Shown here: piece after piece, positions 1-19,417 of the stretch
Layout of the letters: the number at the start of each line of letters is the position of its first letter
Numbering within the stretch: position 1 is the stretch's first letter
Source: Gammaproteobacteria bacterium
GTDB taxonomy: Bacteria > Pseudomonadota > Gammaproteobacteria > Thiohalomonadales > Thiohalomonadaceae
Assembly (NCBI GenBank): GCA_003252455.1
Contig: QKED01000030.1
Span: 1 to 19,417 of the forward strand
DNA length: 19,417 nt
Direction: 5' to 3'
The notes under the pieces: model-generated
What the model was told of the DNA's origin: nothing
Seen by the model: only the letters and a program-made list of their open reading frames with translations
The model's database searches: none
Made by a program: the position numbers and the translations under genes

Positions 1-11
1 CGAGTGCTTGG

Positions 12-275
12 GTGAACAGTGCGGTAGTGGGGTCGCTCATGGGATCGTCCAGATGGGGGATTGACTACGTGTTCAACACAAGATGTGGTGGTCGTGGTAA
101 GCCGTTGATCTTAGCGTCTACCCACACTGATCGCGAAAGAGCCTTGAAATGTCGAATATGGCTCAAATCTTGTAATGACGTAGTTATATTCGTACGTCAA
201 GACAAGACCCCGATCGCGTTCGGAGAGGATGGGTTACGGCTATACCTGCCGCTGAGGTCGATTCAGAGCGACTGA
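12..275 (+). CDS. hypothetical protein; possibly the 3' portion of a gene whose start lies left of the window
   Basis: An 87-codon ORF in about 50% GC DNA, convergent with cap3. The reading frame is open back to position 3, so the gene may continue upstream of the window. I recognise no motif. Weak call. Confidence 0.25.
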   Translation: MNSAVVGSLMGSSRWGIDYVFNTRCGGRGKPLILASTHTDRERALKCRIWLKSCNDVVIFVRQDKTPIAFGEDGLRLYLPLRSIQSD

Positions 276-325
276 GTAGAGAGAATGTGGTGTTTCAAGA
301 CATGAACCCGGCTCGCATTTTATAT

Positions 326-457
326 GTGAGCGAATGCTTACGGCGTTTCAAGACCTGACCCCGATATTTCGTGAGCGAATGCTTACGGCGTTTCAAGACC
401 TGACCCCGATATTTCGCGTGACCTCGATATTTCGCGCATGACCCCGATATTTCGCGC
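326..457. repeat. Tandem direct-repeat (iteron-like) array
   Basis: Read directly from the sequence. Two perfect 45-bp units, GTGAGCGAATGCTTACGGCGTTTCAAGACCTGACCCCGATATTTC, at 326-370 and 371-415. Two further partial units follow. The sub-repeat TGACC(C/T)CGATATTTCG(C/T)G occurs 4 times (about 355, 400, 419, 439); the last three are spaced 19-20 bp apart. The motif TTTCAAGACCTGACC recurs at 346, 391 and 650, and inverted at 611. Confidence 0.9.
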
Positions 458-529
458 AAGCAAACCTTCGATAAAGCCACTAAAGTCGGCGGGTGTACAA
501 GGAAGCGATACAGAGTATTTCGCGTCCTC

Positions 530-610
530 ATTATTTGTCGCAATACTATTATGACTCATGTTATTAAATGTGTTCAAGTTAATGATTTAAGACTAGATCT
601 ACGTAAGATG
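530..610. other. AT-rich tract adjacent to the repeat array
   Basis: Visibly AT-rich (ttatttgtcgcaatactattatgactcatgttattaaatgtgttcaagttaatgatttaagactag), lying between the iteron-like array and the 23-bp inverted repeat. This arrangement resembles a DNA-unwinding element. Confidence 0.5.
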
Positions 611-664
611 GGTCAGGTCTTGAAAAGATGTAAGGTAAAGATTACATCTTTTCAAGACCTGACC
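611..664. repeat. Perfect 23-bp inverted repeat with 8-bp spacer
   Basis: GGTCAGGTCTTGAAAAGATGTAA at 611-633 and its exact reverse complement at 642-664, separated by ggtaaaga. Each arm contains the TTTCAAGACCTGACC motif shared with the upstream 45-bp repeats. Confidence 0.9.
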
Positions 665-747
665 ACGTTGCGTGTGTGCGCTTCCGGTCGGTGGCTAACC
701 ATTTCCGGGTGGGGGTAAGTACCCACTGGGCTCCTTCTCACACTTTC

Positions 748-791
748 GTCGTCACGCCTGTGACGACTTACGAGTGACCAGGCATGCCTGG
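748..791 (-). terminator. Hairpin and 14-bp palindrome downstream of cap3 (candidate operon terminator or operator)
   Basis: gtcgtcac-gcct-gtgacgac (748-767) is an 8-bp stem. ccaggcatgcctgg (778-791) is a perfect palindrome 30 bp after the cap3 stop. No clear U-tract follows, so the terminator assignment is tentative. Confidence 0.3.
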
Positions 792-820
792 CACACCAAG
801 ACATGATCCTAATGAGCGCG

Positions 821-1339
821 TTAAGTGCTGTCGGTAAGAATCCAAGGGTGTACGAACTCGCTAGAGACGCTCCACATACCGAGTCCAGTTACGTCTTCTG
901 CTCGTCCAACTATCAGTATCAACAACGCGCTTATGTTGAGTTGTGAGTTGGCGATAAGGCGACGCATCGCATCGTCATCTAATGTCGAAATTCTAGGGTG
1001 GTCCTCGGCATGGGTGTGCCATTCACCGAGGTACAGCAACCCCTTCATATGGCAATCATCAATGGTTGATTGTGCCGCAGTTGAGTTTGAACGATATCGG
1101 TACCTAGACTGTTCATCACCAGAGTAGGGACCTGACGCCACGGTAACACAGATCTGTCCAGTACTGATGGTCCCAAACAACTGGCCGCCAGCCTCTTTCG
1201 AGCGGAGTGTCGATTGGCGATAACGACCCACGTATTGCACCACCGTCTCAGCTATTAACAGTGATTGATGGATGTCGTGGAGATGACCGATTACCGAACG
1301 GCTCGATCCTGCTTTTACACACGTAGTGGTCATGGCCAC
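821..1339 (-). CDS. cap3: JAB/JAMM (MPN+) metallopeptidase, CBASS Cap3-like
   Basis: The JAMM motif H-x-H-x7-S-x2-D is present as HTHAEDHPRISTLD, with an upstream Glu (KEAGG). The gene is 172 aa and overlaps the upstream E1/E2 gene by 10 nt. It is the last gene of the capV-cdn-cap2-cap3 operon. Confidence 0.85.
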   Translation of the reverse strand: MAMTTTCVKAGSSRSVIGHLHDIHQSLLIAETVVQYVGRYRQSTLRSKEAGGQLFGTISTGQICVTVASGPYSGDEQSRYRYRSNSTAAQSTIDDCHMKGLLYLGEWHTHAEDHPRISTLDDDAMRRLIANSQLNISALLILIVGRAEDVTGLGMWSVSSEFVHPWILTDST

Positions 1340-3039
1340 ACAAACTCCCGTAGAGCATACCTGTCTGTAAAAGTTGTCCGAATTATGCCCCCATTCTCGT
1401 TGACAACATCAGGATTTCCCATCCAAACCCGACGACACGAACTCGGTATCTTGTCAGTAAGCATGTCAATTGCTAGTCCGGCCGCCATGCTTACAGTTGG
1501 GTATAGGTCAATTACCCCGTGAGGTTGGAAGGTATTACCACAACCAGCTTCAACAATGAGCGCAGCTGCCCCTTCTGGCCAATCAGTTAATCTGAAGGTT
1601 GCCAGTTCTTCTTCGTCAAAGCCGATGAGGATAGATGCCTTACCGTATAATAGAATAGCGTGCCCTGCCGCAGCGAATGCCTCGGTCCAGGTACTTAGTA
1701 GCGCGGGGATTCGCTGCAGCCCTCTTCTCCAATGATCTATGGCTGCCTCTCCATCGAAGTCTATTCCGGCAGAGATGACTAGGTCAGCATCTGCAAGCTG
1801 AACAAGCTCCATCGAGCTAAGCTTTTCGAATGATTTTTGGAATGCATGCTGGAAAGTCAAGTGAGGAAACTCACGTCGCAAGTGAGCTTGTAATGCAATC
1901 GCCTTATTTGAGCCTACATTAGAGAACCCAAGCAAGTGTCGCGAAATGTTAGCCGTGTTAAGCCTATCAGGGTCGACGAATATCAATTCACCGATACCTG
2001 CCTGTGCTAAAAGGTGTGCCAAAGTTGCTCCGATCGAACCGCACCCAATGATGACAACCTTCCGGTTCTTAATCAACATATGGCTCGATGCGTGATCTCG
2101 ACCGTGAATCCAAGCTCCATCAACACGTGTGACTATGCAACGCTCGACAGGTCGGCGAACATAGGAGTTGACTATACGTGCTGGTGGTACGCGCGAAATA
2201 TGCCGAAAACCGCGAAGTACGTCACTGCGCTTGGCACTGTTCAATATAACAGCTACGAAGACGGGACCAGTCTCGGTCTTCGCTTCAAATAAAAATGGCA
2301 GACGCAATCCAGGCTTTAGGCACTTGTGGACAGCTTCAGATGGTACGAGTCTGGCAATCTCCACGCCTCTTTCCGGAAATTCATTCGGTGTCCATGGCCG
2401 CAGAAGGCGAAACAGCCAAGTCGTGGATATCTGTTTGTTGTTGGGATTCACGCCTGTGTTGCGAAGCCATCTCGAGAGCACACTTTTGTCATCAGCGATT
2501 ATGTAGTAATTGAATCGCGTGTCAAAAAAATACGCAACTTCGCGCGTCGCTCCGCCAGGAGACACGAGGCTGTGCACTCGTGTGCGTACGGGGCCATTAG
2601 TGGCGCGCTGCGCCCAATAAGCGCTGAACTCACGCTCAAACTCTTTGTCCCGTTTTGATTCAGTGAAACTGAGTAATTCATCTGCATCTTTGAGATGCGC
2701 AACAATCCTATCTACTATCGGAGCAGTATTGCGAGTAGCTCTCAAGCACAATAGACCTAGCGGTTCCACGTGCGGCCAACTGTATTCATTGTCTGCTGCG
2801 GGAGCGATGACCCTGGGTTGTGAATTCGGGAAGGCAGAATCGACAGCCAAGATCAGATGGTCGACTTTCTCATGTTCGAGCACGCCCACTGGAACGCTCA
2901 CCTGCCACCCCAGCTGAAATCCCGCGTGGATCTCCTTTAGCTCGTCGGAAGTTAGTCGCCGCCACTCGTTTGGACGATATTGCTCAAGCCCCTGTTCGAT
3001 CTCACGCGTGATCTGGGTGCGCTGCACTTCTGTCCTCAA
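1330..3039 (-). CDS. cap2: E2/E1 fusion protein (N-terminal UBC-like E2, C-terminal ThiF/MoeB-type E1), CBASS Cap2-like
   Basis: The C-terminal half has a Rossmann motif VVIIGCGSIGATLAHLLAQAGIGELIFVDPDRLNTANISRH, typical of ThiF/E1 adenylation domains. The N-terminal half contains WPHVEPLGLLCL, which resembles the UBC HPN...G.iCL catalytic-Cys motif. The TTG start overlaps the CD-NTase stop (TTGA). Confidence 0.85.
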   Translation of the reverse strand: MRTEVQRTQITREIEQGLEQYRPNEWRRLTSDELKEIHAGFQLGWQVSVPVGVLEHEKVDHLILAVDSAFPNSQPRVIAPAADNEYSWPHVEPLGLLCLRATRNTAPIVDRIVAHLKDADELLSFTESKRDKEFEREFSAYWAQRATNGPVRTRVHSLVSPGGATREVAYFFDTRFNYYIIADDKSVLSRWLRNTGVNPNNKQISTTWLFRLLRPWTPNEFPERGVEIARLVPSEAVHKCLKPGLRLPFLFEAKTETGPVFVAVILNSAKRSDVLRGFRHISRVPPARIVNSYVRRPVERCIVTRVDGAWIHGRDHASSHMLIKNRKVVIIGCGSIGATLAHLLAQAGIGELIFVDPDRLNTANISRHLLGFSNVGSNKAIALQAHLRREFPHLTFQHAFQKSFEKLSSMELVQLADADLVISAGIDFDGEAAIDHWRRGLQRIPALLSTWTEAFAAAGHAILLYGKASILIGFDEEELATFRLTDWPEGAAALIVEAGCGNTFQPHGVIDLYPTVSMAAGLAIDMLTDKIPSSCRRVWMGNPDVVNENGGIIRTTFTDRYALREFVWP

Positions 3040-4076
3040 CCGAATCTACCGCCACCATCATTGCGCCGCGCCGTACCCCCCGATGTGACTTTGATGGCTA
3101 ACGCTTCGCCCCCATCATCGCCACTCCCGTCAGGTACCGAAGTGAAAAAGTCGGTGTCGAACACATCATTCCAGGCTTCCTGCGCTTGCTTCCGAGTGCA
3201 ATCAGACGAATCCAGCGCCTCAAGAGTCTTGATTGCATTGTTCAAGCAATCACGGAAAAATGTGACCTCTTTGTCACCCTCCAAGGCCAGCATGTTGTCA
3301 AGCACCGGGTGTGTTATCTTTGTAGAACTCTGGAGCTTGGCGGAGATAGCTTTCCATGTCTCACGTAGCGCCCTGTCGTCCCGGTTCGAGATGGCTGCAA
3401 AGTGATCTACTACTAGTTTGGTGATGCAGATACCGCTAGCAATCTTGTTTTTCCAGTTAGCTCGACGTGCGAACTTCTTGGTCAATTTCGTGACGCGTCT
3501 CATCTGACTGCCGTCTGACTCACCGGAGTTTAGTTCACCAACAAGGTTATTAAACCAGCGGGTCACAGCCCGAGCGTCTGAGCAGATCCACTCGTCACCG
3601 CTGGCTAACTCGTATTGGTCAACCAAATTGTCATTCTCGTCCTTAGTAGTGACGACGCGGTAGACCGGAATATCGATGTGGTATCCAGCGGCATATACTT
3701 GGCGTACGCAGTTGCGTTTCACAGTGGCCTCTTGCTTGAGGCGGCCGTCCCAAGTCAGTGCGTCGCAAACTCGCTGGCGAGCAGCCAGCGGTGTGAGCGC
3801 AGTATCGGCATCATCCTTGAGGTCGGCAAACGCGAAATATGCACCATCGTCGATGTCGTAGTCGTTGTCATCGTCTTGGACCATAGTACGCATCTGGTAC
3901 GAACCCTGCGACCGGATTTCCTTGGGCTTCGGTCTTTTGGCCTCATTGAGGCCGTTCTCCAAGCGCGTGCGCCCAGCATTCCGTCGCTTGCGCATCTCAG
4001 CTTGTTGCTTGTTCGAAAGTGTAACCTTCTCACTGTGGAAGCCCTTCATTTCGCTGTGGCAGTTAACGTCAGCCAT
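3036..4076 (-). CDS. cdnA: cGAS/DncV-like nucleotidyltransferase (CD-NTase), DncV-like
   Basis: The pol-beta nucleotidyltransferase motif reads QGSYQMRTM...DYDIDDGAYFA (DncV: QGSFQYDTL...DIDDGTYMP). The third acidic residue is in GYHIDIPVY (DncV: THIDVPMY). WICSDARAVTRWFNN matches DncV WINSDPKIVEDWFND. A GGGA Shine-Dalgarno lies 7 nt upstream of the ATG. Confidence 0.88.
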   Translation of the reverse strand: MADVNCHSEMKGFHSEKVTLSNKQQAEMRKRRNAGRTRLENGLNEAKRPKPKEIRSQGSYQMRTMVQDDDNDYDIDDGAYFAFADLKDDADTALTPLAARQRVCDALTWDGRLKQEATVKRNCVRQVYAAGYHIDIPVYRVVTTKDENDNLVDQYELASGDEWICSDARAVTRWFNNLVGELNSGESDGSQMRRVTKLTKKFARRANWKNKIASGICITKLVVDHFAAISNRDDRALRETWKAISAKLQSSTKITHPVLDNMLALEGDKEVTFFRDCLNNAIKTLEALDSSDCTRKQAQEAWNDVFDTDFFTSVPDGSGDDGGEALAIKVTSGGTARRNDGGGRFG

Positions 4077-4088
4077 TTAATTTCCCTG

Positions 4089-5195
4089 TTATTGGTTGGT
4101 GTCTCTTGGTTTCGCATCGGCTAGGGTAGCTCGGAAGGCTTCCATTTCCACTGTACGGGAAGCCCAGGCAAAATCGACATCAGATATGGCCTGACGTGCA
4201 AGTGCGTTTAGCACCTTCGGTCGCGCGTCATCCATGTTATCAAGGTATTCTCGAAGTTCGTTAGATGGGCACTGCGCGGGCAATCGGTACGCGAAGCTTC
4301 CATCGCCCCGAATCTCGGCCAATTTGGCTGCAAGGTAATCGTAGCCCACGGCTTGCGCGTTCAAACTGGCCGCTATAGCCCGAAGCCCAAACTTCCACCC
4401 GCGTGCGCCTCGGTGTAAAGAACGGTTGCTTACCTCTTCGCCGCCTTGTGACGGTAACGTGCCAAGCATGAAAAGGTGAATCGGGCGATGTTCCCCGCGA
4501 TCATTCAGGATCTCGATCGCTTCAATCATTCCGATGAGTCCAGGGTTGTTGGCCCAGAGCCCTCCATCCACGTATGTTGCCGTTGCGCCCTTGCCACCGT
4601 GCTCGTCCAACCTTGCCATCGACCGGAGGATCGGCGCTGCGCTGGTGGCCATGCAAATATCGACTAGCGTCCTCCCATTGTCTCGTCCGTTTAGTCGTTT
4701 GAGATGTTGTGTCTTGAAAACCACCGCAGCATGACGATTGATGTCCAGTGTTGGCACAGCCAGTGCTATACCTCGCGAATCGTACATAGACTTGACGGTC
4801 ATATTGCCAAAAATAGTAGCGAGGGTACTCCGCAATGCATCATCGCCTTTGCGCAAACCGACGCCAACTCCCTTCAGGAACAGGCCGATAAATGGAAGTG
4901 ATCGCGCCCATTGCATAGGAAAAATCTTGGGGCCAGCCTTGGCATACAGAGATTGGATGTCTGGTAGTGGCACACCGGCAACTAATCCACACGCTACGAT
5001 CCCACCAGTACTGGTACCTACGATTAGGTCGAAAGCTGTGCCAATGTCTAGGGACTGTTGACGGTTTAGACTATCTTCAATGCGGTCTTCAAAGGTAGCG
5101 AGATAAGCCGACTGATATGCACCACGCATACCGCCACCGTCCAGACACAGTACTCGAAATGGTTTCGTTTCTGTCACGTCGCTCACTACTATCAA
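4089..5195 (-). CDS. capV: Patatin-like phospholipase, CBASS effector CapV-like
   Basis: The oxyanion motif LDGGGMRG and the nucleophile motif GTSTGG (GxSxG) are both present. The gene is the first in the operon and starts at a TTG. 368 aa. Confidence 0.88.
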   Translation of the reverse strand: MIVVSDVTETKPFRVLCLDGGGMRGAYQSAYLATFEDRIEDSLNRQQSLDIGTAFDLIVGTSTGGIVACGLVAGVPLPDIQSLYAKAGPKIFPMQWARSLPFIGLFLKGVGVGLRKGDDALRSTLATIFGNMTVKSMYDSRGIALAVPTLDINRHAAVVFKTQHLKRLNGRDNGRTLVDICMATSAAPILRSMARLDEHGGKGATATYVDGGLWANNPGLIGMIEAIEILNDRGEHRPIHLFMLGTLPSQGGEEVSNRSLHRGARGWKFGLRAIAASLNAQAVGYDYLAAKLAEIRGDGSFAYRLPAQCPSNELREYLDNMDDARPKVLNALARQAISDVDFAWASRTVEMEAFRATLADAKPRDTNQ

Positions 5196-5295
5196 CTCAA
5201 AAGCCGCGAATACTCTGTGTTATGAGGAATCGGTCTAGAAACACCTGAATCCGGCAGGAAGACCTGGCAGTTCGCCATCTAGCATCCACTCCACC
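5196..5295 (-). promoter_or_regulatory. Intergenic region upstream of capV (putative CBASS promoter) and island/chromosome junction
   Basis: A 100-bp non-coding gap immediately 5' of capV. GC composition changes across it. I could not assign -35/-10 boxes with confidence. Confidence 0.3.
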
Positions 5296-5676
5296 CTACT
5301 TAGCCAACGCCACAGGCAGATACGGACTCTCCGGATTCACACTCAACTGCTGTGTAGCCGGATGCAACACCAAGTCCATCATCTCCATCGGCACCGCCCC
5401 CATGAGCGGCTCATCACCGAACACCAACGCCGAGAGGTCACAATAACGGTCACCAAAGTGGACACGCAGCGGTCCCACCATCGGTACCCGCTTGCGCGTA
5501 CCGTCGGCGAGAATCACCTCCCGCGTACTGAACTCCTCGGTGTCGTACCCGAGTTGCAAGGCCATGTGCTGTGGGATCACCATAAACACAGCCCCTGAGT
5601 CGACCAGCGACCGGACCTCGATTCGCCGACCGATAAAGCTGTTTTCCAGTGTTAAATTCGCGTAGGTCAAACCCAT
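5296..5676 (-). CDS. Retropepsin-like (clan AA) aspartic protease, paralog B
   Basis: 126 aa. The active-site motif is LVDSGAVFMV. The C-terminal stretch ALVFGDEPLMGAVPMEMMDLVL has the retropepsin character. About 45% identical to the adjacent paralog. Confidence 0.75.
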   Translation of the reverse strand: MGLTYANLTLENSFIGRRIEVRSLVDSGAVFMVIPQHMALQLGYDTEEFSTREVILADGTRKRVPMVGPLRVHFGDRYCDLSALVFGDEPLMGAVPMEMMDLVLHPATQQLSVNPESPYLPVALAK

Positions 5677-5716
5677 CAGTGGCCCCCTCTACAAAAGCCG
5701 AGCAACTACAACCTAA

Positions 5717-6097
5717 TCACTTCACCCGAGCATGCGGAATATTCGGACTCGCCGGGTCCACCCCCAGCTCCCTCCGCGCGGGATTGACCACCAGATCCAT
5801 ATCCTCCATCTGCACAGCCCCGAGCAGCACCTCATCACCCAGCACCAGAGCCCCGACATAACAGAAGCGGTCACCAAAGCGGACCTTGATCGGCCCGACA
5901 TAGGGCACCAGCAAACTCCGGCCATCGGCAACGCTCACTTCACGCTCAGATTCCGTCTCAAGTTGAAGCTGATTGGCGATGTGCTGCGGGATGCAGAGCA
6001 TCAATGCCCCCGTATCCGCTGGTGCCTGGGTACGGATAGGTGCCAGCGCTGCATCACGCGGGTTGCTCAGCTCGATGTTGGCGAACACATGACCCAT
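5717..6097 (-). CDS. Retropepsin-like (clan AA) aspartic protease, paralog A
   Basis: 126 aa. The active-site motif is ADTGALMLCIPQH. ALVLGDEVLLGAVQMEDMDLVV parallels the downstream paralog. Confidence 0.75.
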   Translation of the reverse strand: MGHVFANIELSNPRDAALAPIRTQAPADTGALMLCIPQHIANQLQLETESEREVSVADGRSLLVPYVGPIKVRFGDRFCYVGALVLGDEVLLGAVQMEDMDLVVNPARRELGVDPASPNIPHARVK

Positions 6098-6163
6098 GTC
6101 CGAATCCTCAGGTATACGCGTAGAGCCGAGTATAGGGTCGTGAAGGTGCCGATGTCATGCCCG

Positions 6164-9100
6164 TCACTCCTTCTTCCCCCGAATCCCCTTCAACCCCTGC
6201 TCAATCTGCTGCAACCGCTTCATCACCGCATCGCTCACAGAGTTCTTCTCGTGCAGCGAGCGCAGCATCGGCTTGAGCGAGAGGTCGACCACCTCGATGA
6301 GCTGTTCAACCAGGGTCTGCATGGCGGGCAGGGGTTCGTTGACCAGGTTGATCTCCGGCTGTTTGGCGCTCAGTGCCTCCAGCGTCTTGTTCAGCCGCTG
6401 CAGGTAGAGCACGGTGGCGCGGGCGTTGTAGCTCTCTTTCTCCAGGCGGGCGTCGTGGCCTTCGCTCATGCTGCGGGCGGCCTGATTGAGGGCCTCCAAC
6501 TGCTGCCCAAGCCCGGCGAGCTGGCCGGCGACGCGGGTGGCGGGGTCGTTTTCGTCGCCGATGACGGAGGCACGGCGGCGGTACTCCTGGGTGATGGCGT
6601 GCCAGCGCGCGGCCTGCTCGGGGGTCTGTTTGCCGCGCAGGGCGGCGAGCTTGAGCAGGTTCTCTTCGGCGCCGGTGGTGAGGGTCTGCGCCTCGCCGAT
6701 GTAGTGGTCGTCGATCAGCGCCTCCAGTTCGGCGTCGTTCATCACCGCCACCACCTTCTCGGCCATCTTGTTCATGTTGCGGTAGCTGCCCTGGAGCTTG
6801 AACGGCGGCTCGGTGCGGTAGGCGTCGTGCTGGCTGGCGGATTCGATGTAGGCGAGGTTGACCTTGAGCACGGTCTGCTGGATGCGCAGCAGTTTCTTCA
6901 GAACGTCGACGATCTCGGCCAGCTCGGCGGCGGAGTAGCCGTGGCCCAGTTCGTTGCTGGAGATCTCCTCGCCCTGGGCCATGCGGATTAGTTTGTAGAG
7001 GTCCTGCATGTCGCGGGTGGCGAGCGGGGCGAGGGTGGCGTTGGAGGTGAGGGCGTTCTCGATGTAGGAGAGGGCGAAGGCCTGCTCCTTGCCGCCGAGG
7101 ACGTCGCCGAGGTTGTAGATGTCGGCGCGGTTGGCGAGCATGTCGGGGATCTTGAACGCCTCGCCGGACTCGGTGTAGGGGTTGCCCGCCATGATGATGC
7201 AGAAGCGCTTGCCGCGCAGGTCGTAGCTGCGGCTGCGGCCGCGCCAGACCCCCTCGACACGGCGGGTGCCATCGGCCAGGGAGATGAACTTCTGCAGGAA
7301 CTCGGGGTTGGTGTGCTGGATGTCGTCGAGGTAGAGCATGACGTTGTTGCCCATCTCCAGCGCCAGGTTGAGCTTCTCCAGCTCCTGTTTGGCGGCGGCG
7401 CCGGGGGCCTCGACGGGGTCGAGGCCGGTGACGGCGTGGCCGATGGTGGGGCAGTTGATCTTCATGAAGATGAGCCCGAGGCGGTGGGCGGTGTACTCCA
7501 TGAGGGTGGTCTTGCCGTAGCCGGGCGGGGAGATGAGCAGCAGCATGCCCATCAGGTCGGTGCGCTTGGCGTCGCCCAGCGCCCCCATCTGCTTGGCCAG
7601 GTTGTCGCCGATGAGTGGCAGGTAGACCTCGTTGATCAGCTGGTTGCGCACGAAGCTGGTGAGTGGGCGCGGTTTGAACTCCTCAAGGCGTAGCGCCTCG
7701 CGCGCCTGCTCGGCCACCTCGCGGCGGCTCTGGCGGTAGGCGCGGAAGGCGGGCACGCGGGTGTGGCCGAACTGCTCCAGCCGCTGCAGGAACTCGTCCA
7801 GCTCCAGCACCAGGGTGCGCTCGACGATACGCGGGTGCTGGCCGAGCAGGCCGCCCACCTCGGCGCGGGTGAGGGTGGCGCTGGCCTGGTGGTCGAGGCG
7901 CCCCTCGGTGAGCAGCAGGGCGGTGGCGGCGGGGATGCGGCGGATGGCGTCCTCGCCCGCCCCGGTATGGCGCAGATACTGCTCCAGCCAGGCGCTGACC
8001 AGTTGGACCTGGTCGGCGAGGGACTCCTCCAGCGCCTCCAGGTCCTCCTCGAACTCGGCGCGGTGTCCGGCCTGCTCCAACTCGCGGCGCAGCCCGGCGA
8101 CCAGCTCCTCGGCCTCGTGGCTGGTGGTGAGGCGCAGCGGGTGCTGGCGCAGCTCGGCGATGAGATAGGCCCCGGCGAGGCGCTGCTCGCCCGCGTCGAA
8201 GTCGAGGCGCATCTCGCCACAGAAGGCGGCGAGCAGGCCGACCGCCTCCTCCACCAGCGCCAGCTCGGCGCGGTGGGCACCGAAGCGTCCGGCCAGTTGG
8301 CCGAGGCTGCGGGCACGGCGTTGCAGCCCCTGCGGCCCCTGCTCGGCCCAGTAGAGCCAGGCGAGGGCGCGCGGACGTGGGCCGAAGCGCAGCAGCCCGG
8401 CCCCGGCGTGCAGGTCGAGCAGGGCGGCGAGGATGGCGGCGGCGTCGACGTCGTGCACGCCGCGCTCGTAGCCCTCTTCGTAGCGCTCGGCGGCGGCCCT
8501 ACGCACCCGTTCGCGCAGGGCGTCGGGGTCCGCCGCCAGGGTGTGCAGCTCGGCCAGGGTGTCGCTGGCCTCGGCGGCGAACAGCAGGCTGGCGGCCAGG
8601 TACTCGGCGCGGTAGACGCTGGCGTCTTCCGATACGCGCTCCTGCTCCCAGTAGTCGCGGAAGGCGGCGAGGCGTTCGTCCTCCACCGGCTCGAAGAAAT
8701 CGGTGCCGGTGAGGTGCAGACTCATCCTGCCGTCGACCGGCAGCAGGGTGAGGTCGAGCGGGCTGGTGGTGACACTGAAGCGGTGCTTGCCCAGGCGGAT
8801 GACGTTGCCGCCCTCCTCGAAGATCTCGCTGCGGTCGCGCAGGGTGCGGCTCGACTGGTCGCGGGCCGACTTGAGGCGCGCCTCCACATCGTCGGCACGT
8901 ACGCTGTCGCCCAGTTCGCGCAGCCGTTCGACCAGCTCGCGCAGCTTGAGGATCATCGGATCGGCGGCAAAGTAGGCGTTGATGGCGTCCTGGTCGGAGA
9001 AGCCCTCGACCCTGCGCTCGACCCCCTGCAGGATGCGGTCGGCGGCGGCGGCCATGTTCTGCGCGCGGCGCTGGCGCTCCTCGTTGAGCTGCTGTTTGCG

Positions 9101-11371
9101 CGCCTCGAAGCTCTCGTAGACCTCCTCGCGCTTGGCGGTGAGCTGGGTCAGGTAGTCGTCGAACTCGCTGAAGCGCCCCTCCAGCTCTTCGAGTTGCAGC
9201 AGCAGGCGGGCGAGCTGTTCGTCGCACGCCTCCGGGGTGTCGGCCTGGGCCAGGGCGGCGGTGACCGACTGGCCGTAGAGCTTGAACTCGGCGGCGAACT
9301 CGGCCACCGACTCGTGGGAGCGCAGCCCCTTGCGCTTGAGCTTGAGTTCGGCGCGGGTACGGTTGAGGCGGGCGAAGACCTCGCCGACCCGCTCCAGGAT
9401 GGTGGTGCGCTGGGTGGCGTCCTCCACCTTGAGGCCGCCGAGCACCTCGTTGAGCAGCTCCAGCCCCTCCGCCTGCTGCTCCAGCGCCGCCTCGATGGGG
9501 TCGAGTTCGACCACCTTTTCCACCGCCTCGATGGCCGCGGCCTGGGCCTCCAGCTGCTGGTGGTAGGCGTCCAGCGCGTCGTCGCGCAGCAAAAAGTCGA
9601 CGCTCTGGCGCGAGAGGCGCTCGAAGGCCTCGACCACCTCCTGCTCCAGTTCGTCGAGACGTTTCAGGTCGATGCGGCGCAGGTCGCGCAGGGTGATGAG
9701 CTGGCCGCGCTGACCGCGCAGGTCGGCCAGGGCGGTGATGAAGGGGTCGATGCTGTGCCACGACTCCGGGCGTGTCTTGCGCAGCAGCTCCTGCTGGGCG
9801 AGGGCGGCCTGCTCCAGGGCGGTTGCGGCCTGCTTGCGCTGGGCGGCGACCTTCTCGAACTCTCCGAGCACCAGCTCGGCAGTGGCGCGCACCGCCTTGA
9901 CCGCCGGCAGCAGCGGGCCGGTCTCGGCCTGGTCGAGCCAGTGGTAGTGGTCGGCCATGCGCGTGCAGGCGGCGATGAGCGCCTCGTAGACGCCAACGGT
10001 GGGGCTGGCGCTGGTGACCATGCGGCGGATGGAGAGGGCGTCGGAGATGCCGCGCACCAGGTCGGCGTTGCCGATGCGCGCCAGCGGCGAGCCGTCGGTG
10101 GGGCGGGCGGCGGCGTGCTCGTCGCTCATGTAGGGCGTTTGCCAGATCTGCATCGGGTGGACGCGGGTCGGCTCATCTGAGTCGTAGCGGAAGACCACCA
10201 TGCGCCCGTCGTCGAACAGCGAGTAGCCGTGGCAGACGATGGGGTTGGCCAGCTGTTTGCGGATGAGGTTGTAGGAGAGCAGCTCCTGGCGCCCCTCCAT
10301 GTAGTGGTAGAAGAGGTAGAGCACATCCTCGCCGTTGGGCGAGCGGATGGTGCGCTTGTATTCGAGGTCGGTGATGTCGCCGTCGAACTGCTTGTGCTCG
10401 CCGCTCACCAGGTAGTAGCCGCCGGGGAAGATCAGGCCGTGCCCCTCGGGCAGCTGCACGCAGGCCTGGCCGATGGCGTCGATGCGCACCACCTGCTCGG
10501 TGCGGCTGTTAAACACCAGGTGGCGCCACACCTCCTCGCGATAGGGGCGGATGCGCAGCAGGATCAGCTCGCCGAGGTCGGCGTACTCGATCTGCGCGTC
10601 GGCCAGGGACTGATTGGCATCCTCCACCGGCTCTCGGTAGATGCCGAGGCCCGACTCTGTGTTGTTCTCCACCTTGATGGTGAGGTCGCCGCCCACGGTC
10701 TCGACGAACAGCCGCTCCTGGATCGAGACGTGGGGAAACTTGCCCGCCACATGATTATCGCGCGTGGTGGCGGTCCACTCGAAGTCGTGGGCGCGCGGGA
10801 AGGTGTGGTCGCGCTCGCCACGATTGTCGATGTAACTGACCTTGCCGTCGCGGTCGATGCCCCAACGGAAGACCTTGAAGTCGGCGCGGCGGCTGCCGGT
10901 CTGGAACACCGCGAGCAGCTTGCCGTCGAGCACACGCAGGGCGGTGAGGTAGGCCTCCTTGTAGTAGGCGTAGAGTTCGCGGAACTCCTTAACGAACTGC
11001 GGGTGGTCGAGGAAGGAGTCTTTCAGCGGCACCGACTCCACCTCGTAGCCGCCCTCGGCCTCCACCAGGCGGTTGAGGGAGAAGACGTCGCTCACCCGCG
11101 TCTCGGTCTTGAGGCCGATGAAGACGTTGTAGCCGAACAGCAGCAGCCCGCCCACCTGCACCATGTCGCGTGGCACGCAGTTGTTCTCGGTGCGCAGGCG
11201 CAGGGCACCGGTGACCGCCAGCTCCGTACCGCCGAAGAGTTTGAGGCGCTTTTCGTTGAGGCCGCTGGCGAGCTTGGCCAGCTCGCCGCCCTGGGTGGTG
11301 AGGCGCTGGCTCAGGAGTTCGTAGGCGCCGTCCTGGTCGAGGGTGGGCTCGGTGTTGTTGGCGTCGGTCAT
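6164..11371 (-). CDS. Giant (1735 aa) coiled-coil protein with one MoxR/AAA_5-type AAA+ ATPase module
   Basis: An uninterrupted 5.2-kb ORF at host GC. Walker A is LISPPGYGKTTL and Walker B is VMLYLDDIQ. The downstream segment RFCIIMAGNPYTESGEAFKIPDMLANRADIY follows the MoxR/dynein-like pattern ATQNP...LP.A.LDRF. Residues about 450-1200 are E/A/L/R/Q-rich and heptad-like, so predicted coiled coil. The N-terminal 440 aa is aromatic and beta-rich. Confidence 0.85.
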   Translation of the reverse strand: MTDANNTEPTLDQDGAYELLSQRLTTQGGELAKLASGLNEKRLKLFGGTELAVTGALRLRTENNCVPRDMVQVGGLLLFGYNVFIGLKTETRVSDVFSLNRLVEAEGGYEVESVPLKDSFLDHPQFVKEFRELYAYYKEAYLTALRVLDGKLLAVFQTGSRRADFKVFRWGIDRDGKVSYIDNRGERDHTFPRAHDFEWTATTRDNHVAGKFPHVSIQERLFVETVGGDLTIKVENNTESGLGIYREPVEDANQSLADAQIEYADLGELILLRIRPYREEVWRHLVFNSRTEQVVRIDAIGQACVQLPEGHGLIFPGGYYLVSGEHKQFDGDITDLEYKRTIRSPNGEDVLYLFYHYMEGRQELLSYNLIRKQLANPIVCHGYSLFDDGRMVVFRYDSDEPTRVHPMQIWQTPYMSDEHAAARPTDGSPLARIGNADLVRGISDALSIRRMVTSASPTVGVYEALIAACTRMADHYHWLDQAETGPLLPAVKAVRATAELVLGEFEKVAAQRKQAATALEQAALAQQELLRKTRPESWHSIDPFITALADLRGQRGQLITLRDLRRIDLKRLDELEQEVVEAFERLSRQSVDFLLRDDALDAYHQQLEAQAAAIEAVEKVVELDPIEAALEQQAEGLELLNEVLGGLKVEDATQRTTILERVGEVFARLNRTRAELKLKRKGLRSHESVAEFAAEFKLYGQSVTAALAQADTPEACDEQLARLLLQLEELEGRFSEFDDYLTQLTAKREEVYESFEARKQQLNEERQRRAQNMAAAADRILQGVERRVEGFSDQDAINAYFAADPMILKLRELVERLRELGDSVRADDVEARLKSARDQSSRTLRDRSEIFEEGGNVIRLGKHRFSVTTSPLDLTLLPVDGRMSLHLTGTDFFEPVEDERLAAFRDYWEQERVSEDASVYRAEYLAASLLFAAEASDTLAELHTLAADPDALRERVRRAAAERYEEGYERGVHDVDAAAILAALLDLHAGAGLLRFGPRPRALAWLYWAEQGPQGLQRRARSLGQLAGRFGAHRAELALVEEAVGLLAAFCGEMRLDFDAGEQRLAGAYLIAELRQHPLRLTTSHEAEELVAGLRRELEQAGHRAEFEEDLEALEESLADQVQLVSAWLEQYLRHTGAGEDAIRRIPAATALLLTEGRLDHQASATLTRAEVGGLLGQHPRIVERTLVLELDEFLQRLEQFGHTRVPAFRAYRQSRREVAEQAREALRLEEFKPRPLTSFVRNQLINEVYLPLIGDNLAKQMGALGDAKRTDLMGMLLLISPPGYGKTTLMEYTAHRLGLIFMKINCPTIGHAVTGLDPVEAPGAAAKQELEKLNLALEMGNNVMLYLDDIQHTNPEFLQKFISLADGTRRVEGVWRGRSRSYDLRGKRFCIIMAGNPYTESGEAFKIPDMLANRADIYNLGDVLGGKEQAFALSYIENALTSNATLAPLATRDMQDLYKLIRMAQGEEISSNELGHGYSAAELAEIVDVLKKLLRIQQTVLKVNLAYIESASQHDAYRTEPPFKLQGSYRNMNKMAEKVVAVMNDAELEALIDDHYIGEAQTLTTGAEENLLKLAALRGKQTPEQAARWHAITQEYRRRASVIGDENDPATRVAGQLAGLGQQLEALNQAARSMSEGHDARLEKESYNARATVLYLQRLNKTLEALSAKQPEINLVNEPLPAMQTLVEQLIEVVDLSLKPMLRSLHEKNSVSDAVMKRLQQIEQGLKGIRGKKE

Positions 11372-11444
11372 GGATTAGGTCTCCGCGGAGGCCGAGTGGG
11401 TGAAAGAATTAGTGCCCGCGTAGGACGGGCGTGGAGGCTATGGC

Positions 11445-12029
11445 TCACTCGGTGGACTCCGTGTCAGGCAGCTCCAGCCACGCGCTGACCGCGAAGGGTT
11501 GCTCGGGGCAGAGCGGCAGAGTCAGCTCGTCGCCTTGGCCGAAGATCGCGGGACGGGGGTAACGCCCCTCCTCCAGCCGGTAGTGCTCGATGTAGTTCTC
11601 CAGCGGGTCGACGATGAGGTAGTCGGGTACACCGAAGCGCTCGTAGAGGGCGAGTTTGTCGCGCCTGTCGCGTGTGGCGCTGCCGGGGGAGAGGATCTCG
11701 ATGACGAGGTTGGGGGCACCCGCGTGATATTGGCCGTTGACCCTACGCGACGGGTCGCAGCTCACGAGTATGTCTGGTTGGACGACTGTAGATTCGTCGA
11801 ACACAACATCGACTGGCCCTATTAAAACCTCGCAGACTCGGCCCATCCGCCGGAGGGCGAGGTCGAGTGAGACGGCGATCCGTCCAACCCTCAATTGGTG
11901 ACGAATGGAGGGTGTCGGAAAAGAGGGCAAAATCACTCCATTGATCACCTCGCGCGGGGTCTCGTCCTTCCCGCTCAGATAGTCGGCGACGGTATACCGT
12001 CCTTCAGCTAGCGCTTCGTGTGCGCACAT
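11445..12029 (-). CDS. Uma2-family (DUF820) PD-(D/E)xK putative endonuclease, copy 2
   Basis: 194 aa. VQPDILV...APNLVIEILSPGSATRDRRDKLALYERFGVPDYLIVDP matches the Uma2 pattern (PD..., EhLSPS, ...Y...GV.EYWhVD). Confidence 0.8.
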   Translation of the reverse strand: MCAHEALAEGRYTVADYLSGKDETPREVINGVILPSFPTPSIRHQLRVGRIAVSLDLALRRMGRVCEVLIGPVDVVFDESTVVQPDILVSCDPSRRVNGQYHAGAPNLVIEILSPGSATRDRRDKLALYERFGVPDYLIVDPLENYIEHYRLEEGRYPRPAIFGQGDELTLPLCPEQPFAVSAWLELPDTESTE

Positions 12030-12089
12030 GGGTGGCCTCCTGAGCGTGACCCCGGATGGCGCTGCGCCTATCCGGGCTACGGTGCTGGC

Positions 12090-12680
12090 TCATATCTCGA
12101 TCCCGCTCTCTTCTCGCTGACCAAACCAGGCGTGGATGGCCTGGGGCAGACCGGGGAGCAGCGCCAGTTCGAGGGGCGTGTCCGGGGTGAAGAGCATCGG
12201 ACGCGGATAACGCCCTGCCACGAGCCGGTGGTGGGCGAGGTAGTTGTTGTGGGGGTCGACTACCAGATACTCCTGCACGCCGAACTGTTCGTAGAGCTCC
12301 AGCTTCACCCCCAGGTCGCGCACGGCGGTGGCGCTGCCGAGCACCTCGACCACCAGTTCCGGGGCCCCGTCGAAGTAGCGTCCGTCGCGCACCCTGTCGC
12401 GTCGGCGGTCGACGATCAGGTCGGGTTGCAGCAGGGTCGCCTCGCCGAGCACCAGCTCCACCGGTCCCAGGCCGATATAGGCCGTCGACAGCGGGCCGTC
12501 CGTGGCCAACTGCAGACCGAGAAAGTGCTGATAGATGGCGAACACCACCTCCTGATGACGCACCTCCTGCGTGAAGGGGAGAGTGGATTGCACCCCGTCG
12601 ACCAGCTCGCAGTCGGGCGAACCGGGCCAACCGAGGTAGTCGGCGACGGTGAAGCGCACCGCGTGGCTGAGGTCGGGCAT
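12090..12680 (-). CDS. Uma2-family (DUF820) PD-(D/E)xK putative endonuclease, copy 1
   Basis: 196 aa. LQPDLIV...APELVVEVLGSATAVRDLGVKLELYEQFGVQEYLVVDP. Paralogous to the downstream copy. Confidence 0.8.
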   Translation of the reverse strand: MPDLSHAVRFTVADYLGWPGSPDCELVDGVQSTLPFTQEVRHQEVVFAIYQHFLGLQLATDGPLSTAYIGLGPVELVLGEATLLQPDLIVDRRRDRVRDGRYFDGAPELVVEVLGSATAVRDLGVKLELYEQFGVQEYLVVDPHNNYLAHHRLVAGRYPRPMLFTPDTPLELALLPGLPQAIHAWFGQREESGIEI

Positions 12681-12759
12681 CGGTATCTCCCGTACGGAGT
12701 GCGATCCGGTCGGTGTTTATCGCGAAGTGGAGTACACGCCGAGGCGTGTACTCCAGGAG

Positions 12760-14745
12760 TTACTCCAGGCCGAGCTGCTTGGCCGCGGCGAGCAGGCGCT
12801 CCACCTTGGCCTTCTCATCCCCATCAGAGCCCTGCATCAGCTTGCCGAGGAAGGCGGTGAGGGTAAGGTTCTTCGCTGCCTCGGCGTCGATGGCCGGGTT
12901 GGTCAGCACGTCCTTCAGGTCCTGGCGCAGGCTGGCGTCGCCGTCGATGTAGTCACCGAAGATCTGCTTGGCGGTGTCGCCCTTCTCCAGGAAGCCGTCG
13001 AGCGACTTGGTGACCGAGACCGCCTTGACGAAGCGGTCGAAGAAGGCGCCGTCGCCGCCGATGATCTCGAACTTGGCGTTCTTCAGTGCGCTGCCGAGGA
13101 GCTGGGCCTGCTGCTCGGCCACGGCGCGCTGGGTGAGCAGCGCCTCGCCCTGCAGGGCGCGCACGTGTTCGAGCTTCATGCGGAACTGCTCGTAGGCCTC
13201 GCCACGGTCGCCCATCTGCTCCATCGCGGCGGTCTCGCTCTCCAGCACCTTGACCCGCGCCATGCCGATCTGCTCCTCGCCCTCGGCCTCGGCCTGCTTC
13301 TGCTCGCGCAGCACGCGCGCCTGGGCGGTGCCCTCTTTCTCCAGGGCGACGGCACTCGCCTCTTTCACGCGGGCGGCAGCAAGGCCATGCGCGGCGGCCT
13401 CGGCCTGGGTGCCCTCGGCGATGCGGATCTTGGCGGCGGCCAGCTTGTCGGCGGCGGCCAGCTCGGCCTCGGCCAGGGTGAGCTGCTCACGGGCCTTGTG
13501 CTTGGCGGCCTCCTCGGCGGCCTCGGCTGCCTTGATCGACTCGACCAGGTTCTGCTGCGCGGCGGCCTCGGCCTCGATCACCTTGGCCTTGCGGCTGCGG
13601 TCCGCCTCGGAGACGATGCGCAGCTCCTTGATGCGCTCCTCCTCCTCGGCCACGGTCTTGTCCACGGCGGTACGCTCGCGGATCACCTCGGCGATGGCCT
13701 TCTTCTCCTCCTCCAGCGCCTTCTCCTTGGCGATGCGCTGCAGCTCCACCTCGCGTTCGCGGGCGATCGCCTCCAGGGCGCGGGCGCGCTCGACCTTCTC
13801 CACCTCGATGGCCACGGCGCGGGCGCGGTTCTGCGCCGCCACCTCGGTCTCGCGCAGCTTGTTCTCCTCCATCACCGCGAGGGACTCGTCGGTCTTGATG
13901 CGCGCCTGCTCGGAGCGCAGGCGCTCCTCGCTGCGCACCTTCTCGGTCTCGGCCTCTTCGCGGGCGCGCAGGGATTCGATCTCGCGCTGCTGCTTCGCCT
14001 CGGCGTCCGCCTGCTGGCGTTCGAGCTCCAGGATCGCCTCACGCGCCTGCACATCCTTCTTCTTGATCTGCATCTCTTCGTCGCGGGCGATCTCGTTGGT
14101 CTGGATGTTCTGCGTGGCGGTGAGCTGGGTGATCTTGCGGATGCCCTGGGCGTCGAGGATGTTCTTCGGGTCGAGGCTGGAGAGGGGGGTCTGCTCCAGG
14201 TAGTCGATGGCGGCGTCTTCGAGCACGTAGCCGTTCAGGTCCTTGCCGATGAGGGCGATGATCTGGTCGCGGAAGCTGTCGCGCTCCTTGTACAGGTCCT
14301 CGAAGTCCATCTGCTTGCCGACGGTCTTCAGCGCCTCGGAGAACTTGGCGTTGAACAGCTCTTCGAGGGTCGACTGGTCGGAGGCGCGGGCGCAGCCGAT
14401 GGCCTGGGCCACCTTGAGCACGTCCTCCTGGGTCTTGTTCACACGCACGAAGAAGGAGACGCGGATGTCGGCGCGGATGTTGTCGGAGCAGATCAGCCCC
14501 TCCTTGCCGCGACGGTCGATCTCGATGGTCTTGAGCGAGATCTCCATCACCTCGGCCTTGTGGATCACCGGGTAGACGACCATGCCGGTGAAGGTGACCA
14601 CCGGCTCCTTGCGCATAGTGTTGACGATGAGCGCCTTACCTTGTTCCACCTTCTTGTGGAACATGAATACCAGCAGGGCGATACCGCCGACGATGAAGAC
14701 GAGGATGCCGAGCACGCTCAGGATCACATACCAGATGGAACTCAT
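12760..14745 (-). CDS. yqiK: Flotillin-family SPFH-domain protein (YqiK-like)
   Basis: 661 aa. An N-terminal TM helix is followed by an SPFH/band-7 domain (KALIVNTMRKEPVVTFTGMVVYPVIHKAEVMEISLKTIEI...). A long E/A/R/K-rich flotillin-type coiled coil follows. It sits immediately downstream of the YqiJ-like gene. Confidence 0.9.
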   Translation of the reverse strand: MSSIWYVILSVLGILVFIVGGIALLVFMFHKKVEQGKALIVNTMRKEPVVTFTGMVVYPVIHKAEVMEISLKTIEIDRRGKEGLICSDNIRADIRVSFFVRVNKTQEDVLKVAQAIGCARASDQSTLEELFNAKFSEALKTVGKQMDFEDLYKERDSFRDQIIALIGKDLNGYVLEDAAIDYLEQTPLSSLDPKNILDAQGIRKITQLTATQNIQTNEIARDEEMQIKKKDVQAREAILELERQQADAEAKQQREIESLRAREEAETEKVRSEERLRSEQARIKTDESLAVMEENKLRETEVAAQNRARAVAIEVEKVERARALEAIAREREVELQRIAKEKALEEEKKAIAEVIRERTAVDKTVAEEEERIKELRIVSEADRSRKAKVIEAEAAAQQNLVESIKAAEAAEEAAKHKAREQLTLAEAELAAADKLAAAKIRIAEGTQAEAAAHGLAAARVKEASAVALEKEGTAQARVLREQKQAEAEGEEQIGMARVKVLESETAAMEQMGDRGEAYEQFRMKLEHVRALQGEALLTQRAVAEQQAQLLGSALKNAKFEIIGGDGAFFDRFVKAVSVTKSLDGFLEKGDTAKQIFGDYIDGDASLRQDLKDVLTNPAIDAEAAKNLTLTAFLGKLMQGSDGDEKAKVERLLAAAKQLGLE

Positions 14746-14763
14746 TGCGGGTCTCCTTGAGTT

Positions 14764-15396
14764 TTAGGGTCCGTCGTAGGGGGCCACCGCATAAGTGTCG
14801 GCGGCGGAGTCGTAGTCGATGATGAGCAGGGGGTCGCCACGCTTGAGGCCGTTCTCCTCGATATGGCAGGTGACGCTGAGGATGAGGTCGTTACCGCCCT
14901 GTTCATAGCGCGCCTGTCCATGCGTCTGGCCGACGCTGCCGGAGGTGAGGGTACAGAGTTTACCCACCAGTGTCTGTTTGCTGTCGGCGCCGTGCACGGC
15001 GAAAAACGGGCGCAGTGGCACGACGGCACGCCCGGCCAGCGGCAGGGCGATGACGAAGGCGGCGATGCCGACCGCCAAACCGGCCATGCCGCCGAACGGG
15101 CCCGGCAGCCAGGGCAGCAGGTAGAGGTTGGCCAGCAGGCTGAGCAACCAGGCGATGAGCACGACAAAGCTGAAGATGATGGCGATGGGCACCCCGGTGA
15201 GGCCGAGGGCGGCCATCATCCCGGCGAGGGTGTCGCCACGCCACAGGGGGGCACCCTCCAGGTCGATGTCGGCCCCGAACAGGTCGATGTCGAAGAAGCC
15301 GAGGATGACGAAGAGCCAGTAGATCAGCACCAGCGCCAGCAGGGCCGAGTAGAGGCCGGTGGGGAGGGCAATCAGGGCGTGAAGAAAGGGCTCCAT
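14764..15396 (-). CDS. yqiJ: YqiJ/NfeD-like inner-membrane protein (flotillin partner)
   Basis: Multiple hydrophobic helices. The C-terminal soluble part (GKLCTLTSGSVGQTHGQARYEQGGNDLILSVTCHIEENGLKRGDPLLIIDYD) resembles the NfeD OB-fold. The ORF is open to 15489. I prefer the ATG at 15396 (MEPFLH...), which has a GGAG 6 nt upstream. Confidence 0.65.
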   Translation of the reverse strand: MEPFLHALIALPTGLYSALLALVLIYWLFVILGFFDIDLFGADIDLEGAPLWRGDTLAGMMAALGLTGVPIAIIFSFVVLIAWLLSLLANLYLLPWLPGPFGGMAGLAVGIAAFVIALPLAGRAVVPLRPFFAVHGADSKQTLVGKLCTLTSGSVGQTHGQARYEQGGNDLILSVTCHIEENGLKRGDPLLIIDYDSAADTYAVAPYDGP

Positions 15397-15501
15397 GGGC
15401 GTCTCCATGCTTTGTGCGGGGCCGTTAGCGCCGGGCGCTGACCGGCCATCAGGCCACAGCCCCGGGAGGGCGTCAAGCACGCCCCGCACAAAAGGCGTGC
15501 A

Positions 15502-16437
15502 CTAGCCTCGTTGGGCGAAGGCAAGGGAGAAGGCGCGTGGCCCGACGTTCACCGCGGCCGTGGTGCTCATCAGGCTGAGCAGCAGGTCGACCCCGCGCGC
15601 CTGGGCGGCGTTGACGAAGTCGATATAGTGACTATTGGCGCGGATCTCCTCCAGGTCACCCCCATAGCTCATGGCCACCAGTGGGGTGACGAGCCCCTGG
15701 TCGATCGCCTCCAGGGTGCGGGCAAAGAGGCGCTGCAGGGCGGCATCGAAGCCGGCGGCCTTGAACGCGGGTTCGGTGACACCGCGATAGCACTGCACCA
15801 CCGGCTTGACGTTGAGCAGGTTGCCCACCTTGTAGCTGAACCAACCGACGCTGTTGTCGCCCTTCTCACGGGCACGCGCGTGCAGGTAATAGAGGTCACG
15901 CGGTACGACATAGGCGTAGACCTGGTCGGCCAGGGCGGCGAGGCGCGGCTCCAGCCGCTCCAGCTCCAGCCCCTCGTCGCGCAGCAGGCGTACCGCCTCG
16001 TGGGCGATGATCGCCTGGCCGGTAAACATGGTGGTGCTGTTGAACACGCGCAGGCGAAACTGGCTGGAGCCGGTCACGTCGCGGTGCAGCGCCTTGAGCT
16101 TGGGCAGCTTGATCAGCGCCGCTTCGCGGACGTTGTCGTAGATCTTGCTGCGCTCGGCGTTGATGGTGATCACCTGGGTGCCGTCGTAGTGGTGCAGCAG
16201 CTCCTCTTCGAGGATGGTGCTCATCTCGTCCACCGTCAGCGGGCTGGTCTGCACCAGGCCATCCTTGTGGTTGCCATAGTAGGCGTAGAAATCGAGGGTG
16301 GTCTTGGGGTCGCGAAAATCGCGGAAGATCTGCCCGTCGATCAACACCGTGATAGGTAGTACCTTGACGTTGTTCGCGACGATAAACGGGTGTGGCAGGT
16401 CGCAGGCCGAATCCACGGCGATACAGTAGTTGGGCAT
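15502..16437 (-). CDS. degV: DegV-family (EDD-fold, fatty-acid-binding) protein
   Basis: The N-terminal motif YCIAVDSACDLP matches the DegV signature (IAIVTDStaDLP). The ORF is open to a GTG at 16464. The preferred ATG at 16437 has an AAGGAC Shine-Dalgarno 6 nt upstream. Confidence 0.8.
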   Translation of the reverse strand: MPNYCIAVDSACDLPHPFIVANNVKVLPITVLIDGQIFRDFRDPKTTLDFYAYYGNHKDGLVQTSPLTVDEMSTILEEELLHHYDGTQVITINAERSKIYDNVREAALIKLPKLKALHRDVTGSSQFRLRVFNSTTMFTGQAIIAHEAVRLLRDEGLELERLEPRLAALADQVYAYVVPRDLYYLHARAREKGDNSVGWFSYKVGNLLNVKPVVQCYRGVTEPAFKAAGFDAALQRLFARTLEAIDQGLVTPLVAMSYGGDLEEIRANSHYIDFVNAAQARGVDLLLSLMSTTAAVNVGPRAFSLAFAQRG

Positions 16438-16501
16438 GCTCAGGTCCTTAGGCCTTATCGGCACAGACCGGGCGGACAGCGCGACCCGCTGAGCGCCTCG
16501 G

Positions 16502-16534
16502 GCGATATGTTACGAAGTATGTGATAAATATCGC
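16502..16534. promoter_or_regulatory. Inverted repeat GCGATAT-N19-ATATCGC upstream of degV (possible operator)
   Basis: 7-bp arms (7 of 8 if extended), lying 65-97 bp upstream of the degV ATG in the 128-bp dctM-degV gap. Confidence 0.25.
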
Positions 16535-16592
16535 TATTGAACCGAAACCGGTGGGGAAATGATACAGGGACTTTACGTACCGCAATCTGCCG

Positions 16593-17975
16593 CTAGGGGG
16601 TGTAGAGCTGCCGGGGTAGCCAGGTGGCCAACTCGGGCCAGAGCGCCAGGGCGCCGAGGGCCAGCAGCTGGATGAGGATGAAGGGGACCACGCCGCGATA
16701 GATCTGCAGCGTGGTCACCTCGGCCGGGGCCACGCCGCGCAGGTAGAAGAGCGCGAAGCCGAAGGGGGGGGTGAGGAACGAGGTCTGCAGGTTGATGGCG
16801 ATCATCACCCCGAGCCACACCGGGTCGAGCCCCATGGCCAGCAGGATCGGCGCGACGATGGGCACCACCACGAAGGTGATCTCGATAAAGTCGAGGATGA
16901 AGCCGAGCAGGAACATCACCCCCATCACCAACAGCATGGCACCAAAGGCGCCACCGGGTAGGTCGCTGAGCAGTCCCTCCACCAGCAGGTCGCCACCAAA
17001 GCCACGAAACACCAGGGAGAAGAGCGAGGCTCCGATGAAGATGAGGAACACCATGCTGGTGACGCGGGTGGTGGTGCGCATCACCTCCTGCAACACCGCC
17101 AGGGTCAGTTCACGGCGCCAGAGGGCGAGCAACATGGCGCCGCTGGCCCCGACCGATGCGGCCTCGGTCGGGGTGGCGAGCCCGGCGAGGATGGAGCCGA
17201 GCACGGCGAGGATCAGTAGCAGTGGCGGGGCGAGCACGGTGAGCACGTCGCGCCATAGGCTGCCCCGCCCCGCGCGCAGCTCGACCGGTTGTGGCGGCAT
17301 CGCCTGGGGCTTGAACCAGGCCACCAGGAGCAGCCAGGCGATATAGAGCAGTACCAACAACAGGCCGGGGAAGAGTGCACCAGCGAACAGGTCGCCCACC
17401 GAGAGGGGCTCGGGGGAGTAGTTGCCCATCTTCAGCTGCGCCTGCTGGTAGGCGGCAGAGAGTACGTCACCGAGCAGGATGAGGATGATGGAGGGGGGGA
17501 TGATCTGCCCCAGGGTACCGGAGGCGCAGATGGTGCCGCAGGCCAGGGCCGGGTCGTATCCGCGCTTGATCATGGTCGGCAACGAGAGCAGCCCCATGGT
17601 CACCACGGTGGCGCCGACGATGCCGGTACTCGCCGCCAACAGCATCCCCACCACCACCACCGAAATGCCGAGCCCACCACGCAGGCCACCGAACAGCGCC
17701 GCCATGGTGTCGAGCAGTGACTCGGCGACACGTGAGCGCTCCAACATCACCCCCATGAAGATGAACAGGGGCACGGCGAGCAGGGTCTCATTGGTCATCA
17801 CACCGAACAGGCGATTCGGGAGTGCGTGGAGCAGGGCGCCGTCGAACACCCCACCCGCCTCGCCAGCGAGGGCGAAGAGCAACGCGGTCCCCCCCAGGGA
17901 GAGGGCCACGGGGTAGCCGGCCAGGAGCACCAGGCCGACCATCAGGAACATCAGCAGGGGGAGCCACTCGCTCAT
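16593..17975 (-). CDS. dctM: TRAP transporter large permease subunit (DctM family)
   Basis: 460 aa polytopic membrane protein with typical DctM sequence (LLFALAGEAGGVFDGALLHALPNRLFGVMTNETLLAVPLFIFMGVMLE). Separated from dctQ by 1 nt. Confidence 0.9.
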   Translation of the reverse strand: MSEWLPLLMFLMVGLVLLAGYPVALSLGGTALLFALAGEAGGVFDGALLHALPNRLFGVMTNETLLAVPLFIFMGVMLERSRVAESLLDTMAALFGGLRGGLGISVVVVGMLLAASTGIVGATVVTMGLLSLPTMIKRGYDPALACGTICASGTLGQIIPPSIILILLGDVLSAAYQQAQLKMGNYSPEPLSVGDLFAGALFPGLLLVLLYIAWLLLVAWFKPQAMPPQPVELRAGRGSLWRDVLTVLAPPLLLILAVLGSILAGLATPTEAASVGASGAMLLALWRRELTLAVLQEVMRTTTRVTSMVFLIFIGASLFSLVFRGFGGDLLVEGLLSDLPGGAFGAMLLVMGVMFLLGFILDFIEITFVVVPIVAPILLAMGLDPVWLGVMIAINLQTSFLTPPFGFALFYLRGVAPAEVTTLQIYRGVVPFILIQLLALGALALWPELATWLPRQLYTP

Positions 17976-17976
17976 C

Positions 17977-18522
17977 TCACAGCTCCCGGTCCATCTCGTG
18001 CAGGGGGGCCGACTCCGGGTGGTTGCGCAGCACCTGCCACGCCCGGAGCGCCTGACTCACCCCTTGAGTGATCAACAGCACCCCCATCAACGGGATGACC
18101 CCCTTGAGCAGCCAGACCAGGGGCAGTCCACCGGTCTCGCGCGACCCCTCCAGCAGGGCCCAACTATTGGCCACATAGCCCCAGCTCACCCAGATGATGA
18201 AGAGTGCGAAGGGGATGAGCAGCAACAGGGTCCCGAGCAGGTCGACCAGGGCCTGCCCCTTGGGGCCGAGGCGGTTGTAGATGAGGTCCACGCGCACATG
18301 GCCATCGTGGCGCAGGGTATAGCCCATCGCCAGCATGAAGACGGCTGCATGCATGTAGATCACAGTTTCTTGCAGGGCGATGGAGCCGCTGTTGAATAAA
18401 TAGCGCAGCGCCACGATTAGCAGGGTAACGAGAACCATTCCTAGTGTTAACCAGGCGATGGTACGCCCGATCCACTCACTCACTGCATCCAGTCTGGAGG
18501 TCAACTTATCTAAGGAAAACAT
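17977..18522 (-). CDS. dctQ: TRAP transporter small permease subunit (DctQ family)
   Basis: 181 aa with 4 predicted TM helices (AWLTLGMVLVTLLIVALRYL...). Immediately upstream of dctM on the same strand. Confidence 0.85.
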   Translation of the reverse strand: MFSLDKLTSRLDAVSEWIGRTIAWLTLGMVLVTLLIVALRYLFNSGSIALQETVIYMHAAVFMLAMGYTLRHDGHVRVDLIYNRLGPKGQALVDLLGTLLLLIPFALFIIWVSWGYVANSWALLEGSRETGGLPLVWLLKGVIPLMGVLLITQGVSQALRAWQVLRNHPESAPLHEMDREL

Positions 18523-18764
18523 TATGCTAGCCGCCGACAGTCGTCTATTTTCATGATAACGGAGCAGCCTAGGCGACGACCCGCGAGCGGGCTAGAATCC
18601 TCTATTATCGGACCTAACACGTGACATATCTCACTGAAATTTTCCCAACTTTTCATCATTCGCTAGATAGCGTACGCAATCTATAGTAAATTACCTACAA
18701 AAATGAACTAAGCTTGAGCTGACCCAGACCCAAGCAACTCATCCTCCGAACCGAGCAACAGAGC

Positions 18765-19253
18765 ATGGCCAGATACAAAAACATTACCGAACCCGACCAA
18801 TGGGGTTACCAGGTACGCGTCGTGATCAACGGCACCGAACACAGCCGTTATTTCTCCCACCGTAAACACGGTGGTCGGCGTAAATCCCTCCGCGCAGCCG
18901 TCGAGTGGCGAGACGAGAAGCTCGCGCAGGCCGCCAAGGAGCGTACCCGTTTCCGTGGCCCCCAATCCAACAACCACAGCACCCGCGTGGCGGGCGTCTC
19001 GCGCGTGATCAAGAACGACAAGCGCAAGGGCACGCAGTACGTGGTCTATCAGGTCTTTTGGATGGAACGCGGCAAGCCGCGCAACAAGAGCTTCTCCGCC
19101 GGTCCGCTGAAAGAGGTGACCGCCGAGATGGAGGAGCACACCCTGAAGACGGCCATCCAGTTCCGCAGCGAGTACGAGCAGTCTGTGCTCGGGGGCAACA
19201 GCTTCCGCCCCAACCGCTACCGCAACTGGCGCAACGAGCGGATGTACGACTGA
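18765..19253 (+). CDS. Small basic protein with two AP2-like DNA-binding repeats (putative regulator)
   Basis: 162 aa. WGYQVRVVINGTEHSRYFSHRKHGGRRKSLRAAVEWRDEKLAQA loosely fits the AP2 consensus (GY.GV...G.W.A.I...G....LG.F.t.eeAa.A.D.a), and a second similar segment follows. Transcribed divergently from dctQ out of an AT-rich gap. The Shine-Dalgarno is weak. Confidence 0.4.
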   Translation: MARYKNITEPDQWGYQVRVVINGTEHSRYFSHRKHGGRRKSLRAAVEWRDEKLAQAAKERTRFRGPQSNNHSTRVAGVSRVIKNDKRKGTQYVVYQVFWMERGKPRNKSFSAGPLKEVTAEMEEHTLKTAIQFRSEYEQSVLGGNSFRPNRYRNWRNERMYD

Positions 19254-19290
19254 GGCACCAGCCTCTCCTCGACTTCGTGCACCGCAGATT

Positions 19291-19340
19291 CGACCGGGCC
19301 CCGCCCGGTCGAGGGCGCCCTGCCCTCCTCAATATTTATC
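19291..19340 (+). terminator. Tandem GC-rich hairpins followed by an AT-rich stretch (candidate intrinsic terminator)
   Basis: cgaccggg-ccccg-cccggtcg (8-bp stem) at 19291-19311 and gagggc-gccct-gccctc (6-bp stem) at 19311-19327. ctcaatatttatctg follows, about 40 nt after the stop. Confidence 0.35.
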
Positions 19341-19417
19341 TGTCTACCGCTCCCCGCGCCCCTTCGGCGTATCTCCCCTCGCCCTCTCTACCAGCTGAAG
19401 ATGCGCCACTGATTGAG

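Follow-up and report, generated by a model that had tools for sequence, protein, structure and literature searches.

A conserved YqiJ-like/flotillin/ATPase operon and its probable nuclease and protease passengers

The seven-gene string at positions 5296-15489 of the window, the complete 19.4-kb contig of 14 genes analysed here, is probably a composite of three unrelated layers: a three-gene operon (YqiJ-like membrane protein, flotillin, giant ATPase), two Uma2 nuclease genes in tandem, and two tandem genes for retropepsin-like proteases. We are highly confident that the trio constitutes a conserved operon, the same one that Ravi et al. 2024 described computationally in mSystems (PMC11237479). 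The two pairs are very probably unrelated insertions and are read as lineage-specific passengers, since they co-occur with the trio at 0 of 165 related loci, GC3 is deviant in three of the genes, their relatives are solitary elsewhere, and other insertions are found at the same spacer. An earlier note had joined all seven genes into one module and could not say whether it had been described; the core trio is already known computationally, and the seven-gene machine does not appear to be real.

Results

Layout and composition of the locus

Seven consecutive open reading frames on the minus strand were confirmed, and the family assignments made earlier (flotillin, Uma2 twice, AAA+, clan-AA protease twice) were all upheld by profile scans. 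The string and the neighbouring island comprise the following.

14764-15489, minus strand: YqiJ/YuaF-like inner-membrane protein, first gene of the trio; open reading frame with three TM helices and a C-terminal OB-like β domain
12760-14745, minus strand: flotillin-like SPFH protein, 661 aa, second gene of the trio (Pfam Band_7, E 2.8e-8)
12090-12680, minus strand: Uma2-family PD-(D/E)xK nuclease, 196 aa, first of the tandem pair (Pfam Uma2, E 6.2e-21; PADLOC PDC-S03, E 4.5e-19)
11445-12029, minus strand: Uma2-family nuclease, 194 aa, second of the tandem pair (Pfam Uma2, E 9.3e-31)
6164-11371, minus strand: β-propeller, coiled-coil and AAA+ ATPase, 1735 aa, third gene of the trio (Pfam DUF3686, E 8.4e-210; DUF7902, E 1.7e-29; AAA_5; AAA)
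5717-6097, minus strand: clan-AA retropepsin-like aspartic protease of the AF_0612/TIGR03698 type, 126 aa (TIGR03698, 62.0 bits; DTGA motif)
5296-5676, minus strand: paralogous clan-AA aspartic protease, 126 aa (Pfam Asp_protease_2, 26.4 bits, cut-off 24.3; DSGA motif)
821-5195, minus strand: type II CBASS island, in the order patatin effector, CD-NTase, Cap2 E1/E2 and a fourth open reading frame in the Cap3 position

The intergenic gaps within the string are 18, 79, 60, 73, 66 and 40 nt, read from the YqiJ-like gene (14764-15489) to the last protease (5296-5676). The same-strand arrangement, correctly reported before, carries no weight, because all 14 genes on the contig share one strand. No strong terminator was found between any of the seven genes, the sole terminator-like match being a weak one in the Uma2-to-ATPase spacer; co-transcription of the passengers with the operon is thus possible, and so is a degree of functional coupling in this lineage. 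GC3 is 0.94 in the flotillin and ATPase genes and 0.86-0.94 in the core genes overall. It lies below the core in three of the four nuclease and protease genes (0.75 in the second Uma2 gene, 0.68 and 0.72 in the proteases at 5717-6097 and 5296-5676), the first Uma2 gene (0.85) being almost core-like. The window contains neither PspA nor YjfI, and the genes upstream of the string encode DegV and a TRAP transporter. [quoted passage not shown]

Our comparison set consisted of 165 homologous ATPase loci, 85 from genomes and look-up and 80 from metagenomes, which are the best-scoring matches from two collections and not a random sample. Enough upstream sequence for evaluation was present at 139 of them (79 and 60, respectively). 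Flotillin orthologues, 44-66% identical, lie directly upstream of the ATPase gene and on the same strand at 133 of these 139 loci (76 of 79 and 57 of 60). The distance from flotillin stop to ATPase start has a median of 70 nt and is at most 300 nt in 66 of 78 loci, with overlapping genes in 13 of the 78. By tblastn the YqiJ-like gene was found at 72 of the 85 genome/look-up loci and 54 of the 80 metagenome loci, directly upstream of flotillin in those tabulated. In the genome-derived subset, for which the multi-phylum spread was established, the trio occurs in Pseudomonadota (Pseudomonas, Xanthomonadaceae, Pseudoalteromonas), Myxococcota, Actinomycetota (many genera) and Acidobacteriota. This shared arrangement supports a functional link between the YqiJ-like/flotillin pair and the giant AAA+ protein.

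Further genes recur around the trio: DUF2170 (YjfI) and PspA_IM30 upstream in about 40 loci, and PLDc_2 and TelA downstream in 18 and 14 loci, respectively. These partners are envelope-stress genes. Ravi et al. report the same three architectures, including 'Betapropeller+Coiled-coil+AAA-ATPase', together with a CesT/Tir-PspA dyad, PLD and "abbreviated operons" (PMC11237479). In their full gammaproteobacterial operon a CesT/Tir-like YjfI and a homologue of PspA precede the trio, and a PLD hydrolase often or sometimes follows it; the "abbreviated" forms are widespread. The DUF2170/PspA and PLD accessories were recovered independently in our loci, and the trio in the window corresponds to the "abbreviated" form of this PSP-associated operon.

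The flotillin has an N-terminal TM segment, a Band-7 domain and a long Glu/Ala-rich coiled coil, and is 28% identical to E. coli YqiK across 440 aa (E 2e-36). Neither the YqiJ-like protein nor any of 29 orthologues matches a Pfam model; its tie to E. coli YqiJ is by profile-profile comparison only (hhalign, 93%, E 3e-7) and spans TM2-3 and the C-terminal domain. Its true start is likely the Met at 15408. The relationship of the pair to yqiJ-yqiK as noted before thus holds, but 'canonical' was too strong a word for it.

Four nucleotides past the flotillin stop codon the spacer forms a hairpin.

12728-12755, minus strand: GC-rich stem-loop with a 12-bp perfect stem and no U-tract

The spacer folds with an MFE of -34.5 kcal/mol (z -5.0), a stability reached in 0 of 200 shuffles. 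Of the 43 loci tested, 16, counting the window, have a hairpin with z < -2.5 at this position, and in each of them the spacer measures at least 40 nt. The stem-loop probably serves the operon as a conserved attenuator or as a hairpin that stabilises its mRNA.

The giant ATPase combines a propeller-like domain with an AAA+ module

More than 6000 homologues of the ATPase exist. The closest overall is 61% identical, and the lineage is poorly sampled. The protein bears the NCBI name 'DNA repair ATPase', and source names also include 'ATPase involved in DNA repair'. Two regions stand out.

9941-11284, minus strand: DUF3686 region, aa 30-477; β-rich propeller-like domain clasped by helices
6572-7639, minus strand: AAA+ module, about aa 1245-1600; Walker A GYGKTT, Walker B LYLDDIQH, sensor-1 Asn1397 and conserved Arg1415

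The AAA+ module had been pictured as embedded in about 800 aa of coiled coil, a description that misses the first ~480 aa, which form a β-rich propeller-like domain and a helical bundle (N-terminal model, pLDDT 90). The best Foldseek matches of this model are β-propeller proteins, yet with low TM-scores (0.2-0.3). The AAA+ motif residues do not vary across 12 diverse homologues. As Walker B reads DD and not DE, hydrolysis may be slow or regulatory. With the AF2 model of aa 850-1735 (pLDDT 84), the best Foldseek matches to the AAA+ fold were MoxR-type NorQ/CbbQ (E ~2e-5, TM 0.5-0.57 to the target), followed by RuvB, Lon and Skd3. The E-values of the MoxR, RuvB, Lon and ClpB-type matches all fall within one log, and a sequence search pointed faintly to classical AAA proteins, not to MoxR; the assignment to the MoxR type made earlier is therefore weakly supported.

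The NCBI and Pfam names, the weak resemblance of the coiled coil to that of SMC-like LmuB (PADLOC, E 2.6e-6) and the adjoining nuclease genes in the window might suggest that the large protein is a DNA-repair ATPase working on DNA with the Uma2 enzymes. We consider this the least credible of all readings. The protein has no SMC/Rad50 head, its single nucleotide-binding domain being an AAA+ fold; Pfam detects no DNA-binding domain in it, and the structure models of the N-terminus and the AAA+ part resemble no folds other than propeller and AAA+ ones. Moreover, its near-universal partners are membrane proteins, the adjacency to Uma2 nucleases is unique to this contig, and no mention of DUF3686 was found in the literature searched.

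Uma2 and protease pairs as probable passengers

The two Uma2 nucleases share 42% identity and sit between the flotillin and ATPase genes, downstream of the post-flotillin hairpin. The proteases are 49% identical to each other, have intact DTGA and DSGA motifs, and lie between the operon and the CBASS island; with TIGR03698 scores of 62.0 and 53.9 bits, one of the two passes the cut-off of 57.35. No Uma2 gene and no retropepsin-like protease gene was found near the trio at any of the 165 related loci. In agreement, no adjoining Uma2 or aspartyl-protease gene was called at locus L095, whose ATPase (59% identity) is the closest examined relative that keeps the trio.

The neighbourhoods were traced for relatives of one gene from each pair, the nuclease at 11445-12029 and the protease at 5296-5676. 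The closest relative of this nuclease among 5.8 billion proteins is only 51% identical, and those examined are solitary genes, within EPS and T2SS clusters; Uma2 genes were also seen inside a cmr operon. The best 119 of 653 relatives of the protease are 71-83% identical, and those examined are again solitary, lying in operons for aromatic amino acids, in toxin-antitoxin islets and even in CRISPR cmr operons of Synechocystis. Both families, Uma2 and AF_0612-type, thus look like small genes prone to lodge between the genes of unrelated operons. In other lineages the flotillin-ATPase spacer has received different genes: two of the PDDEXK_2 family at locus L077, and at L052 an MNT/HepT pair along with genes for a hydrolase and an NYN protein; a Zn-ribbon protein is also among the cargo. 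The Uma2 gene at 12090-12680, absent from the 165 loci, is not part of the conserved operon.

A single machine of all seven genes, in which the scaffold senses damage, the AAA+ protein transduces the signal and the Uma2 and retropepsin proteins serve as effectors or processing enzymes, would fit the co-orientation and short gaps (18-79 nt), the weakness of the only terminator-like match, the similarity of Uma2 to the PADLOC defence candidate PDC-S03 and the adjoining CBASS genes. The comparative data go against it and already refute it in large part, and we regard it as highly improbable. The combination recurs at none of the 165 loci, no gene of either family was called beside the trio at L095, both families are solitary in unrelated operons, three of the four extra genes deviate in GC3, strand is uninformative, and a promoter-like site precedes the proteases. 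What stands of the module proposed earlier is the trio. Likewise, the suggestion that the retropepsins replace the ClpP-like protease of STOPP-type NfeD systems finds no support, as they show no co-occurrence with the trio at all.

6129-6158, minus strand: sigma-70-like promoter match, ATGACA-18-TATACT, in the ATPase-to-protease spacer

This match is the only one in 12.8 kb, where shuffles average 1.4, and is thus weak evidence; it is possibly the protease pair's own promoter.

Alternatively, the Uma2 pair may have been inserted and then domesticated, being co-transcribed and used, for instance, as a heterodimeric nuclease that is set free when the membrane is damaged. The nearly host-like GC3 of the first gene (0.85) suggests long residence, both copies retain motifs that we take for the catalytic D...E core of Uma2, the hairpin before the ATPase gene is only weakly terminator-like, and L077 independently holds a tandem PD-(D/E)xK pair in the same spacer. 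However, the arrangement occurs once, the spacer takes unrelated cargo too (toxin-antitoxin pairs, hydrolase, Zn-ribbon protein), and the presence of Uma2 genes within EPS, T2SS and cmr operons fits opportunistic insertion. We thus deem domestication unlikely and retain the passenger reading.

The CBASS island is an independent neighbour

PADLOC identified the patatin effector (E 2e-93), the cyclase (E 2e-142) and the Cap2 E1-E2 protein (E 6e-170), the fourth open reading frame (821-1339) being assigned by position only. With a GC3 of 0.49-0.61 the island has a foreign composition compared with the core (0.86-0.94), in line with the earlier view that it was horizontally acquired; it is an independent neighbour. 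No CBASS genes were found in the 8-10 kb flanks of the 165 other loci, and the adjacency is seen here only.

Defence systems often contain giant coiled-coil ATPases, and were the trio itself an anti-phage or abortive-infection system, this would account for its defence neighbourhood and for the nuclease and toxin-antitoxin insertions, which occupy the operon spacer in three lineages. The adjoining type II CBASS and the weak LmuB match point the same way. Type II CBASS has also been linked to PspA, to which Cap2 conjugates the cyclase (PMC11153139). Yet PADLOC offers no model for either the flotillin or the YqiJ-like protein, the genes that recur beside the trio are those for PspA, YjfI, PLD and TelA, CBASS is confined to this locus, and the flanks examined (L001, L002 and L095) hold ordinary metabolic and cell-division genes, not defence islands. 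A defence role for the trio is accordingly improbable, and the sensor/effector machine of the earlier note finds no backing in envelope-stress partners of this kind.

Discussion

The locus is best described by the three layers named at the outset. The first would be an ancient operon running from a YqiJ/YuaF-like 3TM-OB protein through a flotillin to a giant soluble ATPase; a tandem Uma2 pair would have landed in the flotillin-to-ATPase spacer, and a tandem AF_0612-type protease pair between the operon and the CBASS island. From gene context and domain analogy we tentatively suggest that the trio could serve the ATP-driven remodelling of flotillin/PspA scaffolds. The flotillin would oligomerise at the inner membrane, on the cytoplasmic side, and the OB domain of the YqiJ-like protein would act as the NfeD-like partner of the flotillin. 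The ATPase would dock via its propeller and coiled coil and, at the expense of ATP, build up, remodel or take apart the flotillin scaffold, as well as the PspA scaffold where there is one, during envelope stress. Its proposed role would resemble that of Vps4 acting on ESCRT-III, or of FtsH inside the HflK/C cage.

Gene content of the window

The 19,417-bp window is an entire contig, and all of its 14 sizeable genes are encoded on the minus strand. Seven of them, from the YqiJ-like gene to the second protease gene, had been singled out in an earlier note as one string. Its coordinates and family calls proved right, since Pfam, NCBIfam and PADLOC confirm the families.

Features of the window in order of transcription (coordinates, strand, assignment)
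17977-18522, minus, TRAP DctQ, first in transcription order
16593-17975, minus, TRAP DctM
15502-16464, minus, DegV
14764-15489, minus, YqiJ-like membrane protein of 241 aa (profile comparison with E. coli YqiJ)
12760-14745, minus, flotillin (Pfam Band_7, E 2.8e-8, residues 32-180)
12728-12755, minus, GC-rich stem-loop with a 12-bp stem and no U-tract, 4 nt after the flotillin stop (z -5.0)
12090-12680, minus, putative Uma2 nuclease, first copy (Pfam PF05685)
11445-12029, minus, putative Uma2 nuclease, second copy (Pfam PF05685)
6164-11371, minus, 1735-aa ATPase (Pfam DUF3686, DUF7902 and AAA)
5717-6097, minus, putative 126-aa clan-AA protease, first copy (TIGR03698, DTGA motif)
5296-5676, minus, putative 126-aa clan-AA protease, second copy (Asp_protease_2, DSGA motif)
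821-5195, minus, type II CBASS: patatin, CD-NTase, Cap2 and a fourth ORF in the Cap3 position (PADLOC; fourth ORF by position only)

The intergenic gaps inside the string measure 18, 79, 60, 73, 66 and 40 nt. GC3 is 0.86-0.94 in the core genes (YqiJ-like protein, flotillin and ATPase), 0.85 and 0.75 in the first and second Uma2 copies, 0.68 and 0.72 in the two protease genes and 0.49-0.61 in the CBASS genes. The sole sizeable plus-strand ORF that is not overshadowed by a longer minus-strand gene (18765-19253, 162 aa) encodes a product with a weak AP2-domain match under the cut-off (E 3.7e-4). GC falls to 0.57 around this ORF, and the end of the contig may here carry a further foreign segment.

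Three of the seven genes form a conserved unit

The window was compared with 165 loci carrying a homologous ATPase gene (80 species-representative genomes, 80 metagenomes and 5 individual look-ups), which are the best-scoring ATPase matches and not a random sample. Each locus was searched with every protein of the window and counted as evaluable if it offered at least 2.5 kb of upstream sequence. A flotillin orthologue lies upstream on the same strand in 76 of the 79 evaluable loci of the genome and look-up set and in 57 of the 60 evaluable metagenome loci, which substantiates the proposed tie between the flotillin pair and the AAA+ protein. The YqiJ-like gene was found by tblastn in 126/165 loci, directly upstream of the flotillin gene in those tabulated. 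From flotillin stop to ATPase start the median distance is 70 nt; it is at most 300 nt in 66/78 loci, and the genes overlap in 13/78. The trio of YqiJ-like protein, flotillin and ATPase is thus shown to be a conserved, often translationally coupled unit. It is also widespread: the ATPase has more than 6000 homologues (53-61% identical among the best 120 listed), and the loci come from several phyla, those from genomes including Pseudomonas, Xanthomonadaceae, Pseudoalteromonas, Myxococcota, many actinomycete genera and Acidobacteriota.

No Uma2, retropepsin-like or CBASS gene was detected in any of the 165 loci. In locus L095, whose ATPase (59% identity) is the closest among the relatives examined with an intact trio, gene calling placed neither a Uma2 nor an aspartyl-protease gene alongside; the nearest sequenced relatives of the window organism are distant. 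The earlier proposal that the seven closely spaced, co-oriented genes constitute a single machine is contradicted by this 0/165 count, and we regard it as very improbable. What appeared to be a string of proteins never seen together dissolves on neighbourhood comparison into three genes of seven that belong together, and this trio is already in the literature.

The first two genes had been called a canonical yqiJ-yqiK pair, which holds for their homology but not for the adjective. The YqiJ-like protein and 29 orthologues match no Pfam family, YqiJ and NfeD included, and family membership could therefore be established only by profile-profile comparison, in which the 30-sequence profile aligned with E. 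coli YqiJ over 131 columns (hhalign probability 93%, E 3e-7). A PDB profile search with the same alignment returned nothing meaningful. The gene directly precedes that of the flotillin, which is 28% identical to E. coli YqiK (BLASTP, E 2e-36); its sequence shows a hydrophobic stretch at the N-terminus as well as an EA-rich coil, and the Pfam 'Flot' C-terminal model does not match it. The pair is accordingly homologous but divergent. Both E. coli yqiJ-yqiK and B. subtilis yuaF-floT (yuaG) resemble the window in placing a membrane partner of the NfeD/YqiJ type before a flotillin, and the flotillins of all three share an N-terminal anchor, an SPFH domain and an EA-rich coiled coil. In contrast to the window, E. 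coli has no ATPase gene downstream; as the earlier note had it, none of the downstream genes of the string is present there, and yqiK is followed by sib/ibs loci and hldE.

The trio matches a described PSP-associated operon

Ravi, Anantharaman, Aravind, Gennaro et al. (mSystems 2024; PMC11237479) described, in a purely computational study, an operon that in the parts of the article available to us agrees with the window trio in all three protein architectures, in gene order, as also laid out in its supplement, and in strand. The same parts note PLD in some Proteobacteria and explicitly allow 'abbreviated' operons without the CesT/Tir-PspA dyad. According to AlphaFold2 models with Foldseek, Pfam and hhalign, the window carries a Band_7/flotillin gene, a gene for a 3TM protein of the YqiJ/YuaF type directly upstream and a gene for a propeller plus AAA+ ATPase, the last parted from the flotillin gene by a 1.39-kb Uma2 insertion. 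Unlike the full operon of these passages, the window has no PspA, YjfI or PLD. The CesT/Tir (YjfI/DUF2170)-PspA dyad is absent from the contig, where DegV and TRAP DctQM lie upstream, and we therefore assign the locus to the abbreviated class. The two Uma2 genes in the flotillin-to-ATPase spacer and the two clan-AA protease genes downstream are extras unreported in the passages seen.

Recurrent neighbours were obtained by all-against-all clustering of the ORFs of the genome loci. DUF2170 (YjfI) and PspA/IM30 genes occur upstream of the YqiJ-like gene in 20 genome and 20 metagenome loci, and a PLD-like (PLDc_2, HKD) hydrolase follows the ATPase in 10 genome and 8 metagenome loci, the PLDc_2 carriers being Pseudomonas and relatives (for example loci L011, L014, L019, L020, L029 and L036). 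The survey thereby reproduces the accessory genes named in the available parts of the article (YjfI/DUF2170, PspA and PLD). A TelA (toxic anion resistance) gene lies downstream in 8 Xanthomonadaceae genome loci (L047, L049, L056, L064, L066, L067, L074 and L080) and 6 metagenome loci, a link that does not figure in the passages of Ravi et al. at hand. The window locus is a member of a known, computationally described operon, bearing passenger genes and situated beside an unrelated CBASS island.

Passenger genes and the flotillin-to-ATPase spacer

Of 43 loci tested, 16, counting the window, have a hairpin (z < -2.5) comparable in position to the stem-loop behind the window flotillin gene, and in all 16 the spacer is at least 40 nt long (among them L020, L038, L014, L004, L029, L079 and L047). 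A few bear U-tails (L016, L058), and in some hairpin-bearing loci the ATPase gene follows directly. A consensus scan turned up one weak terminator-like hairpin between the Uma2 and ATPase genes and one promoter-like site between the ATPase and protease genes, neither class of match exceeding the counts expected from shuffled sequence. Transcriptional separation had been put forward as a sign of chance adjacency; the terminator-like hairpin is weak and the one after flotillin recurs in relatives, so that the latter does not indicate fortuitous neighbours. This hairpin may act as a conserved attenuator or stabiliser that would keep flotillin more abundant than ATPase.

The Uma2 pair sits downstream of this hairpin, and other loci carry different genes in the same spacer: two tandem PDDEXK_2 (Rpn-like) genes in a zetaproteobacterial MAG (L077:8006-9906), an alpha/beta hydrolase, an NYN protein and an MNT/HepT toxin-antitoxin pair in Lampropedia (L052:6476-9917), a TFIIB-type Zn-ribbon protein in Massilia and Aquabacterium (L075:9351-9884 and L078:8448-9014) and an 80-aa TerB/EF-hand-like ORF in several Pseudomonas and Lysobacter loci (for example L036:9611-9853). 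This recurrence suggests that the flotillin-to-ATPase spacer is a preferred landing site for foreign cargo. Two features may be new, namely a hairpin conserved directly after the flotillin gene and the repeated use of the spacer behind it for insertion of small nuclease, toxin-antitoxin and other genes.

By profile score and motifs, both passenger pairs are ordinary members of their families, Uma2/DUF820 and TIGR03698 (AF_0612-type). The Uma2 genes, whose family suggests a nuclease role, pass Pfam PF05685 (gathering cut-off 27) with 75.1 and 107.1 bits and match the PADLOC single-gene candidate PDC-S03. The protease at 5717-6097 passes TIGR03698 with 62.0 bits (cut-off 57.35); that at 5296-5676 stays just under it with 53.9 bits and passes Pfam Asp_protease_2 (26.4 versus 24.3). 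A DTGA and a DSGA motif are present in the two proteases. We know of no demonstrated function for either family, and a literature search on AF_0612-type (TIGR03698) clan AA aspartic proteases found nothing relevant.

Neighbourhoods were traced for one gene of each pair, the protease at 5296-5676 and the Uma2 gene at 11445-12029. The window harbours diverged tandem pairs (Uma2 42%, proteases 49% identity), whereas the relatives examined are single genes. One protease relative stands between tyrA and an MNT-type nucleotidyltransferase gene in an aromatic amino-acid operon, and another adjoins Unstab_antitox/HicB genes; no relatives were found on viral contigs. For the second Uma2 copy even the nearest relative reaches only 51% identity; the solitary relatives examined are located in an EPS cluster with many toxin-antitoxin pairs and in the interval separating djlA from T2SS genes. 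Protease homologues 40-44% identical to 5296-5676 reside on Synechocystis plasmids (locus L100, pSYSA 83501-83881; L101, a PCC 7338 plasmid), where, in opposite orientation, they separate cmr4 from cmr3 within a type III-B CRISPR cmr operon; the PCC 7338 cmr operon also holds a Uma2 gene between cmr3 and cas10. The same two families of small genes are thus embedded in another operon. We conclude that both window pairs are lineage-specific insertions; domestication of the Uma2 pair in this lineage appears unlikely.

The 126-aa AF_0612-type family is unusually conserved: the best 119 of 653 matches to 5296-5676 (P0122-P0240) are 71-83% identical and nearly all 126 aa long, their sources being labelled Thiodictyon, Kentrum and Desulfobulbus or being among many metagenomes. 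The homologues lie mostly on short contigs.

A protease role for the retropepsins had been suggested by analogy with STOPP-type operons, in which a long NfeD protein with a ClpP-like protease is paired with a stomatin (P. horikoshii PH1510/PH1511). Like the window, these place an SPFH gene beside one for an NfeD-like OB-domain membrane protein; unlike the STOPP-type NfeD with its ClpP-like domain, the window YqiJ-like protein is short and no protease domain was detected in it. The substitution finds no comparative support, because retropepsin-like genes, present in 0/165 loci, are not conserved partners of the trio.

The neighbouring CBASS island

The type II CBASS beside the string, reported in the earlier note, is real: PADLOC identifies its cyclase (E 2e-142), E1-E2 protein (E 6e-170) and phospholipase effector (E 2e-93), the ORF at 821-1339 being put in the Cap3 slot by position only. 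The retropepsin genes were considered as a part of this island and rejected, their GC3 of 0.68-0.72 lying between island and core and their relatives never adjoining CBASS. A tRNA scan and a search for long direct repeats on either side of the CBASS/protease region yielded neither a tRNA nor convincing att-like repeats. The non-coding DNA downstream of the last CBASS ORF is rich in repeats (326-456 and 611-664): a 45-nt segment at 326-370 is duplicated exactly and in tandem at 371-415, an 18-mer (consensus TGACCCCGATATTTCGCG) occurs four times, twice exactly and twice with a single mismatch, and two 23-nt arms form a perfect palindrome (611-633/642-664). These repeats might mark an end of the island, or serve as iterons or as a regulatory array.

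The string had been read as a sensor/effector machine, possibly related to stress, the envelope or phages. PADLOC-DB 2.0 contains no match for the YqiJ-like protein or the flotillin, and the ATPase resembles only LmuB there, weakly and within coiled coil (E 2.6e-6, residues 562-874); the protease at 5296-5676 matches PDC-M52B over about 40 residues only (E 7e-4). The recurrent partners of the trio in the neighbour survey are envelope-stress proteins, which argues against a defence system, and we consider a defence role of the trio improbable. The patatin effector of CBASS attacks membranes, and one might imagine that a Uma2 heterodimer and the retropepsin pair, co-transcribed with the flotillin-AAA+ machine, have been co-opted for immunity as effectors or processing enzymes that respond to membrane damage alongside CBASS, a scenario to which we give very little credence. 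We hold it likelier that the spacer after the flotillin hairpin may be a preferred landing pad for small selfish nuclease, toxin-antitoxin and protease genes. If so, Uma2 and AF_0612 proteases would represent a class of operon-invading mobile genes.

A connection between CBASS and PSP is known from another species, in which Cap2 conjugates a CBASS cyclase to PspA (Kruger et al. 2024; PMC11153139), and this conjugation restrains the cyclase. The adjacency of a type II CBASS (821-5195) and a PSP-linked operon (12760-15489) is found in 0/165 other loci, and since it is unique to this contig, it is probably a coincidence.

Architecture of the 1735-aa ATPase

The ATPase had been described as an AAA+ module embedded in coiled coil, a picture that the models do not support, as the protein is not mostly coiled coil. 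In the AlphaFold2 model of residues 1-520 (pLDDT 90), about 30 beta strands are clasped by helices, and the top Foldseek matches are beta-propeller proteins (E 6e-7 to 1e-4) with low TM-scores, so that the N-terminal domain is predicted to be beta-rich and propeller-like. For residues 850-1735 (pLDDT 84), the model shows a single AAA+ module together with a small beta domain, a helical domain and a helical hairpin at the C-terminus.

The designation of this module as MoxR-type, like its placement in any AAA+ clade, is tentative. Its nearest solved folds are NorQ (E 1.9e-5) and CbbQ (E 7e-5 to 1e-4), with TM-scores of 0.5-0.57 to the target, but RuvB, Lon and Skd3 give Foldseek E-values in the same decade. 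Pfam assigns AAA_5 (E 1.1e-6), and a PDB sequence search with the whole ATPase produced marginal matches only (Rix7, NVL, Msp1 and Cdc48, E 0.18-0.54), thus weakly favouring classical AAA proteins. MoxR chaperones (NorQ-NorD, CbbQ-CbbO, RavA-ViaA) provide the nearest solved AAA+ folds, and JGI labels some homologues 'MoxR-like ATPase'; the window ATPase differs from MoxR proteins in its 14-17% sequence identity to them, its roughly sixfold larger size and its Walker B DD. Neither the Pfam-annotated neighbourhoods that were examined nor the characterised clusters of recurrent neighbours showed a gene for a VWA-domain partner.

Across diverse homologues, Walker A (GYGKTT), Walker B (LYLDDIQH), the sensor-1 Asn and a conserved Arg do not vary, and by these motifs the nucleotide-binding site is intact. 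The Walker B Asp-Asp (D1349-D1350, window 7322-7327) is invariant across the family. The usual Walker B is Asp-Glu; the Asp-Asp form, which resembles DnaA, may entail slow or switch-like ATP hydrolysis.

Public databases name the protein 'DNA repair ATPase' or 'ATPase involved in DNA repair', names that are without support in these data, and a DNA-repair function is in our judgement extremely improbable. A literature search found no paper mentioning DUF3686 and no experimental work on the ATPase. S. oneidensis SO1376/SO1377 was examined as the source of the label and rejected: it is a plain yqiJ-yqiK pair that ends in a terminator, unlike the ATPase-bearing operon of the window, and no ATPase is mentioned in the paper. 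The word 'ATPase' is absent from a P. aeruginosa SPFH survey (PMC13086221), whose accessible passages deal with other SPFH loci.

Proposed mechanism and comparison with known systems

From the composition of the trio we propose that flotillin, together with the OB domain of the YqiJ-like protein, would form oligomeric scaffolds on the cytoplasmic face of the membrane, to which the ATPase may be recruited via its propeller and coiled coil. There it would spend ATP to assemble, remodel or disassemble flotillin, and PspA where present. Such ATP-driven remodelling is a serious possibility that we put forward tentatively. Were it correct, the ATPase would be the missing energy-dependent partner for flotillin research, as the trio pairs flotillin with a dedicated giant AAA+ ATPase.

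In HflK/HflC-FtsH, ESCRT-III/Vps4 and PspA/PspF, a membrane scaffold polymer is likewise coupled genetically or physically to a hexameric AAA+ protein; the likeness to the trio is one of functional analogy and not of kinship. An ESCRT-like parallel for PspA-AAA+ associations is drawn by Ravi et al. in the available parts of their article (PMC11237479). The window ATPase has neither the protease domain of FtsH nor the MIT domain of Vps4 nor the sigma-54 activator domain of PspF. It is instead a soluble protein of 1735 aa that combines a propeller with an extended coiled coil, and a putative interaction partner of flotillin. If the ATPase does remodel flotillin or PspA scaffolds, it would constitute a bacterial counterpart of Vps4/ESCRT-III or FtsH/HflKC.

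Follow-up and report, generated by a model that had tools for sequence, protein, structure and literature searches.

A giant AAA+ ATPase of the DUF3686 family encoded behind a YqiK-type flotillin: a candidate remodeller of flotillin membrane scaffolds

A stretch of 19,417 nucleotides from a gammaproteobacterium of the Thiohalomonadaceae (contig QKED01000030.1, positions 1 to 19,417), here termed the window, contains on its minus strand a gene for a giant ATPase (6164-11371, with the stop codon at 6164-6166), and the question which this locus raises is what such a protein does in the neighbourhood of a flotillin. The open reading frame runs without interruption through 1735 codons, and its translation, its homologues and its Pfam matches all mark the gene as complete. 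The homologues are collinear with it over 93-100% of the length at 53-61% identity, the closest one found sharing only 61% of its residues, and the family comprises more than 6000 clusters at 90% identity. This abundance of collinear homologues implies that the 1735-residue reading frame, taken as one protein in an earlier note made from the letters alone, is a real gene.

The domain content recognized by Pfam consists of DUF3686 (PF12458), DUF7902 (PF25472) and one AAA+ domain. Complete proteins of the family measure 1590-2036 residues among 150 representatives, in nearly all of which DUF3686 starts no more than about 50 residues from the N-terminus. The window ATPase agrees with the remainder of the family in its domain order, its invariant motifs and its place after flotillin and YqiJ, and shows no essential difference from it; judged by its sequence, it belongs over its full length to a large and already catalogued family of high conservation. 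The earlier note had not recognized this architecture as a characterised family, which is correct inasmuch as no characterised family accounts for it, but the domains were already catalogued as DUF3686 and DUF7902 and the operon had been described (PMC11237479). A full-length match to a characterised family, which that note had named as the result that would overturn its view, was not found. NCBIfam profiles gave nothing above noise, and searches of PDB sequences, whether run with the protein alone or with a profile of 14 sequences, matched only the P-loop region, to classical AAA proteins and RuvB, leaving the N-terminal and middle domains unmatched. Among the species-representative genomes scanned, the ATPase is present in at least 600, from at least seven phyla or classes; it is also carried by large plasmids such as pQBR103, and family members occur on plasmids of Bacteroidota and Deinococcota. 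The protein has no transmembrane segment, suggesting that it is soluble, and it is predicted to be cytoplasmic. Alignment and structure prediction used 41 homologues picked for diversity; indels and conservation were checked in 14 diverse homologues, and motifs in up to 101 sequences.

The N-terminal module is a beta-rich domain (residues 52-411; 10139-11218, minus strand) forming the core of DUF3686, the profile of which is matched from end to end (residues 30-477 to positions 1-448 of 448; E=8e-210; 697 bits, the cutoff being 25). In the AF2 model covering residues 1-600 (pLDDT 88.7), about 28 strands lie within residues 52-411, mostly at pLDDT above 90. The top Foldseek matches of this domain are all beta-propellers, namely the WD40 domain of DCAF1, Elp1, the propeller of prolyl oligopeptidase and PON1 (E 3e-7 to 1e-5), at TM scores of no more than 0.40. 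The beta-rich domain proposed earlier, along with the suggestion of a propeller, is thus upheld in the form of a divergent, propeller-like structure.

The middle region, which had been taken for an SMC- or myosin-like coiled coil of about 800 residues (residues 450-1200), proved to be of a different nature, as the AF2 models resolve it into about 25 separate helices, the longest of 58 and 51 residues, interspersed with beta elements and a globular domain. It begins with a helical rod or bundle (residues 417-850; 8822-10123, minus strand) made of helices of 10-58 residues, within which lies DUF7902 (residues 598-681; 9329-9580, minus strand; E=1.7e-29). This is followed by a small beta unit with a conserved GxHRFSV motif (residues 857-895; 8687-8803, minus strand), in which G861, H863, F865 and V867 are invariant, and by a globular all-helical domain of short helices (residues 921-1154; 7910-8611, minus strand) bearing the invariant loop EGYERGxHDxD (E966-D976; residues 963-977 correspond to 8441-8485). 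Then come another small beta element (residues 1161-1190) and, leading into the ATPase module, a long linking helix (residues 1191-1227), the two together occupying 7691-7891 on the minus strand. With isolated middle and C-terminal fragments, Pfam returned only DUF7902 at E<=5 and nothing for residues 921-1154. In a crude heptad scoring only about residues 520-760 stand out, and the helical region is free of indels across phyla among the 14 diverse homologues, which agrees more with a folded rod or bundle than with a coiled coil acting as a spacer.

The AAA+ alpha/beta core (residues 1244-1445; 7037-7642, minus strand) is recognized by its fold matches and by two Pfam profiles, AAA_5 (29.2 bits; cutoff 22) and the generic AAA (25.8 bits, likewise above its cutoff). 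It holds the only P-loop of the protein, in the Walker A motif SPPGYGKTT (7505-7531, minus strand; P-loop at residue 1284), and 65 residues further on in the same domain the Walker B motif MLYLDD with D1349 and D1350 (residues 1345-1352; 7316-7339, minus strand). The remaining elements, all on the minus strand, are a pre-sensor-1 beta-hairpin in the AF2 model (residues 1371-1384; within 7202-7270), sensor 1 at N1397 (within 7175-7195) and a candidate arginine finger at R1415 (within 7121-7144). The best single-domain Foldseek matches of the module are NorQ and CbbQ (E 2e-6 to 1e-5; target-normalised TM about 0.5-0.6), consistent with the single MoxR/AAA_5 ATPase described at the outset; the folds of RuvB, Lon, ClpA and MCM come close behind, and the sequence likeness to NVL, Rix7 and p97 is confined to some 35-65 residues around Walker A. 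MIT-like matches in the protein were not distinguishable from generic helical bundles. The placement of the AAA+ domain near the C-terminus holds in that it is one domain on the C-terminal side, but the chain continues beyond it for about 290 residues, mostly helical. These constitute the lid and a C-terminal helical extension (residues 1446-1735; 6167-7036, minus strand), delineated by AF2 and conservation, with the conserved stretch LQGSYRNM (6773-6796, minus strand), whose R1531 is a candidate sensor 2. The C-terminal model reaches a pTM of only 0.61, its last approximately 100 residues being of low confidence, and the last approximately 125 residues vary across the family. The core is strongly conserved, with 56% of its columns invariant and each motif that handles the nucleotide unchanged in 101 sequences, and the window protein shows SPPGYGKTT, YLDDIQH, MAGNPYTE, MLANRAD and QGSYRNMNK at invariant columns of 14-101 homologues. 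Walker B reads LYLDD, with DD instead of DE, invariantly in 101 family members, which suggests that the ATPase may be slow, or a nucleotide switch, and not an unfoldase. The segment from strand 2 to helix 2 (NCPTIGHAVTGLDPVEAP) shows no aromatic-hydrophobic-Gly pore-loop motif; the want of an obvious motif of this kind and the DD of Walker B are features that speak against an active remodeller.

Two further genes on the minus strand are predicted to be operon partners of the ATPase. The first encodes a YqiK-type flotillin of 661 residues (12760-14745; Pfam Band_7; 28% identical to E. coli YqiK, E=2e-36) anchored by a single N-terminal transmembrane segment, in which an SPFH domain is accompanied by a long helical region, rich in Glu and Ala, that is free of indels across phyla; the bulk of this protein is predicted to face the cytoplasm. 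The second encodes a YqiJ/NfeD-like polytopic membrane protein of 241 residues (14764-15489) with three or four hydrophobic segments and a C-terminal beta domain, whose family profile aligns with E. coli YqiJ at an hhalign probability of 83.5% (E=8e-6). The order on the minus strand of the window is YqiJ-like gene, flotillin gene, two Uma2 genes, ATPase gene. Among the 80 related loci listed, 75 are informative in having more than 358 bp of upstream sequence, and all 75 have a flotillin gene directly upstream of the ATPase gene on the same strand, at a median gap of 178 bp and within 1 kb in 72 of the 75. This constancy indicates that the ATPase probably works with the adjacent flotillin, as the earlier note had surmised. 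The YqiJ-like gene was found in 69-70 of the 80, usually ahead of flotillin, and the loci listed belong to Gamma-, Beta- and Zetaproteobacteria, Myxococcota, Actinomycetota and Acidobacteriota. The 75 informative loci come from at least five phyla. The pairwise identities of ATPase and flotillin co-vary (Pearson 0.87 over 2701 locus pairs), suggesting that the pair has been inherited as a unit.

The accessory genes of these operons all appear to be membrane-stress genes. In 15 of the 80 loci listed, yqiJ is immediately preceded by DUF2170/YjfI (CesT-like) and PspA genes; a TelA gene is present in nine and a phospholipase D gene in five. In pQBR103 the module closes a YjfI-PspA-...-SPFH-ATPase cluster, and a Hymenobacter (Bacteroidota) plasmid has the same arrangement of membrane protein, flotillin and ATPase, with PspA and CesT/YjfI-like genes upstream of yqiJ; the gene at the YqiJ-like position is there annotated as DUF1449. 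Two proteins considered as Rosetta-stone fusions, P0205 (NfeD1b_N with DUF3686) and P0237 (flotillin C-terminus with DUF3686), come from the few representatives with a displaced N-domain; both were rejected as products of frame-shifts or faulty gene calling, since long Arg/Pro/Gly-rich stretches in their sequences resemble translation in a wrong frame. A scan for promoters and terminators around the window operon found no more candidates than in shuffled sequence.

The window locus departs from the rest of the family in three respects, namely two inserted Uma2 genes, the absence of the PspA/CesT dyad and a CBASS island downstream. The tandem Uma2-family nuclease genes (11445-12680, minus strand; Pfam Uma2, PADLOC candidate PDC-S03) widen the gap between flotillin and ATPase to 1388 bp, against the median of 178 bp, and are absent from all 80 related loci listed; they are an unrelated insertion and no part of the flotillin-ATPase system. 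On its other side the ATPase gene adjoins a type II CBASS operon, and the contrast between the GC content of that block (about 50%) and that of the flotillin-ATPase operon (65-73%) suggests that CBASS is a separate insertion. That two foreign genes part flotillin from ATPase in the window is an observation against a joint action of the two.

The link between the family and flotillin was already known from Pfam and from literature of 2020-2024. An in-silico study from 2024 described an operon of a YqiJ/YuaF membrane protein, a Band-7/flotillin protein and an ATPase with beta-propeller, coiled coil and AAA module, which surfaced through PspA neighbourhoods and was linked to PspA-based membrane dynamics; abbreviated operons were suggested to act with PspA encoded elsewhere (PMC11237479). 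Our search for literature on DUF3686, PF12458 or 'DNA repair ATPase' in connection with flotillin or SPFH proteins found nothing, and the ATPase is unmentioned in work on Shewanella SO1377, on the SPFH proteins of P. aeruginosa and on SPFH evolution. For the cooperation of SPFH proteins with other components there are precedents, namely HflK/C with the AAA+ machine FtsH (PMC13220708), SPFH proteins with NfeD partners (PMC13086221) and an SPFH protein with PspA (PMC8581546).

Given the above observations, we regard the protein as probably a cytoplasmic AAA+ remodeller of a flotillin/YqiJ, and possibly PspA, membrane-stress complex, a reading based on gene order and sequence to which we assign a probability of roughly 55%. 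The position of the ATPase gene directly after flotillin in all informative loci suggests that the enzyme probably powers the remodelling of flotillin membrane scaffolds. The module would comprise the YqiJ/NfeD-like membrane protein, the YqiK-type flotillin and the DUF3686 ATPase as its cytoplasmic subunit. AAA+ proteins generally oligomerise, usually as hexamers, and the AAA+ module here would be expected to form a hexamer as well. The propeller and rod might dock the ATPase onto the cytoplasmic flotillin/YqiJ assembly, ATP binding and hydrolysis could then drive the assembly, opening, disassembly or loading of the SPFH scaffold, PspA polymers might be a further substrate in those lineages whose operons encode PspA, the whole presumably serving an envelope or membrane-stress response. 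Comparable pairs of scaffold and AAA+ machine are ESCRT-III with Vps4 and HflK/C with FtsH. In the latter, too, an AAA+ machine is joined to a membrane scaffold of the SPFH family, and NfeD-type partners are common in SPFH operons. FtsH sits in the membrane and includes a protease domain, and its HflK/C cage is periplasmic, whereas the DUF3686 ATPase is soluble, lacks a protease domain and would meet flotillin on the cytoplasmic side; the parallel is therefore an analogy in a possible mode of action and not one of family membership.

Other readings place the function elsewhere. PspA and Vipp1 are bacterial ESCRT-III relatives, and it is conceivable, though rather unlikely, that the protein is a Vps4-like disassembly ATPase whose real substrate is PspA, flotillin and YqiJ being just the membrane platform on which PspA and ATPase are joined. 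As in Vps4/ESCRT-III, an AAA+ ATPase has a genetic link to polymers that remodel membranes, with PspA co-encoded in the subset of loci described above, including pQBR103 and the Hymenobacter plasmid; the route by which the operon was discovered and the proposed use of PspA from elsewhere by abbreviated operons agree with this, as does the recruitment of PspA to the membrane by an SPFH protein in B. subtilis (PMC8581546). Against Vps4 likeness, the AAA+ domain does not appear to belong to the classical Vps4 clade, the protein yielded no specific match to an MIT domain, and PspA is absent from most loci, the window included. A MoxR-type chaperone that matures a client complex or inserts a cofactor into it, like NorQ/NorD, CbbQ/CbbO or RavA/ViaA, with flotillin marking only the location of the client, is improbable. 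In its favour are the NorQ/CbbQ fold matches of the AAA+ core, the AAA_5 score above cutoff and the pre-sensor-1 hairpin, but folds such as RuvB, Lon, ClpA and MCM score barely worse. Further, MoxR proteins (NorQ, CbbQ, RavA) are of about 250-500 residues, have the canonical hhhhDE Walker B, and work with a VWA-domain partner that is usually encoded adjacent; the present ATPase, at 1735 residues six times the MoxR size, has about 1240 residues N-terminal to its AAA+ domain and DD in Walker B. No VWA/MIDAS gene occurs in the window or among the conserved neighbour clusters of the 80 loci listed, and there is no conserved candidate client gene besides flotillin and YqiJ.

The genomic setting of the window could also be taken to indicate an anti-phage or other conflict system, with the giant ATPase as the sensor of infection and the flotillin/YqiJ pair as the part that attacks the membrane, and the type II CBASS and Uma2 (PDC-S03) neighbours, the carriage of the family on large plasmids and a weak PADLOC match of its helical region to LmuB (24.9 bits) point this way. 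This reading was rejected because no CBASS or Uma2 gene recurs in any of the 80 related loci listed, and we hold it to be very improbable. The CBASS block is in any case a separate insertion of about 50% GC, PADLOC-DB 2.0 has no match to the N-domain or AAA+ module of the ATPase, nor to its flotillin and YqiJ-like neighbours, no relatives of the ATPase were found in the viral contigs scanned, and an identity of 53-61% across phyla without indels is unlike fast-evolving defence genes. Most implausible of all is the reading as a DNA repair ATPase of the SMC/SbcC/RecN kind, which follows the PGAP label 'DNA repair ATPase', attached to thousands of proteins of the family, and the Pfam name 'ATPase involved in DNA repair'. 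Beyond these names, its points of support are a long, mostly helical middle with the weak SMC-like LmuB match, and a knock-out of the Shewanella flotillin SO1377 that raised spontaneous mutation, which its authors ascribed to iron and oxidative stress and in whose operon there is no DUF3686 ATPase (PMC1468410). Proteins such as SMC, Rad50, SbcC and LmuB have N- and C-terminal ABC half-heads, a hinge or zinc hook and antiparallel arms of 300 residues; the present protein has a beta-rich domain at its N-terminus in place of an SMC-type Walker A half, its P-loop and Walker B together in one C-terminal AAA+ domain, and helices of at most 58 residues. No match was obtained with the SMC_N, AAA_23 and Rad50 profiles, and no nuclease, DNA-binding or hinge domain was found with Pfam and NCBIfam. 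The conserved partners, moreover, are all membrane proteins. The family name hence has no support, and probably spread via low-complexity helical similarity to SbcC-type proteins.

To return to the remodelling of flotillin/YqiJ complexes, it may tentatively be suggested that this is the first ATP-driven machine devoted to a flotillin scaffold, a MoxR-like hexameric ring with long rigid arms that would grip the cytoplasmic cage of flotillin and YqiJ, or sit on it as a cap, and then open, close or dismantle it, or feed PspA or clients into it. If so, SPFH microdomains would be actively regulated compartments in hundreds of bacterial species. The role of bacterial flotillins and SPFH scaffolds, and the opening and turnover of SPFH cages, are long-standing questions, for which the tight conservation of the ATPase and its fixed operon with flotillin and an NfeD-like protein offer a concrete experimental handle on flotillin assembly and membrane-stress survival. 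The result for the window is less dramatic than initially hoped, because the family and its flotillin link had already been catalogued. The yqiJ-yqiK operons of E. coli and Shewanella are without the DUF3686 ATPase, suggesting that flotillins in general need no such ATPase.

The 1735-residue ATPase is encoded on the minus strand by an uninterrupted ORF spanning 6164-11371, recognized in the ORF list and translation of the window. Given that the GC content of this region is 65-73%, long ORFs are expected by chance, and homology, which decides between overlapping ORFs, identifies this one as the true gene. Antisense ORFs of up to 805 codons (e.g. 7763-10180, plus strand) lie over the ATPase and flotillin genes, the 805-codon ORF opposite the ATPase strand being an example of such a chance frame. 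Their translations are rich in Gly, Ala, Leu and Arg, and as they are present in related loci only as shadows of conserved genes, we rejected them as genes and regard them as artefacts arising from the high GC. Among 8000 candidates scored in a search of 5.8 billion proteins, at least 6077 are relatives of the ATPase. The best 120 of these show 93-100% query coverage, 53-61% identity and lengths of 1698-2044 aa, while a 14-sequence alignment across several phyla has a mean column identity of 59%. With at most 61% identity among the homologues found, the protein is a fairly divergent new member of a family that is both catalogued and widely distributed, and its architecture is not new. The viral contigs scanned contained no relatives.

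Pfam profiles recognize DUF3686 ("ATPase involved in DNA repair") at residues 30-477 (E=8e-210), DUF7902 at residues 598-681 (E=1.7e-29), and, weakly but above threshold, AAA_5 (29.2 bits, cutoff 22) and AAA (25.8 bits) at residues 1277-1400; NCBIfam, PADLOC and PDB sequence searches added nothing specific. The DUF3686 domain occurs in no other architecture and is N-terminal in proteins some 1600-2000 aa long. The structure was predicted in two pieces, each from an alignment of 41 diverse homologues, namely residues 1-600 (pLDDT 88.7, pTM 0.81) and 560-1735 (pLDDT 82.7, pTM 0.61). In these models residues 16-46 form a helix and residues 52-411 a domain of about 28 β-strands. Residues 417-850 fold into helices 10-58 residues long, followed by a small β unit at 857-895 and, at 921-1154, a globular domain built of short helices. 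A second β element (1161-1190) then leads through a connecting helix (1191-1227) to an AAA+ α/β core with a β-hairpin ahead of the sensor-1 strand (approximately 1244-1445). A lid and a helical extension make up the C-terminal remainder (1446-1735), with low model confidence for the last 100 or so residues. Among single-domain folds, the C-terminal model best matches two MoxR proteins, NorQ (E=2e-6, target-normalised TM 0.59) and CbbQ (TM 0.60), with RuvB, Lon, ClpA and MCM next; by E-value, dynein heavy chains come out on top, yet with a TM of only 0.12.

The protein has one P-loop, at residue 1284, and no membrane segment. Across up to 101 homologues, Walker A (SPPGYGKTT), Walker B (LYLDD), sensor 1 (N1397), a candidate arginine finger (R1415) and a candidate sensor 2 (R1531) are invariant, and conservation within the protein peaks in the AAA+ core, where 56% of columns do not vary. 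The protein thus carries one AAA+ module, catalytically complete and MoxR-like in its best fold matches. Walker B in AAA+ proteins canonically has the form hhhhDE, and the invariant DD in its place may point to a slow hydrolysis cycle or switch-like behaviour.

The earlier note had described an SMC- or myosin-like coiled coil of about 800 residues between the N-terminal domain and the ATPase. The region is indeed mostly helical; however, in the predicted model it is split into approximately 25 helices with two β elements between them, it includes the globular domain with an invariant loop (E966-G-Y-E-R-G-x-H-D-x-D976), and a crude heptad score rises only at residues 520-760 or thereabouts. The helical regions show zero indels across phyla and a majority residue at 65-68% of positions, a pattern that appears to fit a folded rod of helical bundles rather than a spacer coiled coil. 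The continuous coiled coil excepted, the original observation was largely correct. The loop itself, at residues 963-977 (nt 8441-8485), follows the invariant or nearly invariant pattern R-Y-x-E-G-Y-E-R-G-x-H-D-x-D-A; the surrounding helical domain belongs to no Pfam family and the analyses gave no identity for the loop, whose E/H/D cluster may bind a metal or ligand or form a key interface.

Species-representative genomes, when scanned, yielded at least 600 stretches, all encoding relatives of the ATPase, and 80 loci from Gamma-, Beta- and Zetaproteobacteria, Myxococcota, Actinomycetota and Acidobacteriota were examined. In 75 of the 80, a same-strand homologue of the window flotillin is located upstream; in the remaining five the upstream sequence extends no further than 358 bp, so that they are uninformative. 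The proposed link to the adjacent flotillin is thereby strongly supported, holding in 75/75 informative loci. The gap between the two genes has a median of 178 bp and is below 1 kb in 72 of the 75, and a YqiJ-like homologue precedes the flotillin in 69-70/80 loci. Pairwise identities of ATPase and flotillin are correlated (r=0.87, 2701 locus pairs), indicating that the two genes travel together; both flotillin and YqiJ-like protein are in obligate operon linkage with the ATPase. The window flotillin (661 aa; 12760-14745, minus) is related to YqiK (28% identity, E=2e-36). It has one membrane anchor, at its N-terminus, a C-terminal half about 85 residues longer than that of YqiK, and a helical region free of indels among ATPase-linked orthologues. 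The YqiJ-like family profile (window protein 14764-15489, minus) aligns collinearly with E. coli YqiJ (hhalign probability 83.5%, E=8e-6).

The only further recurrent neighbours are DUF2170/YjfI and PspA directly upstream of yqiJ (15/80 loci), a TelA (toxic anion resistance) gene about 1 kb downstream on the same strand (9 Xanthomonadales loci), and a PLD-family gene in the same position in 5 other loci (loci named for a downstream TelA or PLD gene are L039, L041, L044, L048, L056, L058 and others). All these accessory genes concern membrane stress. Large plasmids carry members of the family as well. In pQBR103, a megaplasmid of Pseudomonas fluorescens (locus L081, NC_009444.1 84437-97641), the flotillin-ATPase pair closes a ten-gene same-strand cluster of YjfI, PspA, rhomboid, DUF2491, DUF350, DUF1190, glutathionylspermidine synthase-like, hypothetical, SPFH and "DNA repair ATPase" genes, of which DUF2491, DUF350, DUF1190 and the glutathionylspermidine synthase-like gene are polyamine-related; this cluster merges two operon classes kept separate in PMC11237479. 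A Deinococcus plasmid carries the triad alone. A Hymenobacter plasmid operon (Tir-type chaperone, PspA, DUF1449, flotillin-sized hypothetical protein, "DNA repair ATPase") matches gene for gene the description by Ravi et al. (PMC11237479) of a YqiJ/YuaF membrane protein followed by a Band-7/flotillin and an ATPase with β-propeller, coiled-coil and AAA regions; they also noted that the CesT/Tir-PspA dyad and PLD are sometimes present and that abbreviated operons are widespread. As the last gene of the Hymenobacter operon encodes a DUF3686 protein 44% identical to the window ATPase N-domain, we equate the DUF3686 ATPase with the ATPase of their operon. The core insight is already published in silico. 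In the literature searched we found no paper mentioning DUF3686 or PF12458 and no experimental work on the ATPase, nor is it named in papers dealing with the SO1377 flotillin, P. aeruginosa SPFH proteins or the evolution of SPFH proteins.

The ATPase is a soluble protein combining a binding-type β domain with a rigid, length-conserved helical section. The likeliest mechanism is that during envelope stress it would oligomerise, dock on the cytoplasmic flotillin/YqiJ assembly and use ATP to assemble, open or dismantle that assembly, or to load or unload PspA or clients. We assign this general model, with flotillin or PspA as the possible substrate, a probability of 0.55. Precedents include the SPFH-AAA+ pairing in HflK/C-FtsH (PMC13220708), SPFH-NfeD complexes (PMC13086221) and SPFH-dependent recruitment of PspA to the membrane in B. 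subtilis (PMC8581546). A PspA-directed analogue of Vps4 is unlikely, given that most loci lack PspA and that the AAA+ module appears to belong to another clade than Vps4. A MoxR-type client chaperone is less probable still, as neither a VWA partner gene nor a conserved client gene occurs in the window or among the conserved neighbours in the 80 loci.

Participation in a defence system is quite improbable in view of the absent PADLOC match, the very high conservation of the ATPase and the failure of the defence neighbours of the window to recur. A true DNA repair ATPase is the least credible reading, since neither an ABC head nor a hinge, nuclease or DNA-binding domain was detected in the protein; we infer that the "DNA repair" name reflects propagated low-complexity helical similarity to SbcC-like proteins. 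This database name is misleading, and the family offers a good and testable way into the function of bacterial flotillins.

The CBASS, Uma2, retropepsin and DegV genes of the window recur in none of the 80 loci. The complete type II CBASS operon (821-5195), all on the minus strand, comprises a patatin-like phospholipase effector (4089-5195), a CD-NTase (3036-4076), a Cap2-like E1/E2 (1330-3039) and a Cap3-like JAB protein (821-1339), and its GC content of about 50%, as against 65-73% at the flotillin-ATPase operon, suggests that it is probably a horizontally acquired island. Between it and the ATPase, two tandem 126-aa retropepsin-like paralogues (5296-5676 and 5717-6097, minus; Pfam gag-asp_proteas/Asp_protease_2) carry DSG and DTG motifs at an intermediate GC of 56-60%, and one shows a very weak match to PADLOC PDC-M52B. 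Inserted between the flotillin gene and the ATPase gene are two tandem, diverged Uma2 nucleases of the PD-(D/E)XK type (11445-12029 and 12090-12680, minus), which stretch the gap to 1388 bp from the typical 180 bp or so; both match PDC-S03, a candidate defence family of PADLOC. Read along the minus strand, the TRAP transporter genes DctQ and DctM (16593-18522) and then DegV (15502-16464) precede the YqiJ-like gene. Towards the right end, where GC is lower (about 57%), an ORF of 162 aa at 18765-19253 on the plus strand, overlapped by an antisense ORF at 18708-19139, matches the AP2 DNA-binding domain below threshold (21 bits, cutoff 33) and may lie at the border of a further mobile or foreign segment.

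Follow-up and report, generated by a model that had tools for sequence, protein, structure and literature searches.

In a 19,417-nucleotide stretch of DNA from a gammaproteobacterium of the Thiohalomonadaceae (contig QKED01000030.1; the whole stretch is called the window here), two small genes of the Uma2 family lie in tandem between the genes of a flotillin and of a giant ATPase. The locus raises the question whether the two proteins, which we term UmaA and UmaB, are working parts of the operon around them or a cassette that entered this operon from elsewhere. The initial annotation of the locus gave the first answer and took the position of the genes as a sign that they encode nucleic-acid-targeting effectors or regulators under control of the surrounding machinery.

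Gene order and transcription of the locus

The features of the locus are collected in Table 1. All substantial genes of the region lie on the minus strand and transcription runs from the gene of the 241-aa membrane protein through flotillin, UmaB and UmaA to the ATPase, with gaps of 79 bp between flotillin and UmaB, 60 bp between UmaB and UmaA, and 73 bp between UmaA and the ATPase. Both Uma2 reading frames are full-length and uninterrupted. A 2538-bp contig from a separate assembly (Logan contig L001) is 100% identical to window positions 11116-13653 and covers both junctions of the Uma2 pair. Thus, a chimeric misassembly peculiar to this contig does not account for the arrangement. For the 241-aa membrane protein no match was found in Pfam, NCBIfam or PADLOC. 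Since it holds the slot that NfeD/YqiJ-type partners take upstream of flotillin genes, we infer that it is an NfeD-like protein.

Table 1. Features of the Uma2 locus in window coordinates
Feature	Position	Strand	Description
Giant ATPase	6164..11371	(-)	DUF3686 + DUF7902 + AAA ATPase, 1735 aa; PF12458 (E 8e-210), PF25472, AAA_5/AAA; host operon gene 3
UmaA-ATPase spacer	11372..11444	(-)	weak terminator-like hairpin 11414-11430; GGAG before ATPase ATG
UmaA	11445..12029	(-)	Uma2/COG4636-family putative PD-(D/E)xK nuclease, 194 aa, ATG start
UmaB-UmaA spacer	12030..12089	(-)	modest hairpin (RNA fold z -2.0); AGGAGG 7 nt before UmaA ATG
UmaB	12090..12680	(-)	more diverged Uma2 paralogue, 196 aa, ATG start
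Flotillin-UmaB spacer	12681..12759	(-)	stem-loop, then GGGAG ribosome-binding site for UmaB
Flotillin	12760..14745	(-)	SPFH/Band_7 protein, 661 aa; Pfam PF01145; host operon gene 2
Membrane protein	14764..15489	(-)	conserved, 241 aa; host operon gene 1

The most prominent signal in the spacers is a perfect stem-loop directly after the flotillin stop codon. It is formed by a 13-nt inverted repeat with 100% complementarity (arms 12728-12740 and 12743-12755), it lacks a U-tail, and the terminator scan did not score it as a terminator. The RNA of this spacer folds with -34.5 kcal/mol (z -5.2), and none of 200 shuffled sequences was as stable. We rejected the hairpin as a repeated element, because it occurs as a single copy in the window and no copy was found in 90 other loci compared. 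The hairpin in front of the ATPase gene has 6 pairs and a poor T-tail, and the fold of its spacer is unremarkable (z -0.6). Altogether the scan returned three terminator-like sites, compared to 2.3 expected by chance. A sigma-70 scan gave no promoter of its own for the Uma2 pair, and Rfam families had no match in the whole window. Since the genes lie on the same strand with gaps of 60-79 bp and their own ribosome-binding sites, and since neither a promoter-like site nor a canonical terminator was found between them, the pair is probably transcribed by read-through from the promoter of the flotillin operon.

Fold, active site and divergence of UmaA and UmaB

The initial annotation had described two tandem, diverged Uma2/DUF820 paralogues of the PD-(D/E)xK type between flotillin and ATPase, and coordinates, Pfam assignment and the identity of the two proteins (42% over 178 residues, E 6e-40) agree with this description. 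At a cut-off of 27 bits for Pfam PF05685 (Uma2, 'putative restriction endonuclease'), UmaA scores 107.1 bits (E 9e-31) and UmaB 75.1 bits (E 6e-21). Both are also found by the PADLOC models for PDC-S03 (E 2.8e-34 for UmaA and 4.5e-19 for UmaB). Among the PDB sequences, UmaA matches 9y1l (E 3e-24) and 6okh (E 2e-18), and UmaB matches 9y1l (E 1.2e-16).

AlphaFold2 modeled both proteins with high confidence (pLDDT 91.4 for UmaA and 91.6 for UmaB; pTM 0.88). In Foldseek searches the UmaA model reached a target-normalised TM-score of 0.89-0.90 to 9y1l and 6okh and the UmaB model one of 0.88-0.89 to the same two entries, with an rmsd of about 2 Å. Three further entries, 3ot2, 1wdj and 3ijm, were found with E<1e-3. 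These five Uma2-type structures, all of them uncharacterised structural-genomics deposits, were the only significant PDB neighbours of either model, and neither gave a significant match to Hjc/Hje or other classical PD-(D/E)xK nucleases.

The active site was analyzed in two alignments. In the first (A1, 41 sequences) 12 columns are invariant, in UmaA numbering G31, H44, Q45, T81, Q84, P85, D86, P106, E111, L113, K125 and Y129. Invariance was counted over all rows including UmaB, and hence UmaB retains these residues. The second alignment, centred on UmaB (A2), has the invariant residues H42, P86, D87, G105, P107, E112, K126 and V135. The predicted active site of UmaA consists of H44, D86 (in PD), E111 (in EIL) and K125, with E27, D74 and D121 in addition; in UmaB the corresponding set is H42, D87, E112 (in EVL) and K126, with E25, E75 and D122. 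Since the columns of the H, D, E and K residues are invariant in A1 and A2, both copies hold the full H-PD-EXX-K set. The catalytic motifs named in the initial annotation, PD and E(I/V)L(S/G), are thus present, but they do not include the lysine. K125 of UmaA and K126 of UmaB are located in the helix that follows the second motif and not within it, which makes both proteins members of the 'PD-EXX-K' variant. Such a variant of the PD-(D/E)xK site, with the lysine moved from the beta-strand to the next helix and an extra conserved histidine, was described for COG4636/Uma2 by Feder & Bujnicki 2005 (PMC551604), with H43, D83, E111 and K127 as the residues of all3650.

As judged from these alignments and models, both copies have the Uma2 fold with their putative catalytic residues intact. 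The comparison with Uma2 structures that had been suggested as a check confirmed the PD-(D/E)xK fold and its residues (AlphaFold2, Foldseek, A1 and A2), and the loss of catalytic residues that would have spoken for an inactive protein was not found. A pseudogene or an inactive fold was rejected in view of the residue conservation and the model confidence. Our literature search turned up neither an activity shown by experiment for a Uma2 protein nor a functional study of Uma2 in defence.

The two copies are not equally close to the rest of the family. UmaB carries G115 where more than 90% of its relatives have a serine. In the pairwise alignment, read by eye, it lacks the two near-invariant cysteines that correspond to C66 and C91 of UmaA, as well as an SPAP-like motif. 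Database searches at E<=1e-5 returned 18 relatives for UmaB and 424 for UmaA. A division of labor could be read into these differences. UmaA would then be the active nuclease, or toxin, and the faster-evolving UmaB a non-catalytic or inhibitory protein, either the subunit of a heterodimer or antitoxin-like, and together they would form an addiction or defence cassette that stabilizes the locus. The substitution of the serine and the loss of the other near-invariant positions in UmaB, its few relatives and the two chains present in Uma2 crystal entries fit such a two-component module. Cassettes of paralogues are moreover typical of Uma2 genes, which have been treated alongside toxin-antitoxin (TA) systems (PMC2701414), and a TA-like stabilization of the operon has been proposed for the hox genes (PMC4963859). 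However, UmaB retains all four core catalytic residues in a confidently predicted canonical fold and the nearest relatives of the pair function as solo genes. We regard a catalytic and a regulatory copy as unlikely.

The flotillin/DUF3686 module and the origin of the Uma2 pair

If the Uma2 proteins were integral components of the flotillin operon, they should accompany it elsewhere. Orthologous loci were fetched as relatives of the N-terminal 480 residues of the ATPase. The resulting 134 loci comprise 80 from species-representative genomes (Actinomycetota, Acidobacteriota, Myxococcota and Gammaproteobacteria; ATPase identity 56-65%) and 54 from metagenomes (50-72%; 50-68% for full-length matches), and flanks of up to 10 kb and up to 6 kb, respectively, were searched. 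Flotillin is encoded directly upstream of the ATPase in 100 of the 118 informative loci. It lies within 500 bp of the ATPase start in 58 of 73 informative genome loci (median gap 99.5 bp) and in 42 of 45 informative metagenome loci (median gap 66.5 bp). The remaining genome loci are two from Sorangium with about 5 kb between the genes and 13 without a flotillin within 10 kb. Among the remaining metagenome loci, two have a 692-bp gap and one has no flotillin. In the window the gap measures 1388 bp and is occupied by both Uma2 genes. The 692-bp spacers hold an unrelated ORF of 179 aa with many CxxC motifs, and hence the flotillin-ATPase junction tolerates other passengers as well.

An HMM built from A1 found no Uma2 match at E<=1 in six-frame translations of the 134 loci, while every positive control was recovered, and tblastn at E<=1e-5 likewise found no Uma2 gene near DUF3686 orthologues in the genome loci. 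In most genome loci, the gene next upstream of flotillin encodes a homologue of the 241-aa membrane protein (tblastn). We also looked for a conserved fourth gene, possibly a nuclease partner, and the remaining families of flanking ORFs were each limited to about 20 loci or fewer. The conserved unit thus consists of three genes. A conserved co-occurrence of Uma2 with this NfeD-like/flotillin/DUF3686 module was not found, and across the loci compared the association of the Uma2 pair with the module is neither ancestral nor widespread. The trio itself, present in at least four phyla, is arguably a more interesting object in the window than the Uma2 pair. Our literature search found no paper on DUF3686, nor one on a flotillin together with a DNA repair ATPase.

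The relatives of the pair point in the same direction. The nearest relatives of UmaA share 44-51% identity with it. We inspected the contexts of six homologues, five of the six closest to UmaA and P0122, the closest to UmaB outside the window, and each of the six (38-51% identity) is a solo gene with unrelated neighbours. One lies within an exopolysaccharide/exosortase locus among HEPN-MNT and DUF4160/DUF2442 pairs, a second between djlA and type II secretion (T2SS) genes, and a third adjoins a TIR-STAND-WD40 gene, close to which HigB and ParE toxins are encoded. The other three come from short contigs on which no further Uma2 gene is present. None of the six adjoins a flotillin or DUF3686 gene. 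The base composition also sets the pair apart, with GC3 values of 0.754 for UmaA and 0.848 for UmaB compared to 0.943 for flotillin and 0.936 for the ATPase, a deficit that, with about 195 codons per Uma2 gene, we estimate at several standard errors. Marks of the insertion event itself were not detected. A search for direct and inverted repeats in 11200-12900 gave only short matches at chance level, with no target-site duplication and no terminal inverted repeats, and no transposase or integrase marks the insertion. The closest ATPase orthologues share 65% (genomes) and 68% (metagenomes) identity, and no sister lineage with an empty or a filled site was found among them; since a sister lineage with an empty site is lacking, the insertion cannot be dated.

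For the pair itself, a local origin is the simplest explanation. When UmaB is compared to the 138 collected homologues by BLASTP, UmaA ranks first (127 bits, 42%), narrowly above members of the same subclade, and a local tandem duplication therefore explains the pair most simply. UmaA, for its part, shares more identity with several solo homologues (44-51%) than it does with UmaB (42%). The comparison suggests that the pair arose by local tandem duplication, after which UmaB diverged faster; alternatively, UmaA and UmaB may have come in by two independent insertions.

These data bear directly on the idea that the flotillin or the giant ATPase controls the Uma2 pair, for example as the output nuclease of a sensor for membrane stress or defence. 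The compact arrangement on one strand, with gaps of 60-79 bp and neither a predicted promoter nor a canonical terminator between the genes, and the position in a defence-rich region with a CBASS operon (821-5195) speak for such an effector. However, Uma2 is found in none of the 134 orthologous loci, in 100 of which flotillin and ATPase are direct neighbours, the nearest Uma2 homologues never adjoin flotillin or DUF3686, and by its GC3 the pair stands out from its flanks as foreign in composition. Flotillin and the upstream membrane protein have no match among the PADLOC defence models, and the ATPase has only a weak one, to LmuB through its coiled-coil region (E 2.6e-06). With orthologous clusters that do without Uma2, a result that the initial annotation had itself named as counter-evidence, and homologues in unrelated contexts, the argument from position in the initial annotation is not supported, and we consider control by flotillin or the ATPase very unlikely.

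A related proposal places the control later. Here the evidence shows only that the association is neither ancestral nor widespread, and this leaves room for secondary co-option in this lineage, the more so as the tight same-strand packing probably couples expression of the pair to the flotillin operon. The co-transcribed pair could then serve the module as a heterodimeric A/B nuclease, with cleavage triggered by membrane perturbation in the manner of abortive infection, or as an addiction cassette that stabilizes the operon and the adjacent defence island. We give such a co-option no more than a slight chance. Least probable is that the two genes are decaying passengers, either neutral remnants or non-catalytic nucleic-acid binders that ride on operon transcription; the arrangement is indeed confined to a single lineage, UmaB is divergent and the literature offers no function for any family member, yet neither ORF is interrupted or truncated and each has a good ribosome-binding site, both keep all 12 invariant columns of the 41-sequence alignment and both models have a pLDDT above 91.

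The surroundings of the operon are consistent with a variable region in which such cargo accumulates. A type II CBASS with low GC3 and its own patatin effector lies about 6 kb from the Uma2 pair, with two protease genes and the ATPase gene (5.2 kb) in between. The same neighbourhood holds a further tandem pair of small foreign genes. Two further candidate assignments were rejected. An additional CBASS effector is not plausible, because the CBASS is complete with its own effector, is 6 kb away and not contiguous with the pair, and the Uma2 proteins have a single domain. A type II toxin-antitoxin system was discarded, since the space between flotillin and ATPase holds no ORF besides the two of Uma2 type and neither of these has a Pfam match to an antitoxin family.

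A proposed Uma2 cassette and its known relatives

The reading that we prefer, and that we hold to be likely, is a tandem Uma2 cassette that was inserted in a single lineage into the flotillin-ATPase spacer, was duplicated locally and functions independently of the module. A Uma2 (COG4636/DUF820) gene would have entered, solely in this lineage, the spacer of about 70-100 bp between flotillin and ATPase in the three-gene module, and would then have been duplicated on the spot. Expressed by read-through from the host operon, the pair would function on its own but depend on the host genes, like a parasite, for its expression. From their conserved residues, the proteins are predicted to be Mg2+-dependent phosphodiesterases that act on nucleic acid. 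We tentatively propose that they probably act as dimers, either homodimers or an A/B heterodimer, because the Uma2 crystal entries contain two chains. They would serve as an autonomous nuclease of the selfish or defence type, similar to a solo toxin and a PDC-S03 candidate, without a part for flotillin or the ATPase. Judged by sequence, selfish maintenance, toxin-like growth control and anti-phage defence are equally conceivable roles; we favour one of the defence or addiction type that is independent of flotillin.

As a cassette inside an unrelated operon, the pair shows a rather ordinary behaviour for its family, described for Uma2/COG4636 since 2005. Feder & Bujnicki found that the insertion of Uma2 genes 'seems virtually random', with another family member, acquired by tandem duplication, as the only recurrent neighbour; they noted horizontal spread (HGT) and proposed that these genes are 'selfish genetic elements' (PMC551604). 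Makarova et al. listed COG4636 as a 'likely solo toxin' that occurs mostly in cassettes of paralogous genes, and counted 114 COG4636-COG4636 pairs (PMC2701414). For gamma-proteobacterial members, the context was reported to be non-conserved and linked to mobile elements (PMC3424549). The family is most expanded in cyanobacteria, as the initial annotation had rightly stated, with 382 of 435 members (PMC551604). The window thus provides a clean non-cyanobacterial example in which the 'empty site' is well defined in about 100 orthologous loci, and it may serve as a test case for a Uma2 insertion without recognisable hallmarks of mobile elements. Even with five crystal structures and a PADLOC candidate label for Uma2, a biochemical result on the intact pair would still be new.

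The closest known relatives are the Uma2/COG4636/DUF820 proteins themselves, among them all3650 from Nostoc, TT1808 (1wdj), Ava_3926 (3ot2), 6okh and 9y1l. They share with UmaA and UmaB the family, the length of about 190 aa, the fold and the H-PD-EXX-K residues, and also the genomic behaviour, in that their context is erratic, they spread horizontally and they are occasionally duplicated in tandem. In contrast to the cyanobacterial members, the window pair resides in a high-GC, non-cyanobacterial host and falls into a small subclade, none of whose members is more than 51% identical to it. TRAP transporter genes and the gammaproteobacterial affinity of the best ATPase matches give hints to the nature of this host. 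Uma2 proteins share an alpha/beta core with the archaeal Holliday-junction resolvases Hjc/Hje and other classical PD-(D/E)xK nucleases, and their Asp/Glu/Lys triad takes an equivalent position in space (PMC551604). However, the Uma2 lysine is contributed by a different secondary-structure element and Uma2 has an additional conserved histidine. Both window proteins match the models of the PADLOC phage-defence candidate PDC-S03 strongly. PDC-S03 is a single-gene candidate, whereas the window has two copies inside an operon of housekeeping appearance, and in the literature we found no published validation of PDC-S03.

Insertion of Uma2 genes into operons of unrelated function has been described before. 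The DUF820 gene sll1222 lies within the hoxEFUYH hydrogenase operon of Synechocystis 6803 and 6714 (PMC4963859), and a Uma2 gene is found between cmr4 and cmr5 in type III CRISPR clusters of Microcystis (PMC11855584). The hox arrangement is common to two Synechocystis strains, while that of the window occurs in no second lineage examined. In both cases, as in the window, the Uma2 gene lies on the same strand as an unrelated operon and is presumably co-transcribed with it. However, the genes in the window lie in the flotillin/DUF3686 module, and there are two of them in tandem.

Genes flanking the flotillin/ATPase operon

Downstream of the ATPase gene lies a complete type II CBASS (821-5195, minus strand), recognized by PADLOC with E-values down to 2e-142 and 6e-170. 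The CBASS genes have a GC3 of 0.49-0.61, while that of the flotillin, ATPase and TRAP genes is 0.86-0.94, and judged by this composition the system looks like a recent acquisition. Between the CBASS and the ATPase gene we found two retropepsin-like clan-AA aspartic proteases (GC3 0.68-0.72) that share 49% identity with each other and form, beside the Uma2 genes, the second tandem pair of small paralogues in the window. A tblastn search for these proteases over the 134 ATPase loci gave no locus with a match. The sole sizeable plus-strand ORF of the window encodes a 162-aa protein with a sub-threshold match to the AP2 domain (21 bits; cut-off 33 bits). AP2 domains are known from DNA-binding proteins of phages or integrative elements, and hence a mobile region may have its boundary at this ORF.

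Features of the window and of the compared loci
Locus	Feature	Position	Strand
Window	JAB/Cap3	821-1339	minus
Window	E1-E2/Cap2	1330-3039	minus
Window	CD-NTase	3036-4076	minus
Window	Patatin phospholipase (effector)	4089-5195	minus
Window	Clan-AA protease (TIGR03698), 126 aa	5296-5676	minus
Window	Clan-AA protease (TIGR03698), 126 aa	5717-6097	minus
Window	Membrane protein, SPFH flotillin, DUF3686/DUF7902/AAA ATPase	6164-15489	minus
Window	Perfect inverted repeat, 13+13 nt	12728-12755	
Window	ORF with sub-threshold AP2 match, 162 aa	18765-19253	plus
L075, L080	Sorangium insert, ~5 kb	about 4350-10000	
L116, L135	CxxC-rich ORF, 179 aa	5431-5970	
L082	Region in exopolysaccharide/exosortase locus	9851-13860	

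Insertions at the flotillin-ATPase junction and in other operons

Unrelated inserts occupy the flotillin-ATPase junction in other loci. Two Sorangium genomes carry a long insert there, one ORF of which weakly matches a copper monooxygenase domain, and two metagenome contigs carry a zinc-ribbon-like ORF. In the window, an inverted repeat directly 3' of the flotillin stop codon folds as an RNA stem-loop (-34.5 kcal/mol, z -5.2) without a U-tail; no second copy was detected in the window or in 90 loci compared with it. Such a stem-loop, sited at the old operon junction or at the insertion boundary, could serve to stabilise the mRNA or to attenuate transcription. The nearest homologue of UmaA, P0002, is encoded in an exopolysaccharide/exosortase locus (L082) that is broken by four consecutive small two-gene modules: DUF4160/DUF2442, Polbeta/HepT twice, and NTP_transf_2/NTase_sub_bind. 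This is a further case of a large operon colonised by small mobile modules.

The conserved three-gene module

The module of membrane protein, flotillin and ATPase is present in 100 of the 118 loci that were informative among the 134 compared (L002-L081 and L091-L144; flotillin within 500 bp upstream of the ATPase start) and ranges over Actinomycetota, Acidobacteriota, Myxococcota and Gammaproteobacteria. In fourteen loci no flotillin accompanies the ATPase within the flank retrieved upstream (10 kb for 13 genome loci, 6 kb for one metagenome locus). The ATPase has 1735 aa and combines DUF3686, DUF7902 and AAA domains. A Pfam search with the membrane protein returned no match, and our literature search found no paper mentioning DUF3686. 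This uncharacterised module may be of greater interest than the Uma2 pair; its single PADLOC match is a weak one to LmuB, located in the coiled-coil.
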